Source: an uncultured Acidobacteriota bacterium
GTDB taxonomy: Bacteria > Acidobacteriota > Thermoanaerobaculia > Multivoradales > JAHEKO01
Reading direction: 5' to 3'
Length of the DNA: 64,000 bases
Assembly: GCA_963713825.1 (NCBI GenBank)
Contig: CAVQNG010000025.1
Span: 448,001-512,000, forward strand
Of the stretch, positions 1-64,000 are shown one piece after another. The notes under the pieces are model-generated. The model ran no database searches. It was given only the letters and a program-made list of their open reading frames with translations, and was not told the origin of the DNA. Every line of letters starts with the position of its first letter. Position 1 is the first letter of the stretch. Made by a program: the position numbers and the translations under genes.

Positions 1-1
1 C

Positions 2-85
2 GGCATCGAACAGCGGGAGATCATTCCCGTACGCTTCGTGCCGATGATCGGTGAAGTCGAAGGCGACAATCCTGGCGACCGCTGA
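2..85 (+). CDS. 3' end of a gene running in from the left, probably protein-L-isoaspartate O-methyltransferase
   Basis: Frame 2 reads GIEQREIIPVRFVPMIGEVEGDNPGDR*. VRFVPM resembles the conserved C-terminal motif of Pcm. Only 27 codons are visible. Confidence 0.55.
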   Translation, partial: GIEQREIIPVRFVPMIGEVEGDNPGDR

Positions 86-122
86 ACCGACTCTTGCAGC
101 AAACCACCCAGGCCTTGGAACT

Positions 123-154
123 CCCGAAGCCCTTAAGGCCCTAAGCTCCTGGGC
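123..154. repeat. Degenerate 8-bp tandem repeat (cccgaagc ccttaagg ccctaagc tcctgggc)
   Basis: 8-nt periodicity in a convergent intergenic gap. Similar to the arrays at 8174 and 60601. Confidence 0.45.
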
Positions 155-160
155 CTTGCG

Positions 161-1531
161 CTATCCGCTGATCCGCCGTGGTTCCTCGTCGATGGGCTCC
201 GGTGCGGTGAGGTCGCGCTTGGTCTGCTCCGAGACCTTCAACTCGGCCAGCCTGCGCCCCATCGGCAGTAGCCTGCGGTCGAAAGTCCCGACAGCTCGGT
301 TGTAGGCGTCGAGGGCCGACTTGAGTCCCTTGCGGACACCCTCCAGCTCTACTCCCAGCTTCGAGGCCCTGTCGTAGAGCTCGCGAGCAGCGGCGGCTAT
401 GGCGTCCGCGTTCTCGGCCATGGAGCGTTGCTGCCAGTAGATGGCCACAGTGCGCAAGAGTGCCACGAGAGTGGTCGGAGTGGCGATCAGCACCTTCGAA
501 CGCAGAGCCTCGACCTGCAGGTCGGGATCCTTGGAGAAGGCCGCACTCAAGAACGGATCGCCAGGCAGGAAAAGGACCACCAGATCGAGGTCGGAGCCGA
601 TGGCCTCGGCATAGTTGCGTGCGGCCAAGGCTTTGACGTGTCCCTTGAGCGCTTTGACGTGCCGCTCGAGGGCAGCTTCGCGCGCCGCTTCGTCCGTCGA
701 TTCAGTGGCCTCGAGGTAGTCGGTCAGCGGTGCTTTCGCATCGACGGCGATCTTCCTGCCACCTGGCAGGTTGACGATCATGTCCGGACGGCCACCGTCA
801 CCGATCGTTGTCTGCTCCTCGAAGTCGCAGTGATCGGTCATGCCGGCCAGCTCGGCGACGTTGCGCAAAGCGATCTCTCCCCAGCGACCGCGAACCTGGG
901 AGCTCCTGAGCGCCGTAGTCAGCGAGGTGGTCTGGTCCTGCAGGGTCTGGGTGGCCTTCGCCAAAGTCTCTACCTGCTGATCGATTCGGGAGTAGGCCTC
1001 GACCCGGGCCTGCTCGATCAAAAGGGTCTTCTCATCGAGTTTTCCCAGGGTCTCTCGAAGTGGGCTCAAGAGGGTTTCGATCGCCGTCTTGCGTTCCTCC
1101 AATTCGGCGCGGCCCCGCTCCTCGCTCGTCTTGAAGCGCTCCTGCGCCAGATTCAGGAACTGCTTGCTACTGCCGGCCAGCGCCTCGGCCGCCAACGCCT
1201 TGAAGCGGTTCTCGAGCTCGGTCTTGGACTGCTCGCTGAACATCTTGAGCTCGGCGATGAGCTGCTCTGCCTTGACCTCTCGCTCCTGGGCAACGGCCAC
1301 CTGGTTGCCGAGCTCGCTGAGGCCGGAGCGTGCCTCTTCGAGCCGGGCCTCGAGCTCTTCGCGACGGGTCGCCTCGAGCTGTGCTGCAGCTCGAGCCGCC
1401 GATAGCAGACCTGTTGCATCGAGTAGCTCTCTCTGGGATCGACCTGCCTTGACCAGGAAAGCGGCCGCAACTCCAACGATGGCTCCCACAAGGAAGCTCA
1501 GAAGAAGCGGCAGGAGGCTCTCGAAAGTCAT
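161..1531 (-). CDS. rmuC: DNA recombination protein RmuC
   Basis: N-terminal TM helix and coiled coil, then RGRWGE, RPDMIVNLPG, VDAKAP, LFLPGD and ATPTTLVALLR motifs. Start placed at ATG 1531. Confidence 0.92.
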   Translation of the reverse strand: MTFESLLPLLLSFLVGAIVGVAAAFLVKAGRSQRELLDATGLLSAARAAAQLEATRREELEARLEEARSGLSELGNQVAVAQEREVKAEQLIAELKMFSEQSKTELENRFKALAAEALAGSSKQFLNLAQERFKTSEERGRAELEERKTAIETLLSPLRETLGKLDEKTLLIEQARVEAYSRIDQQVETLAKATQTLQDQTTSLTTALRSSQVRGRWGEIALRNVAELAGMTDHCDFEEQTTIGDGGRPDMIVNLPGGRKIAVDAKAPLTDYLEATESTDEAAREAALERHVKALKGHVKALAARNYAEAIGSDLDLVVLFLPGDPFLSAAFSKDPDLQVEALRSKVLIATPTTLVALLRTVAIYWQQRSMAENADAIAAAARELYDRASKLGVELEGVRKGLKSALDAYNRAVGTFDRRLLPMGRRLAELKVSEQTKRDLTAPEPIDEEPRRISG

Positions 1532-1700
1532 ACTGCTTTCCGTAACGAAGCGCAGCAAGCAATGGCCAGGCTACAACGTCGGGCTTTGCCATCTTACTAC
1601 CACGGCGCAGGGTGGATTCGGCAGGTCTCTGACTCGCGCTCGGAGCCCGATCGATGAGGCTACAATAGTGTCGCTGGACGCCGATCTTCTCGGAGTGGCT

Positions 1701-2972
1701 GTGGACCGCAATCGATCAACGAATCGTATGGCCTGGGAGTTTCTGGCACTTCTGGGCGTAGTGATCGGCTCAGGGTGCGCGAGCTTCAAGCCAGTTCCAA
1801 TGGATGACGTTGGGTTCCTGGATCGCGCGGAGAGCCAGACCGAGGGCGATTTGACGGTCAGCGTCGTCGTGCTCTCTCAGGATGAGGCGAGGCAAGCTTT
1901 CGATTCCAAGTTGTACAAGAAGAAGATCCAGCCGGTCTGGGTCCAGGTCGAGAACAGGAGCCAGGAGCAGTTCTGGTTTCTGCCACGGGATCTGGACGCC
2001 GAGTATTTCTCACCTCTGGAGGTGGCCTGGAAGAGCCACCGCACGTGGGCGAAGTCGACGAATCGTGAGATCGACCACTATTTCCACGGCAAGCAGATGT
2101 TTCTCTCGGTGCCCGCCGAAAGTGTCGCCTCGGGATTCGTGTTCACGAATCGCAATCGGGGGGCCAAGTGGGTGTCTGTAACGCTAATGAGCAATGACAT
2201 CGTCGAGAACTTCGGATTCCTGCTGCCGGTGCCCGGATTCAAGGCCGATTTCGATCAGGTCGACCCCGACACTCTCCCAGCCGCCGAGGACCTCGTCGAC
2301 CTGGATGAGGAAGGGCTGCAGGGTTGGATCGCAGAGCAGCAGTGCTGTGTGACCAATGCCAAGGGGACCGTGAACGGAGATCCTCTGAACATCGTCGTGG
2401 TTGGAACGGACCTGACAATCTGGCCGGCCTTCATTCGTGCCGGGTGGACCCCCACGGCTTCGATGCGCGGTAGCTCGATTCTCAAGTTGGGGGTCGCCGG
2501 GATCTTCGGAACCGGCTATCGGTACGCTCCGATCAGTCCTCTCTACCTCTTCGGGCGGCCCCAGGACATAGCCCTGCAGAAGGCTCGGGACAATGTTCAC
2601 GAGCGTAACCACCTACGACTCTGGCTGGCGCCGGTGACGTTCGCAGGCAAGCCCGTGATGATTGGTCAGATCAGCCGCGACATCGGCACTCGACTCACCA
2701 CCAAGAGCTCTACCTTCACGACCCACAAGATCGACCCCGACGTCGATGAGACGCGGGCCTACCTGACCCAGGATCTGATGTACTCGCAGGCACTGGAAGC
2801 ATGGGGACATGTGGATGGAGGTACGTCGGCGTCCTTCGACGAGCCGGGAAGGAACCTGACCGGTGATCCCTATTTCACGGATGGAATGCTGGCCGTCTAC
2901 TTCCTGACCGATGCTCCTACATCGGTTCTGGATGTCGAGTATCTGCGCTGGGACACTCCCTCGCCGCGATAG
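1701..2972 (+). CDS. Lipoprotein with LssY-like C-terminal domain
   Basis: Lipobox-like GSGC. GDPLNIVVVG, APISPLYLFGRPQD, RNHLRLW and THKIDPDVD are typical of LssY_C. Start is GTG 1701 (GGAG upstream) or ATG 1728. Confidence 0.75.
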   Translation: MDRNRSTNRMAWEFLALLGVVIGSGCASFKPVPMDDVGFLDRAESQTEGDLTVSVVVLSQDEARQAFDSKLYKKKIQPVWVQVENRSQEQFWFLPRDLDAEYFSPLEVAWKSHRTWAKSTNREIDHYFHGKQMFLSVPAESVASGFVFTNRNRGAKWVSVTLMSNDIVENFGFLLPVPGFKADFDQVDPDTLPAAEDLVDLDEEGLQGWIAEQQCCVTNAKGTVNGDPLNIVVVGTDLTIWPAFIRAGWTPTASMRGSSILKLGVAGIFGTGYRYAPISPLYLFGRPQDIALQKARDNVHERNHLRLWLAPVTFAGKPVMIGQISRDIGTRLTTKSSTFTTHKIDPDVDETRAYLTQDLMYSQALEAWGHVDGGTSASFDEPGRNLTGDPYFTDGMLAVYFLTDAPTSVLDVEYLRWDTPSPR

Positions 2973-2991
2973 CAGGCTGCAACCAGGAGAA

Positions 2992-4524
2992 ATGATGGCC
3001 ATCACCCTCACCGGCAAGTCACTGACGATGGAAGACGTCGAAGCGGTAGCCCGCCGGGGCGAACCGGTCGAGCTGCATTCAGAAGCCGTACAGCGCATCA
3101 ACGATTGTCGCGCTTTCATCGAGCAGCGCATCGTCGCCCGCGAGATCATGTATGGCGTCAATACCGGCATCGGCGAGTTCAGCGAGGTCGTACTCGACGA
3201 CGATCAGGTGCGTGAGTTTCAGCGATACCTGGTTTATAACCACGCAGCGGGCATCGGAGATCCAGCCCCGGTCGATCATGTGCGTGCCGCGATGCTGCTA
3301 CGCGCCAACATGCAAGCCAAGGGGCACTCGGCCTGCCGATTGGAGATCACCGAGACTCTGGTGGAGATGCTCAATGGAGGCGTCACTCCGGTGGTCTGTG
3401 AGAAGGGCTCGGTAGGGGCCTGTGGCGACCTGGCGCCGATGAGCCAGATCGCCCTTCTGATGATGGGTGAAGGCGAGGCTTTCTATCGAGGCGAACGGTT
3501 GCCGGGTTCCGAGGCGTTGGAACGAGCCGGAATTCCGATCCCTGGCCTCCAGGCCCGGGACGGGCTTTCGACCATCAACGGCTCCAATCTGCTTACCGCG
3601 ATCGGGGCTCTGGCGCTCTATGATGCCGAGCGTTGGGTCAAGCAAGCCGAAATCGGCGCCGCCCTGTCGCTCGAGGCACTGCGGGCCAATATGAAGCCCT
3701 ATGACCCGCGGCTGCACGAAATGAGGGGCTTCCAAGGTGCCGTGATCACTGCCGCCAATCTGCGCCGGATCATGGATGGCTCCGACCTGCTGACCGGTAA
3801 GGAGAAGGTCAAGGTTCAGGATGCCTACAGCATGCGATCGACGCCTCAGGTCATCGGTGCGGCCCGCGATCAGATGCGCTGGACGCGACAACAGATCGAG
3901 ATCGAGATCAACGGCATCGGAGACAATCCAGTCTTCTTGCCCGAGGACCAGGTGGTGCTGACAGGGGCAAATTTCCAGGGAACCCCGGTCAGTCTGCCGA
4001 TCGACACCCTGGGCGCTGCCATCACCATGGTGTGCGTGCTCTCCGAACGCCGCATGAATCGGCTGACCAATCCGGCCTTGAGCGCCGGCTTGCCACCGTT
4101 CTTGACCAAAGGGGCTGGCATGTTCTCCGGCATGATGCTCAGCCAGTACACCGCCGACATGCAGATTGTCGAGCAGAAGTTGCTCTCTGCCCCCGCCTTC
4201 ATTCAATCGATACCGGCCGCCGCGGATCAGGAGGACTTCGTATCGATGGGTATGAACTCGGCGCTGAAGACGAGGCAGATCCTGGACGTTGCCTGCGGGG
4301 TGTTGGGAATCGAGTTGATGGCCGCGGCGCAGGCGCTCGATTTGCGGGATTTCACTCCCGGACGCGGTTCCCGGGCGGCGCATGCCGCCATTCGGCGCCA
4401 TGTCGACTTCCTGGACGAGGATCGCCCGCTCTATTGCGACCACAACGCGATGATGACCGTGGTCCGCGACCTCGACGTGCTCGAGGCTGTGGAGGCCGAG
4501 GTGGGCGAGCTCGCGACCTACTGA
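2992..4524 (+). CDS. MIO-dependent aromatic amino acid ammonia-lyase family protein (HutH-like, divergent, Ala-Cys-Gly triad)
   Basis: YGVNTG, HAAGIG, GSVGACGDL, ING, QDAYSMR, DNP and QEDFVSMG motifs. AGGAG RBS at 2985. Confidence 0.88.
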   Translation: MMAITLTGKSLTMEDVEAVARRGEPVELHSEAVQRINDCRAFIEQRIVAREIMYGVNTGIGEFSEVVLDDDQVREFQRYLVYNHAAGIGDPAPVDHVRAAMLLRANMQAKGHSACRLEITETLVEMLNGGVTPVVCEKGSVGACGDLAPMSQIALLMMGEGEAFYRGERLPGSEALERAGIPIPGLQARDGLSTINGSNLLTAIGALALYDAERWVKQAEIGAALSLEALRANMKPYDPRLHEMRGFQGAVITAANLRRIMDGSDLLTGKEKVKVQDAYSMRSTPQVIGAARDQMRWTRQQIEIEINGIGDNPVFLPEDQVVLTGANFQGTPVSLPIDTLGAAITMVCVLSERRMNRLTNPALSAGLPPFLTKGAGMFSGMMLSQYTADMQIVEQKLLSAPAFIQSIPAAADQEDFVSMGMNSALKTRQILDVACGVLGIELMAAAQALDLRDFTPGRGSRAAHAAIRRHVDFLDEDRPLYCDHNAMMTVVRDLDVLEAVEAEVGELATY

Positions 4525-4564
4525 AGCCAGCAGATCCTAGGCTCTGTGCTTTGGGTGGATTGAA

Positions 4565-4640
4565 TGGTGGAGCAGAGGGGACTCGAACCCCCGACCCCCA
4601 CGTTGCGAACGTGGTGCTCTCCCGGCTGAGCTACTGCCCC
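4565..4640 (-). tRNA. tRNA-Ala (CGC)
   Basis: Reverse complement GGGGCAGTAGCTCAGCCGGGAGAGCACCACGTTCGCAACGTGGGGGTCGGGGGTTCGAGTCCCCTCTGCTCCACCA: 76 nt, cloverleaf, G3:U70 pair, anticodon CGC, encoded CCA. Confidence 0.97.
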
Positions 4641-4733
4641 ACGCCAAAGTCGGCAGCGAATTGTACCTCTGGCGCCAAGGTGCCACAAGCTCCTACCTAC
4701 TCGGCTGGAGCGTTGCCGTTCTGAAGCTCTCAG

Positions 4734-6134
4734 CTACCAGGTCGCTTCGTCACCATTGGTGGGTAGCTGGGCTCGGGGTCTCGGCGAGTCTCCAGACCGC
4801 AGAACGGCGGCGAGCGCCTTGCGCGACTGGTCTTCGCCATGGTTGAGAAAGACCTGCCCTGGGGTGCTGGGTAGGTCCTCGAACCAGCGTACAAGCTCCC
4901 CCTGATCGGCATGCGCCGACAGGCCATGCAACAGCAGGATCTCTGCCTCGACCGGTATCGGTTGACCGTGAATGGAGACGGTCTCGGCGCCGTCTACCAG
5001 AGCTCGTCCGCGGGTGCCTCCTGCCTGGTAGCCGACGAAGACCACAGCGTTCTTGGAGTCAGCCAAGCGATGCTTCAAGTGGTGGACGACGCGGCCCCCG
5101 GTTGCCATACCGCTCGCAGAGACGATCACGGCTGGCTCTGTCCGGTTGTTGAGGGCCTTGGACTGCTCGGAGCTGAGGCATCGCTGGAAACGATCCGGGG
5201 CCAGCGGATCGAGATGCTGTTCCACGAGCTCCTTCAGGTCCTCGTCGTGCTCGGCGGTTGCCTGATCGTAGAGATCGGTGGCCTTGATCGCCATGGGGCT
5301 GTCGAGGAACACCGCGTTCGGATCCAGTTTTCCATCGTCCGCCAGCTGCGACAGGTGATAGAGGACTTCCTGAGTGCGACCCAGGGCAAAAGCGGGGATG
5401 ATCACGGTGCCTCCCCGCTTGAAGACCCGATGGATCACCTCCTTGAATCGCCGTTCGGGATCGGTCTGTTGGTGATGCCGATCGCCGTAGGTAGACTCCA
5501 GAATCAAGGCGGCAGGAGGGGCGAGAGGCGGCTCTGGGTCCTTGATGATGGGTACGTCGTATCGTCCGACGTCGCCGGAAAAGCACCAGCTCCGTCGCTG
5601 TCCGTCGCTGCCTTTAGCCTCGATTTCGAGACTGGCGGCGCCGAGCAGGTGGCCGGCGCGACGGCACCGAACATGAATGCCCGGCAGGATCTCCGTCGCC
5701 TGGTCGAAGGCGAGAGGCTTGAGGAGCTTCAACGTCTGTCGAGCGTCCTTGGCTGTATACAGCGGGCGTGGGTCCGCGTGGCGGCTGTAGCCCTTCTTCG
5801 CTGCGTAGCGGGCTTGCTCCTCTTGCAGATGGCCGGCGTCCTGCAGGATGAGCGACACCAGCCCACGGCTCGGCTTCGAGCAGTAGATCGGACCTTCGAA
5901 CCCCTCCGCGACCAATCGTGGCAGCAGACCCGTGTGATCCAGGTGGGCGTGCGTCAGGAGGACGGCCCCGAGCTCATGCGGTTTGTACCGAAATGTCCTC
6001 CAGTTCGACTGCTCCAGCTCTTCGTTTCCCTGGTACAGGCCGCAGTCCACGAGAACCTGGGTCTCTCCCCATTGCAGATGGGTGCTGCTACCCGTTACCG
6101 AACCGCACGCGCCGCAAAAGGTGACTCGCCCCAT
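4734..6134 (-). CDS. MBL-fold beta-CASP ribonuclease
   Basis: VTGS, DCGLYQG, THAHLDH, AGHLLG, SGDVG, ESTYGDR, PAFALGRTQE and LSAHAD motifs. ATG 6134. Confidence 0.92.
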   Translation of the reverse strand: MGRVTFCGACGSVTGSSTHLQWGETQVLVDCGLYQGNEELEQSNWRTFRYKPHELGAVLLTHAHLDHTGLLPRLVAEGFEGPIYCSKPSRGLVSLILQDAGHLQEEQARYAAKKGYSRHADPRPLYTAKDARQTLKLLKPLAFDQATEILPGIHVRCRRAGHLLGAASLEIEAKGSDGQRRSWCFSGDVGRYDVPIIKDPEPPLAPPAALILESTYGDRHHQQTDPERRFKEVIHRVFKRGGTVIIPAFALGRTQEVLYHLSQLADDGKLDPNAVFLDSPMAIKATDLYDQATAEHDEDLKELVEQHLDPLAPDRFQRCLSSEQSKALNNRTEPAVIVSASGMATGGRVVHHLKHRLADSKNAVVFVGYQAGGTRGRALVDGAETVSIHGQPIPVEAEILLLHGLSAHADQGELVRWFEDLPSTPGQVFLNHGEDQSRKALAAVLRSGDSPRPRAQLPTNGDEATW

Positions 6135-6280
6135 GGTCGTAGGCTCCTCTGAGAATTCAAGCTGTGATCGTACCACCGGTGTGGCTGGCCTACTGTGCCG
6201 CGTGAGCTGTTCTGTTGTGGTGCGATGGTGGATGGTGTACCTTTAGAGGAAGTAGGGAAACCCGTATGCAGGAGGAAGAA

Positions 6281-6763
6281 ATGTCGGACAAGTTGAAAGA
6301 TATCGACGCAGCGATCGACAAAGATGCGAAGGCAGCTGAGAAGAGCGCGAATGAGAGCCTCGACAAGGCGCGCCAGAAGTTCTCCGAGGTAGCCAGCGAG
6401 GTCGAGAAGAAGGTCAAGGACATCGGTGGAGGCGCCACTCAGCAAGTCAAGGAGTCGGCGGAGAAGGCCGGAGTCGTAGCCAAGGAAAAGTACGGCGCGG
6501 CGAAGGATGTCGCCAAGGAGAAATACGACGTGGCCAAGGATGTGGCCAAGGAAAAGTACGACGTAGCCAAGGATGTGGCCAAGGAGAAGTACGACGTGGC
6601 CAAAGACAAGGCGCGTTACGGCTACGACAAGGCTCGCAAGGACATGGACCATCTGACGGAGGACGTCAACGAGTACGTCCGGGACAATCCGGGCAAGTCG
6701 GTTTTGATGGCCGCCGGTGTCGGGTTCGTGTTGGGCTTGCTGCTGCGGGGCCGCCGCGACTAA
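6281..6763 (+). CDS. ElaB/YqjD/DUF883-like membrane-anchored protein with LEA-like 11-mer repeats
   Basis: GGAGG RBS. C-terminal YVRDNPGKSVLMAAGVGFVLGLLLR anchor. Internal AKEKYDVAKDV repeats. Confidence 0.8.
   Translation: MSDKLKDIDAAIDKDAKAAEKSANESLDKARQKFSEVASEVEKKVKDIGGGATQQVKESAEKAGVVAKEKYGAAKDVAKEKYDVAKDVAKEKYDVAKDVAKEKYDVAKDKARYGYDKARKDMDHLTEDVNEYVRDNPGKSVLMAAGVGFVLGLLLRGRRD
6479..6610 (+). repeat. 4 x 33-bp coding tandem repeat (AKEKYDVAKDV)
   Basis: gccaaggaRaaRtacgacgtRgccaaggatgtg units; differences are mostly synonymous. Confidence 0.9.
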
Positions 6764-6774
6764 TCGAGGGGGAG

Positions 6775-7011
6775 TTGGTGGAAGAACAGATTCCCGGGGC
6801 CGATGAGGTTGTGGACGAGGTCCTGCCGGCAGAGTTGGATTGGCAGAGACTGGTGCGCCGCTATCCGATCGCATCGATTACCATCGCTGCGATCGGCGGC
6901 TATGTCCTGGGCCGCAATCGTGGCGAGGAGATCGTCGAGGCGCTGTCCAATCACGCGGCCGACCTGGTGACTGGGCAGGTCAACGACGTCCTGGGCAGGC
7001 ACATCCTGTAG
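6775..7011 (+). CDS. Small membrane protein (YqjD-like hydrophobic segment)
   Basis: GGGGAG RBS. LVRRYPIASITIAAIGGYVLG segment. Starts 11 bp after the previous gene. Confidence 0.65.
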   Translation: MVEEQIPGADEVVDEVLPAELDWQRLVRRYPIASITIAAIGGYVLGRNRGEEIVEALSNHAADLVTGQVNDVLGRHIL

Positions 7012-7056
7012 CGTCGTTCGCCGCCGACCGGCTGGCCGTGAGTTCCCACCGTCGTC

Positions 7057-7941
7057 GTGCGTCAAATCCTTCATATCTCCGACGTCCACTTCGGCCCCCC
7101 TCACCTATCCGAGCTGGCCGCCGGAGTTCTTACCTTCATCGAAGACCGCAAGCCCGACCTGGTGGTCATCTCTGGTGATCTGACTCAGCGCGCCAAGCCC
7201 CACCAGTTTCAGGAGGCGCGGCAGTTCGTCGATCAGATTTCGGTACCGACACTCGTGGTTCCGGGTAACCACGACGTGCCCCTCTATCGATTCTGGGAGC
7301 GCTTCCTGAGCCCCTACGGGGCTTACAGCCGTCACTTTAGCGCGGAGCTCGAGCCCGTCTATCGAGATGAGGAGCTGCTGGTCGTGGGTATCAACACCGC
7401 GCATGGCTGGACCTTCAAGGATGGCAGGATTCGGCTGCGCCGATTACTGGAAGTGGCGCAAGTGCTCGAAGATGCACCGCCCGATCTACTGAAGGTGGTT
7501 GTGGCTCATCATCATCTGATACCACCACCCTGGTTCGGCACCCAACGAGTCCTCACGAACGCCTATGAAGCGATGGATCTGTTTACCTCCCTGGGGGTCG
7601 ACCTGATCCTCTCCGGGCATCTGCATCAGTCGTTCATCGGTAACTCGGAGGAGTTCTATCCCCAGGGCAGACCTCCGGTGGTGATTCTTCATTCGGGCAC
7701 CACGACCTCGAACCGGGGCCGGGCCAGAGAGCGTGACAAGAACACCTGCAACTGGATCCAGGTCGGAGGCGATTTCATGGTGGTGTCGAACTTCCGCTGG
7801 GAGCCGTCACTGCACCGTTTCGCGGAGCACAGCCGCCACTGGTACCCACGGCATTGTCGCTCTCCCTACACGCTGGAAGGCCTGGTCGAGCCGCTTGGTG
7901 GCGAAGCCGAATCGCCCGGGACGACAGCGATCCTGCGCTGA
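7057..7941 (+). CDS. Calcineurin-like metallophosphoesterase (CpdA/Icc-like)
   Basis: HISDVHFG, SGDLTQ, PGNHD, HHH and SGHLH motifs. Confidence 0.9.
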   Translation: MRQILHISDVHFGPPHLSELAAGVLTFIEDRKPDLVVISGDLTQRAKPHQFQEARQFVDQISVPTLVVPGNHDVPLYRFWERFLSPYGAYSRHFSAELEPVYRDEELLVVGINTAHGWTFKDGRIRLRRLLEVAQVLEDAPPDLLKVVVAHHHLIPPPWFGTQRVLTNAYEAMDLFTSLGVDLILSGHLHQSFIGNSEEFYPQGRPPVVILHSGTTTSNRGRARERDKNTCNWIQVGGDFMVVSNFRWEPSLHRFAEHSRHWYPRHCRSPYTLEGLVEPLGGEAESPGTTAILR

Positions 7942-7947
7942 CCAGAC

Positions 7948-7995
7948 GTTGAGGCGCCCGGTCGCACCTCCCGGCCGATCTTTGAGGGCTTGGGG
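7948..7995 (+). repeat. Dispersed ~48-bp 3'-UTR repeat, copy A
   Basis: gttgaggcgcccggtcgcacctcccggccgatctttgagggcttgggg. 42/48 identical to 60197-60244 by manual alignment. Confidence 0.75.
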
Positions 7996-8173
7996 TTGAG
8001 GCGTCTGTCGCTAGCTCCAGCCGGTCCTTGAGGGCTTGGAGCTGAGAGGGTCGATCTGGACCAGGGATCTCCCCCGTCTGCGGCCTCACCCGACCATGCC
8101 CCTCCGACGAGGGAGACCCATGGCCCGATCTACCACCGTCGAGACACATCGAGATTCCGACTACTGACTCACT

Positions 8174-8221
8174 CCCTACGCCCCTAGGCCCCTTCACCCC
8201 TAGGCCCCTACACCCCAGACC
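8174..8221 (+). repeat. 8-bp tandem repeat array (consensus ccctaNNc, 6 units)
   Basis: ccctacgc ccctaggc cccttcac ccctaggc ccctacac cccagacc. Confidence 0.8.
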
Positions 8222-8413
8222 TCCACGAAATGATCGTCAATGGATCAGGACCCAGGACCTCAGAACCCCAGGATGGGTCGGAAGACTCCGGACTCGGAGT
8301 GATGGAGAGTCTATGGCCGAATGGTCTCTGATTTGCCATCGCACAACCATCCGAGTGTTCTATGATCCACTGGGCTTCGCAGCGAGGAGGCCAACAACTG
8401 AGGATTGTTACGA

Positions 8414-9337
8414 ATGAGTACTACAGATCTGACAACAACCCCAGCCGCAGTGGATGACTTGAGACTCGCTGATGAGCTGGAGAACTTCCAGGAGATCGCC
8501 GGAGTCCTGAAGCCGTCGTGGGGCGCCATCCCGAAACTCTCCGGCGTCGATATCAGCGCCGTCTCCCTTCCTTTGCAGGGAACTGCGGGCGGTGATCACG
8601 TCATCTTCATCGACTTCAACCGGCGCTACGATCTACCGCAGCGCATCGAGGCGGCTCTGAGGGAAGGTTCTGAGGAAGTCGCGGATCGGTTGCGTGAATG
8701 TCGGCATCGCGCCGGAATCCTGTTGGCCGACGTCTCGGGGCATCGGGTGACGGACGCGTTGATCGCAGCGATGCTGCATCAGGCGTTTCTCGTCGGGGCC
8801 TACTACGAGCTCGATCGCTTCGGCGAGATCACCACCAAGCTGTTCGAGCACATCAATCAGCGATTTTTCGCTACCACGAAGATCAACAAGTACCTGACAA
8901 TGATCTACGGTGAGATCTGGGAGCAGGGACGATTCCGATTCATGTCGGCCGGGCATCCCAGGCCGATGGTGTTCTCTCGAGAGTTCGGGGAATTTGTCGA
9001 CATCAGCGAGGATAGGCTCGTCTCGTATCCTCCGGTCGGCATGTTTCCCTCCGATACCAGCCTGAGCGAACGGGTGGAGGCTGGACGTCTCGAATCCAAA
9101 CAACCCTACACGGTCAACGAGATCGATCTGCTGGCCAACGGCGACATCCTGCTGCTCTATACCGATGGGCTGTCGGAGCACGCCGATGGTGAGTACTTCC
9201 CTGCAGCAATTGAGCAGACCCTTGCCCGAGTCAGGGACCAGAGCGCCGCGATCATCTGCGAGAAGCTGAAGCAGGATGTTCTTGCTTTCGCGCCCGCCAC
9301 GGACGACATCAGCTTCGTGGTGATCAAAAAGACCTGA
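8414..9337 (+). CDS. Stand-alone PP2C/SpoIIE (RsbU-like) serine phosphatase
   Basis: GGDH, ADVSGH, SAGHP, LYTDGLSE and DDISFVVI motifs. No GAF or receiver domain. Confidence 0.88.
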   Translation: MSTTDLTTTPAAVDDLRLADELENFQEIAGVLKPSWGAIPKLSGVDISAVSLPLQGTAGGDHVIFIDFNRRYDLPQRIEAALREGSEEVADRLRECRHRAGILLADVSGHRVTDALIAAMLHQAFLVGAYYELDRFGEITTKLFEHINQRFFATTKINKYLTMIYGEIWEQGRFRFMSAGHPRPMVFSREFGEFVDISEDRLVSYPPVGMFPSDTSLSERVEAGRLESKQPYTVNEIDLLANGDILLLYTDGLSEHADGEYFPAAIEQTLARVRDQSAAIICEKLKQDVLAFAPATDDISFVVIKKT

Positions 9338-9356
9338 AACGGGTGGGGCTCATCGC

Positions 9357-9746
9357 CTAGGGGTTGTAGGCGGTGGGGACGAACTCGTCGTCCTCCTGCA
9401 GCAAGCGCTCGAATTTCAGGAAGTCGTAGTAGCCGCACTTCCTGAGGCCCGGATAGTCGCCACAGATGGCGGGACGGGATTCGTAGATCGTGCACATCCG
9501 GGTCTCCTGGTCGAGGAATCTGCAGGCGGTCCCGTAGTGCTCGTCCCTGCGGTGACGGAGAACCCGCTCACCGGGCTCGTGGCCCTTCTTGGTGAACTTT
9601 CTCCTCGCCTCCTTGCGGGAGATTCCGAAGTGCTTGGCCAGGCGGCCGATGTCCTTGTTGTCGATGATGATCCTGGCGTAGGAGCAGCAATAAGCCGGAC
9701 AGAGGTCGCAGTCGTAAAGGAGTTTGAGTGCCTTTTTTTTCGCCAT
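9357..9746 (-). CDS. YkgJ-family cysteine-cluster (CxxCxxxCC) protein
   Basis: CDLCPAYCC...ACRFLD...CTIYESRPAIC. Confidence 0.88.
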   Translation of the reverse strand: MAKKKALKLLYDCDLCPAYCCSYARIIIDNKDIGRLAKHFGISRKEARRKFTKKGHEPGERVLRHRRDEHYGTACRFLDQETRMCTIYESRPAICGDYPGLRKCGYYDFLKFERLLQEDDEFVPTAYNP

Positions 9747-9802
9747 GACGGGCGGATTGTACCCGACGCCGAGGAGATTGTGAGATGGAATTCGGGGTCG
9801 AT

Positions 9803-10861
9803 CTAGGTCCGGGTTTTTCGTCGCTGCCGCAAGCGCTCCAGGCGCTGGTCCCGCAGCGCGGCAGCGGCCAGCCGCTGATCGACGATGCGATCGGATTCAT
9901 CGACGATCTCGACTCCAAGCACGGTCTCGGTCAAGTCCTCGAGAGTCACCAGGCCGGAGATACCGCCATGTTCGTCGATGGCCATGGCGATGGGCTCACG
10001 GCGCTCGAGGATCTGTCGCATGGCCGCGGCGACGGTTGCCACCTCCGGGATGAAGGGAATGGGACGCATCAGGCTCTCGAGCGTGGTGTCCTGGTGACAG
10101 CCGTTGGCGGCTCTCTTCAGGATCTCGCGCTGTAACACGTAGCCGACAACGTTGTCCCGGCTGTCACGAAACAGGGGAATGCGGCTTACCGCCTCGGCTT
10201 CCCGATCGGCCAGCAGATCCGCGATGGTTGCGTCGGCGGGAAGCATCACGGCGACAGTTCGGGGCGTCATGACATCTTCGACCCGCACCTCTTCGAAGCG
10301 CAGGAGATTCTCGAAAATTCTCGACTCCCCAGGTGAGATGGCGCCGTGATGTGCGGCGGTGGCGATGGTGGAGGCGAGCTCACCCCGCGACAGCGTCGGT
10401 GCGTGCCCGCGGGTCAGCAGCCGGGTCAAGAGCCGCGAGACTACGAGGACCGGCGTCATTGCCTTGGTCAGAATATGAAGAGACCAGCCGACGAAGCCGG
10501 AGAGGCGGCGCGAGTAGACCGCCCCCAAGGTTTTCGGGATGATCTCGGAGACGACCAGGATGAGGAAGGTCAGAGCGCCCGAGAAGACGCCCATCCAGGC
10601 ACTGCCGAAGACCTTGGCTGCCTGGGCCCCGGCAAGGGTTGCTCCCAAGGTGTTCGCCACCGTGTTCAGGGTCAGGATAGCGCTGATGGCGTCATCGACG
10701 TGAGTCTGTTTCAGGTTCAGGAGTAACCCCGCACCCTGGCTCCCCTCATCTCGCTGGTGGGCGAGATTGACATTGCGGGAGGAGAGTAGAGCAGCCTCCA
10801 GAAGCGAGCAGGCGAACGAGACTCCGACCGCCAGGCCGACATAGAGAACGAGCAGACTCAG
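9803..10861 (-). CDS. CNNM (DUF21)-CBS-pair Mg2+/cation transporter (CorB/HlyC-like)
   Basis: The frame extends upstream of the listed ORF: LSLLVLYVGLAVGVSFACSLLEAALLS...AILTLNTVAN, then SEIIPKTLG, VMTPR, SRIPLF and DEHGGISGLVTLED. Probable CTG start at 10861 behind AGGAG. Confidence 0.88.
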   Translation of the reverse strand: MSLLVLYVGLAVGVSFACSLLEAALLSSRNVNLAHQRDEGSQGAGLLLNLKQTHVDDAISAILTLNTVANTLGATLAGAQAAKVFGSAWMGVFSGALTFLILVVSEIIPKTLGAVYSRRLSGFVGWSLHILTKAMTPVLVVSRLLTRLLTRGHAPTLSRGELASTIATAAHHGAISPGESRIFENLLRFEEVRVEDVMTPRTVAVMLPADATIADLLADREAEAVSRIPLFRDSRDNVVGYVLQREILKRAANGCHQDTTLESLMRPIPFIPEVATVAAAMRQILERREPIAMAIDEHGGISGLVTLEDLTETVLGVEIVDESDRIVDQRLAAAALRDQRLERLRQRRKTRT

Positions 10862-10920
10862 GACGGTTCTCCTGGAAGGACTGGGTGAAGTCTCGAAGGG
10901 CGTTGCATGGAGTCGATCGG

Positions 10921-13395
10921 TCAGCCGAGCTTGTACAACCGCCCGAGGAGTGACTGCAGAGGGAAGCGCTGCAGTCGACCCGCGGCTGCGGCCTGCTCAT
11001 CGTAGGTCTGGACCTCGTCGGGCTCGATGCCGTCTCCCCACATCAAGATCGGCAGTGGGTCCGCAGCATGCTGTCCGCTCTCGGAGAGAGTGGCGTGGTC
11101 GGAGGCAACGATAATCCGCAGCGGTTGGGGGACATTGTCTACGAGCCAGCTCAATTCTTGATCGATTCTCTCCAGGAACTCCAATTTGAGGTCTGGCCTC
11201 CGATCGTGAGCCGCGATGTCGGCGCCTTTGAAGTGCAACACGACGAGGTCGTTGCGGCCCAGCTCCTTCAGAGCCGCTCGGACTTTGGCTTCGAGGTCGG
11301 TGTCCAGATTCGCCGTCATGCCCTCTTCGGTGACGGTCTTGCCGCCCAACCACTTGGCAATCCCGAGGAGGGTGCGGTCGCCACCCACGAACGCGACTCG
11401 CAGCGGCAGACCCCCGTCCTCCAAGGGCAGAAGGCGATGCAGCCGTCCCGCCCCGCGGGTCAGAATGGCGTTGGCTGGCGCCAGACCTTCGGCCGCTCGC
11501 TGGCGATTGATCGGGTGAGTCGCCAGAATTCGCCGCGCTTCCTGCTCGAAGAGGGCTAGAACTGCAGCCGTGAGAACGGCTTGGTCGTCGTCGGGATCCA
11601 CTGGCTTGGGGACGAGTGGTGGACCGGGAACGGCACCCTCGCCAGGATCACTACCCTGAATTGCCGGCGAAAGCCGCTCGCCACGGAGAACGATCGCCAG
11701 CCTGTGCTCGGTCCCGGCTTTGACTCGGACCTCCACTTCACGGTCGAGACCCGAGGGCAACGGCAGTCGGTCCAGTGCAGCTGCCAATTCGGCAGCCTGC
11801 TCTCGGATCCTTCCCGCCCGTCGGTCGATGACCCGCCCGTTTTCGTCCAGGGTCGCGAAATTGCCCCGCAGGGCAATGTCGCCGTCTTTGATCGACACGC
11901 CGGCTCCGAGAGCCTCGATCGGACCCCGCTTCATGGCTTGTGGTGATTGGCCGAGCAGTGCCAGATTACCCGCTGCGGTGTCGGGTACGACTCCGGGTGC
12001 CACCGGATCGGCAACTCCACACTGTCCTTCTCTCGCCAGGCGGTCGAGAGTCGGAGTTTTCGCAGCCTGCAGCGGGGTTCGACCGCCCAGGGCCCGGACC
12101 GGGCGGTCGGCCAGTCCGTCGATGACCACCAGTAGGGTGGCTTTGGGATGCTGGTGGGGAGTCCAATCCTCCTGACCGAGCTTGGGGAGGCTGCGCTCCA
12201 GGATGCTGGTCACGACTCTCATCGTGGCCTCGACAGGCGGGTCGCCTTCTGAGGTGTCGAGAATGGGTCGATCGTGCTGTTCGGCCTGCAGCAGAATGTA
12301 GTCGTGAATCGTTCGAATGGAGGCGAAGCTCTCGAGATAGCGCTCGGCGAGTCGCCCCCCGGCTCGGCTGCGGGCCAAGAAGCGGGTGCGGTGAGCCTCT
12401 TCGTTCAGCGTCGCCAAGACGAGAGGCACTTGGTAGACGGCGCCCTCGAGGTCGGGGAAGGGCACCATGCCGGGGTGGACGTGAACACCCTCGACGATGA
12501 TGCTCATGTTCTCGACCATGGCCCGCTCGACCACAGCCCGGACGCCGACGCAGACTCGAGTCGCCTGCTCCTCGAAGGTCGCGATGAGGCGTTGGGCGTG
12601 GTCGACTTCCTGCGCGGCGCCCAACCATGCCTCCGCGGAGGTCTGGTCGTAGGGCGGTGCCACCTCGAAGCTGGAGCTGTGGAGGGCCGGCAGAATGGAT
12701 GGAGTGAACACCATTCGCATCACCTGGCGGATCGTGTCGGTGGCGTTGATCCGATAGATCCGTAGGAGTGGTCCGAGCTCGAGAGCCAGGGTCGACTTGC
12801 CGGTGCCGCTGGCCCCTCCGACATAGATCACCAGCGGTCGGGGCAAGCGGTGGATTCTCCGAATGGCTCGATAGCGGAGAGCTGCCTGCTTGCCTTGGAG
12901 GCGCTCCAGGAGATCGCCGACGCGTCTGGCCACCTCGCCACTCTGCAGGACAGAGACGTTTTCGCTCAGGAGCTCGGCCTCGAGCTCCGTGACCAACCGG
13001 TAGGCGCGATCCAGATCGAGTCCGGCGGCATGGATGCTGCGCGCCAGCAGACCCCTGGAGAAGGGTTGCTCCTGGCCGGCGTAGACTACTCTCACTCCCT
13101 CGGTGTCGGGCGCCACCTCGCTGCGCAGTTGGCTGGCGTTGTCGTCGTTACGCTCCACCTGTTCGAGAACGAGATCTCGAAGCTCGCTGGTGCTCACCTC
13201 GTCACGGTCGCCGAGGCGATCACGAATGGCGCGTGCGATGGCATAGGCAGGGTCGAAATCCAGGCCACGCTGGATGAGATCGTGGGTGATCATGCCGCGC
13301 AGGAATCGCTGGCGACTGCCATCGGCAGAGACAACGAGCAGCTGCTTGCGGCCCTTGGAAGAGCTGCGAGGTTTGTCGTCCGGTTCGCTGGCCAT
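10921..13395 (-). CDS. Fusion: ATP-cone x2 + 2-phosphoglycerate kinase-like domain + cofactor-independent (archaeal ApgM-type) phosphoglycerate mutase
   Basis: Kinase half: PFSRGLLARS ATP-cone, GGASGTGKST, TDTIRQVMR, LHSSSF, EGVH. Mutase half: IDGLADRP, TPLQAAKTPTLD, DRRAGRI, HFKGADIAAH, SDHAT, HAADPLP. Confidence 0.85.
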   Translation of the reverse strand: MASEPDDKPRSSSKGRKQLLVVSADGSRQRFLRGMITHDLIQRGLDFDPAYAIARAIRDRLGDRDEVSTSELRDLVLEQVERNDDNASQLRSEVAPDTEGVRVVYAGQEQPFSRGLLARSIHAAGLDLDRAYRLVTELEAELLSENVSVLQSGEVARRVGDLLERLQGKQAALRYRAIRRIHRLPRPLVIYVGGASGTGKSTLALELGPLLRIYRINATDTIRQVMRMVFTPSILPALHSSSFEVAPPYDQTSAEAWLGAAQEVDHAQRLIATFEEQATRVCVGVRAVVERAMVENMSIIVEGVHVHPGMVPFPDLEGAVYQVPLVLATLNEEAHRTRFLARSRAGGRLAERYLESFASIRTIHDYILLQAEQHDRPILDTSEGDPPVEATMRVVTSILERSLPKLGQEDWTPHQHPKATLLVVIDGLADRPVRALGGRTPLQAAKTPTLDRLAREGQCGVADPVAPGVVPDTAAGNLALLGQSPQAMKRGPIEALGAGVSIKDGDIALRGNFATLDENGRVIDRRAGRIREQAAELAAALDRLPLPSGLDREVEVRVKAGTEHRLAIVLRGERLSPAIQGSDPGEGAVPGPPLVPKPVDPDDDQAVLTAAVLALFEQEARRILATHPINRQRAAEGLAPANAILTRGAGRLHRLLPLEDGGLPLRVAFVGGDRTLLGIAKWLGGKTVTEEGMTANLDTDLEAKVRAALKELGRNDLVVLHFKGADIAAHDRRPDLKLEFLERIDQELSWLVDNVPQPLRIIVASDHATLSESGQHAADPLPILMWGDGIEPDEVQTYDEQAAAAGRLQRFPLQSLLGRLYKLG

Positions 13396-13545
13396 GATGA
13401 TAGGGGATGAGATCGAAGGGCCTCGCCGCCGCTACCCTGACATGGGCCCAGATCGCCGGTGAAGCCACCCAGAGTCTATGGCGATTGCGATCCGGGGCAC
13501 AAGCGAGGGGCCATTTGGCCGTTTCGGCTGGTCGCCTCGGGCGGG

Positions 13546-14055
13546 TTACTCGTCGAGGCCAGGCGTCAGCAGCAGTTTCGGTGAGACGAGCCAATGTAGC
13601 GTTCCGAGACCGGCTCTACACTCTGCCCAATCGTCGATCGGAAAATCGATCCTCGCCATGGCCGCCGTTGGCATTCGGGGTTGGCCTCCTCCCGTCAGCT
13701 CACCGACGAGCTCGGACCAGGTCGGCTCGTGTCCGACCAGGAGGATCCGTGAGAATATCGCCTCCTGGGCCTTGACCACGGAGAGCACGGTGGCAGGGTT
13801 CGATCCGTAGAACTCCTCGCAAAGCGCCATCGGACAGTCCCAACTGCCACTCTGGCTCGCGATTTCTGCGGTCGTGCGTGCCCGGACAGCCGTCGAGGAC
13901 AAGATCAGGTCGGGCTGGAGCTCGAGCTTTGCAAGGAAGCGTCCCATGAGACGGGCCGCGCTGACGCCCCGCTTGGCAAGGGGGCGCTCGTGATCCGATT
14001 CGAAGCTCGTTTTCCAGTCCGATTTGGCGTGCCGCAAGATCAGTAGTTGCTTCAA
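13546..14055 (-). CDS. sixA: SixA-family phosphohistidine phosphatase
   Basis: LRHAKS, RPL, SSTAVRARTTA and VGHEP motifs. TTG start with GGAG upstream. Confidence 0.88.
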   Translation of the reverse strand: MKQLLILRHAKSDWKTSFESDHERPLAKRGVSAARLMGRFLAKLELQPDLILSSTAVRARTTAEIASQSGSWDCPMALCEEFYGSNPATVLSVVKAQEAIFSRILLVGHEPTWSELVGELTGGGQPRMPTAAMARIDFPIDDWAECRAGLGTLHWLVSPKLLLTPGLDE

Positions 14056-14222
14056 GTGACGTACTCCCTTGTTCCGATCCGTCTGTTCTTGCACTCTATC
14101 CCAAGGCGGCGGCGAGCCCTGGCCTACCGACCGACCCTGCTGCCGCAAGGTTGGTAGAATCAACAGCTTGCCTCGATCGACGGACTCACTCGACGCAACG
14201 CCTGAAGGGATCTGAGCTGACG

Positions 14223-16376
14223 ATGACGGTGACGGAAGACAAGAAATCGGCCTCGAACAAGACTGCTGCCAAGGCGGTCAACCTCAATCACCGGATCTAC
14301 TACTTCAACCGCGAGTTGAGCTGGCTCCAATTCAATGATCGGGTGCTCGAGGAGGCGCTCGATGAGCGTCACCCCCTTCTCGAAAGGGTCAAGTTCCTCT
14401 CGATCTTCTCGAGCAACCTGGACGAGTTCTTCATGATCCGGGTCTCTGGCCTGCGACGTCAGCTGGCCGGAGGAGCCCTGAAGGCGCCGCCGGACGGTAT
14501 GTCACCTGGCGAGCAGTTGAAGGCGATTCGAAGCCGCCTCGATCCCGCCCTCGAAGAGGCCGCAGACTGTTGGAAAGACGAACTGCTCCCCCAACTGAAG
14601 GACGCCGGTGTCAACGTGCTTGCCTACGAAGAGCTCAAGAGCAAGCAGCGGAAGCTCTTGCGTAAGCACTTCAAGAGAGAGATCTTCCCGGTCCTGACCC
14701 CGCTGGCATTCGATCCAGGGCATCCGTTCCCGCATATTTCCAACCTGAGCGTCAACCTGGCGGCAGTCATCGACGATCCGGGTAGGGGAGAGAAGTTCGC
14801 CCGGGTCAAGGTGCCTCATATGTTCCCGCGGTTTGTCCGCGTTCCCAGCGAGGAGAAAGCCGGGCGTGACGAGGAACGGGGACTGGAAGGATCCGAATCG
14901 ATGAACTTCGTCTGGCTCGAGGAGGTCATCGCTGCCAATCTGGACACTCTCTTCCCGGGTCTGAACGTCGAAGCCGCCTACCCCTTCCGGGTGACCAGGG
15001 ATGCCGATGTGGAGATCGAGGAAGACGAAGCCTCGGACCTGCTGTCGGCCATGGAGGTCGTGGTGGGGCAGCGTCAGTTCGGCTCGGCGGTGCGGCTCGA
15101 GGTCGACGCTCGAATGCCGGCTCGTGTGAGGGATATTCTGGTCGACAACCTGGGGCTGTCGCGTTATCAAGTCTTTGCCGTGAACGGTCCTCTGGGTCAG
15201 TCGGATCTCATGGAGCTGACCAAGCTCGATCTACCCGCTTTGAAAGACGCTCCGTTTACACCGAGTGAACCCAAGGCGCTCAAAGGTGAGGAGAGTGTCT
15301 TCTCCGTTCTCAAACGGCGCAATCTGCTGCTCTATCACCCCTACGACAGCTTCCGTCCGGTGGTCGACTTTGTCCGCGAAGCGGCCAAGGACCCGGAAGT
15401 CCTGGCCATCAAGCAAACGCTGTATCGGGTCGGACCCAACTCGCCAATTGTGGAAGCGCTGCGGCATGCCAGGGAAAACGGCAAGCAGGTTTCAGTGCTC
15501 GTGGAGCTGAAGGCCCGCTTCGATGAAGAGAACAACATCGTCTGGGCGCGGTCCTTGGAAGAGGCCGGGGTGCATGTCGTCTACGGTGTGATGGGCCTCA
15601 AGACCCACGCCAAGATGTGCCTGGTGGTTCGGCGGGAGCCGGACGGGGTCAAACGCTACGTCCATCTGGGCACCGGCAACTACAACCCGGTCACGGCGCG
15701 CATCTACACAGACCAGGGATATCTGACTGCCGATGCCGACATAACGGCCGATGTTTCGGAGCTCTTCAATGCCCTGACGGGGTACTCCAGAGAGGATCAT
15801 TACCGCAAGCTGCTGGTGGCGCCCGGCAAGATGCGAGAACAGATCCTGGAGAGGATTCAGCGCGAGATCGACTGCCACCGAAAGGATGGCAACGGTCACC
15901 TGGCGTTCAAGATGAACTCCCTGGTCGACAAGGCCTGCATTCGGGCTCTGTACGAAGCGTCGATCGCCGGTGTCAAGGTGGATCTCCAGATCCGCGGCAT
16001 CTGTTGCCTACGCCCTGGGGTGGAGAGGATCAGCGAGAACATCACAGTCACCTCGATTGTCGGGCGATTTCTGGAACACAGCCGCATCTACTACTTCCGC
16101 AACGGCGGGCAGGAAGAGATCCTGCTAGGCAGTGCCGATCTGATGCCGCGGAATCTCGGCGGCAGGGTCGAAACCCTGTTCCCGGTCGAGGACGAGAGAT
16201 TGAAGCGAGCTCTGCGGGACGAGATCCTCGATCTCCATCTGCACGACAATGTGCAGTCCAGTCAGCTGATGAGCGATGGTGGGTACGTGCGCCTGAGTCC
16301 TGGCGAGGGCGACCCGGTCATCGACTCTCAGAGCCTGCTTCTGAAGCAGGCGGGCTCCTGGCACCTGGACGAGTAG
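14223..16376 (+). CDS. ppk1: Polyphosphate kinase 1
   Basis: NRELSWLQFN, SNLDEFFMIRV, HPFPHISN, HPYDSF, KQTLYR, ELKARFDEENN, KTHAK, TGNYN, GRFLEHSR and SADLMPRN motifs. Confidence 0.97.
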   Translation: MTVTEDKKSASNKTAAKAVNLNHRIYYFNRELSWLQFNDRVLEEALDERHPLLERVKFLSIFSSNLDEFFMIRVSGLRRQLAGGALKAPPDGMSPGEQLKAIRSRLDPALEEAADCWKDELLPQLKDAGVNVLAYEELKSKQRKLLRKHFKREIFPVLTPLAFDPGHPFPHISNLSVNLAAVIDDPGRGEKFARVKVPHMFPRFVRVPSEEKAGRDEERGLEGSESMNFVWLEEVIAANLDTLFPGLNVEAAYPFRVTRDADVEIEEDEASDLLSAMEVVVGQRQFGSAVRLEVDARMPARVRDILVDNLGLSRYQVFAVNGPLGQSDLMELTKLDLPALKDAPFTPSEPKALKGEESVFSVLKRRNLLLYHPYDSFRPVVDFVREAAKDPEVLAIKQTLYRVGPNSPIVEALRHARENGKQVSVLVELKARFDEENNIVWARSLEEAGVHVVYGVMGLKTHAKMCLVVRREPDGVKRYVHLGTGNYNPVTARIYTDQGYLTADADITADVSELFNALTGYSREDHYRKLLVAPGKMREQILERIQREIDCHRKDGNGHLAFKMNSLVDKACIRALYEASIAGVKVDLQIRGICCLRPGVERISENITVTSIVGRFLEHSRIYYFRNGGQEEILLGSADLMPRNLGGRVETLFPVEDERLKRALRDEILDLHLHDNVQSSQLMSDGGYVRLSPGEGDPVIDSQSLLLKQAGSWHLDE

Positions 16377-16411
16377 GGTCCGTCAGACCGTCGTCGAGTT
16401 GAGTTGACTCC

Positions 16412-17212
16412 TCAACCCTTGCCCTTGTCGCTCTTCTTCGAGCCCTTCTTCTTGTTGTTGTCGTTTTTTTCGTTTGCGGCAGCCCGTTGGGCCTCGGGCT
16501 CTTGCAGATTCGCTTCCAGAGCGGCGATCAGGGTCTCCTGGGTCTTGACCCTGGCCCACAGCTTGTCGTTGCCCTCGATGATGGTCCAGGGTGCGGAGAG
16601 GGTGCTGGTCTTCCTAAGCATGTCGATCAGGGCCTCTTCGTAGAGGCCCCACTTGCGTCGGTTTCGCCAGTCTTCTTCTGTGAGCTTCCACTGCTTGTGG
16701 GGTGTCTTGCGGCGAGCCTCGAAACGGCTGAGCTGCTCCTCGGCACTGATCTCGAACCACAGTTTGACGAGGATCATGCCGTGATCGGTGAGCTGGCGCT
16801 CGAAGTGGTTGATCTCTCGATAGGCTCGCTTCCACTCGTCTTCGGTGGCGAAACCTTCGACCCTCTCGACGAGAACACGTCCATACCAGGAGCGGTCGAA
16901 GATCACGATCTGCTTGTCGTCTGGGGATTTCAGGCGACGCCAGAAGCGCCAAAGGTAATGATGGGTCTTGTCCTCTCCATCCGGCGCTGCGATCGAGTAG
17001 ACCTCGTAGCCACGAGGGTCGATCTTTTCGGTCGCTCGCCGGATGGAACCCCCCTTTCCCGCCGCGTCCCACCCTTCCACGACGACGATCAGCGACCGCT
17101 TTTGCTGGTACAGCCTGAATGCCAACTCGCGGAGCTTGAGTTGACAGTCCAGCTTGCGCTGCCTGTACTCCTCGTGGTCCAATCGCTTACTCAGATCGAC
17201 TGTGGGGAGCAT
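16412..17212 (-). CDS. ppk2: Polyphosphate kinase 2 family protein (resembles the active C-terminal half of polyP:AMP phosphotransferase), Lys-rich tail
   Basis: EGWDAAGKGG, HYLWRFW, FDRSWYGRVLVERVEGF and WKLTEEDWRNR motifs. Confidence 0.92.
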   Translation of the reverse strand: MLPTVDLSKRLDHEEYRQRKLDCQLKLRELAFRLYQQKRSLIVVVEGWDAAGKGGSIRRATEKIDPRGYEVYSIAAPDGEDKTHHYLWRFWRRLKSPDDKQIVIFDRSWYGRVLVERVEGFATEDEWKRAYREINHFERQLTDHGMILVKLWFEISAEEQLSRFEARRKTPHKQWKLTEEDWRNRRKWGLYEEALIDMLRKTSTLSAPWTIIEGNDKLWARVKTQETLIAALEANLQEPEAQRAAANEKNDNNKKKGSKKSDKGKG

Positions 17213-17976
17213 CAGTAGTCTTCCTCATCGTCGTCGATCTCGTCGAAGCCGGGTACTTCGCAACCGTGGCGTTCCAGCCCCTCTTCCATGGCTTCGATGA
17301 TGGCCTGAAGGACCCGCACGCGTGTCCACCGGTGATCTGTTGCTGCGACCAGGGTCCATGGCCCCCATTCGGTCTCGGTTCTTTCGAGCATCTCCTCGAC
17401 CGCCAGCCGGTAGTCACCATAGCGCTCGTTCTGGGCCCAGTCCTCGGGCTCCACCTGCCAGCTGGTTCTGGGATCCGATTCCAAGTCCTTCAAACGGCTA
17501 GCCTGCTCCTTCTCGTCGATATGGAGAAAGAGCTTGGCCAGAAGATAGCGATCGTCGACCAGCGCCTGCTCGTAAGCCGTGATGTCGTTGTAGGCCTGCG
17601 TCAACTGCACCGGTTCGATCATGCCATCGACTCGCTCCTCCAGGACTCGGCCGTACCAGCTGTGGTCGAAGATGGCGATCTCGCCCCAGTTGGGCAGTTT
17701 GGCCCAGAAGCGCCACATCCAGGGTAGAAGGCTTTCGAAGGTGCGGGGCTCACGAATGGCGTGGAGACTGAAACCCCTCGGTTCCAGTCGCTGGGTGATC
17801 TTGCTGATGACCGAGCCCTTTCCAGACGCATCCCAGCCTTCCAGGACGACGAGCGTCGCCAACTTCTCCTTCCAGCAGGCGCGCTGCAATTGGTGAAGCC
17901 GGCGTTGGAGCTCTGGAAGCTGCTCCTTGTAGTCGGTCTTCGATAGCTCTCGGCTGAGATTTAGGGCTTCCAGCAT
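17212..17976 (-). CDS. ppk2: Polyphosphate kinase 2 family protein (resembles the N-terminal half of polyP:AMP phosphotransferase), acidic tail
   Basis: EGWDASGKGS, WRFW and FDHSWY motifs. TGATG overlap with the downstream ppk2. Confidence 0.88.
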   Translation of the reverse strand: MLEALNLSRELSKTDYKEQLPELQRRLHQLQRACWKEKLATLVVLEGWDASGKGSVISKITQRLEPRGFSLHAIREPRTFESLLPWMWRFWAKLPNWGEIAIFDHSWYGRVLEERVDGMIEPVQLTQAYNDITAYEQALVDDRYLLAKLFLHIDEKEQASRLKDLESDPRTSWQVEPEDWAQNERYGDYRLAVEEMLERTETEWGPWTLVAATDHRWTRVRVLQAIIEAMEEGLERHGCEVPGFDEIDDDEEDY

Positions 17977-18026
17977 TTCGGTTCAGCGACCGGTTCGTGA
18001 ACTGTTCAGCGTTCGGTTGGATTGTC

Positions 18027-18773
18027 TCATAGAGAGAGGCGACTGACGATCTCCGACCAGAGGGCTTCGTAGGCCCGGGTAGGCTCCGCTGATGGGGCGA
18101 AGGAGGGCAGAGGTGCACGACGCAATCCCATCTGCTCGACCAGGCTGGAGTACGGAATGGCTGTTTCGAGCATGTCCGGATGATGCTCGGTGGGTGAGGC
18201 GCAGATGCGTTTGTGGAGGGACTTGCGCCGGTCCACCATGCACAGGAACGGATAGAGTCGTGGCCGCGTGGCGCCCCTGTCGCGCAGATGCTGATCGAGT
18301 TGATCGAGCGTCCGCAATGAGAGCGTTGTCGGAATCGTTGGAGACAAGAGAACGTCTGCCGCGACGAAGATGCTCTCGGAGACCAGGGAGATGCTCGGAG
18401 CGCAATCGAGGAAGAGGTAGTCGTACTGCAACGAGAGGGGAAGCAGCAGGCTTGCCATCTGCCTGGTCGGCTTCTTGCTCTGCACCAGGTCCAGGTCCAT
18501 GTTGCGATAGGTGAAGTCGGCCGGCAAGATGTCGAGGCCCTCGAAATCCGTGCCCCGAATCGTCGCATCGAGGGGCCGCTTGCCTTTCAGGAGCTTCTTC
18601 GCACCGCCTTTTACTTTGGCTCGGACCCTGAAGTAGAAGGTGGCTGCAGCCTGGGGATCCAGGTCCCAAATCAACGTGCGGGCGCCGCCCCTGGCCGCCA
18701 GGTATGCCAGGTTGACCGCCGTCGCCGTCTTCCCGACCCCACCTTTGATGTTGTACGTGGCGAAGACCCTCAC
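18027..18773 (-). CDS. Orphan ParA/Soj-family ATPase
   Basis: KGGVGKT deviant Walker A, DLDPQ, LDCAPS and MVDRRK. GTGA overlap with the CHAD gene. No parB in the window. Confidence 0.92.
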   Translation of the reverse strand: MRVFATYNIKGGVGKTATAVNLAYLAARGGARTLIWDLDPQAAATFYFRVRAKVKGGAKKLLKGKRPLDATIRGTDFEGLDILPADFTYRNMDLDLVQSKKPTRQMASLLLPLSLQYDYLFLDCAPSISLVSESIFVAADVLLSPTIPTTLSLRTLDQLDQHLRDRGATRPRLYPFLCMVDRRKSLHKRICASPTEHHPDMLETAIPYSSLVEQMGLRRAPLPSFAPSAEPTRAYEALWSEIVSRLSL

Positions 18774-20347
18774 GCGGCCACCGTCTTCGTTGGCTTGAAG
18801 AGCGCCCGGAAACGGACCCGGTTCTTCTTGGAGGCGAACTTCGCGAACTCCTGCTGGAAGCGCTGTCGCTCCACCGCCTGCCGTGTCTCCAACCTGTCGA
18901 CCAGACGGCCCAATGCCATCAGGGTCTCCTCCGTGGCCAGGCCTTCCTGGAACATGTCGTGGGCAAAGCGCTGCAAACTGTCCTGTTGGACCTCCAGGTC
19001 GTTGAAGTCTCCCAGGTTGTCCTGCAGGCGCTTGAGCGCTTTGATGAGGGCCCCGATTTCGCGCTCGTCATAGAGGCTGCGGAAGAACTCGAGCAGATAA
19101 CGCAGCTTCTTGCAGTCGATTCGCAACCTGTGGAGCAGCTCTGGTGGGGCGTCGCTGCCGTTGACGCGACCCTGTTTGAGGACTTTGCGATAGGTCTTCC
19201 AGATGCGGGACGAGGCCGCACGCAAGATCGGCTCCTGCGCCAGGGGAGGAGCATCGGTCTCTGGAAGAGTCTCGTCCAGGAACGACTCCCAGTCTTGAAT
19301 CAATCGGGTGAACCGTTCTGAGTCCAGTTGCTCCACCAGCCTCGTATGCTCGAGGCGCTGGTGCCGGTTGAGGTACTCGTGCAGGGGTTCCAGGTGAGGT
19401 CCCAGGTGTTCGGGCAGGCTGTCGCGATACTCGGGCATCTTCAGGAGATAGACGTCGAGGTCACGATTGGTGCCGGTCGCCTGTCCGAGCCATGCGAACT
19501 CGCGCCTGAAGTGCTCGACGATGGGTGGCGGATAGACGTCCTTGATCTGAGTCAGGGCGGCTCGGGTACGACGAACGCCGACGCGGAAATCGTGCAAGAA
19601 CTCGGTGTCGAGGTCCTGTCGGAGGCCCGCCTCGTTGTTCTGGATCGCACTCAGCAGCGTCTTGTGAATCCGTTTCGAGGCTTCATCGCTGCGCATCTCG
19701 GGGGAGAGTCGGACCTCGAATCTCGAGGGGCCGGCGGTCGGATCCTCTCCCAGCAGATCCAGGGCCGTCATGAGCTGATCCGTCGGCGCCAGGGGAAGTT
19801 GTTGCTCGCGCTCCAGGTAAGCCAGGAGAGCCTTGAACTCCTTGGCGTACCCTCGTACCGGCTCTGCCGTCAGGACAGCGGGAAGCTCCAACGGCAGAGC
19901 TGTCGATTCCGGGCTGTTGACCGAGCCTTGGCTGAAATGAAGTCGCGCCACGGTCTTCTGGTTGCCGTCGAGGACGTGTAGCGTTTCTCCTCGGCTCGCA
20001 ATTTCCAAACGTGGCAACAAGCGCCGCATCTCCACCACAGATTCGAGCTCTGTCCTGAAGGGGCCTGGAGGGAGATCCCAAGCAAAACTGGGGCTGCTGT
20101 CGAGGCGGAGCCGAAAACGGGCTGGACCGTCCAAGGCGCTCCAGCGCAAGATCGTGGCTCGTGCATCCTTGGTGGAGAGGAGGCTTCCCCCATCTTTGAA
20201 GAGGCGCCAGTCAAAAGTGTCCAAGTAGGTGCCGCGAGTGTCTCGGTGAGTCTCGAGCCTTCCAGGGAACTGCTCTGCCGACGATTGGAGAACCGCCCGA
20301 CCTTGGCTCGGAGACTCGACTTGAAAGCTGATCGGGATCGGGTTCAT
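18770..20347 (-). CDS. CHAD-domain polyphosphate-binding protein with degenerate CYTH-like N-terminus
   Basis: YLDTFDWRL in the N-terminus. LHDFRVGVRRTR, RDLDV, LHRLRIDCKKLRYLLE and LQDNLGDFND in the CHAD domain. Confidence 0.92.
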   Translation of the reverse strand: MNPIPISFQVESPSQGRAVLQSSAEQFPGRLETHRDTRGTYLDTFDWRLFKDGGSLLSTKDARATILRWSALDGPARFRLRLDSSPSFAWDLPPGPFRTELESVVEMRRLLPRLEIASRGETLHVLDGNQKTVARLHFSQGSVNSPESTALPLELPAVLTAEPVRGYAKEFKALLAYLEREQQLPLAPTDQLMTALDLLGEDPTAGPSRFEVRLSPEMRSDEASKRIHKTLLSAIQNNEAGLRQDLDTEFLHDFRVGVRRTRAALTQIKDVYPPPIVEHFRREFAWLGQATGTNRDLDVYLLKMPEYRDSLPEHLGPHLEPLHEYLNRHQRLEHTRLVEQLDSERFTRLIQDWESFLDETLPETDAPPLAQEPILRAASSRIWKTYRKVLKQGRVNGSDAPPELLHRLRIDCKKLRYLLEFFRSLYDEREIGALIKALKRLQDNLGDFNDLEVQQDSLQRFAHDMFQEGLATEETLMALGRLVDRLETRQAVERQRFQQEFAKFASKKNRVRFRALFKPTKTVAA

Positions 20348-20363
20348 GACTCGGTACCGAAGG

Positions 20364-20741
20364 TCACTTGTGCTTCTTGCCTTTCCTCTTCTTCTTGCCT
20401 TTCCTCTTCTTCTTGTTCGTTCCCTTGCTTTTTCTCTGGTCCTTCTTCTTCTTGCCGTCAGACTTCTTATTACTCTTCTTGCCGCCCTTTTTCTTTTTCG
20501 CCTTCTTGTCCTTCTTTTTCGACTTGCTGGTCGATTCAGTGACCTCGGGCGAAGGCTGCCGCGATCGAAGGATGGCTTGGCCGATCGCCGCCGCTCTCGC
20601 CGTACCGAAACCAGGGAGGGAGGCCAGCTCTTGGGGTGAGAGTGCGGCCAACGCTTCCACGGTCTCGATACCGTTGCCGGCCAGAACCTGGGCGGTGTGC
20701 GGACCGATTCCGGGTATGTCGGTGACTTTGGCTTGACCCAT
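20364..20741 (-). CDS. Small double helix-hairpin-helix protein with a very Lys-rich C-terminal tail
   Basis: IPGIGPHTA and LPGFGTARA HhH motifs. About 30 Lys in the last ~55 aa. GGAGG RBS. Confidence 0.85.
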   Translation of the reverse strand: MGQAKVTDIPGIGPHTAQVLAGNGIETVEALAALSPQELASLPGFGTARAAAIGQAILRSRQPSPEVTESTSKSKKKDKKAKKKKGGKKSNKKSDGKKKKDQRKSKGTNKKKRKGKKKRKGKKHK

Positions 20742-20892
20742 AGCTCTTCCTCCAGTCCCTCCCCTGTTCGACAGAGGAGTTTACAACGGCAGATTCAAAG
20801 GGGGCGAAGAATGCCCTCGTTGCCTCTAGCCTAGTAGCCCAAGGTTCCGGCTGCAGCGAGATTTCTCTCACGGCCGAGGCGCGAGCCTCAGT

Positions 20893-21678
20893 CTAGCCGT
20901 ACCGGCCTTCGATGTAGTCGGCTGTCTCCTGATGCGCCGGCGTCACGAAGAGCTCTTCCGTGGGCGTGTGCTCGATCACCTTGCCCAACAGCATGAAAAT
21001 GCACTCCTCGCTTGCTCGACGAGCCTGGGCCATGTTGTGCGTGACGATGAGGATGGTGTATTCGCCACGCAGCTCCCAGATGAGCTCTTCCACTGCCTCC
21101 GTCCCCGTCGGGTCGAGAGCCGAGCAGGGCTCGTCCATCAGCAGTACGGCTGGTTTGACGGGCAGGAGTCTTGCGATGCAGAGCTTCTGCTGCTCTTCGA
21201 GAGAAAGCTCGATGGCGGGTCGATCCAACCGGTCCTTGACCGTTTCCCAGAGCAGGACCTCCCGGAGCGCCTTCTCGACGATCTCGTCCCGTTCACTAGT
21301 CGAGATCTTCTGGCTTCCCTTGGCGAGACGGTAGCCGAAGATCACGTTCTGCCGGATCGATAGGGGCAGAGGGTTCGGCCTCTGGAACACCATGCCGATG
21401 TGTTGGCGGACCTGACCGAGATCTACCTCGGGTCCGTAGATGTCGTGGCCGAGGACCAGGATGCTGCCCGTCGTCCTCACATACCCCAGGCGTTCGTTGA
21501 TTCGGTTGACGCTGCGCAAGAAAGTCGTCTTGCCACAGCCCGAGGGTCCGATCATCGAAGTGATGATGCCTTGCTTGATCTCGAGATCGATGTCGTACAG
21601 CGCCTGGAAGGTGCCGTACCAGAGGTTCAGCTTCTCGGTCTCGATGGCGAGTGCCTCTGTGGGCGGCCCGTTATCCAA
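20893..21678 (-). CDS. pstB: Phosphate ABC transporter ATPase PstB, degenerate signature motif
   Basis: [30 protein letters not shown] and YIEGRYG. The signature reads LSLEEQQ. TTG start at 21678. Confidence 0.9.
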   Translation of the reverse strand: MDNGPPTEALAIETEKLNLWYGTFQALYDIDLEIKQGIITSMIGPSGCGKTTFLRSVNRINERLGYVRTTGSILVLGHDIYGPEVDLGQVRQHIGMVFQRPNPLPLSIRQNVIFGYRLAKGSQKISTSERDEIVEKALREVLLWETVKDRLDRPAIELSLEEQQKLCIARLLPVKPAVLLMDEPCSALDPTGTEAVEELIWELRGEYTILIVTHNMAQARRASEECIFMLLGKVIEHTPTEELFVTPAHQETADYIEGRYG

Positions 21679-22459
21679 AACGGCCCTCCACATAGGCCTG
21701 AGTGCGTTCGTCGCTCGCCTTGCGGGTGAATAGATCTTCGGTGTCGGCCACTTCGACCAGCTCACCCATGAGAAAGAACGCCGTTCGATCAGCCAACCGG
21801 CGCGCCTGCTGCACCAGGTTGGTGACCAGGACGATGGTTACCTCCTCTTTGAGGACCTTGAGGACGTCTTCGATGCGCATGGTCGTAACCGGGTCGATGG
21901 CGATGGAGAACTCATCCAGCAGCAGCAGGTCCGGATCCTGGGACAGCGCTCGAGCGATGGTCAAGCGCTGCTGTTGGCCGCCCGAAAGCAGGCTGCCGAG
22001 GGAGTTGAGCCGGTCCTTGACCTCGTCCCAGAGAGCCGCTCGCTGGAGGCACCGCTCGACGATCTCGTCGAGCACGGCTTTCTTCTTGACTCCGCTCAGG
22101 CGTGGCGCCAGGGAGACGTTGTCGTAGATGGTCATCGGGAGGCCGACGGGAAGAGGGAAAACGACACCGATGTGACGGCGCAAGGCGTAGACATTGCGCC
22201 ACTTGTCGACGTCACGGCCATCGAAGCGTATGGTCCCATCGACTCTCATTCCGGGCGTGAAGAGATCCATCCGATTCAGGGCTCGCAAGAAGGAGGTCTT
22301 GCCGCTGTTGGCCGGTCCGATGATGCCGAAGATCTCGTTCTCTCGGATATCCAGGCTCACGTCCTCAAGGGCGATCTTCTGCCCGTAGCGGATGGTCAGA
22401 TTCCTGACTTCCACTTTGGGCCTAGCGTCACCCGGCTGGGAGGCGGTCTGTCCTACCAC
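21671..22459 (-). CDS. pstB: Phosphate ABC transporter ATPase PstB, degenerate Walker A, Q-loop and H-loop
   Basis: [37 protein letters not shown] and YVEGRFG. Confidence 0.9.
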   Translation of the reverse strand: MVGQTASQPGDARPKVEVRNLTIRYGQKIALEDVSLDIRENEIFGIIGPANSGKTSFLRALNRMDLFTPGMRVDGTIRFDGRDVDKWRNVYALRRHIGVVFPLPVGLPMTIYDNVSLAPRLSGVKKKAVLDEIVERCLQRAALWDEVKDRLNSLGSLLSGGQQQRLTIARALSQDPDLLLLDEFSIAIDPVTTMRIEDVLKVLKEEVTIVLVTNLVQQARRLADRTAFFLMGELVEVADTEDLFTRKASDERTQAYVEGRFG

Positions 22460-23322
22460 TTCTTCTTACCTCGGAGATACATGCGAAAGCCGATCGACAC
22501 GGCGTTCATGGCGAGGACCATGCCGATGAGCACGAGGGCGACACCGAAAGGCATCGCCTCCGGGACGCCCGGAACCTGCGTCGAGATCACGAACAGGTGA
22601 AGCGACATGGCCATGGTCTGATCGAACACGCTCTGCGGCAGGAATGGAAGGAAGAACGCCGCACCGGTGAACATGATGGGCGCTGTCTCGCCTGCGGTCC
22701 TCGAGACTTCGAGGATGACGCCGGTGAGGATACCGCTGATCGAATTGGGCAGCACGACGTGGCGAATGGTCTGCCATCGGCTGGCGCCCATGTTCCAGCA
22801 GGCTTCCCGGAAGGCATGCGGTACCGCCTGTAGCGATTCACGCGTCGCCACGATGACGACGGGCAGGGTCATGATGGCCAGGGTCAGGCTGGCGGCGAGG
22901 ATGCTCGTGCCGAAACGGAAGAACAGGACGAAGGCACCAACCCCGAAGAGCGCGTGAACAATGGAGGGAACCCCCGCCAGGTTGATGATCGCCAGGTTGA
23001 TCATCCGGGTCAGCCAGTTGTCCGGAGCGTACTCGCTGAGATAGAGGGCCGCGGCGACCCCGACGGGAACCGACGCCAGCAGTGCTACCGCAACCAGCCA
23101 GATGGTTCCCACGAGAGCTGGAAAGATCCCTCCCGCCGTCATCCCGTCCTTGGGCTCGGTGAAGAGAAAGTCGACGGAGATGATGGGTCCACCTTTGTAG
23201 ACCAGCACGCCAAGGATCACCAGGACCGGCAGGATGAGCAAGACCGTCATCAGGAGGAACAGCAGGCCCCACAGGCGCTCCACCTTGTGATTGCGGATGT
23301 TGAGCTCGGTGGCCTCGAACAC
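22453..23322 (-). CDS. pstA: Phosphate ABC transporter permease PstA
   Basis: GGIFPALVGT, YLSEY, NLAGVPSIV and RTAGETAP motifs. Confidence 0.93.
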   Translation of the reverse strand: MFEATELNIRNHKVERLWGLLFLLMTVLLILPVLVILGVLVYKGGPIISVDFLFTEPKDGMTAGGIFPALVGTIWLVAVALLASVPVGVAAALYLSEYAPDNWLTRMINLAIINLAGVPSIVHALFGVGAFVLFFRFGTSILAASLTLAIMTLPVVIVATRESLQAVPHAFREACWNMGASRWQTIRHVVLPNSISGILTGVILEVSRTAGETAPIMFTGAAFFLPFLPQSVFDQTMAMSLHLFVISTQVPGVPEAMPFGVALVLIGMVLAMNAVSIGFRMYLRGKKKW

Positions 23323-23333
23323 GACGTCAAGCC

Positions 23334-24248
23334 CTATTTCTTGCGGATCCCGCGGACAACCAGATCGGCTGTCAGATTGATGATGAAGGTGATGAGAAAC
23401 AGGAAGATTCCCAGCGTGAAGAGGGCTCGGTAGTGGTCCGATCCCACGGCCGTCTCACCGAGCTCGGCTGCGATGGTGGCGGTCAGCGCCCTGACCGAGT
23501 CGAAGATACTGGTGGGTAGATTGATCGAGTGGCCGCTGGCCATCAGGACTGCCATCGTTTCGCCGAAGCCCCTACCCACGCCCAGCAGCACCGCGGCGAC
23601 GAGACCATTCTTGGCGGCTGGAATCACTACCCTGAGGATGACCTGCCAGCGTGTCGCACCCATGGCCTCTGCGGCTTCCCGATAGGTGTCGGGTACGGCC
23701 TTGAGCGAGTCCTCGGCAATCGTGGTCATGATCGGGGCAGCCATCAGTCCGAGAATGAACCCGGCATTGAGCACGTTCAAGCCCACCGGCACGTTGAAGA
23801 GCTTGATGATCAGGGGATTCATGATGCTCAGTCCGATGAAACCCCAGACCACGGACGGGATGGCGGCCAGCAGCTCCACCAGCACCTTGAGGACTTCTCT
23901 GGTCTTGCCGGTGGCGAACTCTCCGATGTAGATCGCCGCGCCAAGAGAAAAGGGTACCGCCACCAACATCGCCAGTCCGGTAACGCTGGCTGTGCCCGCA
24001 ATCAGCGCTAGCGCACCGTAGGTCGGATTGTGCTCAGAGGTGGGTCGCCAGCGTGGCGAAGTGAAGAATTCGGCAATATCGAATCGGCCGAGGAGAAAGG
24101 GAAGGCCCTCCTTCGTGATAAAGACGAAGATGCCGATGATGAAGATGATGGCCGACACTCCGCCGACGAAGACAAGAACCTGCACTGCCTTGTCGATGTA
24201 CCAAGCAAGGTCACGACGGTCGAGGTCGGCACCAGGAGGATGGCTCAG
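23334..24248 (-). CDS. pstC: Phosphate ABC transporter permease PstC
   Basis: ELLAAIPSVVWG, GRGFGETMAV and LTATIAAELGE motifs. The frame is open up to a CTG at 24248 overlapping the phoU stop (CTGA), with GGAGG 7 nt upstream. The alternative start is GTG 24185. Confidence 0.92.
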   Translation of the reverse strand: MSHPPGADLDRRDLAWYIDKAVQVLVFVGGVSAIIFIIGIFVFITKEGLPFLLGRFDIAEFFTSPRWRPTSEHNPTYGALALIAGTASVTGLAMLVAVPFSLGAAIYIGEFATGKTREVLKVLVELLAAIPSVVWGFIGLSIMNPLIIKLFNVPVGLNVLNAGFILGLMAAPIMTTIAEDSLKAVPDTYREAAEAMGATRWQVILRVVIPAAKNGLVAAVLLGVGRGFGETMAVLMASGHSINLPTSIFDSVRALTATIAAELGETAVGSDHYRALFTLGIFLFLITFIINLTADLVVRGIRKK

Positions 24249-25336
24249 GTCGCGCCCTCCCCGCGAAGCGTCTCCATGAGCTCACGAATCGAGTGCTTGA
24301 GATTCTGGAATGCCTCTTCCATCAGCGCCGCGGATCGTTCGGCGTCGAGATCGCTGGGAATGGGATCGATATCCCACTCGAGAAGTACTGTGCGAAACGG
24401 GGTCTCTTCAATTCGGGAGCCGGAGCCTTTGCCTACAGCGACGATGACGTGAAAATCGGCCAACTGGTCCACGGTGTGGTCCAGTCTCTTCGGAGAGAGT
24501 GAGTCTCCATCCAGGCCCCGGGCGTCCATGAACACCTCGGTGGCGGGCAGCAGACGATCTGCCGGGGCCCAGCCGGCGCTCTGATAGACACCGCCGTCGG
24601 GAAAAGCCTTGCGAGCGAATGCTTCTGCCAGCTGGCTCAAGGCATCATTACGTTCGTCGAAGAAGAGGATCCGGTATACCTTCTCACTCTTGGTCTCGCC
24701 GGCAACAGCGAAGAGGGTGTCCTCACAGATGTTCTTGGACTGATCGGCCACTCGGCCGATGCGGTTGAAGATCACCAGCGTAGCGAAGAGATCCCGGATG
24801 GGTCTGGCGCCCGCTTCACCTTCCTGGAGCAGATCTCGGAAGACCTTCTGGTAGGTGCTCTCGATCTGGCTCGCCATTCCCTTGGTGCCTCTGGCAAGCT
24901 CTGGGTTCTGCGTGTTGAACGACTCCATGGCCTGGCGAAACATGCGCTGAGCCTGGTCGGCGATCAACTGGACGTCGCTGGCAACCGAGCCACTGGGGAC
25001 CGTTGACAACTGAATCGCTTCCCGGGCTATGGCTACCGCGTAGTCTCCGATTCTCTCGAGCTCGACGTCCAAACGCAGCACTGAAGAGACGAACCGTAGG
25101 TGCCCCGCACTCGGCAGGTGGCGGGCTATGAAGCCATAGCAGAGCTTGTCGATCGTCCGAATTTCTCGATTGATGGGCTTGTCGCCCATGACAACCTGAT
25201 TCGCCAGAGCTCGATCGAGCTTCAGGGCCGATCGCACGGCTCTCTCGAGGGCCGTTTCGACCTGTTCGCCAACCTCTTCGATGCGCTCGCGAATCGCAGC
25301 GAGGTCCTCTTCCAGACGTTTCTCGTAGTGGGTCAT
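24245..25336 (-). CDS. phoU: PhoU fused to a catalytically degenerate LMW-PTP/ArsC-like domain
   Basis: PhoU repeats (LERIGDYA, RVADQSKNICE), then ILFFDERNDALSQLAEAFA...SAG...FHVIVAV...WDIDP. Confidence 0.85.
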   Translation of the reverse strand: MTHYEKRLEEDLAAIRERIEEVGEQVETALERAVRSALKLDRALANQVVMGDKPINREIRTIDKLCYGFIARHLPSAGHLRFVSSVLRLDVELERIGDYAVAIAREAIQLSTVPSGSVASDVQLIADQAQRMFRQAMESFNTQNPELARGTKGMASQIESTYQKVFRDLLQEGEAGARPIRDLFATLVIFNRIGRVADQSKNICEDTLFAVAGETKSEKVYRILFFDERNDALSQLAEAFARKAFPDGGVYQSAGWAPADRLLPATEVFMDARGLDGDSLSPKRLDHTVDQLADFHVIVAVGKGSGSRIEETPFRTVLLEWDIDPIPSDLDAERSAALMEEAFQNLKHSIRELMETLRGEGAT

Positions 25337-25366
25337 GGCCTTGCGACCCCTTTCTTCTCAGCGACC

Positions 25367-26251
25367 TCAGCCGCAGGTGACAGTCCGAACTGGAGCGTAT
25401 CCCTTTTCCTGAATGATGCACTGGCCCTCGTCACTCAGGATCCAGTCGAGGTATTCCTTGATGGCTCCCTCGGGTTGCCCCGAGGTGTACATGAAGAGCG
25501 GGCGGGCGATGGGATACGTGCGATCGATGGCGGTCGCGACAGAGGGTGCGATGCAATCACTGCCCTCCTCCGCAGCGACACAGGGCATCTTCACCTCGTG
25601 GGTCGCATAGGCCAGGCCACTGTAGCCGATTGCGCAAGGTGTGTTCAGGACCAGATCTACGACGTCCTTGGACCCGTGCATGTCTCGAGAGCCCATCTTG
25701 TAGTCGCGCCCCCTGCCGAGCACGGCTTCCTTGAAGTACACGTAAGTCCCGGAGTTGTTCTGACGACTGACGCGGACGATCTCGTTGCTGTCGCATCCGG
25801 GAATCTCGACCCCGATCTGATCCCAGGACTCGACGGGTCCTTCCTCACCGTAGATGTCGGCCAGCTGGGCCAGCGTGAAGCTCTCGACCGGATTGTCGGT
25901 GTGCAGGAAGACGGCCAGGGCGTCATAGCCAACCGTCCACTCCACTGGCTCGATACCGTTGGCCCGAGCCATCTCGAACTCCTTGTCCTTCATCTTCCGG
26001 CTGGCATTGGCAATGTCCACCGTGCCGTTGATCATGGACGAGATCCCGGTTCCGGAACCGCCGCCCGTCACCGCGACCGCCACGTTCGGGTTGACCTCCT
26101 TGTACTCCTCGGCCCAGGCCTGGGCCACGTTGACGAGGGTGTCGGAGCCCTTGTTCTGGATCACGCCTCGTCCGCCTCTGCTTCCATCCTGGCTCCTGGG
26201 GCCGCATGCGGCCAGTGCTAGCAAGACGACCAAAGTCCAGTACTTGTTCAT
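25367..26251 (-). CDS. pstS: Phosphate-binding lipoprotein PstS
   Basis: Lipobox LAAC. KGSDT, GGGSGTG, NASR, SRQNNSGT and YPIARPLF motifs. AGGAG RBS. Confidence 0.93.
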   Translation of the reverse strand: MNKYWTLVVLLALAACGPRSQDGSRGGRGVIQNKGSDTLVNVAQAWAEEYKEVNPNVAVAVTGGGSGTGISSMINGTVDIANASRKMKDKEFEMARANGIEPVEWTVGYDALAVFLHTDNPVESFTLAQLADIYGEEGPVESWDQIGVEIPGCDSNEIVRVSRQNNSGTYVYFKEAVLGRGRDYKMGSRDMHGSKDVVDLVLNTPCAIGYSGLAYATHEVKMPCVAAEEGSDCIAPSVATAIDRTYPIARPLFMYTSGQPEGAIKEYLDWILSDEGQCIIQEKGYAPVRTVTCG

Positions 26252-26363
26252 GATCAGCTCTCCTTGATTGTGTCTCGATATGGGTGTGGAACTCTCGATG
26301 GGTTTGAATCGGTTCGAGACACCGGCCGCAGTTCTGGTCTCGACCGAAGCCGGGTCCATCGGA

Positions 26364-26397
26364 ACTCTAGACGAAGCCTGTGACATTCGTGTGACAG
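26364..26397 (-). promoter_or_regulatory. Pho box plus -10 element upstream of the pstS-phoU-pstCABB operon
   Basis: CTGTCAC-ACGA-ATGTCAC (11-bp period), followed 10 nt later by TAGAGT. Confidence 0.8.
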
Positions 26398-26445
26398 GTT
26401 TCCATATCGAAATTCAGCTTCGCCTTCACCTCCAGTCAGAGTTGG

Positions 26446-27357
26446 TCAGTTGTCACACTCGAGTCGTCGGGAGGTGGCGTAGCCTACCTCTTCGAGGATG
26501 CATTGACCCGCGTCGCTCAAGACCCAGTCCAAGTAGGTCGCCACCGCTCCGGTCGGTCGGCCCTTGGTCACCATCATGAGAGGACGGGACAACGGGTAGG
26601 TGCCGTCTTCGGCGCTCTCCATCGAAGGGGTCACGCACGACCCGGCCTCTTCGATGGCAAAACAAGGCATTCTGACTTCGGTCGGTGGAACATAGGCCAG
26701 GGCGGTGTAGCCGAGTGCGCATGGAGTCTTGGCGACTGCTTCAACCACCTCACGTGACCCTTGCAGGTCGCGCGAGCCGAGCTTGTATTCCCGTGCAGGG
26801 CCGAGAATCTCTGTGCGGAGGAACTCGTAGGTTCCGGAGCTACTCTGGCGGCTGATGCGGACAATCTCATCGCTGGGGCAGCCGGGCACCGTCACTCCGA
26901 GTTGACTCCAAGTGTCGATGGGCCCTTCCTCGCCGAGGATCTCGGCTAACCGTTGGGCCGTCAGCGAGTCGACAGGGTTGTCCGGGTGAACGATGAACGC
27001 GGGTGCGTCGAACCCGACAATCGTCTCGACCGGAGTGAATCCAGAGGTCTCCGCCGCGTCGAACTCGCTTGGCTTGAGACGCCGCGTCGCGTTGGCAATG
27101 TCGACGGTTCCGTTGGTCAGTCCCGCAATCCCGTGTCCAGAACCGCCTCCAGATACGGAGACGCCCGGATGCGATTCCGCTGCAGAAAACCGCTCTGCCC
27201 ACACCAGAGCAACGATCACCATCGAGTCCGAGCCGGCGTTCCGGATCGTCGCCCGCTGGTCCAGAGGATTCACCGGTTGCCGACTGCACCCAGCGAGCGA
27301 ACCGAGTAGCAGTCCCTGACACAAGACCAGCGATGCGAAGCAGCGAGCCTTCCCCAT
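26446..27357 (-). CDS. pstS: Second, divergent PstS-family binding lipoprotein
   Basis: Lipobox LAGC. AGSDS, GGGSGHG, NATR, SRQSSSGT and YPLSRPL motifs. Clear paralog of the adjacent PstS. Confidence 0.85.
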   Translation of the reverse strand: MGKARCFASLVLCQGLLLGSLAGCSRQPVNPLDQRATIRNAGSDSMVIVALVWAERFSAAESHPGVSVSGGGSGHGIAGLTNGTVDIANATRRLKPSEFDAAETSGFTPVETIVGFDAPAFIVHPDNPVDSLTAQRLAEILGEEGPIDTWSQLGVTVPGCPSDEIVRISRQSSSGTYEFLRTEILGPAREYKLGSRDLQGSREVVEAVAKTPCALGYTALAYVPPTEVRMPCFAIEEAGSCVTPSMESAEDGTYPLSRPLMMVTKGRPTGAVATYLDWVLSDAGQCILEEVGYATSRRLECDN

Positions 27358-27522
27358 GTATCCCTCCAGTGATCACCCGGTCCTCCCGTCGCGGATCAGG
27401 CGTCGTTGGTACTAGAATCCGACTGCACCAGAGCCTTCGACCGGGCATCCTGGGTCTCGAGGAATTCATGTTACTGCCGATGACGCCAATCTGCCACCCG
27501 TTGGGTCCAGGAGGCTTGCACA

Positions 27523-28668
27523 GTGCGAGACGCCGCAGCCACCAGTAGGGGTGTGGCAGCCGATGCCGCCCATCTCGAACGCTCCTCCCTGGCGCTTCGA
27601 CTGATTCTGCTGGGCGCCCTGCTGTTCGGGTTCTTTGTGGGCCTGGACATGATGGGCCTGTCGTTCAAGCTCTTTGGAAAGGGCTTTGCCGAGGGCTTGA
27701 TCGAGAGAACCTCCAACCCATTCGTCGGCCTCTTCGTCGGGATACTCGCCACGACCCTTGTCCAAAGCTCTTCCACAACCACGTCCATGATCGTGGCCCT
27801 GGTGGCTGCGGGGGCTCTGACCATCGAAGGTGCCATCCCGATGGTGATGGGTGCGAACATCGGCACATCGGTGACCAACACGTTGGTCTCGTTGGCTCAC
27901 GTGACGCGTCGCGAGGAGTTCCAAAGAGCTTTTGCCGGCGCCACCGTGCACGATTTCTTCAACTGGTTGGCGGTCTTGATCCTGTTGCCTCTCGAATTGG
28001 CGACAGGGTATCTGGCTCGCTCTGCGGCTTTCTTCGAGACCGTGCTGGAGGGAGCTGGGGGATTTAGACTGTTCGACCCCTTGAAAGCGGCGGTCAGGCC
28101 CGTCTCTTCGGGGCTGGCAGAGTTGTTCGGCAATTCCGGAATCTTGGTTCTCATCGTCGGAGTCGGTCTACTGATCGCCAGCTTGAAGTTCCTGGTGGAT
28201 CTCCTCAAGGTACTGATGACCGGGCGGGCCGAGGCAACGCTTCACCGCACCCTATTCCGCTCCGCAATGGCGGCCGCAACAGCTGGTTTGGTGGTAACCG
28301 TCATGGTCCAAAGCAGCTCGATTACGACGTCGCTGATGGTGCCGCTGGTCGGCGCCGGGGTCGTGACACTCGAGCAGGTCTTCCCGTTTACCATCGGTGC
28401 CAATGTCGGCACCACCGTGACGGCCATGTTGGCCGCCCTGTCGACGGGCAGCCCCGCTGCCGTCAGTGTCGCGCTGTCGCATTTGATCTTCAATCTCAGC
28501 GCCGCGGTGTTGATTTATGTGCCCAAGCCGATCCGCGCCATTCCGCTGACCCTGGCGAAAGCGCTGGGCAAGATGGCGGCCAGAAACCGACTCTTGGCAG
28601 CCGCCTACATCCTGGTCTTCTTCTTCGGGCTGCCGATCTTGCTACTGTTGTTGACAGGAGCCCTTTGA
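27523..28668 (+). CDS. Na+/Pi cotransporter (NptA/SLC34-like)
   Basis: Two inverted QSSS repeats (LVQSSSTTTS, MVQSSSITTS) with GANIGT/GANVGT. The start may be GTG 27553. Confidence 0.92.
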   Translation: MRDAAATSRGVAADAAHLERSSLALRLILLGALLFGFFVGLDMMGLSFKLFGKGFAEGLIERTSNPFVGLFVGILATTLVQSSSTTTSMIVALVAAGALTIEGAIPMVMGANIGTSVTNTLVSLAHVTRREEFQRAFAGATVHDFFNWLAVLILLPLELATGYLARSAAFFETVLEGAGGFRLFDPLKAAVRPVSSGLAELFGNSGILVLIVGVGLLIASLKFLVDLLKVLMTGRAEATLHRTLFRSAMAAATAGLVVTVMVQSSSITTSLMVPLVGAGVVTLEQVFPFTIGANVGTTVTAMLAALSTGSPAAVSVALSHLIFNLSAAVLIYVPKPIRAIPLTLAKALGKMAARNRLLAAAYILVFFFGLPILLLLLTGAL

Positions 28669-28697
28669 CTCGAGAGAGCTTTCGTAGGAGAACTTCC

Positions 28698-29351
28698 ATG
28701 TTTCAACGACTCTTTGGTGCCGACTCGAAATCCAAGCTGGTGGAAGCTGCGTTCGAGGATGTGACGACGATGTTTCGGCAGTCCGCCAAGATGCTGGATC
28801 TCTCGGTGGGGGCCCTATTGAACAACGAGGCGCTGGAGGTCGACCTCGAAGATATGGACGATGTGGTGGACGAAGGGGAGCGCATGGTCCGGCGGACTAT
28901 TCTCCAGCATCTCAGCGTCAATCCCCGACAGGACCTCGTCGCCAGCCTGATTCTGGTGAGCACCGTTCAGGATGCCGAGAGGATTGGAGACTTCGCCCGC
29001 GGTCTTGGAGAGCTGGTCCAGCTCGCCGGGAGCCCTCGCGAAGGACAGTTCGCTGACGAGCTTCGGGCTCTGGCCGATCGGCTCCGTCCGATGTTCGATG
29101 TCTGCGAGCAGGCCTTCAGTGACGACGACGTGAAGAAGGCCCGCCGGGTTGTGGAGACCCATATCGAACTCAAGCAGGCGTTCAAAGACTACACGGCGAA
29201 GGTCGCCAAGAGTGAGCTCACTGCCGACATGGCAATCGTCTATGCAAGTGCGGCGCGCATCTTGAGACGGATCAGCGCTCACCTGAGCAATATCGCTTCC
29301 ACCGTGGTTCAACCCTACGATCGCATCCGTCATGGCGATGAGGATGTGTGA
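28698..29351 (+). CDS. PhoU-domain protein partnering the Na/Pi transporter
   Basis: DDVVDEGERMVRR, DAERIGDF and RRISAHLSNIA motifs. AGGAG RBS. Confidence 0.82.
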   Translation: MFQRLFGADSKSKLVEAAFEDVTTMFRQSAKMLDLSVGALLNNEALEVDLEDMDDVVDEGERMVRRTILQHLSVNPRQDLVASLILVSTVQDAERIGDFARGLGELVQLAGSPREGQFADELRALADRLRPMFDVCEQAFSDDDVKKARRVVETHIELKQAFKDYTAKVAKSELTADMAIVYASAARILRRISAHLSNIASTVVQPYDRIRHGDEDV

Positions 29352-30607
29352 GCCTCCTCGTCGCCCCAACAATCCGCTCCGAGCAACTGTCGAACGGACT
29401 TCAGGTCTGTCTCGTCGAGCGTAGGCAAGCTCCAGTAGTCGCTACTGCCCTGTGCTATAGGGCAGGCACTCTCGACGAACCCCCTGGGCGGGAGGGTGTA
29501 GCTCATTTCCTCGAGCACATGATGTTTCGCGGCTCGAGTGAGTTTGGCGAGGGTGAGATCGACCGCTTGACCCAGGCTCTGGGCGGCTCGAACAATGCCG
29601 ACACCTCTCACGATTGCACGACCTACTACTTTTCCTTTGCGAAGGATCGGTGGACTATCGCGCTGGAGATCGAGGCGGATCGAATGGCTGGACTACTCCT
29701 CGAGCCCGCGGTGGTCGAAGCCGAACGAGCGATCATCCTCGAAGAAGTGAAGATGCACCAGGATGACCCGTGGGATGCGCTCGAAGAGCAGGTCATGGCG
29801 GCTCTCTACGGCCACCATGCGTATGGCAGACCCGTTCTGGGTACTGTCGATTCCCTCGAGCGTGTCGATCGATTGGCGTTGGCCGAATTTCAATCGAGGT
29901 GCTATCGACCCGAGAACGCAGTGTTGGCCATTGCTGGGGATGTCGGGCCGGAAGCCTTCGACGAGGTCGAACGGTTCTTCGCCGGGGCGTCTGGCGGTGA
30001 GAGGCTGAGACCCCGGTCGCTGGGAGAGATGGGACCGAGCAGCGCCCAGCGTGTCGAGCGACGCCAAGGTGAGGTAGCGCGTGTGCTCTGTGCGGTTCGA
30101 GCTCCGGCCCTCGGAGAGCCAGAGTATCCCGCGATGAGGCTGATGGCTGCGATGCTAGGGGCCGGTCGTGCCAGTCGGTTGAATCGATGTCTGGTCGAAG
30201 AAGCACGCTCTTGTGCCTTCGTGTCCGTTGAAATGACCGAGACATTGGTGGCCGGAGCTTTGTTCATCGCGGCGGAGGTCATTCCAGGTTGGCGTCCACC
30301 GAAAGTGGAACGAATGCTAATGAGTGAGCTCGAGCGGTTTGCCAGGGGATCTTTCGAGGCGGGAGAGTTGGCCCGGGCCAAAAGTCTCCTGATCGCCGAT
30401 TGGGTGTTCGGACACGAACAGGCTCAGGAGATGGCGCTGACCATTGCCAACGCCGGAGCTTTGATGGACCCCGAGCTGCCAGCTCGCCACCTCGAGAAGA
30501 TACAACGCTGCAGTCTGCATGAGGTACAGGATGCCGCGGCGCAGTATCTGGGCGCTGCCACCCCAAAGGTCGTCGGTTGGTCGTTGCCCGCCAACAGTCG
30601 GAGTTGA
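29348..30607 (+). CDS. M16 zinc peptidase, catalytic subunit
   Basis: GVAHFLEHMMFRGS (HxxEH), NADTSHD and EADRM. GTGA overlap with the upstream gene. Confidence 0.92.
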   Translation: MSLLVAPTIRSEQLSNGLQVCLVERRQAPVVATALCYRAGTLDEPPGREGVAHFLEHMMFRGSSEFGEGEIDRLTQALGGSNNADTSHDCTTYYFSFAKDRWTIALEIEADRMAGLLLEPAVVEAERAIILEEVKMHQDDPWDALEEQVMAALYGHHAYGRPVLGTVDSLERVDRLALAEFQSRCYRPENAVLAIAGDVGPEAFDEVERFFAGASGGERLRPRSLGEMGPSSAQRVERRQGEVARVLCAVRAPALGEPEYPAMRLMAAMLGAGRASRLNRCLVEEARSCAFVSVEMTETLVAGALFIAAEVIPGWRPPKVERMLMSELERFARGSFEAGELARAKSLLIADWVFGHEQAQEMALTIANAGALMDPELPARHLEKIQRCSLHEVQDAAAQYLGAATPKVVGWSLPANSRS

Positions 30608-30615
30608 GAGTCGAT

Positions 30616-31827
30616 ATGCCTGCATCCTCCATCCGAGTTCGCTCGTTGTGTGACTCCAAGGTGGTCTCGGTTCAGGTCAGGTTGACAGGCGGGTCGCGGA
30701 CCGAACAGGTTCCTGGCCAGGCTTCGATCACGGGGAGGATGCTGGCAGAGGGTACCGAGCGGCGCGACTGGCGCCAGATCGCGGAGCAGGCCGAGGACCT
30801 AGGAATGTCGGTCACGGCGTTCGGAGGCCTGGAGACGATCGGTGTGGCGATCGAAGCCCTGGCCCAAGACTGGGAACGGGCTGTCGAGTGGGCTGCGGAG
30901 CTGGTCTTGGAGCCGTCTTTCCCGCAGGATCGGTTCGAGTGGCTGGTTCAGCAGACCTCAGCCGAACTGCGCTCGCTGGGGGATCAGCCGGATGTGAGGA
31001 CGGGTTGGGAGTTCTTGAACCAGCTCTACCACCCTCACCCGAGATCGCGTCCAGTTCAAGGAACCCTCGAGGGACTTGCGTCGCTGGAGAAGGGAGCCTG
31101 CGCGGGATTCTGGCGAGAGAGCTTGTCGAGCTGTCGACTCGTAACGATTTGTGGAGGATTCGAGGACGAAGATCAAGTGATCGGGCGCGCGGAGTCACTG
31201 TTCGGTCAGCCGCCACCAGGAAGCTCGGAGCAGCTGGTCGCTGCTCCCCGAGGCGGTGGTAGGGCCCATAGGAAGGTGTCGATCGCAGGCGCGGATCAGG
31301 CACATCTCTATGCCGGACATCTGACGATCCCGAGGACCGATCCCGATCTGCCTGCAATGCAAGTGCTGAGCGTCATTCTCGGCTCTGGTTCCGTTCTATC
31401 CGGCCGACTCCCTCAGCGGCTCAGGGAGCGCGAAGGGCTGGCCTATGTCGCCAGTGCCAGTGCCGCTGCGGGCGCTGGTCTGGATCCGGGTCGGTTCGTC
31501 GTCTATCTGGGTACGGCTGTCGAAAGCCTGGAGCGGGCCGAGAGCTACATGCGGGAGGAGATCGACTTGTTGATCTCCCATGGAGTCACGGAGAGGGAAG
31601 TGGAAGAAGCCAAGTCCTATCTGATCGGGCGCGAGCCGTTCCGCCGAGAAACTGCTCGCCAGTGGGCCGAGCTATTGGCTGAGGCGGAGCTGTACGGTGA
31701 GCCGGTCGATCGCCCCGAGTGGTGCACGAATCGGTGGCGCCAGGTAAGCCGGGAGGAAGTCGAGGCTGCAGCGCGAAGACACCTGCGCCCAGCAGAGATC
31801 AAGGTGACGGTTGGAATGCCCTCTTGA
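30616..31827 (+). CDS. M16 peptidase, non-catalytic partner subunit
   Basis: M16 fold without HxxEH (RMLAEGT). RLREREGLAY motif. Confidence 0.85.
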   Translation: MPASSIRVRSLCDSKVVSVQVRLTGGSRTEQVPGQASITGRMLAEGTERRDWRQIAEQAEDLGMSVTAFGGLETIGVAIEALAQDWERAVEWAAELVLEPSFPQDRFEWLVQQTSAELRSLGDQPDVRTGWEFLNQLYHPHPRSRPVQGTLEGLASLEKGACAGFWRESLSSCRLVTICGGFEDEDQVIGRAESLFGQPPPGSSEQLVAAPRGGGRAHRKVSIAGADQAHLYAGHLTIPRTDPDLPAMQVLSVILGSGSVLSGRLPQRLREREGLAYVASASAAAGAGLDPGRFVVYLGTAVESLERAESYMREEIDLLISHGVTEREVEEAKSYLIGREPFRRETARQWAELLAEAELYGEPVDRPEWCTNRWRQVSREEVEAAARRHLRPAEIKVTVGMPS

Positions 31828-31870
31828 TCGCTCACCCGCCCTTGCTTGCGCCTGCCTCGGAGCCGCCCGT

Positions 31871-33184
31871 CTAAAGTAGTTGGCTCGCCAGATTGGCGAG
31901 CTCGGAGCGTTCGCCCTTCTCGAGGTTGACGTGGGCGTACAGCGGATTGTCAGTGATGCGGTCGATCAGGTAGGAGAGTCCGTTGCTCTGGGTGTCGAGA
32001 TAAGGGGTGTCGATCTGGAAGATATCGCCTGTGAAGACGACCTTGGTTCCTTCGCCGGCTCGTGTGATGACGGTCTTGACTTCATGCGGCGTCAGATTCT
32101 GCGCTTCGTCGACGATGAAGATGATGTGCGACAAGCTGCGACCGCGGATGTAGGCCAGCGGCAGCACATGCAGTTTGTCGTTCTCGATCATCTCCTGAAT
32201 CTTCCGGTGCTCCTTCTGGGACGAGCTGAACAGATTCTTGATCAAACCCAGGTTGTCCCAAAGGGGCTGCATGTAGGGTCCGATCTTCGACTGGATGTCT
32301 CCGGGAAGAAATCCAATGTCGCGATTCCCTAGCGGCACGATCGGGCGGGTCAGGTAGATCTGTCGGAAGTTCCGCCTCTGCTCCAGCGCTCCGGCCAGAG
32401 CGAGGAGGGTCTTGCCGGTTCCCGCCGGGCCGGTCAGGGAAACCAACGAGATCTGGGGACTGAGGATGGCGTGCATCGCGAAGATCTGCTCGGCGTTGCG
32501 GGGCGAGACTCCGTAGGCGGAGCTCTTGGTCACCGGTTCGATTCTTTTCTGCTGGGGATTGAAGTACGCCAGAGCCGACTGCGTTCCGCCTTTGAAGATG
32601 AAGTACTGATTGGCGGGCGGTGCCTCCTCGAGCAGGTCCTCCCAGGCCAGGAAACCCTCCTCGAAGAGTCGATCGATGAGCGGATTGGCGATCTCGAGCT
32701 CCCTGGTGCCTTTGTAGAGATGCTGAATGTCCCTGATGCGGACACTCTCGTAGTCCTCCGCGACGAGTCCCAGTCCCCGCGCCTTGACGCGTAGGTTGAT
32801 GTCCTTGCTGACCAGGATCACCTTGCGCTCGGTCTCCTTCTCGGCGATCTGGAAGGCCGCATTGAGAATCCGATGATCGTTCTTTCGCGGGCTGAAGACC
32901 TGGGTCACCTGTGGCTCGATCGGTTGGTCGGTCACGATGCGGAACCGACCCTTGGCGGGACCGTTGATCGGAGTCCAGGTCCGAACGTCGACCGACTCCG
33001 ACAGGTGGTCGAGCTCTCGCATAAAGCCGCGGGCTTGCAGATTGATGACGCCGTTGCCTTTCTTGAACTGGTCGAGCTCCTCTAGGACGGTGATCGGCAC
33101 CACCACATCGTGCTCATCGAAGTTGTTGATGGCGTTGGCGTCGTAGAGGATGACAGAGGTATCGAGAACGAAGATCTTGGTCAT
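31871..33184 (-). CDS. PIN-PhoH (PhoH2) protein
   Basis: PIN domain: FVLDTSV, EELD, NDHRIL, SKDINLR. PhoH domain: GPAGTGKT, GFLPG, YIRGRS, DEAQN, GDIFQID. Confidence 0.93.
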   Translation of the reverse strand: MTKIFVLDTSVILYDANAINNFDEHDVVVPITVLEELDQFKKGNGVINLQARGFMRELDHLSESVDVRTWTPINGPAKGRFRIVTDQPIEPQVTQVFSPRKNDHRILNAAFQIAEKETERKVILVSKDINLRVKARGLGLVAEDYESVRIRDIQHLYKGTRELEIANPLIDRLFEEGFLAWEDLLEEAPPANQYFIFKGGTQSALAYFNPQQKRIEPVTKSSAYGVSPRNAEQIFAMHAILSPQISLVSLTGPAGTGKTLLALAGALEQRRNFRQIYLTRPIVPLGNRDIGFLPGDIQSKIGPYMQPLWDNLGLIKNLFSSSQKEHRKIQEMIENDKLHVLPLAYIRGRSLSHIIFIVDEAQNLTPHEVKTVITRAGEGTKVVFTGDIFQIDTPYLDTQSNGLSYLIDRITDNPLYAHVNLEKGERSELANLASQLL

Positions 33185-33191
33185 ATCGTTG

Positions 33192-34118
33192 TCAGTCGGC
33201 GGAGGCAGTTGCACGGCGCTCGGAGGGCTGGATGGAGACCATGGTAATCGCCATGACGAGAGTAGCAGCACCCATCCATTGCCAGGGGCGCAGTACCGAG
33301 CCGTTGATCAAATAGTCGAGCAGGATCGCGCTCAAGGGTAAGCACAGCTCACAGATGGCCGAGACGCTGGCACGCACACGCGTCAGGCCGAAGTAGTACA
33401 AGAAGATGGCGCCGCTGCCGGTGGTCAGGCCGATGGTGAGAATTAGCAGCCAGTTGAACCGGGTCACTTCGCCGAAGGGCAGCCCCTGACCCGAGAGGAG
33501 CAAGTAGATCAAAGTGAACAGGGCGGTCAGGCCGTAGCGACCGAAGGTCGCCTGCCGAAAGTCGAGCACCTTCAGAATTCTCTTGCCGAGAACGGTTGCC
33601 GTGCCGAATGCGGCCGCCGCAAGGGCTGCCCAGGCAGCGGCGATGGCCGTCGTCGTGCCACCACTCAAGTCCGGAATCTGGGCACCGAAGGTCAGCAGGT
33701 AGGCGCCGACCAGGGCGACAGCCGACCAGCCCACGAACCGGGTGGTCAGAGGCTCTTTGAGCACGATGGCGGCGAGAACGATGGCGAAGACGGGTTGCAA
33801 CTTCTGAAGTAGAACCACCACGCTGACCTGACTGAAGTTCACCATGAACAGGGCCTTGACGATGGCGAACGTTCCCAGGACCCCTCCGGTGAGAGCTACC
33901 AGGCCGAGGAAGATCCAGTCGATTGTCGACAAGGCCGCCAGGGCCCGATAGCTCCTGTGGAGCACGGGTTGCATCAACAGGAACGGCACCGCGTGGAGGA
34001 GGAACACCACGAAGGGTACGGACAAATTGAACAGGCGGGGGGTCAGAACGACGCCATCCAGGCCCCATAGGACGGCGGCAATACAGATTGCCAGTGCTCC
34101 TTGGTAGGCGGATCGCAT
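33192..34118 (-). CDS. EamA/DMT-family transporter
   Basis: About 10 TM segments in two repeats. AAVLWGLDG, LQKLQPVF and ELCLPLSA motifs. Confidence 0.88.
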   Translation of the reverse strand: MRSAYQGALAICIAAVLWGLDGVVLTPRLFNLSVPFVVFLLHAVPFLLMQPVLHRSYRALAALSTIDWIFLGLVALTGGVLGTFAIVKALFMVNFSQVSVVVLLQKLQPVFAIVLAAIVLKEPLTTRFVGWSAVALVGAYLLTFGAQIPDLSGGTTTAIAAAWAALAAAAFGTATVLGKRILKVLDFRQATFGRYGLTALFTLIYLLLSGQGLPFGEVTRFNWLLILTIGLTTGSGAIFLYYFGLTRVRASVSAICELCLPLSAILLDYLINGSVLRPWQWMGAATLVMAITMVSIQPSERRATASAD

Positions 34119-34151
34119 GAGGCGGCGCGATGCTAGCACTCTTCGCCCTGT

Positions 34152-34283
34152 TGAGGACAAGAAGAAACCCCCACCGGAGCTGGGGGGAGGCCAGTGTGAA
34201 GTCTCCGGCGGGGCTGGTAAACACCTGGGAGGTATTACCATGTGTAGTCTCTTCCGGTGACGGGGCGATGAGGTGAAGAGACA
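34152..34283 (-). ncRNA. Candidate structured RNA (three hairpins with C-rich loops, ending in an intrinsic terminator)
   Basis: Stems GTCTCTTC/GAAGAGAC, GGTAATACCT/AGGTGTTTACC and CCCCGCCGGAG/CTCCGGTGGGG, followed by GTTTCTTCTT. Confidence 0.45.
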
Positions 34284-34301
34284 GTGACAGCAGAGTGACA
34301 A
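34273..34301 (-). promoter_or_regulatory. Pho box between ppx and eamA-phoH2
   Basis: TTGTCAC-TCTG-CTGTCAC-TGTC-TCTTCAC, 11-bp period. Confidence 0.7.
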
Positions 34302-34349
34302 CAGCCTTCGGGGGTCGTCCGCCCCGCGCGAAAGGGATATAAAGGCACC

Positions 34350-35906
34350 ATGCAACGGCGTGGGATCGTTGATCTGGGGTCCAACACTGCCAGGCTCGTG
34401 GACTACCTGGTGGAGCCGGGCGAGTGGTACCGACTGGCCCATCAGATTCGCCAACCGGTGCGGCTCGGTCAGGGGCTTGGCGAAGATGGGCTGATTTCAG
34501 AGAAAGCGATGCGCAGGGCCGGCAAAGCGCTCGAACTCTTTGCCCAGTATGCGAAGGCCACCGGCCTCGGCAGTCTTGAGGTGCTTGGCACAAGTGCCCT
34601 CAGGGACGCTGCGAACCGCGATGTGTTTCTCGACGGCGTGGCCGACCTGGGGCTCGACATCGATGTGCTATCGGGTGAGGAGGAGGCCAAGCTCGGTGTG
34701 CTGGCAGTGGCCAACGGCTTCGATCTCGAGGATGCCGCCGTGATGGACCTCGGGGGCGGTAGTGCTCAGCTGTCGCTCATGCAGGGTCGACGGTTCGCCG
34801 GGGGTCGGGCCTATCCCCTGGGGGCAGTTCGACTCAGCGAGCGGTTCCTGCTCTCCGACCCCCCGAAGAAGCGCCAGATTGCGGCGCTCGAGGCGGCTGT
34901 CGAGGCCGAGCTCGGAGGAGTCGTGCGGGAGATGCAGGTGCACGACTTACCACTCGTGGCCATGGGTGGCACGATCCGCAACCTGGCTCGAGCAGTGCAG
35001 AAGGAACAAGAGTATCCGCTGATGGAGAGGGTCCATGGCTTTTTCCTGAAGCTCGAGGATCTGGAGGAACTCGTCTCACGCCTTCTTGAGCTCAAAGCCA
35101 AGAAACGGGCTCGGGTACCGGGAATCAAGTCGGATCGGGCCGACATCATTGTCGCCGGTGGCCTGGTGTATCGCTGGCTCCTGCGCCAGGCTCGTCTCGA
35201 CGGCGTCTGGATATCGGGCTCCGGCCTGCGTGAGGGGGCGCTCCTTCGGCACCTCCTGCCGCCTCCCCATCTGATCGAGAATCTGCGATCGTTCAGCGTC
35301 CAGAACCTTCTCCAGAAGTACTCGCAATCGAAAGAGCACATCGAGCTGATGAGAGTGCTCTCGGGCAAGCTATTCGACGGCCTGAAGGCACTCCACGGCT
35401 TCGGGGATCGCGAGATGGATCTTCTCGATGCCGCCACCGTGCTGCAAGACATCGGCTTGGCGGTCAATTACTTCCGTCACGACCGGCACGGTGCCTATCT
35501 GGTCTCGTCGGCACCCCTGATGGGCTTCACTCACCGTGAACAGGCGCTGCTCGCGCAGCTCGTTCGCTATCACCTGCGCGGCAGACCGCGGCTAGGAATC
35601 TATGAACCGATCTGCGAGCCGGACGACAAGCGCTTGCTTCTGACCCTTGCAGCCTGCTTACGGGTGGCGGACCATCTCGAGCGACCGCGCGGTAGGCGTG
35701 TCCAAGACCTGGAAGTGGAGATCGGTGATTCCGAGGTCCTAGTCCGTCCCGTGGCAGCCGAGGATCTGGCCCTCGAGCTCTGGCAGATCGACCAGCATGG
35801 AGAGCTCTTCGAGGCGGCATTCGGCCGCGCGCTGGTCGTGAAGCCCATCTATCGAGAGAGCAGGAGTACTGTTAGTCCGCCTCCCCAGACTGTCACAGAT
35901 CTGTAA
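34350..35906 (+). CDS. ppx: Exopolyphosphatase Ppx/GppA with C-terminal HD-like domain
   Basis: DLGSNT, TSALRDAAN, SGEEEA, DLGGGS, GGTIR, RADII and GLREG motifs. Confidence 0.93.
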   Translation: MQRRGIVDLGSNTARLVDYLVEPGEWYRLAHQIRQPVRLGQGLGEDGLISEKAMRRAGKALELFAQYAKATGLGSLEVLGTSALRDAANRDVFLDGVADLGLDIDVLSGEEEAKLGVLAVANGFDLEDAAVMDLGGGSAQLSLMQGRRFAGGRAYPLGAVRLSERFLLSDPPKKRQIAALEAAVEAELGGVVREMQVHDLPLVAMGGTIRNLARAVQKEQEYPLMERVHGFFLKLEDLEELVSRLLELKAKKRARVPGIKSDRADIIVAGGLVYRWLLRQARLDGVWISGSGLREGALLRHLLPPPHLIENLRSFSVQNLLQKYSQSKEHIELMRVLSGKLFDGLKALHGFGDREMDLLDAATVLQDIGLAVNYFRHDRHGAYLVSSAPLMGFTHREQALLAQLVRYHLRGRPRLGIYEPICEPDDKRLLLTLAACLRVADHLERPRGRRVQDLEVEIGDSEVLVRPVAAEDLALELWQIDQHGELFEAAFGRALVVKPIYRESRSTVSPPPQTVTDL

Positions 35907-35907
35907 C
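35890..35907 (+). promoter_or_regulatory. Pho box upstream of stand-alone pstB
   Basis: CTGTCAC-AGAT-CTGTAAC, a near-perfect match to the E. coli consensus. Confidence 0.82.
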
Positions 35908-35955
35908 ACCACTTTCGTCTAGTCCGCCGCTGGGCCAGCGTAGACTTTCTGGGCT

Positions 35956-36804
35956 ATGTTCGAGTTCGCCTCTGTTCAGCCCGCCAACGATCAACCCATT
36001 CAGGCAGCCGATCGCGAGGACCGAGGACCGGCGATCGTCGCGGACATCCCCGACCCTGTCGTCGAGATCGAGAACCTCTCGCTGTATTACGGCGACAAGC
36101 AGGCTCTCAATGACATCTCGATGAAGATCCCGCACAAGCAGATCACGGCCTACATCGGTCCGTCGGGGTGCGGAAAGTCGACCCTACTGCGTTGTTTGAA
36201 TCGTCTCAATGATCTGATCCCAGGCGTCAGGATCGACGGCACCATAGAGTTCGAAGGCCTCGACATCTACAGAAAGGGTGTCGACGTCAATCGTCTGCGC
36301 AAGCGAATCGGGATGGTCTTTCAGAAGCCCAATCCGTTCCCCAAGTCGATCTTCGACAACATCGCGTACGGGTGCCAGATCAAGGGCTTGACAGGTCGGG
36401 TCGAGCTGGAGGAGATCGTCGAGCACAGCCTGCGCCGGGCCGCCTTGTGGGACGAGGTCAAGGACCGCCTGGATGACGACGCCTATGGCCTCTCGGGTGG
36501 ACAGCAGCAGCGGCTGTGCATCGCCAGGGCCATCGCCACCGAGCCGGAGGTCATTCTGTTCGACGAGCCCTGCTCGGCGCTCGACCCGATCTCCACGGGA
36601 AAGATCGAAGACCTGATGCAGGAGCTCAAGCAGCACTACTCCCAGGTCATCGTCACCCATAACATGCAGCAGGCCTCGAGAATCTCCGACTACACGGCCT
36701 TCATGTATCTGGGGGATCTGGTCGAATACGGGTTGACCAAGAGCCTGTTCGTCAACCCGATCAAACAGCAGACCGAAGACTACATCACCGGTCGTTTCGG
36801 CTGA
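35956..36804 (+). CDS. pstB: Phosphate ABC transporter ATPase PstB (canonical)
   Basis: [46 protein letters not shown] and YITGRFG motifs. Confidence 0.95.
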
Positions 36805-36814
36805 TCCAGCGCTG

Positions 36815-38122
36815 TCACCACTTGCGCTCGGTCTTGCGGCGGATGATGACCGCCGCCAGGTTCATCACGATCAGGAAAGCCAGCAGCACCATGATGGCTG
36901 CTGAGGTCTTCTCGACGAAGGCCCGTTCAGGGCTGTCCGCCCAGAGGTATACCTGTACGGGTAGAACCGTTGCGGGATCGAAGATGCTCGCTGGGATGTC
37001 CACGATGAAGGCCACCATACCGATCATCAACAGAGGGGCCGTCTCTCCCAGGGCCTGCGCCATGCCGATGATGGTTCCGGTGAGGATCCCCGGCAGGGAC
37101 AGAGGCAGGATGTGGTGGAACATCACCTGCATGGGTGAGGCTCCCAGGCCGTAGGCCGCTTCCTCGATCGAGGGTGGGATCGACTGCATCGCGGCTCGGG
37201 CCGGGATAATGATCCGGGGCAGCGTCATCAGGCTCAAGACGATGCCGCCCACCAAGGGAGCCGAGCGCGGCATATGGAAGAAGTTGAGGAACACCGCCAG
37301 CCCCAGCAAGCCATAGACGATGGAGGGTACGGCGGCGAGGTTGTTGATGTTGACCTCGATGAGATCGGTGATCCGGTTCTTGGGTGCGAACTCCTCCAGG
37401 TAGATCGCGGAGGCGATGCCGAGGGGAAACGACAGCGCCAGGCAGACCAGCATCGTGAAGGCCGAGCCGACAGCGGCTCCCCTGACACCCGCCAGTTCGG
37501 GTTCCCGAGAGTCTCCGGCCGTGAAGAATCTCTTGTTGAATCGGCTCTTCACCAGACCCTTGTCCTCCAGAGTGTCGATCCAGGTGATCTCGTGGTCCGA
37601 GACTCGACGCGACTCCTCGGCGACGTCTCGCGGGATCTTCCCCTTCAGCAGCATGTCGATGTCATCGGAAGCCGGCACCCAGATCATCTCGGTCGTTCCG
37701 ATCACGCCCGGATTGGCCTCGACCCGCTTCTGCAGCTCGTAGGGCGTCGAGTTTGAGACCAGGCCGGCCAGCTTGCGCGTCTCGGTTCTTCCGGTGACGT
37801 CGGGAAACTGACGCGTCAGGGAGTCACGCACGACAGCGTTGTAGTTCGCGGCGGCCAGATCCTCGGGGTCCCTTGAGCCGGAGGGGTCGATGACCTCGGG
37901 ATCGAAGTAGACCTCGAGGCCGACGAAGTGCTGGGTGAAGGCCGAGTAGCCCTTGGAGATGATGCTGGTGAACAAGACGGCCAGGAAGATACCCCCCACG
38001 ATCAGAGCCGAAGCACAGGCGAGCTTGAATCGACGCTCGGTCCGATAGCGGCGTCGCAATCGGCCTGCGACGGCGTCGCGGGTCAGCAGTGCAGAGGCGC
38101 TGGAGGAGACGCTGCTATTCAT
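36815..38122 (-). CDS. pstA: Phosphate ABC permease PstA (long form with periplasmic insert)
   Basis: DSREPELAG, YLEEFAPKN, NLAAVPSIVYGLLG and GETAPL motifs. Confidence 0.93.
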   Translation of the reverse strand: MNSSVSSSASALLTRDAVAGRLRRRYRTERRFKLACASALIVGGIFLAVLFTSIISKGYSAFTQHFVGLEVYFDPEVIDPSGSRDPEDLAAANYNAVVRDSLTRQFPDVTGRTETRKLAGLVSNSTPYELQKRVEANPGVIGTTEMIWVPASDDIDMLLKGKIPRDVAEESRRVSDHEITWIDTLEDKGLVKSRFNKRFFTAGDSREPELAGVRGAAVGSAFTMLVCLALSFPLGIASAIYLEEFAPKNRITDLIEVNINNLAAVPSIVYGLLGLAVFLNFFHMPRSAPLVGGIVLSLMTLPRIIIPARAAMQSIPPSIEEAAYGLGASPMQVMFHHILPLSLPGILTGTIIGMAQALGETAPLLMIGMVAFIVDIPASIFDPATVLPVQVYLWADSPERAFVEKTSAAIMVLLAFLIVMNLAAVIIRRKTERKW

Positions 38123-39494
38123 ACTGCTCCCGGTATTTTCGAACCACCTGAAGGGCGATCACGTTGAGGACCAGGGTGACGAGGAACAGGACCAGTCCCA
38201 GGGCGAAGGCGGCCAGCGTCTTGGCGCTGTCGAACTCCTGGTCACCGATGAGCAGCGTGACGATCTGCACCGTCACCGTGGTGACGGCCTGCAGCGGATT
38301 CGCCGTCAGATTGGCGGCCAGACCGGCGGCCATCACCACGATCATGGTCTCGCCGATGGCCCGGGAGACCGCCAAAAGGATGCCGCCGACGATGCCCGGC
38401 AGAGCGGCGGGGAAGATAACCCGTCGGATGGTCTCCGACTGGGTCGCGCCGAGGCCGAAGGAGGCCTCACGCAAGCCCTGGGGCACGGCGCTGATGACGT
38501 CGTCCGAGATTGAGGAGACGAAGGGGATGATCATGATCCCCATGACGCCACCCGCCGCCAGGGCGCTCTCCGAGGCGACATTCAAGCCCACGCCCTGCCC
38601 CCAAGCGCGGATCACGGGCGCGACGGTCAGGGCGGCGAAGAATCCATAGACGACGGTAGGAATCCCAGCGAGGATCTCGAGCATCGGCTTGGCGACCGTG
38701 CGCAGTCGCGGCGACGCGTACTCGGACATGTAGATCGCCGACAGCAGACCGATCGGCACCGCGACGACCATCGCGATGGCGCTGATCAACATCGTGCCGG
38801 TGAACAGGGGTACGGCGCCGAAGGAACCCGAACTGCCGACCTGATCGGCGCGCAGGGCCGTCTGAGGGCTCCACTCGAGCCCGAAGAGAAACTCGGTCAC
38901 CGGGACCATGCGGAAGAAGCGAATCGCCTCGAAGAGCAACGACAAGACGATGCCGACTGTCGTGAAGATGGCGATGGTGGAGCCGATCCCCAAGATGACC
39001 TTGGTGGTTGCCTCGACCCGGTGCATGGCACGCAGGCGATCGGAGATCAGAAAGTAGCCGAGAGCGACGCCGCCAATGCACAGGAGCAGCGCCAGCAGAG
39101 TGCGGGCGGTCGCGCTGGTCCTCTTCAAGCTCGTGATGTGATCGGCGGCCGATTCCAGCGTCGCATCGACCTCGCTGCTGACGATGTTGCCACTGGCCAG
39201 ATTCTTGGCGTCGTTGAGGAAGAGATTCAGCCGTTCCGGTGCCAGCTGGCGCACTTCGGTCGGCAGATCGGCGACGACCAGCTTGTCGATGATGGCCGAT
39301 TCACTCGCGGTCCAGAGCCCGAGGACGATGATGGCCGGCAAGAGAGCCCACATCAGGATCCAGGACCCGTAGTAGCCGGGCAGGGAATTGAGCTGTTTCG
39401 GATGATCGACCAGCGAGAGGGCACGCCGCCGGCCCATCTGATAGCCGATGGTGGAGAGCACCAGCAGGGTGACGATCAGAAGCCACGTATTCAT
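38115..39494 (-). CDS. pstC: Phosphate ABC permease PstC (long form)
   Basis: LNSLPGYYG, WSPQTALRADQ, AGIPTVVYGF and SRAIGETMIV motifs. Confidence 0.93.
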   Translation of the reverse strand: MNTWLLIVTLLVLSTIGYQMGRRRALSLVDHPKQLNSLPGYYGSWILMWALLPAIIVLGLWTASESAIIDKLVVADLPTEVRQLAPERLNLFLNDAKNLASGNIVSSEVDATLESAADHITSLKRTSATARTLLALLLCIGGVALGYFLISDRLRAMHRVEATTKVILGIGSTIAIFTTVGIVLSLLFEAIRFFRMVPVTEFLFGLEWSPQTALRADQVGSSGSFGAVPLFTGTMLISAIAMVVAVPIGLLSAIYMSEYASPRLRTVAKPMLEILAGIPTVVYGFFAALTVAPVIRAWGQGVGLNVASESALAAGGVMGIMIIPFVSSISDDVISAVPQGLREASFGLGATQSETIRRVIFPAALPGIVGGILLAVSRAIGETMIVVMAAGLAANLTANPLQAVTTVTVQIVTLLIGDQEFDSAKTLAAFALGLVLFLVTLVLNVIALQVVRKYREQYE

Positions 39495-39532
39495 GCTTGG
39501 TGAGAATCCCTCCCCTGACCTTCAGACAAGTT

Positions 39533-39579
39533 GAAAAGAAGAGGTCCGGTGGTCCGAACGCGACTGGACCACCGGCCTC
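39533..39579 (-). terminator. Hairpin plus U-tract between pstS and pstC (terminator or mRNA stabiliser)
   Basis: GAGGCCGGTGGTCC...GGACCACCGGACCTC followed by TTCTTTT. Confidence 0.7.
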
Positions 39580-39596
39580 GATTCTCAGAGTGCTTA

Positions 39597-40628
39597 CTAG
39601 ACGTTGTTCTTCAAGGCCCGGGCTTCGTCGCCCAAAGCCTTGCGCTCGTCGTCCGGCATCGGAATGAGGCCGGCATCCGAGAGATAGCCACCGTCGCCCC
39701 AGGCGCGATCGGAGGTGAACTCCTTGACGTACTCGGCGATACCCGGGATCACGCCGGCGTGGGCGTCCTTGACATAGAAGAACAAGGGTCGCGAGACCGG
39801 ATAGCTACCCTTGGCAATCGCCTCGAAGGTCGGGACCTCGCCGTCGATGCGGCTACCCTGCACCTTGTCCGAGTTTTGGTCCAGGAAGCTGAATCCGAAG
39901 ATCCCGAGAGCGTCTTCGTTGGCCTGGAGCTTCTGGACGATCAGGTTGTCGTTCTCGCCGGCTTCGACGTAGGCGCCGTCCTCACGGATCGTATGGCAGA
40001 TCTCCTTGTACTTGTTCTTGTCGGTATCCTTGAGCTTCTTGATCCAGTCGTACGTCTTGCAGCCGCCTTCCATCGCCAGCTCGACAAAGGCGTCGCGGGT
40101 ACCGGAGGTGGGCGGTGGACCGAGCACCTCGATCTTGGTGGCCGGCAGACTGGGATCGATGTCCTTCCAGGTCTTGTAGGGATTGGGCTTGAGCTCGCCG
40201 TCGGGGCCCGCTGGAGTCATCTTGGCCAGCGCCAAAAAGAGCCGCCGGCGGGTCAGGTCCATGCGCTCGGTTTCGATCGAGTTGGCGACGACAATGCCGT
40301 CATAGCCGATCTTGACCTCGGTGATTTCCTTGACACCGTTCTTGTGGCACATCTCGACTTCGGAGCTCTTGATGGCCCGGGAGGAGTTGGTGATATCTGG
40401 ATGCTCGACACCGACGCCGGCGCAGAACAGCTTCAGGCCGCCGCCCGAACCGGTGCTTTCGATCACGGGTGTCTTGAACTGGGTGCTGCGACCGAACTGC
40501 TCGGCCACTTTGGTGGCGAACGGATAGACGGTCGAGGACCCAACGATGCGGATCTGATCGCGCTGCGCGAAGGCGGTGACGCTCATGGCCAGCCCGATCA
40601 CCAGAAACATAACAACGGACTTCTTCAT
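39597..40628 (-). CDS. pstS: Phosphate-binding protein PstS (second Pst system, Sec signal)
   Basis: RDQIRIVGSSTVYPF, ESTGSGGG, GPPPTSGTRDAF and YPVSRPLFFY motifs. Confidence 0.94.
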   Translation of the reverse strand: MKKSVVMFLVIGLAMSVTAFAQRDQIRIVGSSTVYPFATKVAEQFGRSTQFKTPVIESTGSGGGLKLFCAGVGVEHPDITNSSRAIKSSEVEMCHKNGVKEITEVKIGYDGIVVANSIETERMDLTRRRLFLALAKMTPAGPDGELKPNPYKTWKDIDPSLPATKIEVLGPPPTSGTRDAFVELAMEGGCKTYDWIKKLKDTDKNKYKEICHTIREDGAYVEAGENDNLIVQKLQANEDALGIFGFSFLDQNSDKVQGSRIDGEVPTFEAIAKGSYPVSRPLFFYVKDAHAGVIPGIAEYVKEFTSDRAWGDGGYLSDAGLIPMPDDERKALGDEARALKNNV

Positions 40629-40702
40629 TTTCGATGGTCTCCTCTCCTCAGTTGCTGGGAATGTCCCCAAAAGGCCGAAACAGCAGCGGCCTCTGCATGG
40701 AA

Positions 40703-40758
40703 AGGCTATGGAGCCGTTGCGACGGCGCGGCTACGGTGGAGTGACGTCTATGTGACGA
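40703..40758 (-). promoter_or_regulatory. Four phased Pho half-sites plus -10 upstream of pstS
   Basis: TCGTCAC/ACGTCAC/CCGTAGC/CCGTCGC at an exact 11-bp period, then 10 nt, then TAGCCT. Confidence 0.7.
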
Positions 40759-40769
40759 ACCCGCGGGGG

Positions 40770-41606
40770 CTAGCCGAACCGGCCAGTGATGTAGGCCTCG
40801 GTCTGTTCCTTCTGGGGCCGTACGAAAAGCTCGTCGGTCTTACCGTATTCGATCAAATTCCCGAGGTACATGAAGGCGGTGAGGTCGGAGATTCTCGAAG
40901 CCTGTTGCATGTTGTGGGTGACGATCACCTGGGTGTAGTCCTTCTTGAGCTCCAGCATGAGCTCTTCGATCTTGTTCGTGGAGATCGGATCCAGGGCCGA
41001 GCAGGGCTCGTCGTAGAGAATGACTTCGGGCTCGACCGCGATGGCCCGCGCGATGCACAGTCGTTGTTGCTGCCCTCCCGAGAGCCCCAGGGCCCTCTCC
41101 TGGAGACGATCCTTGACCTCGTCCCAGAGGGCAGCCCCCTTGAGGCTCTTCTCGACCACCTCGTCGAGCACCGACTTCTGACGGATGCCCTGCAAGCGCA
41201 GTCCATAGACCACGTTCTCGTAGATCGTCTTGGGGAACGGATTCGACTTCTGAAAGACCATCCCGACTCGCTTGCGCAGCAGATTGGTGTCGAAGGAGGG
41301 ATCGAGAATGCTCTCTCCCTCGAACCGGATATCGCCTTCGGTGCGGACGATGGGGATGAGATCGTTGAGTCTGTTGATGCACCGCAGGAGGGTCGACTTG
41401 CCGCAGCCCGAAGGCCCTATGTAGGCGGTGATCTGGTTCTTGGGGATCTTCATCGAGATGTTTCTCAACGCCTGCGCGTCGCCGTACCAGAGCGACAGAT
41501 CCTCGATCTCGAGAAGTGGATCCTCGATCGGGGGGTTCAGTGCTGGATCGAATGACTGGTCCAGCGGCTTGGCCTGTTGCGTCGACTCGGAGGAGACAGC
41601 GCTCAT
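40770..41606 (-). CDS. pstB: Phosphate ABC transporter ATPase PstB (canonical)
   Basis: All ABC motifs are intact and it ends in YITGRFG. Close paralog of 35956..36804. Confidence 0.95.
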
Positions 41607-41613
41607 TCCGACC

Positions 41614-42306
41614 TCACGATCCTTCTGTGTCGGCGGCTGTCACTTCGCTGCCGGATTGCAGATGGCGGATGTCCTTGCCCTCGACGAAGAAGATGACGTC
41701 CTCGGCGATATTGGTGGCGTGATCGGCAACCCTCTCCAGATCGCGGCAGATGAACAGCAGCTGCAAACCCCGAGTGACGTTCGTCGGGTCTTCGATCATG
41801 TAGGTCAGTAGCTCGCGAAGGAGCTGTTCGTACATGGCGTCGACGTGATCATCGTTCTGGCACACCCGAATGGCCAGCTCGGTATCCCTGTCGATCAGGG
41901 AATCCAGACTCTCGCGGACCATCTCGCGCACAAACTGAGTCAGCCTGGGAAGATCGACGTACGGCTTCAGCGGGGGTTGCTCGTTGAGCAGGGCTACCGA
42001 CTTGCAGATGTTGACGGCGAGGTCGCCGATCCTCTCCAGATCGGTGTTGATCTTCATCACCGCCACCAGGAATCGCATATCGACGGCGGTTGGTTGCTGC
42101 GTCGCCATGATGGTTTCGCACGATCGGTCGATATCGATCTGCAGCTGATCGATTTTGGAATCCTGCTCGAGGATGGCTTGGCTGCGCTCGGTGTCGCGAT
42201 CGATAAGCGCCTGAACGGCCCCGGCCACCATCTCCTCGACCAGGGCACCCATCCGCAGCAGGATCTGACGGACCTCGGTGAGGGCTTGATCCATATGTCG
42301 TTCCAT
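41614..42306 (-). CDS. phoU: Phosphate signalling protein PhoU (canonical)
   Basis: [21 protein letters not shown] and [13 protein letters not shown] motifs. ATG 42306. Confidence 0.94.
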
Positions 42307-42477
42307 GAGACGAATCGTCCTTTCGTTGCCCCATTCTAGGGTGTCGTTCAGGGGCTCGCCAGCGGAGGAGAGGACCTGGTACCACCTGCCATCGGCAGGG
42401 GGGGGCCTTTCGCCCGAGGATGGTGAGCCTCGTCCGAACAGGATCCAGCATGCTCGGCTCGATAGCGTGAAGGCACC

Positions 42478-42495
42478 GTTACAGTCCTGTGACAC
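42478..42495 (-). promoter_or_regulatory. Pho box upstream of phoU-pstB
   Basis: GTGTCAC-AGGA-CTGTAAC, 11-bp period. Confidence 0.75.
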
Positions 42496-42681
42496 TCGAG
42501 AGTGGTATTCCGCCGGCTCTGTCGCAGAAATGCCACAGCCTCGACGCACTGCTGATGCATCGGGTTCCTACACTGCCTCCCGCGGCCGTTCTGGCTGGAT
42601 GGTAGGACGGCCCGAATTTCGAGCCAGATTGATTTCGACGATCACGCAAGAGTCATGAACACTCAAGGAGGAGAACGACCC

Positions 42682-43899
42682 ATGTACAGACGTTTTCTAT
42701 TTGTCCTCTTGGTGTCCTGCGCTACGGTGGGGGGCCTGACCCCTGCGGCCGATGCCGGCATCGTGGTCTACGAGGACGGAGACAAGTTCATCGAGATTGG
42801 CGCCCGAATTCAGTTGCAGTATCTGTATTTCAGCGAAGATCCGAGATTGGGTGAAGGGGACTCACAGGACACGATCTTCTTCCGACGTTTGCGGCCTTAC
42901 ATCGCGGGCTCGGTCACGAAGAACTGGTTGGGCAAGCTCCAGTTCGACATGGGCAAGTCTCTCGATCAGGACGAGCTGGCGGTCAAGGATGCGTACATGC
43001 AGTACACGGGCTGGAAGAATCACAAAATCTTCATCGGTAACTCGAAGGCCGTGTTCTCTCGGGAGTTCCTGACGTCCTCGAAGCGCCAGCAGACCGTCGA
43101 GCGGTGGTTTGTCGGTCAGCACAATTTCGGCAGCCCCGATCGGATGCTCGGCTTTCGGCTCGATGGCAACACCGACAACAAGAGATTCGAGTACAAGCTC
43201 AACATCGGCGGACAGAGCTTCGATCCCGATAACAAGCGAATGGATTTCGATACCCCCGTCAACGACGCGGGTGACTTCACTCTGGGGTGGGTCGGTGCGG
43301 GGCGAGTGACCTACTATCCGAAGGAGCCGATCAAGCGAGACCAGGGTGACTTCCAGCGAGGGTCGTTCAACTACGCTGTCGAGGCGGCGGCGTTCTACTG
43401 GACGAGCAACGACAACGATTTGAAGTACATCGACGAGGCAGACGGCACCACGGTCTGCACCAACGAGAAGAAGTGCGATCTGGACACCGCCACGGGCTGG
43501 GAGCTCAGCGGCGGCCTTCGCGGTCACGGATTGTCCGTGGATCTGGAGTACAACCAGGTGGCCGGCGAGATGCTGGCCAAACACTTCGTTGACGACGATG
43601 GAAGCCTGATACCCCTCGACAGTGGCATGTACGTCAACGGCGAGACCACGATCACGAAGTGGCAGCTCGAGGGTGGCTATATGCTGGCCAATATTCCCCT
43701 CGAGTTCGTCTACAAGCGCGACAGTATGGATGCGGACGGCTACGAGAAGGAGTGGTATGCGAATGATCTCGGTGTCAACTACTTCTTCAATCAGCACAAG
43801 GCCAAGGTTCAGCTCCTCTATCGTATGGAGTCGAATGTGAACGGCGCCGATGGCGACGACCGCAACCAGCTCGTCATGCAGTGGCAGTTCGTCTTCTAG
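42682..43899 (+). CDS. Outer-membrane porin, OprO/OprP (phosphate-selective)-like
   Basis: Signal peptide, FRRLR, VKDAY and GVNYF motifs, C-terminal QWQFVF. AGGAGG RBS. Pho-cluster context. Confidence 0.8.
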   Translation: MYRRFLFVLLVSCATVGGLTPAADAGIVVYEDGDKFIEIGARIQLQYLYFSEDPRLGEGDSQDTIFFRRLRPYIAGSVTKNWLGKLQFDMGKSLDQDELAVKDAYMQYTGWKNHKIFIGNSKAVFSREFLTSSKRQQTVERWFVGQHNFGSPDRMLGFRLDGNTDNKRFEYKLNIGGQSFDPDNKRMDFDTPVNDAGDFTLGWVGAGRVTYYPKEPIKRDQGDFQRGSFNYAVEAAAFYWTSNDNDLKYIDEADGTTVCTNEKKCDLDTATGWELSGGLRGHGLSVDLEYNQVAGEMLAKHFVDDDGSLIPLDSGMYVNGETTITKWQLEGGYMLANIPLEFVYKRDSMDADGYEKEWYANDLGVNYFFNQHKAKVQLLYRMESNVNGADGDDRNQLVMQWQFVF

Positions 43900-43933
43900 G
43901 CTCCGATCGAGCCGCTTCGGAATCCGTTTTCCC

Positions 43934-43962
43934 GAGGCCGGCGACAAACCGTCGCCGGCCTC
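43934..43962. terminator. 12-bp perfect hairpin after the porin gene
   Basis: GAGGCCGGCGAC-AAACC-GTCGCCGGCCTC, weak U-tract. Confidence 0.55.
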
Positions 43963-44140
43963 ACTGTTCATTCGAGACAGTCCTCCAAGCGCGGCGGGTT
44001 CGGTCCGATCCGGTGGCGGATGCCGGATTGTCTCGAGCCATCCGGAAGGGGTGCTTGGGGAATCCTTGGATCTGATAATTTGGCGGAACTCGGATTCACG
44101 ATTCCAATGGAGTTGCCTACGAACAGAAAGAGTGTCGACT

Positions 44141-45136
44141 ATGACTGAGAGAACCATGCCCAAAACGGTTGCGGTCTGGCTCCTATTGGGGTTTCTGGTG
44201 GGGGTCTCGGGCTTCGCCGCGGATGCGGCAGACCAGGGACTGGATCCCCTTGTGGCAGAGGTTGTCGAGATGCTCGATGCAGGGGTCTCGGACGGCTTGA
44301 TCCTGCAATGGCTGGAATCGACTGGCCGTCGGCCCGTGGATATCGGCAGTGAGGGGCTCATCGCGCTGACCGAGGCTCAGGCCTCCGAGTCGTTGATGTC
44401 CCGGTTGTTGGAGCTCGTGGGGGAGGAGCGCCCTGGGGCCACGATGGCGCCGCCAGCTGCCACCCAGACGGGACCTACGCTCCGGGAGGTGTCCTCTGCG
44501 GAGGCAGCCGATGGTTCGCTGGAAGTTATCATCCGGCTCAGTGGAAAGAGGATGTGGGTCGAAGAGGACGAGCCCGACTCGCCCCGCGACGAGAGATGGA
44601 ATGTCTTCCTCTACCTGGATGGAGATCTCGTGGCGTGGACGAGACCCGACCAGCAGGGTGAGGCGGTCGAGGCGCGCCGGGTGATCCGGGCGGGGAGTCG
44701 GGAGATGCGGGTCATTCTGCAGCGCTACGAGAAGGTGCGGGGTGGCTGGACCTACGAGTCTTTGGCGGTCCCGACTCTGGTCGCTTTCGATGCCCAGGTC
44801 GGAGACCCGCTCGAGATCGAGGTGGACTTGAAGCGGAGCTGGGGCCTGTGGCGGGACCGTAACGACGGCGGTCCGCTTTCCTATGTCATTCGACAAGGTG
44901 TGAGGGTCCTCGGCGAGAGCGACGGGGCGGGTGGAAATCCCGTTGGTTGGCAGCCGGTTTGCGAGGACGTCGAGGCGAACTTCCCCGAGTCCCAGGGAGT
45001 TCCGAGGGCCTACCGCAGCTCCATGAGTCGCTGCGTGCGCTGGGCGGATCTGTGGAACGGCCCGGGCCAGAACACGTCACGCACGGAGATCCTAGAGGAC
45101 CTCGCGGAGTACGACTTCGAGCCGCCGGTTCGATAG
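44141..45136 (+). CDS. Hypothetical secreted protein
   Basis: Signal-peptide-like N-terminus (VAVWLLLGFLVGVSGFA). No recognisable family. Confidence 0.7.
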   Translation: MTERTMPKTVAVWLLLGFLVGVSGFAADAADQGLDPLVAEVVEMLDAGVSDGLILQWLESTGRRPVDIGSEGLIALTEAQASESLMSRLLELVGEERPGATMAPPAATQTGPTLREVSSAEAADGSLEVIIRLSGKRMWVEEDEPDSPRDERWNVFLYLDGDLVAWTRPDQQGEAVEARRVIRAGSREMRVILQRYEKVRGGWTYESLAVPTLVAFDAQVGDPLEIEVDLKRSWGLWRDRNDGGPLSYVIRQGVRVLGESDGAGGNPVGWQPVCEDVEANFPESQGVPRAYRSSMSRCVRWADLWNGPGQNTSRTEILEDLAEYDFEPPVR

Positions 45137-45159
45137 CCCGAGCCGACCAGTTGACGGCT

Positions 45160-46920
45160 CTAGGAATGGCGCACCGGTAGGAAGATCCGAAACGTCGATC
45201 CCTCGCCGAGGCGACTCTCCACTTCGACTCTGCCGCCGTGAATCTGAGCCACGTGTTTGACGATGGCCAGACCGAGGCCGGTTCCACCCTCGTCCCGACT
45301 GCGACCTTTGTCGACTCGGTAGAAACGCTCGAAGACACGATCGATGGAGGCGGCGGGGATGCCGATCCCGGTGTCGTGCACCTGGATGACGACCCGGTCG
45401 GGCTCGGGCTTCAGTTGCACGGTGACCTGGCCTCCTTTGCGGTTGTATTTGATGGCGTTGTCCAGGAGGTTGATGAACAGTCGCTGCAGGGCTTCGGCGT
45501 CGCCAGACAGTGTTGGAATCGGCGACTCTTCGACCTCCAGATGGATTTGCTTCTCGGCGATCTGAGGGGCCAGGGTTTCGAGACAGTCATCGAGAATGCG
45601 CTCGAGGTCGACGGTCCGTCTCTCGAGATGACCTTCGAGATTCTCCAATCTGGACAGCGTCAGCAGGTCTTCGAGTAGCGTCTGGAGTCTGGAGCACTGT
45701 TGCAGGATCCGGCCCAGGAATCGGGACGAGGCCTCGGGCTCCTGCATCGCGCCATCCCGCAGTGTCTCCGTATACCCGCGGATTGCGGACAGGGGTGTCT
45801 TGAGCTCGTGGGAGATATTGGCGATGAAGTCCCGGCGGACCTGGGTGAGCCGAATCACATCGGTGATGTCGCGGGCCACGACGACAGCACCCAGGCCTTC
45901 ACCGAGCGGCGTGCTGGCCAGCGCCACGTGCCGACTCGGCTGAGCCTGAACCTCGATCTCCGCAGTGCTGCCCAGGCCGCTGACCAGTGTTGAAACGATG
46001 AGGTCTTCGAGCTCGGTCTGACGGGTCAGCTCCAGCGGAGAGCGACCGGCTGTCTCCCCGCGGACCTCGAAGATGCGCTCGAAAGCCCGGTTGGCGAGCC
46101 AGACGAATCCTTCCGAGTCGGTCACCAGCACCCCCTCGCCCATGCTGGCGACGACGGCCCTGAGGTGGGCACGCTCGGTTGCGAGATCATCGATTCGAGT
46201 CTCGGCCTCCTCGGCGACACGATTGAGGAACTTGCCGATGCGAGCCAGCTCCGGATCGGACGGCAGCGCGACGCGGTGACCGAAGTCCCCTCGTTCCATC
46301 CTCTCGGCACCGGCGACCAGATCGGGCAGGGCTTTCGAGATGCGCCACTCCAGCCACCAGAGGAGCCCGCTCATTGCCAGAAGGGCGGCGAGGGACGCCG
46401 CGACGAGGACCCAGCCCAGGCTTCGACGGAGCATCTGCAGGCCGGCCAACGGCTGGGCCAATCGCAGCACGAACCTCCCCTCCGCCGAGGCTACGACCCG
46501 AGCGGCATAGACGTATTGCAGGCCTGTCGTGGCACTGCGCCGAACCGACGAGCCCTGACCGCTACCGAGAGCGGCGCTGATCTCGGGTCGCCCGGCGTGG
46601 TTGTCCATGCGTTCGACCTGCTCCCACGAGCGTGAGCTGTCCGCGACGACGAGCCCGTCGGACCGGATTACGGTCATGCGCACCTCGGCGCCGCGGGTGA
46701 GCTCGTGAACCAGGTCCTGGAGCTCTCTCGGCCGCATGGACAGGCGGCCGGTGAGCGAGTCGGCGACGATGGGGAGGGTATTGAGCAGCTGGCGTGCGGC
46801 GCTTTGCCGCTGGAGATTGCTCAGTAGAATCCAGAGGATCCCCGTTGATACCAGCAAGGCCGCGAAGGCCGGCAGGGCGAGGGCGAGGCGCAGCCGGTTG
46901 GAGAAGAAGGAGCGACGCAT
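45160..46920 (-). CDS. phoR: Phosphate regulon sensor kinase PhoR
   Basis: MDNHAGRPEI sensor, HAMP, PAS, DFIANISHELKTPL, NAIKY and RVDKGRSRDEGGTGLGL motifs. Confidence 0.92.
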   Translation of the reverse strand: MRRSFFSNRLRLALALPAFAALLVSTGILWILLSNLQRQSAARQLLNTLPIVADSLTGRLSMRPRELQDLVHELTRGAEVRMTVIRSDGLVVADSSRSWEQVERMDNHAGRPEISAALGSGQGSSVRRSATTGLQYVYAARVVASAEGRFVLRLAQPLAGLQMLRRSLGWVLVAASLAALLAMSGLLWWLEWRISKALPDLVAGAERMERGDFGHRVALPSDPELARIGKFLNRVAEEAETRIDDLATERAHLRAVVASMGEGVLVTDSEGFVWLANRAFERIFEVRGETAGRSPLELTRQTELEDLIVSTLVSGLGSTAEIEVQAQPSRHVALASTPLGEGLGAVVVARDITDVIRLTQVRRDFIANISHELKTPLSAIRGYTETLRDGAMQEPEASSRFLGRILQQCSRLQTLLEDLLTLSRLENLEGHLERRTVDLERILDDCLETLAPQIAEKQIHLEVEESPIPTLSGDAEALQRLFINLLDNAIKYNRKGGQVTVQLKPEPDRVVIQVHDTGIGIPAASIDRVFERFYRVDKGRSRDEGGTGLGLAIVKHVAQIHGGRVEVESRLGEGSTFRIFLPVRHS

Positions 46921-46926
46921 CGAGAG

Positions 46927-47610
46927 TCACTCGCGCAGGCGGTAACCCACGCCGACCACTGTCTCGATTCGGTCGGCCTCTGAACCCAGCTTCCGCCGGA
47001 GACGTCGGATGTGGGTGTCTACCGTACGGCTATCGACGTCTTCGGAGTATCGCCAGACGTCGGTGAGGAGGCTTTCACGGGTCTGCACGCGATTGCGTCG
47101 CTCCAGGAGGATGGTGAGCAGCCGGAACTCGGTGGCGGTCAGTGGAATCTCCTCTCCGTCCAGGAACAATCGGTGACCTGCCACGTCGAGTCGAATCGCG
47201 CCTACCTCCAGCAGCTCTGCCGATTCTTCGACACCCTTGCCGCGCCGCAGGACCGCTTTGACCCTCAGCACGACCTCGCGAGGGCTGAAGGGCTTGGTGA
47301 TGTAATCGTCGGCGCCGAGCTCCAGGCCGACAATGCGGTCGACCTCTTCGCCCTTGGCGGTGAGCATGAGCAGCGGAATCTGATCGGTTCTGGCATCTCG
47401 CCTCAGAATACGGGTCAGCTCCAGGCCATCCAGACCGGGCAGCATCAGATCCAGGATCACGAGATCGGGTGGCTTCTTCCGGATGGCCTCCAGTGCCGTG
47501 TCGCCACGAGACTCGATGTCGACGATATAGCCCTCCTTGACGAGGTTGTATTCCAGAACTTCCGCAATGGCGGGCTCGTCCTCGACGATGAGAATTCGAT
47601 TCTCGGCCAT
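46927..47610 (-). CDS. phoB: Phosphate regulon response regulator PhoB/PhoP (OmpR family)
   Basis: VEDE, LDLMLPGLDG, KPFSP and RTVDTHIRRLRRKL motifs. Adjacent to phoR. Confidence 0.9.
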   Translation of the reverse strand: MAENRILIVEDEPAIAEVLEYNLVKEGYIVDIESRGDTALEAIRKKPPDLVILDLMLPGLDGLELTRILRRDARTDQIPLLMLTAKGEEVDRIVGLELGADDYITKPFSPREVVLRVKAVLRRGKGVEESAELLEVGAIRLDVAGHRLFLDGEEIPLTATEFRLLTILLERRNRVQTRESLLTDVWRYSEDVDSRTVDTHIRRLRRKLGSEADRIETVVGVGYRLRE

Positions 47611-47633
47611 GGGTCAGAAGATTAGCACGCGAT

Positions 47634-47884
47634 TTCTCCACAAGGTGCGTGGAAAAGTCTGTGGAAGACGCGGTGGAAAACCGGCTGAAGACTGAGATTG
47701 CGGCCGCCCCGTTGCTGATTGAACAGAGAATTGTGCAGTTCTTGTAAGTTCCTTTAAAGCAATGGTTTAGAAGGTTTCGCTCAAATCACGACCGGGGTGT
47801 CGATCAGCGCTGTGACCCTTTTCCACAGCAGCTCTTGTGGAAACCTGACTTGAAGCTCTTAAGTCGTTGCCTGTCAAATAGTTA
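47634..47884. other. DnaA-box cluster with IHF-like sites (oriC- or datA/DARS-like)
   Basis: TTCTCCACA 47634; rc TTTTCCACG 47648; rc TCTTCCACA 47660; rc TTTTCCACC 47672; TTTTCCACA 47819; rc GTTTCCACA 47836. IHF-like AAGCAATGGTTTA 47757 and TGTCAAATAGTTA 47872. Locally AT-rich. Confidence 0.55.
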
Positions 47885-47920
47885 CCGACGATCAGCAAGA
47901 GCCGTAGCGAGTCGCTTCTC

Positions 47921-47938
47921 TTGTCACCAAACCGTCAC
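47921..47938 (+). promoter_or_regulatory. Pho-box-like direct repeat between phoB and gcvT
   Basis: TTGTCAC-CAAA-CCGTCAC, 11-bp period. Confidence 0.6.
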
Positions 47939-48037
47939 ATCGGGGTGAGCGGACGGTGCCGACCTGTGAATCCTGCTGGTATAGTTCCGGTGGCTGTCAA
48001 CCGACCTCTCCAACTCCTTCTCAGCGAGCCTGAAACC

Positions 48038-49141
48038 ATGTCAGAGAACCCTCCCGTTCGTCGCACTCCGCTCTATGAAGCTCACTTGGCGGCCGGTAGC
48101 AAGTTGGTCGAGTTTGCCGGTTGGGAAATGCCCGTTCAATACTCTGGAGTCCTACAAGAACACCGCGCTGTACGCACGGCAGCGGGGATTTTCGATGTCT
48201 CGCACATGGGTGAGTTCCGGGTCGCTGGCGAGGGTGCAGAGGCTTTCCTGCAGAGAATGACTCCCAATGATGTCGCCAAATTGCAGCCGGGCCGCATCCA
48301 TTACAGTGGCCTGCTGACAGAGGAGGGCACCTACGTCGACGATCTGCTGATCTACCGCCTGGCGCCCGACGAGTTTCTTCTCGTGGTTAACGCTGCAAAT
48401 GCAGACAAGGACCTGGCCTGGCTTCAGAAGCACATCGACACCGGAGTCATTCTGAAAGATGTCTCGTCGGACTATGGTCTGATCGCTCTGCAAGGACCGA
48501 AGGCCGAATCGATACTCTCGGGGCTCACGGACACGGAGTTGTCGGGCATTCGGTACTACGCTTTCGAGCCGGGTGAGGTCGCCGGTCAATCAGCGATCAT
48601 TTCGCGCACCGGCTACACCGGCGAGGACGGGTTCGAGCTCTATCTGGCGCCCGAAGACACGCCGCCTGTCTGGGATCGCCTGCTGGAAGTGGGGCGGCCG
48701 GAAGGCCTGGTACCAACTGGCCTGGGAGCTCGCGACACCTTGCGGATGGAGGCGGCGATGGCGCTGTACGGCCACGAGATCGACGACACCATCACGCCCC
48801 TCGAAGCGGGTCTGCAGTGGGTTGTCAAGCTCGAAGCGGCCGACTTCATCGGTCGCCAGGTTCTGGTCGCGATGAAGGAGGCGGGTCTCGCTCGGAAGCT
48901 GGTCGGCTTCAATGTCGAGGGGCGTGGAATCGCTCGCCAGGGACACAAGGTCGTGGCCGATGGCGAGGAGGTCGGCTTCGTGACGAGCGGTACCTTCAGT
49001 CCGACTCTCGAGAAGGCTCTCGGGATGGCTTACGTACCAGTCTCGATGGCTACCGCAGGGACACCCTTGAGCTTGAATGTTCGAGGCAAGTTGATTCCCG
49101 CCGTGGTCGTCGATCTGCCCTTCTACAAGCGGGCGAAGTGA
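48038..49141 (+). CDS. gcvT: Glycine cleavage system aminomethyltransferase T
   Basis: [34 protein letters not shown] and GLGARDTLR motifs. Confidence 0.96.
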
Positions 49142-49279
49142 GGGAGCTCCGGCGCCGATCCATGCTGCGGAAGACCTGCGAATTGGCGAACCAGAAGAGA
49201 TAAGCTATCGATCGAGAACGACACTTTGCCCGACGGCCACGGGTAGGCGCCGAGGGCGGATGAGATAGGGAGGAAGCAG

Positions 49280-49663
49280 ATGTATCCGGAAAGTCTTCGT
49301 TACTCGAAGGACCATGAGTGGGTGAGCGTCGAGGGCGATATCTGCATCGTCGGCATCACCCACTACGCGCAGGACGAGTTGGGCGAGGTGGTTTTCGTGG
49401 AAGTGCCGGAGCCGGGCCAGGAGTTCGATGCCCACGACGAGATCGGCACCATCGAGTCGGTGAAGGCCGTGGCCGAGGTCTTCACGCCGGTCACTGGAGA
49501 GATCGTGGAGGCCAACGAAGCTCTGGCAGAAACGCCGGAGCTCATCAACAAGGACCCACATGGAGAGGGTTGGTTGGTGAAGATTCGTTTCAGCTCACAG
49601 GGCGACCTGGAAGAGTTGATGGACTCGGCGGCCTACGAGAAGTTCCTGGAAGACGGTGAGTAG
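49280..49663 (+). CDS. gcvH: Glycine cleavage system H protein
   Basis: YSKDHEW, GITHYAQDELG, ESVKAV (lipoyl Lys) and INKDPHGEGW motifs. Confidence 0.96.
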   Translation: MYPESLRYSKDHEWVSVEGDICIVGITHYAQDELGEVVFVEVPEPGQEFDAHDEIGTIESVKAVAEVFTPVTGEIVEANEALAETPELINKDPHGEGWLVKIRFSSQGDLEELMDSAAYEKFLEDGE

Positions 49664-49669
49664 AGCGGT

Positions 49670-50050
49670 TTGGAGCTTGTCCTCCTCGCATTCTTCTTCC
49701 TCTGCTGGCTAGCGGCACTGGCCTCGTTTGTCGGACTGCTGCCGATTGCCGGCCTGCTCGACCTGGGGCTGTACCAGTACTACGGGTTGGCCGCCTTTCT
49801 TGGCTGGCTAGCTGGCAATGTCTACCTCAAACGCGCGCAGCGAGTTCCGAAGCCTCTCAGGCTGCGTTTGATGCTGGTGTACCTATTGGGAACTCCGGGC
49901 CTGCTCTATCTGACTAGAGCCCTGGCCTCGCTACCTTCCCAATCGTTTGCACCCCTGGCGCCTCTCTACGCCAGCGGAGTCTTCGCCATCTTCTTTCTGG
50001 TACCCGTGACTCTCAAGGGCAGCTTCGGGCAGCGTGATTCGAGGTCCTAG
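49670..50050 (+). CDS. Hypothetical 4-TM membrane protein
   Basis: Four hydrophobic segments. Starts 6 bp after gcvH. Confidence 0.65.
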   Translation: MELVLLAFFFLCWLAALASFVGLLPIAGLLDLGLYQYYGLAAFLGWLAGNVYLKRAQRVPKPLRLRLMLVYLLGTPGLLYLTRALASLPSQSFAPLAPLYASGVFAIFFLVPVTLKGSFGQRDSRS

Positions 50051-50062
50051 GGCTGGGTTGCC

Positions 50063-51091
50063 CTATCCTGGCGGCTCGACCAGCATCGCATCCCCATACG
50101 AGAAGAACCGGTAGCGACGCTCGATCGCCTCCTGGTAAGCCTCGAGAACGCTCTCTTTGCCGGCGAAGGCAGCGACCAGCATCAGCAGGGTGGAGCGCGG
50201 CAAGTGAAAGTTGGTCAGGAGAAGGTCGACAGCCTGGAATGGAAAGCCTGGCGTGATGAACAGATCGGTGCTGCCCTCACTTTCCACGATCGAGCCCTCG
50301 AATTGTCGCGCCACCGTCTCCAGAGTGCGAACCGAGGTGGTGCCGACGGCGATGATGCGCCCGCCCTGCCGCTTGGCTTCGCTGATGGCGGCCGCCGTTT
50401 CGGCTGGGACTCGGTAGGTCTCGGATTCCATCTTGTGCTCGTGCACGAGATCGGCAGTGACTGGCTTGAAAGTCCCGATCCCGACGTGCAGCGTCAGCTC
50501 GGCAAGCCCAATGCCAGCCTCGCGGAGGCTGGTCAGGAGCTCCTCGTTGAAATGAAGGCCGGCAGTCGGAGCAGCGATGGCGCCGAGAAACCTGGCGAAG
50601 ACAGTCTGGTACCTGGTCCGATCCTCGGGCTGGTCGTCGCGCTTGATGTAGGGGGGCAGCGGGACATGCCCGAGACGCTCCAGGTGAGGTTCAATCGGCT
50701 CGGAGAACTGGACCCGATAGCGTCCGTCGTCCGACTTTTCTCGAATCTCGACACCCAGGCCATCGGCAAGAAGCAGACGCGTGCCTCGGCGGACTCGACG
50801 GCCAGGTTTCAGCAGCGCGGTCCAGTGAGTCTCGGTCAGCCGTTCGACGAGCAGCAGCTCGACCTGACCTCCGGTAGCCTCGCGCCAGGCATGGAGACGG
50901 GCTGGCATTACCTTGGTGTTGTTGACCACGAGCAGATCGCCGGCGGTCAGCAGTCGAGGTAGGTCCGTGACCTGAAGGTGTTGGCGGGTGCCGTCGCGAG
51001 CGAGGTACAGGAGACGACTCTCACCACGCGGGGCGGCTTGCTGAGCAATGAGCTCGGTTGGTAGACGATAGTCGAATTCCGAGGTCAGCAT
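50063..51091 (-). CDS. queA: S-adenosylmethionine:tRNA ribosyltransferase-isomerase
   Basis: FDYRLP, PLPPYIKR, YQTVFA, AAPTAGLHF, TLHVGIGTF, TNFHLPRS and YRFFSYGDAM motifs. Confidence 0.96.
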   Translation of the reverse strand: MLTSEFDYRLPTELIAQQAAPRGESRLLYLARDGTRQHLQVTDLPRLLTAGDLLVVNNTKVMPARLHAWREATGGQVELLLVERLTETHWTALLKPGRRVRRGTRLLLADGLGVEIREKSDDGRYRVQFSEPIEPHLERLGHVPLPPYIKRDDQPEDRTRYQTVFARFLGAIAAPTAGLHFNEELLTSLREAGIGLAELTLHVGIGTFKPVTADLVHEHKMESETYRVPAETAAAISEAKRQGGRIIAVGTTSVRTLETVARQFEGSIVESEGSTDLFITPGFPFQAVDLLLTNFHLPRSTLLMLVAAFAGKESVLEAYQEAIERRYRFFSYGDAMLVEPPG

Positions 51092-52101
51092 GGCAACCCC
51101 TCTTCGGTATGGGGATCGAGGCTGTCCCGGAGTCCATCTCCGAGTAGGTTGAAGGCCACCACGGCCAGGCAGATGGCGATCCCCGGAAAAGCGGCGACCC
51201 ACCAGGCGGTGGTCAGTGCCGAGGCCCCATCGGCCACCATGTTGCCCCAACTGGGAATCGGCGGTTGCACTCCGAAGCCCAGGAAGGAAAGGGCCGCTTC
51301 GATGAGGATCAGGTCGCCGATTCGCAGCGTCGTGTCGATGAGCACGGGTGGCAGAGCGTTGGGCAACAGGTGCCGCCAGAAGATGCGGATTGGATGCAGA
51401 CCGACCCCCCTGGCTGCAACCACGAAGTCGCGCTCGCGAAGGCTCAGGATCTCGGCCCGGACCAGTCGACTGGCGGCCATCCAGCTGGTGCTTCCCAGCA
51501 CGAGAATCACCGCCAGCAGGTCGATCTCGAACATCGCCGTGATGGCCAGTACCAGAAAGAGGCGAGGGAACATCAAGAGTCCATCGACGAAGCGCATGAG
51601 GAGCCCGTCGATCCATCCACCGGCAAGTGCTGCCGCGCCTCCCACGGCGATGCCCAGAGTCAGGGAGAGCCCCGCGGCGAGCAGGCCGATCAGGAGCGAG
51701 ACGCGGGCTCCGTAGAGAATTCTCGACCAGATGTCGCGGCCGTACTTATCAGTACCGAGTAAGAAGATCCGGCGGCGCGAGACGTTGTCCTCCGACACAC
51801 TGGCGAATCGATCCAGTGGCAGCGTCTCGCTCTGTCCGAGTCGCCGCACGACCACTCCGGTTTCTGTGACCTCGGCGCTTTCCGCCAGGAGCCACCCACC
51901 GTCCTGAAGAGGAAGGGCCACACGGCTGCTGAACGGAGGCAGGAATCTGCCTGCGACCGGATCCATCTGCTCGTAGGGGGCCTGCGGTGCGAAGATCGGA
52001 GCACCGATGGCGAGAGCACTCAATGCTGCGGCGATCAACAGGCCTAGCCGACTCAAAGGCGATCGAGGTAGGCGGATCCTGTGGGTGCGGTCGGCGATCA
52101 T
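51085..52101 (-). CDS. Peptide/nickel ABC permease (DppC/OppC-like)
   Basis: LGTDKYGRD, HLLPN and EAALSFLGFG...SWG motifs. Confidence 0.9.
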   Translation of the reverse strand: MIADRTHRIRLPRSPLSRLGLLIAAALSALAIGAPIFAPQAPYEQMDPVAGRFLPPFSSRVALPLQDGGWLLAESAEVTETGVVVRRLGQSETLPLDRFASVSEDNVSRRRIFLLGTDKYGRDIWSRILYGARVSLLIGLLAAGLSLTLGIAVGGAAALAGGWIDGLLMRFVDGLLMFPRLFLVLAITAMFEIDLLAVILVLGSTSWMAASRLVRAEILSLRERDFVVAARGVGLHPIRIFWRHLLPNALPPVLIDTTLRIGDLILIEAALSFLGFGVQPPIPSWGNMVADGASALTTAWWVAAFPGIAICLAVVAFNLLGDGLRDSLDPHTEEGLPC

Positions 52102-53075
52102 TGCCGCGCCCTCGGATCAGCGACGCCATGGAGTAGATCCGCCACCAGATTCCCGAGCACGACCAAGATGCCGGTCAATGCGGTCGTTGCGAGAACGACC
52201 GGATAGTCACGGCTCAGGATCGAGTCGAAGGTGAGTCGTCCCAGGCCGGGCCAGGAGAACACGACCTCGACCACCAGGGCGCCGCTCAGAAGCAGAGGCA
52301 AGGTAAGGCCGAACAGCTGCAGGATGGGCGCTGCCGCGTTTCGCAGGGCGTGAACCCAGACAATCCGCCTCTCGGTCAATCCCTTGGCACGAGCGGTGCG
52401 GATATAGTCCTGGCCCAATTCCTCCAACAGGCTGTTGCGGGTGAATCGGGCCGTTCCACCGGCCGCTGCCAGTCCGAGGACCAGGGCTGGAAGCGCGAGA
52501 TGGTGGAGGATGTCGACCTTTCGGGCCAACGGTGAGAGGGAGGCTGCGTCGATTGACTGCAGGTGGCCCGGCGGGAAGAGAGGCCAGTCGTAGCTCAAAA
52601 GCAGCAGTGCCATGAGCCCGGTCCAGAAGATCGGCAAGGAGTAGGCGACCATGGATGCAAGACGGATCAGGTGGTCTGTGGGGGATCCGGCATGCCGTGC
52701 GGCGGTGACCCCGGCGCCGAGTCCGACTCCAAACTGAATGAGGAGACCGGCAGTCGTCAGTAGTAGGGTCGGCCACGCATACTCTGCGATGACCTCGGTT
52801 ACGGGTCGGGAGTGTACGAAGGAGATACCCCAGTCACCCTCGAGAACAACGGCCTTGAGCCAACTCAGGTATTGGGCCGCCAAAGGGCGATCGAGCCCAT
52901 AGGCGCTGCGCATGGCGTCTCGTTGCTCGCCGGTGAGGCGCGGGTCCTGGAGGACCAGAGTGGGGTCTCCGGGAGCCAGATGAATAAAGAAGAAGGTGAA
53001 GCTCAGGACGATGAGAACCAGCAGTACCGCCGCGGCGGAGCGGCGAATCAGGAAGCCCAGCATCGTGGAGCTCAT
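52098..53075 (-). CDS. Peptide/nickel ABC permease (DppB/OppB-like)
   Basis: APGDP, GLDRP, YIRTARAKGL, HALRNA and RDYP motifs. Confidence 0.9.
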   Translation of the reverse strand: MSSTMLGFLIRRSAAAVLLVLIVLSFTFFFIHLAPGDPTLVLQDPRLTGEQRDAMRSAYGLDRPLAAQYLSWLKAVVLEGDWGISFVHSRPVTEVIAEYAWPTLLLTTAGLLIQFGVGLGAGVTAARHAGSPTDHLIRLASMVAYSLPIFWTGLMALLLLSYDWPLFPPGHLQSIDAASLSPLARKVDILHHLALPALVLGLAAAGGTARFTRNSLLEELGQDYIRTARAKGLTERRIVWVHALRNAAAPILQLFGLTLPLLLSGALVVEVVFSWPGLGRLTFDSILSRDYPVVLATTALTGILVVLGNLVADLLHGVADPRARQ

Positions 53076-53093
53076 CGCGGCCTCGGCTCGAGA

Positions 53094-54746
53094 TCAGTTC
53101 GCCTCGCCAAGCCACCATTCCCGGAGTCGGAAGTAGGGGCTGACGGGGCTCGGAGCGGCGTCTTGCAGGCGCTCGGAAGCTGCGGAGAGTCGCTGCGGCT
53201 CCCAGAGGAAAGTATAGGGCTGAGAACGATGCAGGATAGCTTCGGCCTGTCGCAGCAACTTCAAGCGCTCGACAGGTTCGGTCTCCAAATTGGCGGCATC
53301 GATGAGCCGGTCCAGGTCGGGGTCGGAATACTGGCCGAAGTTGTAGCCATCTTCGATCGATCGACTGTGAAAGGCATAGGCTAAGTCCATGGAGGTGTCG
53401 ATATCCCAGCCGCCGAGCATGGCGTCGAAGTCGTGCTCCAGGGCGCGGCTGACGACGGTATTGAACTCGAGTTGTCGGACACGAGCCTCGATACCCGCTC
53501 GGCGTAGATGCTCTTGAACCATGACCGCGGCATCGATCCTCACCTGACTACCGGTGTTGGTGATCAGCTCGAAGGAGAACGGCTCACCCCCTTTGTCCAG
53601 GATTCCGTCCCCATCCGAGTCACTCCAACCCTTGGATTGCAAGATCTGACGAGAAGCCTCGAGATCGAATGGCACCGGCTGGAGGTCGGGGTCATGGGCC
53701 CAGGTGCTGGTCAGAATGGGCGAGACGGCGATTCTGGCGAAGCCGTACCAGAGCGTGTCGATGATCTCCTGCCGGTCGATGGCCAGGGTCAGGGCGCGAC
53801 GCACCTCTGGATCGGCGAATAGCGGGCGCTGGGTGTTCCAACAGATGTAGTTGAACTGGCGGGCCCAGAAGCGGAGGATCTGGATCCCCTGCTCCTCGAG
53901 GGGCAGTACCTCGGAGGGAGGAACCTGCTCGACGAAGTCGACCTCGCCCGCCCGCAGCTCGCCAATTTGATTCTGTTTTTGGGGTACCACCCGAAGGATC
54001 ACTCGATCGAGCCGGGGTAGGTCGGGCTCGTGGTAGGACTCGTTACGAAGCAGGACGATCTGCTCCTGTCGGGTCCAGCTCTCCAGGGTGAAGGGGCCAT
54101 TGACGACGAGATGATTCTCGAACCACCGCTCATTGGCTCGCCATGCAGCGAATGGCAGCTCACTCCATACATGTTTCGGCAGGATCACCCCTTCATTGAG
54201 CTCGGCCAGCTGACTGGGGGAGCGTTGCCGAAAGTGGACTCTTACCTTGAGCCGGTCGATGACTTCGATCTCTCGGATGTTGTCCTTCGACTGAGCGTAG
54301 CCCCAGGCGAGCTCGGGGTCGGTCTGAGCCTGCCAGGTCCATCGCACGTCCTCGGCGGTCACCGGCACGCCATCAGACCAGGAAACGCCCGAGCGCAATA
54401 CGAGATCGAGTGAGGCGTGATCTGGGGACCATTCGAAGCTCTCGACAAGACGTGGCTCGAACGTTGGAGGGTGTTCGGTGAAGTCGGATTGCTCTTCGAA
54501 CAGGTGCAGAAACAGGCGATCGAGGACCGCCGTCGTCTGGGTGTCGGCACCCGAGACGAGTGGGTTGATGCCGTGGATATCATTGCTGATTGCCAACACC
54601 AGAGTGCCGCCTCGGCGTGGGGTGTCTTCGGTGGTCGGGGTCCTCTCGCCCACTTCCCGCTGCTGGCAGCCCGACCATAGAAGGACAGCGGTGACGAGAG
54701 TCGCCAGCAGGACTGAGGTGGCGCGCCGATCGGGTTCAGGGCTCAT
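53094..54746 (-). CDS. Peptide ABC transporter substrate-binding lipoprotein (family 5)
   Basis: Lipobox WSGC. WSDGVPVTAEDV, NGPF and DPEVRRAL motifs. Confidence 0.9.
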   Translation of the reverse strand: MSPEPDRRATSVLLATLVTAVLLWSGCQQREVGERTPTTEDTPRRGGTLVLAISNDIHGINPLVSGADTQTTAVLDRLFLHLFEEQSDFTEHPPTFEPRLVESFEWSPDHASLDLVLRSGVSWSDGVPVTAEDVRWTWQAQTDPELAWGYAQSKDNIREIEVIDRLKVRVHFRQRSPSQLAELNEGVILPKHVWSELPFAAWRANERWFENHLVVNGPFTLESWTRQEQIVLLRNESYHEPDLPRLDRVILRVVPQKQNQIGELRAGEVDFVEQVPPSEVLPLEEQGIQILRFWARQFNYICWNTQRPLFADPEVRRALTLAIDRQEIIDTLWYGFARIAVSPILTSTWAHDPDLQPVPFDLEASRQILQSKGWSDSDGDGILDKGGEPFSFELITNTGSQVRIDAAVMVQEHLRRAGIEARVRQLEFNTVVSRALEHDFDAMLGGWDIDTSMDLAYAFHSRSIEDGYNFGQYSDPDLDRLIDAANLETEPVERLKLLRQAEAILHRSQPYTFLWEPQRLSAASERLQDAAPSPVSPYFRLREWWLGEAN

Positions 54747-54859
54747 GCAGTGAATCCGGGAGATTGTCGCGTGATGTCGATGGGTGCATGCTAACCAACC
54801 GCTCTTTCAAGGGTCAATGAAGTCCGTGATAGGGCGAACCGAAGGCTTGCTATCCTTGG

Positions 54860-56323
54860 GTGATGTCTTCGCAAGCACCGTCGGCCTCCTCCCGAAGGCT
54901 GTTTGTCGTGGCCCTCTTGCTGGGTCTTTTCATTTTCTTGGACATCGGGCTCTTCGGCTGGCTTCTCTTCCGCTCGCTCTCGAAGCGTGAGATTGAACGG
55001 GTGCTGTTGGAGACGCGCGAGGAGGCAGAGGGCCTGGCCGAAAAGCTGGCGGGTACCGCGGCAGAGGCTGGCGGCGATCTGTACACGGTGACGGCCATGG
55101 AGAGGGAGGTCCAGACCTACATCGATTCCATCCTGAAACAGCGCAAGTTCGTGCGCACCGTCGAAGTCGTCGACGGTGAGGGTCGATTGGTCTTCCGCGG
55201 TGCCGGAGAGACGGTCCTGGAAGTGGCGCCGTCTGACGGGCTGGTGGTGCAGGAAAGGGAGGTACCTTCCGTTGTCGAGGAGAGGCCGATCGAGAGGGAG
55301 GCCACGTTTCCTCTCGAAGTTCCCATCGACGAGCTCTACGATTTGAACCTTCCCATCGGCGAGCTCGGCTTCCTGCGTGTCGGGATCAGCCAGGGAGAGC
55401 TGCAGCGCAGCATTGAGACCTTGCGCTCGGAGTTGGTGCAGAAGACTGCGGTCGTCGCCGCGCTGAGTCTCGTCGTTCTGCTACTGGCCTTTGCCATCAT
55501 CTGGCGGTTGTGGAAACGGGGGCAAATGCTCCAAGAGCAAGCGCGCGAAGCGGAGCGCATGGCCTACATCGGCACGTTGGCGTCCGGTCTGGCGCATGAG
55601 ATTCGCAATCCCTTGAACTCCCTGAACCTGAATATGCAGCTCCTGGAAGAGGAGCTGTCGGGCCGGGTCGATACCCCGCCCGAGGTGCAGTCCAGTGGCA
55701 GACTCATGTCGATCACCCGGGACGAGATCCATCGGCTGGAGCGGCTGGTGACGGATTTTCTCCAGTATGCACGTCCGCGGCCCTTGGAGCTGGAGGAGAT
55801 TCCCGCAATCGAGCTCCTGGAGCGGTGCCGGGAGATACTGAAGGGTGAGATCCAGGCCAGAGGTGCGCGTTTGAGGGTCGAGGATGGGAGCGGGGGTGCG
55901 AAAGTCCGCGTCGATCCCGGGCAGATGAACCAGCTACTGCTGAATCTGGTGCAAAACGCTCTCGCCGCGAGTGAAGACCAGGAGGGCGGCGGTGTCGAGG
56001 AAGTTCGATTGGCAGTGAGCCGAGACCAGGGCCGAGTGGTCTTCGAGGTGGAGGATCATGGCAGCGGCATGCCTCAGGAAGTCCAGTCGCAGATGTTCGA
56101 TCTCTTCTATTCGACCCGCAAAGGAGGCACCGGCCTGGGTTTGCCGGTCGTGAGGAGGATCGCCGAGACTCACCACGCGGACCTGACAGTCGTCAGTCGG
56201 CCTGGTGAGGGAACTTTGATTCGTCTGGCGCTACCCGAGGAGCTTCCATCAGGCACGCCCGAAGAGGCGTCGGTCCCTCAGGCTTCGATGAGTGCGTCGA
56301 AATCTTCCTGGGTCAAGAATTGA
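54860..56323 (+). CDS. Membrane sensor histidine kinase (NtrB/PilS-like)
   Basis: Two TMs. LAHEIRNPL, NLVQNA, DHGSG and FYSTRKGGTGLGL motifs. Confidence 0.9.
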   Translation: MMSSQAPSASSRRLFVVALLLGLFIFLDIGLFGWLLFRSLSKREIERVLLETREEAEGLAEKLAGTAAEAGGDLYTVTAMEREVQTYIDSILKQRKFVRTVEVVDGEGRLVFRGAGETVLEVAPSDGLVVQEREVPSVVEERPIEREATFPLEVPIDELYDLNLPIGELGFLRVGISQGELQRSIETLRSELVQKTAVVAALSLVVLLLAFAIIWRLWKRGQMLQEQAREAERMAYIGTLASGLAHEIRNPLNSLNLNMQLLEEELSGRVDTPPEVQSSGRLMSITRDEIHRLERLVTDFLQYARPRPLELEEIPAIELLERCREILKGEIQARGARLRVEDGSGGAKVRVDPGQMNQLLLNLVQNALAASEDQEGGGVEEVRLAVSRDQGRVVFEVEDHGSGMPQEVQSQMFDLFYSTRKGGTGLGLPVVRRIAETHHADLTVVSRPGEGTLIRLALPEELPSGTPEEASVPQASMSASKSSWVKN

Positions 56324-56442
56324 TCGGTCTCTTCGCTGGTGCAGAGCTCGCAGTAGGCTTCGGTCACTTCGTCGTTCTCCCACTCGAAGACGTAGCACGC
56401 TGCCTCGCAGTTGAGACAAATCAGGTAGTCTGGTCTGGCCAC
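56278..56442 (-). CDS. Small acidic zinc-ribbon-like protein (54 aa, not in ORF track)
   Basis: AAGGAG RBS and GTG start. MARPDYLICLNCEAACYVFEWENDEVTEAYCELCTSEETDQFLTQEDFDALIEA*, with two CxxC pairs. Confidence 0.7.
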   Translation of the reverse strand: MARPDYLICLNCEAACYVFEWENDEVTEAYCELCTSEETDQFLTQEDFDALIEA

Positions 56443-56610
56443 GGGTCTCTCCTTTGGATGAAGAACAGCATAGCAAAGACCTCCGGGCCTGGCTGTGAGG
56501 TTCGAAATGGGGACTCCAGGTCGTGCTGCTATCGGTGTTGACCCTGTTTAACCCTTCATGCTACCCTCGCGCGTCTGCGCCCTGAGTGGCGACACGGGAG
56601 GGTCATATCC

Positions 56611-56976
56611 ATGTATGCAGTCATCGAAACCGGAGGCAAACAGTACCGGGTGCAGCCCGGCGACGTCATCGACGTCGAGAAGACGCCGGTTTCCGGGAAG
56701 AAGATCAAGAAGGTGAAGTTCGACCGCATCCTGCTGGTCGGTGATGACAAAGGCACCAAGGTGGGGGCACCCACCGTCGAAGGCGCTGTCGTGACCGCCA
56801 CCCTGATGGACGAGGTGCGAGGACCCAAGATCAAGGTCTTCAAGATGAAGCGCCGCAAGGGCTACCGTCGGCTCACCGGTCATCGGCAGGACCTCCTGCG
56901 AGTGCGGATCGACAAGATCGAGGCCTCTACGGCGAGCAAGGCCAAGGCAGAGACGGCCGACAAGAAGGAAGGTTGA
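56611..56976 (+). CDS. rplU: 50S ribosomal protein L21
   Basis: [14 protein letters not shown]...GHRQ. Confidence 0.98.
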
Positions 56977-56982
56977 TGGCTT

Positions 56983-57240
56983 ATGGCACATAAAAAGGGA
57001 CAGGGCTCTAGCCGCAACGGGCGGGATTCCAATGCGCAGCACCTGGGCGTCAAACGATTCGGTGGCCAGACGGTGACCGGTGGAACGATCATCGTTCGCC
57101 AGCGGGGGACGAAGTTCTTCCCGGGTCTGAACGTCGGCCGGGGCAAAGACGACACGCTCTTCGCCAAGGCAGATGGTGTGGTGCAGTTTCAGAACAGGGG
57201 CCGACGAGGTAAGTTCGTCAACATCCTGCCGGCCGAGTAG
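56983..57240 (+). CDS. rpmA: 50S ribosomal protein L27
   Basis: [16 protein letters not shown]...RQRGT. Confidence 0.98.
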
Positions 57241-57295
57241 GTTCCAGCTCGGCGGTTGAAGCCGGCCTCGGTCCCGAGCAGTTGGCTCACCAGAA

Positions 57296-58303
57296 TTGAT
57301 CTTCTTAGACGAAGCCGTAATTCATGTCCGCGCCGGACGTGGAGGTAACGGCTGCGTCGCCTTTCGCAGAGAGAAGTACGTGCCCAGAGGAGGTCCCTCC
57401 GGAGGTGATGGTGGCCATGGCGGCGCCGTCATCCTGGTTGGCGATGAAGGGCTCAACACCCTCTACCACCTCCGCTTTCGCTCGATCTACCCTGCGGAGC
57501 GGGGGCGCCATGGCGAGGGCTCCAACAAGACTGGGCGATCGGGCAGTAGCCTCGAAGTCAGGGTGCCGCCGGGCACCCAGGTCTACGACTCCGACGATTC
57601 GACCCCGGTGGGCGAGATCTTGGAGCACGGTGAGCGCCTGGTTGTTGCCGCCGGCGGTCGGGGCGGCCGGGGTAACGCTCGCTTCGCCACCTCCACCAAC
57701 AGAGCTCCCGATCGGGCAGACCCGGGAGAGGAGGGTGTCGAGCGCCGACTCCGGTTGGAGCTCAAGCTGCTCGCAGATGTCGGTGTGGTGGGTCTGCCCA
57801 ACGCCGGCAAGTCGACCCTGATCAGTGTCATCTCGGCAGCTCGACCGCGCATTGCGGACTATCCATTCACCACCCTGGTGCCCCAATTGGGTGTGGTGGC
57901 CGATGGGCCGACTGCCGAGCCCTTCGTGGTCGCTGATTTGCCGGGGCTGATCGAGGGCGCGTCTCAGGGTGCCGGACTCGGGCACCAGTTCCTGCGCCAC
58001 GTCGAACGGTGCAGGGTGCTACTTCATCTGGTGGACCTGGCAGCCCAGGATGGCAGCGCCGAAGACGACTTGAAGACTATCGAGCACGAGATGGAGGCCT
58101 TCGATCCTGGACTCATGGCCAGACCCCGCTGGATCGTGGGGACCAAGCTGGACTCCGCTCGGGAGGACCGGAGGGAGAACCTGAGAGAGGCGGCGCGTCA
58201 AAGGGGTCTGAGCTACACCGAGATAAGCTCGGTGAGTCAGACAGGCATCAAGGAGCTGGTCAACGGCTTGCGACAGCTGCTGGCAGAGGTCGCGGACTCA
58301 TGA
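57296..58303 (+). CDS. obgE: GTPase ObgE/CgtA
   Basis: Gly-rich Obg domain, GLPNAGKST, YPFTT, DLPG and TKLD motifs. Confidence 0.97.
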   Translation: MIFLDEAVIHVRAGRGGNGCVAFRREKYVPRGGPSGGDGGHGGAVILVGDEGLNTLYHLRFRSIYPAERGRHGEGSNKTGRSGSSLEVRVPPGTQVYDSDDSTPVGEILEHGERLVVAAGGRGGRGNARFATSTNRAPDRADPGEEGVERRLRLELKLLADVGVVGLPNAGKSTLISVISAARPRIADYPFTTLVPQLGVVADGPTAEPFVVADLPGLIEGASQGAGLGHQFLRHVERCRVLLHLVDLAAQDGSAEDDLKTIEHEMEAFDPGLMARPRWIVGTKLDSAREDRRENLREAARQRGLSYTEISSVSQTGIKELVNGLRQLLAEVADS

Positions 58304-58908
58304 AAATCGGTCTATTCGGTGGCACCTTCGATCCGATTCACTTCGGCCACATTCTGCCGGTGAAGGAGGCGCAGGCCCAACTCGGCCTTGACCAGGTCAT
58401 CTACCTGCCGACCGCCATGCCGCCCCACAAGCCGGGAGGGCAGGTTGCACCACCTCAAGCCCGATGGACGATGGTAGAGCTGGCGCTCTTGCGGGAACCG
58501 GGACTGGTCGCCGACCCCTTCGAGCTGGCACCGATGCGAGAGGCCTTCACGGTGGATTCTGTGGAGCATTTTCGCTCCACGATACCGGCAGCCGACCTGT
58601 ACCTTCTCATCGGCTGCGACAGCTTCGCTGAGCTTCATACCTGGAGTCGCTGGGAGGAGCTCGTTGCCATGGTCAAGCTCGCGGTTCTGGTCCGTCCAGA
58701 TTGGCGACCTGGTGCCCTGGAAGCGCAACTGACACCCGAAGTGTCCGCGCTGATAGGACAGGACAACGTCTCGTTCATCACCAATCAGCCGGTAGCAGTC
58801 TCGGCCACCCAGCTGCGTCGGATGCTGGCCGAGGGAGCCCAGCCGCCCGCAGGTTGGTTACCGGAATTGGTGCTAGAGTACATTCAGAAGTACGACCTCT
58901 ATCGATGA
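58300..58908 (+). CDS. nadD: Nicotinate-nucleotide adenylyltransferase
   Basis: GGTFDPIHFGH, PPHK, IGCDS and SAT motifs. ATGA overlap with obgE. Confidence 0.95.
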   Translation: MKIGLFGGTFDPIHFGHILPVKEAQAQLGLDQVIYLPTAMPPHKPGGQVAPPQARWTMVELALLREPGLVADPFELAPMREAFTVDSVEHFRSTIPAADLYLLIGCDSFAELHTWSRWEELVAMVKLAVLVRPDWRPGALEAQLTPEVSALIGQDNVSFITNQPVAVSATQLRRMLAEGAQPPAGWLPELVLEYIQKYDLYR

Positions 58909-59279
58909 CCGACCCGACCCTCAGCCCGCCGGATATCGCCGCTCGATGTCGGGAGGTGGTGGCTGCTGCGGAAGACCTCAAGGCCAACCGTCTCAGGGTC
59001 CTGGCGCTCTCCGAGATCAGCTCGCTGGCCGACTACTTCGTGGTTTGCAGTGGGAGCAGTGGGCGTCAGGTCCAAGCGATTTCGGACGCAGTCATCCAGA
59101 GATTGCGTGCTGAGAGCGTTCGGCCCCACCATGTCGAAGGCTATGAGGCGGCCCGTTGGGTGCTGCTGGACTTCGGCGACTTCGTCGTCCATGTCTTCGA
59201 CGAGGAGACCCGCTCCTTCTACGGCCTCGAAAAGCTGTGGGCCGACGCTCCCGATGTGACCCACGAGCTCACGCAGTGA
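58905..59279 (+). CDS. rsfS: Ribosome silencing factor
   Basis: KA...DYFVVCSG...QVQAI...WVLLDFGDFVVHVF...FYGLEKLW. Confidence 0.95.
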   Translation: MTDPTLSPPDIAARCREVVAAAEDLKANRLRVLALSEISSLADYFVVCSGSSGRQVQAISDAVIQRLRAESVRPHHVEGYEAARWVLLDFGDFVVHVFDEETRSFYGLEKLWADAPDVTHELTQ

Positions 59280-60187
59280 CCAGCGCTTCACCCGTTTCCG
59301 AGCTTCTTGCGCACTCCCCCTCCCTGGAGCAGCAGATCCGGGGCGCCGAGCGGGCGGCACGCACAGATGTCCCGGTGCTGATCCTCGGAGAGCCGGGTAC
59401 TGGGCGTTCGGCGATCGCCAGGGCGATTCATGCCACCAGTTTGCGGTCCGATGGCGCCCTCGTCGAAGTGGACATCAGCGCCATCCCCAGCTCACTGTTC
59501 GAGAGTGAGCTCTTCGGGTATCGCCCGGGAGCGTTCACCGGCGCCGAGTCACCACTGGCCGGCCGAGTAGCAACCGCGGACGGTGGGACTCTGTTGTTGG
59601 ATCACGTCGAGGACATCCCTATCGGAGCGCAGCCGAAGTTGTTGCGCTTGCTGGCAGAGAGCACCTATGCCCCTTTGGGTGGATCCGATCGACATGCCAA
59701 TGTTCGGTTCTTGGGGATAGGGTCCGATGATCTGCCCTCCAGAGTCGCCAGTGGCGCTTTTCGGTCGGATCTCTTCTATCGGATGGAGGTCGTTACTCTT
59801 CGTTTGCCGACTCTCAGGGAGCGTCGAGAGGACTTCGCGTCGCTCGTCGAGTTCTTCCTGCTGGATCTCGGAGAGCGTTTCGGAATCAGCGATGTGAAGC
59901 TCTCGACCAGTGCTCGAGAGTGGATGGTGGAGTACCCCTGGCCGGGCAACCTGCGAGAGCTGAGAAATGTTCTCGAGCGAGCCCTGATCCTGCAGGGGAC
60001 GGGCCCCCTGAATCCGCCGTGCCCTGATCGTCGTAGCGGCCCACCCGAGTCTCTTCAGGCGGTCGAGCGGCGCCAGATCCTGCGGGCGCTGGCCTACACC
60101 CGCGGCCACCAGGGGCGAGCCTCCGAGCTGCTCGGCATCAGTCGCAAGACCCTGTGGGAAAAGCGCCGCCGCTACGACATCCCCTGA
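59276..60187 (+). CDS. Sigma54 enhancer-binding-protein-like AAA+/Fis-HTH regulator without a sensory domain, degenerate Walker motifs
   Basis: ESELFG, GAFTGA, QPKLLR, FRSDLFYR, WPGNLREL and HTH LGISRKTL. Walker A reads GEPGTGRS and Walker B reads LLLDH. Confidence 0.88.
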   Translation: MTSASPVSELLAHSPSLEQQIRGAERAARTDVPVLILGEPGTGRSAIARAIHATSLRSDGALVEVDISAIPSSLFESELFGYRPGAFTGAESPLAGRVATADGGTLLLDHVEDIPIGAQPKLLRLLAESTYAPLGGSDRHANVRFLGIGSDDLPSRVASGAFRSDLFYRMEVVTLRLPTLRERREDFASLVEFFLLDLGERFGISDVKLSTSAREWMVEYPWPGNLRELRNVLERALILQGTGPLNPPCPDRRSGPPESLQAVERRQILRALAYTRGHQGRASELLGISRKTLWEKRRRYDIP

Positions 60188-60196
60188 GGGCTTGAG

Positions 60197-60244
60197 GTTG
60201 AGGCGACCGGGCGTTCCTTCCGGCCGACCTTTGAGGGCTTGGGG
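60197..60244 (+). repeat. Dispersed ~48-bp 3'-UTR repeat, copy B
   Basis: gttgaggcgaccgggcgttccttccggccgacctttgagggcttgggg. Confidence 0.75.
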
Positions 60245-60600
60245 CGTTGGGGGCGAGGCCGATTGTCACTTTGGCCGCCAAGCTGTCCATTTTGGGTGCT
60301 AAGTGGTGCTTTTTGGAGGGTGGTCTGGCACTGCTGGCCTGGACTGCCCAACGCCGGGTGGGAGGTTTTGAAGCGGCCGTCGCCTCTGGCGGCCGTTGCT
60401 ACATCCCTGCAATACGTTGGTGATCTGGAGGCTCGTCCGGGTGGTCCGTAGGGGGACGGCGTCGGCTACTCAGACTGCAGCGGGCGGGCCGCCCCCTTGT
60501 CTCGTCATCGCGCGGGATCTCTTGTGCTCTGTGAAGGCCCTTGCGCTGCGCTCGACTCGGCACCCCCTGTCGAACCACCCGAACGAACCTCTGGCACCGT

Positions 60601-60648
60601 TAAAGGCAATAGGGGCTTAGGGCAGTAGGGGCGTAAGGGCCTAGGGGT
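60601..60648 (-). repeat. 8-bp tandem repeat array (6 units, same family as 8174)
   Basis: Reverse complement: acccctag gcccttac gcccctac tgccctaa gcccctat tgccttta. Confidence 0.75.
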
Positions 60649-60667
60649 TTCGAGGAATGGGAGGGGG

Positions 60668-60714
60668 GCCCACGGCCTCAAAGATCGTCGGGAGGTACGA
60701 CCGGACGCCTCAGC
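60668..60714 (-). repeat. Dispersed 3'-UTR repeat, copy C
   Basis: Reverse complement gctgaggcgtccggtcgtacctcccgacgatctttgaggccgtgggc. Begins 3 nt after the crotonase stop. Confidence 0.7.
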
Positions 60715-60717
60715 CCT

Positions 60718-61494
60718 CTAACGGCCTTTCCATTCGGCTGGACGCTTCTCCAGGAAAGCCGCCACGCCTTCCTGCTTGTCTGCGGTGGAAAAGCAGAGGC
60801 AGAAGAGATCGCGCTCGTACAGGACGCCTTCCTCGATGGCGAGGCGTTGGCTGGCGCGGACTGCCTGCTTGGCGACCTTCAGGGTCAACGGGCTCTTGGA
60901 CGCTATCTTTGCGGCCAGCTCCAGCGTCTGGTCACGAAGCTCGTCAGCCGGCGCCACCATCTCCACGAGACCGATCTCCTTGGCTTCCGCGGCGCCGATC
61001 ATGTCGCCTGTGAGGATCATGCGCATGGCGTGACCTGGTCCGACGAGACGGGGCAGGCGTTGGGTGCCACCGCCACCGGGGATCAGGCCCAGATTGATCT
61101 CGGGCTGGCCGAATCGAGCCTTATCAGAAGCGATGCGCAGATCACACGAGATGGCAAGCTCGCAACCGCCACCCAGGCAGAAGCCGTTGATCATGGCGAT
61201 GACCGGTTTGGGAAAGCTCGACATGACGTCGAAGATCCGAGGCGAGCGCATGGCATGCCGCTGGTCGAAGGGACTTCGACCTTCGAACTCACCGATATCC
61301 GCGCCGGCAATGAAGGCCTTCTCCCCGGCGCCTGTGAGCACGACCGCGCCGATACTGTCGTCAACGGCGATCTCATCGAGCAGCTCCAGCATCTCGTCAC
61401 GGACCTGCTGATTGAGAGCGTTCATCTTGTCGGGCCGGTTGATGGTGAGAATCACCACTCGACCAACCTGTTCTTTGAGAATGGTCTCGGGCAT
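60718..61494 (-). CDS. Enoyl-CoA hydratase (crotonase)
   Basis: NRPDKMNAL, AFIAGADI, GGGCEL, GQPEINLG and GGGGTQRL. Both catalytic Glu residues are present. Confidence 0.93.
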   Translation of the reverse strand: MPETILKEQVGRVVILTINRPDKMNALNQQVRDEMLELLDEIAVDDSIGAVVLTGAGEKAFIAGADIGEFEGRSPFDQRHAMRSPRIFDVMSSFPKPVIAMINGFCLGGGCELAISCDLRIASDKARFGQPEINLGLIPGGGGTQRLPRLVGPGHAMRMILTGDMIGAAEAKEIGLVEMVAPADELRDQTLELAAKIASKSPLTLKVAKQAVRASQRLAIEEGVLYERDLFCLCFSTADKQEGVAAFLEKRPAEWKGR

Positions 61495-61524
61495 GTCGAT
61501 CTTCCTCCAACAGGGCGCAATGAG

Positions 61525-62292
61525 TTATTTGTGCTGCCAGTCGGGTGTCCGCTTCTCGAGGAAGGCGGCCAGTCCCTCTTGCATGTCTTGCGTTTCGATC
61601 AGCTCTTCCAAATAGAGTCGCTCGCTCTCCGCCAGCGCTTCGTCGAATGACCGGTCGCGACCGGCCAGAATCGCTCGTTTCAGCAATCTGAGCACGGGCA
61701 GGCTCCTTCGAGCGATCTGATCCTTGAGTCGCTCGAGCTCGATGTCGAGCTCGTCAGCCGGCACCTGTCGGCTGACGAAACCCATCTGCTCGGCTTCATC
61801 GCAGTCGACATTGCGCCCAGTGATCAGCAGGTCGAAGGTCTTCGCCGGGCCAATGCGTTTCGGATAGAGGGCCGTCGCCAACGGCGGGATGCAGCCGAGC
61901 TCGATCTCGGGCTGCCCGAAGCGACTGTTATCGCTGGCCAGAACGATGTCGCAGCCCGCTGCCAGCTCCATGCCGCCACCCAGGCAATGGCCCTGAACTG
62001 CGGCAATGCTCACCGCCCTCATCTGCCGAAGGCAGCGAATCGCGCCGTGAAAGTCCTCCAGCATGGTCGGTACCAGCTCTCGCGTGTGGTCCTCTACCGC
62101 AACCCCAGCCGAGAAGGCCGTCTCGCCGGCGCCACGGAGGACCACCGCGGCCAACTCTTCATCCTGGTCGAGCCGTCGGAGCTGAAGTCGCAGCTCGGCC
62201 AGAATGTCGAGATCGAGGATGTTCAAAGGTGGGCGGTTCAGCGTGATCGTGACGATCCGCTTGTGTCGCTCAATGATCAGTTTCTGACTCAT
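61525..62292 (-). CDS. Enoyl-CoA hydratase/isomerase family protein (resembles cyclohexadienoyl-CoA hydratase-type)
   Basis: LNRPPLNILD, FSAGVAVEDH, GGGMEL and GQPEIELG motifs. Confidence 0.85.
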   Translation of the reverse strand: MSQKLIIERHKRIVTITLNRPPLNILDLDILAELRLQLRRLDQDEELAAVVLRGAGETAFSAGVAVEDHTRELVPTMLEDFHGAIRCLRQMRAVSIAAVQGHCLGGGMELAAGCDIVLASDNSRFGQPEIELGCIPPLATALYPKRIGPAKTFDLLITGRNVDCDEAEQMGFVSRQVPADELDIELERLKDQIARRSLPVLRLLKRAILAGRDRSFDEALAESERLYLEELIETQDMQEGLAAFLEKRTPDWQHK

Positions 62293-62368
62293 GACGAGAA
62301 CCCCTCGGTGAGCACCGCCAGGCCCACTCCACCGGCCGACCCACCAGCGGCTATACGAATGTCGAAGC

Positions 62369-63187
62369 TCAGACGCCCTTGAATTCGGGCTTGCGCTTTT
62401 CGATGTAAGCGCTCAAGCCCTCCTGAGCATCTGCGCTCTGGAACAGCTGCTGCTGCAACTCTCGCTCGATGGCCAGGCCGCTCTCGAAAGGCACCTCGGC
62501 TCCCGACTGCACCGACCGCTTGATTCGGCCCACGGCTTTCGAAGCCATGTTGGGCGGGCAGAACTTCTTGGCGAAGTCGTGGATCTGACCCATGAAGTCG
62601 TCGCCGTCCAAGATGTCGTTCACCAGGCCCAATTCTTGACCCTCCTCGAAGGACAGAAGGCGGCCGGTCACCATTAGATCGATGGCCCGGCTCTTACCAA
62701 CGAGACGAGCCAACCGCTGGGTGCCGCCCGTGCCCGGCAGGACCCCGAGATTGATCTCTGGTAGTCCGAGCTTGCCACCATCCTTCTTGGCGAGGCGGAG
62801 GTCGGCGGCCATCGCGATCTCGAGGCCGCCCCCTACCGTATGACCGTTGAGGGCAGCTAGAACCAGCTTTGGCGTGTGCTCGAGCCGATTCAGGGTCTCG
62901 TTGGCGTGTAGGCAGAAGTTGTACTTGAAGTAGGGGTCGGACTTCTTCAACATGTTGATATTGGCACCGGCACAGAAGAACTTCTCGCCTAGGCCTGTAA
63001 GGACCAGGACATGGACTTCTTCGTCGAACCGGGCCTTGAGAATCGCTGTGTCCAAGTCACACATCATCTCGTGGGTGTAGGTGTTTGCCGGCGGGTCGGT
63101 GAGCGTCAAGTAGGCAACGCCATCTCGCACTTCGTAGTTGACGAGCGTCGGGTCGTTGGTGGTTCCTTCAGCGTCAGGCTGAGCCAT
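62369..63187 (-). CDS. Enoyl-CoA hydratase/isomerase family protein
   Basis: PPANTY, FFCAGANI, GGGLEIA and LPEINLGVLPGTGGTQRL motifs. GGAGG RBS. Confidence 0.9.
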   Translation of the reverse strand: MAQPDAEGTTNDPTLVNYEVRDGVAYLTLTDPPANTYTHEMMCDLDTAILKARFDEEVHVLVLTGLGEKFFCAGANINMLKKSDPYFKYNFCLHANETLNRLEHTPKLVLAALNGHTVGGGLEIAMAADLRLAKKDGGKLGLPEINLGVLPGTGGTQRLARLVGKSRAIDLMVTGRLLSFEEGQELGLVNDILDGDDFMGQIHDFAKKFCPPNMASKAVGRIKRSVQSGAEVPFESGLAIERELQQQLFQSADAQEGLSAYIEKRKPEFKGV

Positions 63188-63388
63188 AATCTTCCTCCAG
63201 TTGCAATTGGGGTGGCGGCGTGGCGCGGGCCGCCCCGCTTTGGGATCGCCTCGGTCGGCTATTGTTACACGTGCCTGGAAGGCTAGCAAATAGGGTCAGG
63301 GCCCTCGCAGCCACCCCGAGGTTGCCCTGAAGCCGTCGGAATCTTTAGAATTTCTCTTCTCGATCATGTCTCGCTCACGGCCACTCGG

Positions 63389-64000
63389 ATGATTACGGGC
63401 TACAACACCGACGTCCCCCACTCCGATGTGGTCTTTCATGTACAGACCGAGGACAAGGGTATTGCCAGCGCTTTCATCGAAAGCCTGGTCTACGTCGGTG
63501 GTCAGGTGCTGGCCAAGAAGAGGACGAGCTACAAAAGCGCCCTGGATGCAGGCGAGGGCAAGAAGCGCATCGTCGAGCTGATGGACCAACAGCACCGATT
63601 GACGATCGCCGAGATTCAAAGCGGCAAGTACGACAGCCAGGTTCCGGGAGGCAAGGCCGCCGAGTCATCGATGAGCGCTGAGGAGTTCCTGAAAGACCCG
63701 AAGGTGGCTCCCGAGGTGGAGGTGGAGCACCTGCCGACGCCGGAACCGACTCGTCAAGTCGCGACTTCGGAAGCGGAGAGCCCGACCCTCGACCAGATCA
63801 TCATGGACTACCTCAACTCGGAGTCCGAGCAGGAGGCCCTGATTCTGATGATGGACGCGGATCACGAATTCGCTCTCGGTGAGACCGTGGCTTTGCGTTT
63901 CCGCACCAAAGGCAGCCTGAGCGGACAGGCCGTGCCGGGGACTCGGATCTCGGTCAAGATGATCTCCACCGTCGTCGGTCCGGCCACCCTGGCGCAGGGT
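63389..64000 (+). CDS. Hypothetical protein, partial (runs off the right edge)
   Basis: Open frame MITGYNTDVPHSDVVFHVQTEDKG...IESLVYVGGQVL...QQHR with no stop before the window end. Confidence 0.75.
   Translation, partial: MITGYNTDVPHSDVVFHVQTEDKGIASAFIESLVYVGGQVLAKKRTSYKSALDAGEGKKRIVELMDQQHRLTIAEIQSGKYDSQVPGGKAAESSMSAEEFLKDPKVAPEVEVEHLPTPEPTRQVATSEAESPTLDQIIMDYLNSESEQEALILMMDADHEFALGETVALRFRTKGSLSGQAVPGTRISVKMISTVVGPATLAQG

Follow-up and report, generated by a model that had tools for sequence, protein, structure and literature searches.

A translationally coupled CHAD-ParA gene pair as a strong candidate for a predicted polyphosphate-granule organising machine

McdA-McdB systems resemble the module described here in that an orphan ParA-family ATPase is encoded beside a non-ParB partner, the partner binds a cargo other than DNA, and the proposed outcome is that a storage or metabolic body becomes evenly spaced. 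McdB-type partners are disordered, whereas the partner considered here is a folded CYTH-like + CHAD protein with a predicted globular interface, and our module also differs in having no canonical DNA-binding arginine and in occurring as natural ATPase-adaptor fusions. For S. elongatus, in which regular spacing of polyphosphate (polyP) granules has been studied, the passages available report that this spacing is independent of McdAB and that McdA is its sole ParA-family ATPase. Chromosomal ParABS systems (Soj-Spo0J; M. xanthus ParA) have the deviant Walker A, motif 2 and Walker B in common with our ATPase, whose closest solved relative is M. xanthus ParA (PDB 8RAY, profile E-value 7.3e-35). Unlike them, our ParA has no adjacent parB, belongs to a separate clade, carries leucine at the position of M. 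xanthus R238, an arginine on which Soj-type ParAs depend to bind DNA non-specifically, and is predicted to touch its partner through residues other than those of the ParB pocket.

PHB granules are tethered to the nucleoid by PhaM, PhaF and PhaH, according to the pertinent part of PMC13052382; here too storage granules are distributed by a protein that binds them and has a basic part for binding DNA, but these proteins have no known ATPase, which the CHAD-ParA module has as a conserved partner. For polyP, AlgP, a histone H1-like protein of Pseudomonas aeruginosa, is required for even granule spacing, and the passages on AlgP name no ATPase partner (PMC9239181). E. coli YgiF has the same two-domain CYTH-CHAD architecture as our CHAD protein, and C. 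tepidum CHAD (CtCHAD), crystallised with polyP, is 36% identical to its CHAD domain, with the binding residues kept. Compared with YgiF, CtCHAD and PptA (CYTH-CHAD proteins, phosins), the CYTH half here is without ExExK, and relative to CYTH-CHAD homologues whose genomes do not carry the ParA clade it has gained K-T and R-G-Y loop motifs. The gene linkage itself has already been drawn in Acidithiobacillus, where ppk, parA and CHAD appear together (PMC10892726, PMC6416229) and are called highly conserved in one paper; in their passages on this group both papers assign the ParA to plasmid or chromosome partition, the CYTH-CHAD protein is taken for an adenylate cyclase in PMC6416229, and neither gives a granule-positioning reading. 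The likeness of that group to ours is one of gene types. Reviews and papers from 2025-2026, in their passages on granule positioning, describe as unknown both the machinery that positions polyP and its dependence on energy.

We analysed a 64 kb window (the whole stretch of DNA, from an uncultured acidobacterium), in which an initial annotation had proposed a five-gene machine that positions polyP granules, and defined the following features:

14151-16376, plus strand: ppk1 (741 aa; four PPK1 Pfam domains)
16412-17212, minus strand: single-domain PPK2 gene, Lys-rich C-terminus (266 aa; Pfam PPK2 8.6e-85)
17212-17976, minus strand: single-domain PPK2 gene, acidic C-terminus (254 aa; Pfam PPK2 2.6e-65)
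18027-18773, minus strand: ParA gene (248 aa ORF, GTG start)
18576-18629, minus strand: clade-specific polybasic loop of ParA, residues 49-66 (alignment with paralogs)
18726-18746, minus strand: Walker A of ParA (sequence motif)
18770-20347, minus strand: CHAD protein gene (525 aa ORF)
18797-19690, minus strand: CHAD domain, residues ~220-517, polyphosphate-binding module (Pfam, phmmer, Foldseek)
19748-20347, minus strand: CYTH-like N-terminal domain, residues 1-200, predicted ParA-docking module (AF2 and Foldseek)
20364-20741, minus strand: HhH-polyLys gene (125 aa ORF)
20893-27357, minus strand: phosphate-uptake genes, namely two pstS, a PhoU-domain gene, pstC, pstA and two pstB (Pfam)
26380-26396, minus strand: Pho-box-like direct repeat TGTCAC-N5-TGTCAC (perfect match, sequence scan)

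The five co-oriented genes are minus-strand ORFs in the order claimed, with gaps of 16, -4, 50 and -1 nt (the CHAD/ParA overlap of -4 nt is visible as GTGA), and they do converge on ppk1, with the stop codons 35 nt apart. A Pho-box-led pst operon had also been described: pst genes do lie upstream on the same strand, in an order kept in relatives from the genus and family, but the repeat overlaps the listed start of the second tandem pstS and so does not lead the whole cluster. TGTCAC-N5-TGTCAC has two perfect matches in the window, the second at 34284-34300, 50 nt before ppx, and no Pho-box-like site was found ahead of the HhH gene. Transcription evidence consists of a few short RNA-library contigs, with exact contigs spanning 17719-17976 (254-aa PPK2 gene) and 16588-16812 (266-aa PPK2 gene).

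The unit that is conserved is not the five-gene machine but two genes, those of the CHAD protein and ParA: in the linkage survey, CHAD linkage held across phyla, HhH-polyLys and PPK2 were limited to one lineage, and ppk1 linkage recurred in Acidobacteriota. The CHAD gene was directly upstream of ParA on the same strand at 18 of 20 loci from relatives (17 of 19 without the unpublished genome G006). In a species-level genome collection that covers Acidobacteriota, Actinomycetota, Gamma-, Delta- and Alphaproteobacteria and one Eremiobacterota MAG, it held this position at 79 of 80 loci, the single exception being a locus without upstream DNA. Among 13 further Acidobacteriota loci, CHAD was directly upstream at 10 and ParA stood alone at 3. 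The stop/start overlap was exactly 4 nt at 63 of the 80 loci and, judging from sequence, CHAD and ParA are a translationally coupled pair, whose recurrence across phyla means that the arrangement is not due to chance. The ParA clade is sparse, being present in 17 of 301 Acidobacteriota genomes in one sample; all 17 had a CHAD match, versus 102 of the 284 others, and in this sample the CHAD protein had its 13 best matches exclusively in ParA-clade genomes. Natural fusions were retrieved as well, since CYTH was present in 19 and CHAD in 19 of the best 120 longer ParA relatives, in the domain orders ParA-CYTH and CHAD-ParA, and at one locus ParA is followed by a stand-alone CYTH gene with a 4-nt overlap.

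The 525-aa protein is encoded by the sole CHAD gene of the genome (Pfam CHAD 5.1e-62), and its CHAD domain matches the C. tepidum CHAD structure 6qv7/6qva (phmmer 1.3e-52, Foldseek TM 0.93). Residues H252, R255, R259, R295, R416 and Y417 are the counterparts of mutationally validated polyP-binding residues in CtCHAD, and all six are invariant in 44 sequences; on this alignment the polyP-binding residues are intact. The N-terminal domain, modelled by AF2 with a pLDDT of 93.4, matched full-length YgiF (Foldseek 1.2e-11) and TTM/CYTH structures (~1e-4), gave no Pfam CYTH match in the CHAD protein even at E<=10, and had the ExExK motif in 0 of 44 homologues. According to the model, it is a degenerate CYTH/triphosphate-tunnel fold.

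Complex prediction for ParA and the CHAD protein gave a score of 0.82, against 0.00 for the best of 3 controls, in agreement with the proposed interaction; among solved complexes 58 of 80 scored this high, and among mismatched pairs 2 of 110, figures that are only rough here because own alignments were used for the complex prediction. The runs had at least 96% of contacts in common with a partner pLDDT of at least 86, and we know of no solved ParA-CYTH complex. ParA is predicted to dock onto loops of the CYTH-like domain, with contacts at residues 28-30, 48-51, 72-81 and 219 of ParA and at residues 78-81, 94, 129-132 and 164-167 of the CHAD protein. The CHAD protein had been suggested as the cargo adaptor, and the predicted docking agrees with this, except that it runs through the CYTH-like N-domain and not through the CHAD domain. 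Contact residues are kept among 44 homologues (K131 in 43, G166 in 44, Y167 in 42), and K131-T132 and R165-G166-Y167, present in the window protein and in genome G130, are lacking in 14 of 14 CYTH-CHAD homologues retrieved from genomes in which the ParA clade is missing. On the ParA side, contact residues R49 and D76 occur in 0 and 1 of 24 paralogs. Mapping from M. xanthus puts the ParB-peptide pocket at residues ~94, 128, 130, 133, 165 and 170 of ParA, which differs from the predicted partner contact, and the suggestion that CHAD activates the ATPase finds no counterpart in the predicted interface, which gave no sign of a ParB-like activating contact. In diffusion-ratchet systems contact between the ATPase and the cargo adaptor is only transient, and a stable-looking domain-domain interface together with natural fusions is unusual for such systems. 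In genome G130, ParA is located 1.2 Mb from the CHAD gene.

From these sequences and models, the CHAD-ParA pair is a strong candidate for a polyP-granule organising machine, and we put at about even the chance that it couples polyP granules to a polyanionic matrix, spacing and sharing them. The CHAD protein would hold polyP via its CHAD domain and the dedicated ParA-family ATPase via its catalytically degenerate CYTH-like N-domain, and ParA, whose start overlaps the CHAD stop, would be translated from the transcript that also encodes the CHAD protein. Granules would be linked to the matrix, most likely the nucleoid, by ATP-bound ParA dimers with the CHAD protein attached, and ATP hydrolysis would release them, with the result that granules would be separated, spaced and divided among daughter cells; in this lineage the HhH-polyLys protein may additionally bridge DNA (HhH) and polyP (Lys tail) in an AlgP-like manner. 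The granules, the matrix and the ATP-dependent movement are all elements that we infer. S. elongatus, with McdA reported as sole ParA-family ATPase, counts against this proposal, as do the sparseness of the module, the 3 loci with ParA alone, the ExExK motif kept in ParA-CYTH fusions and the restriction of HhH-polyLys and PPK2 linkage to one lineage. Nucleoid binding had been expected of ParA, but the canonical arginine is replaced by Leu211 in the M. xanthus R238 column, so that such binding is not to be assumed. As read from alignments and models, the lost arginine, the gained polybasic loop and the interface outside the ParB pocket argue against a classical nucleoid ratchet. If the proposal is true, storage-granule placement would have a dedicated ParA-type ATPase and a polyP-binding partner in many phyla.

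If ParA were simply a partition ATPase serving a chromosome, plasmid or integrated element and lay near phosphate genes by chance, this would fit the label of partition gene given to parA beside ppk and CHAD in the relevant passages of the two Acidithiobacillus papers. It would also fit the generic ParA-type domains that are all Pfam (AAA_31 5.5e-30, CbiA 1.4e-12) and NCBIfam detect, no NCBIfam model matching at cut-off. The translation contains every claimed motif, KGGVGKT, DLDPQ, DCAP and MVDRRK, and the ATPase motifs are intact. This reading is disfavoured and we hold it to be very improbable: CHAD adjacency at 79 of 80 loci, mostly with the 4-nt overlap, and the fusions with CYTH and CHAD speak against it, as does the absence of parB, also claimed initially, since ParB_N matches in the genome fall on contigs C3 and C1 only, with 0 on C25, the contig of the window, and two parA-parB pairs are located elsewhere. 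The nearest paralog encoded in this genome shares 33% identity with ParA, and a quick tree upheld the distinction from Soj, a branch of length 1.26 (SH-aLRT 99) splitting 57 clade rows from 25 paralogs, which include Soj adjoining parB. PADLOC gave no defence-system match to ParA past the P-loop. A different matrix is conceivable, namely the polyP granule surface instead of DNA, with the polybasic loop binding polyP and ParA-ATP dimers cross-linking or coating granules via CHAD and thereby setting their fusion, size and number. The canonical arginine is found in 0 clade rows examined versus 21 of 24 paralogs, and the loop, whose beginning falls at the contact predicted with the CHAD protein (residues 48-51), has 9 Lys/Arg in the window's ParA and 7-9 in most CHAD-linked forms versus 0-4 in paralogs. 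Basic loops bind DNA equally well, however, ParA-CYTH fusions have fewer basic loop residues (3-6), and the HhH domain encoded alongside points to DNA as a participant in this lineage; we regard a granule-surface matrix as quite unlikely.

The module could also be an ATP-gated regulator of polyP chemistry and not of granule position, ParA dimerisation reporting the ATP level and switching the activity or polyP access of the CYTH/CHAD protein, or else of enzymes that it recruits, such as the neighbouring PPK2s. Consistent with this, the predicted interface looks stable and away from the ParB pocket, the DNA-binding arginine is lost, polyphosphate kinase genes adjoin the module in its own lineage, and ParA-CYTH fusions without CHAD retain the catalytic ExExK motif, hinting at an enzyme-linked role in that branch. 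CHAD also raises YgiF polyphosphatase activity, according to the relevant part of PMC6537752. In the CHAD-linked branch, on the other hand, ExExK is lost in 44 of 44 sequences and Pfam no longer detects CYTH, leaving no catalytic centre to regulate, and linkage to ppk and PPK2 is absent at most loci. ParA/MinD ATPases with such a motif set are mostly positioning or assembly switches, which again weighs against a regulator of chemistry, and we consider this role unlikely.

Around the pair, one lineage has added the HhH-polyLys gene, both PPK2 genes and pst. Only relatives inside the order have HhH-polyLys and the PPK2 pair, apart from the PPK2 pair at one more locus (L124), and HhH-polyLys homologues occur directly upstream of CHAD in the same genus, the same family and at L027. 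A distance of no more than a few kb separates ppk1 from the CHAD-ParA pair at L021-L024, L026, L033, L035, L073, L120, L122, L124 and L128, a linkage that recurs in Acidobacteriota and concerns only 4 of the 80 loci of the species-level collection, three of them from the same genus. With two PPK2 genes, ppk1 and pst beside the module, granule synthesis, use and placement would be encoded together. The two PPK2s are ~35% identical to each other, judged by cross-hits in relatives' loci, and the best NCBIfam match of the 254-aa protein, below cut-off, is the C-terminal half of a two-domain polyP:AMP phosphotransferase. The HhH-polyLys gene is single copy in the genome, with a GGAGG 7 nt ahead of its ATG, and encodes an N-terminal double helix-hairpin-helix (~20562-20741; Pfam HHH_5 1.4e-13) and the reported tail of ~30 lysines (~20367-20528), in which we counted 31 Lys in the last 54 residues. 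Like AlgP, it joins a DNA-binding element to a very Lys-rich disordered tail beside polyP genes; it has no KPAA repeats and HhH stands where AlgP has its own N-terminal domain, so it is not an AlgP homologue. Lys-rich or histone-H1-like proteins adjoin the CHAD-ParA module in three unrelated forms, a parallel to AlgP, and H1-like or KPAA-repeat proteins are encoded beside it at L122 and L031.

The five co-directional genes that the initial annotation had read as a ParA-driven machine for positioning polyP granules do lie on the minus strand as it described, with gaps of 16, -4, 50 and -1 nt and a GTGA overlap visible between the CHAD and ParA genes. They and the convergent ppk1 are as follows:

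20364-20741, minus strand, HhH-polyLys protein (assignment confirmed by Pfam)
18770-20347, minus strand, CHAD protein of 525 aa (Pfam CHAD, 210.3 bits against a cut-off of 25.6)
18027-18773, minus strand, ParA (Pfam AAA_31, 105 bits against a cut-off of 27; CbiA, 48.1 against 25.4)
17212-17976, minus strand, PPK2, the upstream one of the pair (Pfam PPK2, 220.7 bits against a cut-off of 22.3)
16412-17212, minus strand, PPK2, the downstream one of the pair (Pfam PPK2, 284.4 bits against a cut-off of 22.3)
14151-16376, plus strand, ppk1, converging on the five-gene operon

The ParA was rightly called an orphan: ParB_N matches were found only at C3:837050 and C1:392706, on two other contigs, each adjoining another ParA paralog (two parA-parB pairs elsewhere in the genome), with none on C25, the contig of the window. 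The whole genome holds one CHAD gene and one HhH-polyLys gene. Two pstS genes in tandem, a gene for a 363-aa PhoU-domain protein, pstC, pstA and two pstB are encoded upstream on the same strand, within a phosphate island (20893-36804) that further contains a Na/Pi cotransporter with its own PhoU, a PIN-PhoH protein, an EamA transporter, a Ppx/GppA exopolyphosphatase and another ABC ATPase. We scanned the 64-kb window for perfect TGTCAC-N5-TGTCAC repeats and retrieved two, both at phosphate genes: one at the start of the second pstS, and one 50 nt before ppx (34273-34300 with a third, imperfect half-site), in the divergent region on the side of EamA and PIN-PhoH; the same scan found no such site before the HhH gene. 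When 13300-26500 was scanned for promoters and terminators, matches were fewer than in shuffled sequences (1 vs 2.2 and 6 vs 9.2), and the scan is uninformative on operon boundaries. On the other side of ppk1, an 824-aa protein (10921-13395, minus strand) combines an ATP-cone, an AAA-type NTPase region and a cofactor-independent phosphoglycerate-mutase-like metalloenzyme domain, and its place beside ppk1 is kept in relatives.

To define the conserved unit, ParA matches in 40 relatives were split by score, with a clear gap, into likely orthologues (E <= 5.5e-50, at least 41% identity) and paralogs (E >= 1e-33, at most about 33% identity along the full length). A CHAD gene lay directly upstream on the same strand at 18 of the 20 likely-orthologue loci (17 of 19 when the unpublished genome G006 is left out). 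A scan with one genome per species then yielded 162 ParA relatives, and we examined the loci of the best 80, five of which are on the same contigs as loci among the 20 of the relatives. These best 80 came from metagenome-assembled genomes (MAGs) of Thermoanaerobaculia and other Acidobacteriota, many Actinomycetota (Streptosporangiaceae, Trebonia, a Saccharomonospora strain, Prauserella oleivorans, Mycolicibacterium wolinskyi and Acidimicrobiales), Gamma-, Delta- and Alphaproteobacteria MAGs and one Eremiobacterota MAG. The CHAD reading frame ended at the ParA start in 79 of the 80, the remaining locus having no upstream DNA, and the CHAD stop and ParA start overlapped by exactly 4 nt in 63. 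Cultured organisms appear to carry the pair, among them Prauserella oleivorans, the Saccharomonospora strain and a Mycolicibacterium species. For this ParA clade, 441 proteins with E <= 1e-30 were found in a library of 1.84 billion representative proteins.

The other three genes and the pst operon were far more restricted. The PPK2 pair, HhH-polyLys and pst adjoined the module only within its own genus and family, with two exceptions outside the family (HhH at L027; the PPK2 pair and ppk1 at L124). ppk1 was found within a few kb of the module at several Acidobacteriota loci and in a deltaproteobacterial MAG (L073), and near it in only four of the best 80 loci. The only conserved neighbour in the actinobacterial loci, a pfkB sugar kinase, was read as lineage synteny and not as part of the module. 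Since the pair is conserved across phyla and the other genes are sparse, we take the unit to be the two genes CHAD and ParA, and the five-gene operon to be a lineage-specific elaboration; the machine proposed by the initial annotation would therefore comprise the CHAD-ParA core and not the HhH-polyLys, PPK2 and pst genes.

Across 301 evenly sampled Acidobacteriota genomes, the ParA clade was present in 17; among 13 newly fetched loci from this phylum, a CHAD protein was encoded upstream in ten and ParA stood alone in three. In the reverse direction, CHAD proteins were found in 119 of the same 301 genomes, comprising 17/17 of those with the ParA clade vs 102/284 of the others, and the 13 best matches to the CHAD protein of the window all fell within ParA-clade genomes, although these counts overstate independence because the genomes are related. 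One complete genome with a solo ParA, G130, encodes a full-length CHAD protein of the module type 1.2 Mb away, adjoining ppk1 and pstB:

G130:C1:2640000-2647600, CHAD locus L167, with the ParA contact motifs kept; partner ParA at L123

The pair can thus be separated in a genome without loss of either gene.

The ParA itself carries the deviant Walker A KGGVGKT at residues 10-16, and K10, G11, G12, V13, G14, K15 and T16, as well as D37 and D39 of motif 2 and D123 of Walker B, are invariant in 44 sequences, which places it among the ParA/MinD deviant Walker A ATPases. It reached no NCBIfam model cut-off. It appears not to be of the Soj or partition type: a quick maximum-likelihood (ML) tree, with long-branch warnings for loci L034, L131 and L132, set 57 rows of the CYTH/CHAD-linked clade apart from 25 paralogs (SH-aLRT 99) on a long, well-supported branch, and rows without an adjoining CHAD gene were nested inside the clade. 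With neither an adjacent parB nor grouping with Soj, membership in a chromosomal or plasmid ParABS system appears improbable. A PADLOC match was confined to the P-loop, and a defence system was rejected.

The AF2 model of the CHAD protein (pLDDT 93.4) was compared with solved structures using Foldseek. Its C-terminal two thirds matched the C. tepidum CHAD (CtCHAD) crystallised with polyP (TM 0.93, 36% identity; phmmer 1.3e-52). Mutations of H253, R256, R260, R296, R418 and Y419 are given as lowering polyP binding by CtCHAD in an excerpt of PMC6537752, and the corresponding H252, R255, R259, R295, R416 and Y417 of the window protein are invariant in 44 homologues, so that both the CHAD-domain (phosin) profile and the residues point to a polyP-binding protein. 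Residues 1-200 form a beta-barrel in the model that matches triphosphate tunnel metalloenzyme (TTM) structures (E about 1e-4, probability 1.00), and the full-length protein matches the CYTH-CHAD protein YgiF (1.2e-11). No Pfam CYTH match was obtained in this N-domain even at E <= 10, and ExExK was absent from 44/44 homologues of the CHAD protein. On the model, we consider the N-domain to be a degenerate CYTH domain, with the tunnel fold kept and the sequence profile and ExExK gone. The residue numbers of PDB 6qv7/6qva are offset from those of the window protein (18773-20347) by only 1-3; this numbering suggests that the full-length C. tepidum CHAD protein has a similar N-terminal domain.

We then predicted the complex of ParA and the CHAD protein, modelled 1:1. 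The initial annotation had cast CHAD and/or the HhH-polyLys protein as the adaptor; the prediction supports the pairing of ParA with the CHAD protein (0.82, 0.81 and 0.82 vs 0.00 in three controls) and moves the contact to the CYTH-like domain. The score mark was reached by 58/80 solved complexes and 2/110 mismatched pairs, a rough calibration made with our own alignments. Runs agreed in at least 96% of contacts, with a partner pLDDT of at least 86, and the prediction supports binding of ParA to the CHAD protein. The predicted contacts join the CYTH-like loops 78-81, 94, 129-132 and 164-167 to ParA residues 28-30, 48-51, 72-81 and 219.

The predicted interface fits three independent observations, namely contact conservation, contact specificity and natural fusions. 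Of the adaptor residues, K131 is conserved in 43/44 sequences, G166 in 44/44 and Y167 in 42/44; on ParA, R49, D81 and R219 are each kept in 43/44 and D76 in 44/44. The window protein and the unlinked protein of G130 both have the corresponding K-T and R-G-Y motifs, which are absent from 14/14 CYTH-like-plus-CHAD homologues taken from genomes without the ParA clade (in one of the 14, a paralog-level ParA gene lies upstream in divergent orientation). Among 24 ParA paralogs, R49 was found in none and D76 in one, and the ParA forms fused to CYTH or to CHAD retain both.

Fusions were retrieved from the best 120 longer ParA relatives, of which 19 carried CYTH, 19 CHAD, 11 an SBP_bac_3-like domain and 71 ParA-type Pfam domains only, with the orders ParA-linker-CYTH and N-domain-CHAD-ParA. 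In at least one of these 71, the C-terminus is extended by a stretch that is colinear with the CYTH of a fusion and lacks ExExK. Locus L031 has no CHAD; there, a canonical CYTH gene standing on its own comes after ParA and overlaps it by 4 nt, and ExExK is present in this CYTH protein and in the ParA-CYTH fusions. An indel at the overlapping stop and start may have produced some CHAD-ParA fusions as artefacts, an origin that the ParA-CYTH order cannot have. At L108 (L108:6381-8768), CHAD and ParA share one 795-aa frame with a frame change just before the CHAD C-terminus; as either a real fusion or a long-read assembly indel, it was left uncounted. The extension N-terminal to ParA in P0010 had no significant likeness to the N-domain of the window protein (E 0.83). 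A sister ParA group (P0054, P0063, P0074 and others) has a C-terminal domain weakly like periplasmic solute-binding proteins (SBP_bac_3); in P0054, the one such member examined, R49 is kept, D76, F48, I72, K73 and G74 are changed, and most ParA residues predicted to contact CYTH are lacking.

The arginine for non-specific DNA binding is R189 in B. subtilis Soj and R238 in M. xanthus ParA. The window ParA was mapped onto M. xanthus ParA by HMMER alignment and with the residues named in an excerpt of PMC12462528, in which R238 is described as needed for DNA binding. The predicted adaptor contact misses the ParB-peptide pocket mapped in this way (same excerpt of PMC12462528). R238 falls at profile position 211, where the window ParA has a leucine (Leu211), and an arginine stands there in 21/24 paralogs vs none of the clade rows examined. 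A comparison of the C-terminal 99 residues of ParA with solved structures gave no matches for the H. pylori Soj DNA-binding lysines, so the M. xanthus arginine is the only DNA-binding residue mapped. Most CHAD-linked clade members also have a polybasic loop (ParA residues 49-66) with 7-9 Lys/Arg vs 0-4 in paralogs. These differences show what, on the alignments, is probably a rebuilt matrix-binding surface in the clade.

We propose an adaptor-ATPase pair in which CHAD would hold the granule, the CYTH-like domain would hold ParA, and ParA-ATP would hold a matrix. By comparison with McdAB-like adaptors, adjacency and fusions are observed, ParA binding is predicted, and cargo binding would follow from the conserved CHAD residues. 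A copy of the McdAB/ParABS-type ratchet is complicated by the apparently unused ParB pocket, the lost DNA-binding arginine and the gained polybasic loop. The matrix could be polyP, or else DNA contacted through a new mode of binding; the variant with a polyP matrix is one of the two main rivals, the other being a purely regulatory role of the ParA-CHAD module. The stability of the predicted interface and the fusions would fit an ATP-switched tether better than the transient contact of a ratchet, and for this reason we give the granule-organising reading as a whole an even chance. We hold more tentatively that a so far unrecognised ParA-CYTH partnership is widespread, with the tunnel fold as the ParA dock, that with CHAD it would form the first ATP-driven polyP-granule organiser, and that ParA, with a polybasic loop in place of the usual DNA-binding arginine, may use a different polyanion from DNA, perhaps polyP.

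The core of the granule-positioning interpretation, the CHAD-ParA pair, is therefore retained, and its extent is reduced from five genes to two. Comparative evidence and structural prediction lend good support to a putative new ParA cargo system in which both the adaptor fold and the cargo are new; if true, ParA/MinD systems would gain both a kind of cargo and an adaptor fold. The question addressed by the module is how bacteria place and share out polyP granules, and the pair offers residues for mutation (adaptor K131, R165 and Y167; ParA R49 and D76). Among the papers examined from full-text literature searches, none proposes a ParA for placing polyP granules. For S. elongatus, a 2026 paper, in the excerpt available, describes the polyP mechanism as yet undiscovered and independent of McdAB, and the available part of a 2025 review enters 'AlgP/?' for the spacing component and lists ATP dependence as unknown; a term search of a 2024 ParA/MinD review found no mention of polyphosphate. 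In excerpts of two papers on Acidithiobacillus, ppk, parA and CHAD are drawn as a group and ParA is labelled a partition protein, and the CYTH-CHAD protein of Acidithiobacillus is labelled a cyclase in an excerpt of PMC6416229.

Among the accessory genes, HhH-polyLys has a good ribosome-binding site and is kept upstream of CHAD within the order. Its tail contains 31 Lys in 54 residues and no KPAA repeats, which are a feature of P. aeruginosa AlgP, so that the likeness to AlgP is one of composition only. Unrelated Lys-rich proteins adjoin the module at two other Acidobacteriota loci, a 108-aa histone-H1-like AKKPAAKK protein directly upstream of CHAD-ParA (L122:7704-8027) and a 615-aa KPAA-repeat protein adjoining the ParA-CYTH pair (L031:11042-12886); both recall the H1-like tail of AlgP, which even granule spacing in P. 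aeruginosa requires according to an excerpt of PMC9239181. The best NCBIfam match of both PPK2s was the C-terminal half of the two-domain polyP:AMP phosphotransferase, and neither reached an NCBIfam equivalog cut-off for a PPK2 subclass. These tandem single-domain PPK2s (16412-17976) overlap by 1 nt, one with an acidic and the other with a Lys-rich tail, and could form a split or heteromeric enzyme.

Two metatranscriptome libraries contained short contigs that match PPK2 and ParA sequence exactly, and contigs from relatives spanned the HhH/CHAD and PPK2/PPK2 junctions (those of run X20, 90-97% alike, are from relatives). These are a weak hint that the operon genes are transcribed, as the three runs cover small parts only, gaps in cover are meaningless and DNA may be present in the libraries. 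DNA near-identical to 16412-20900 was present in 17 public metagenome runs, of which the one with the best match may be the source sample; the 17, from 13 studies, are of sediment, salt marsh and freshwater sediment.
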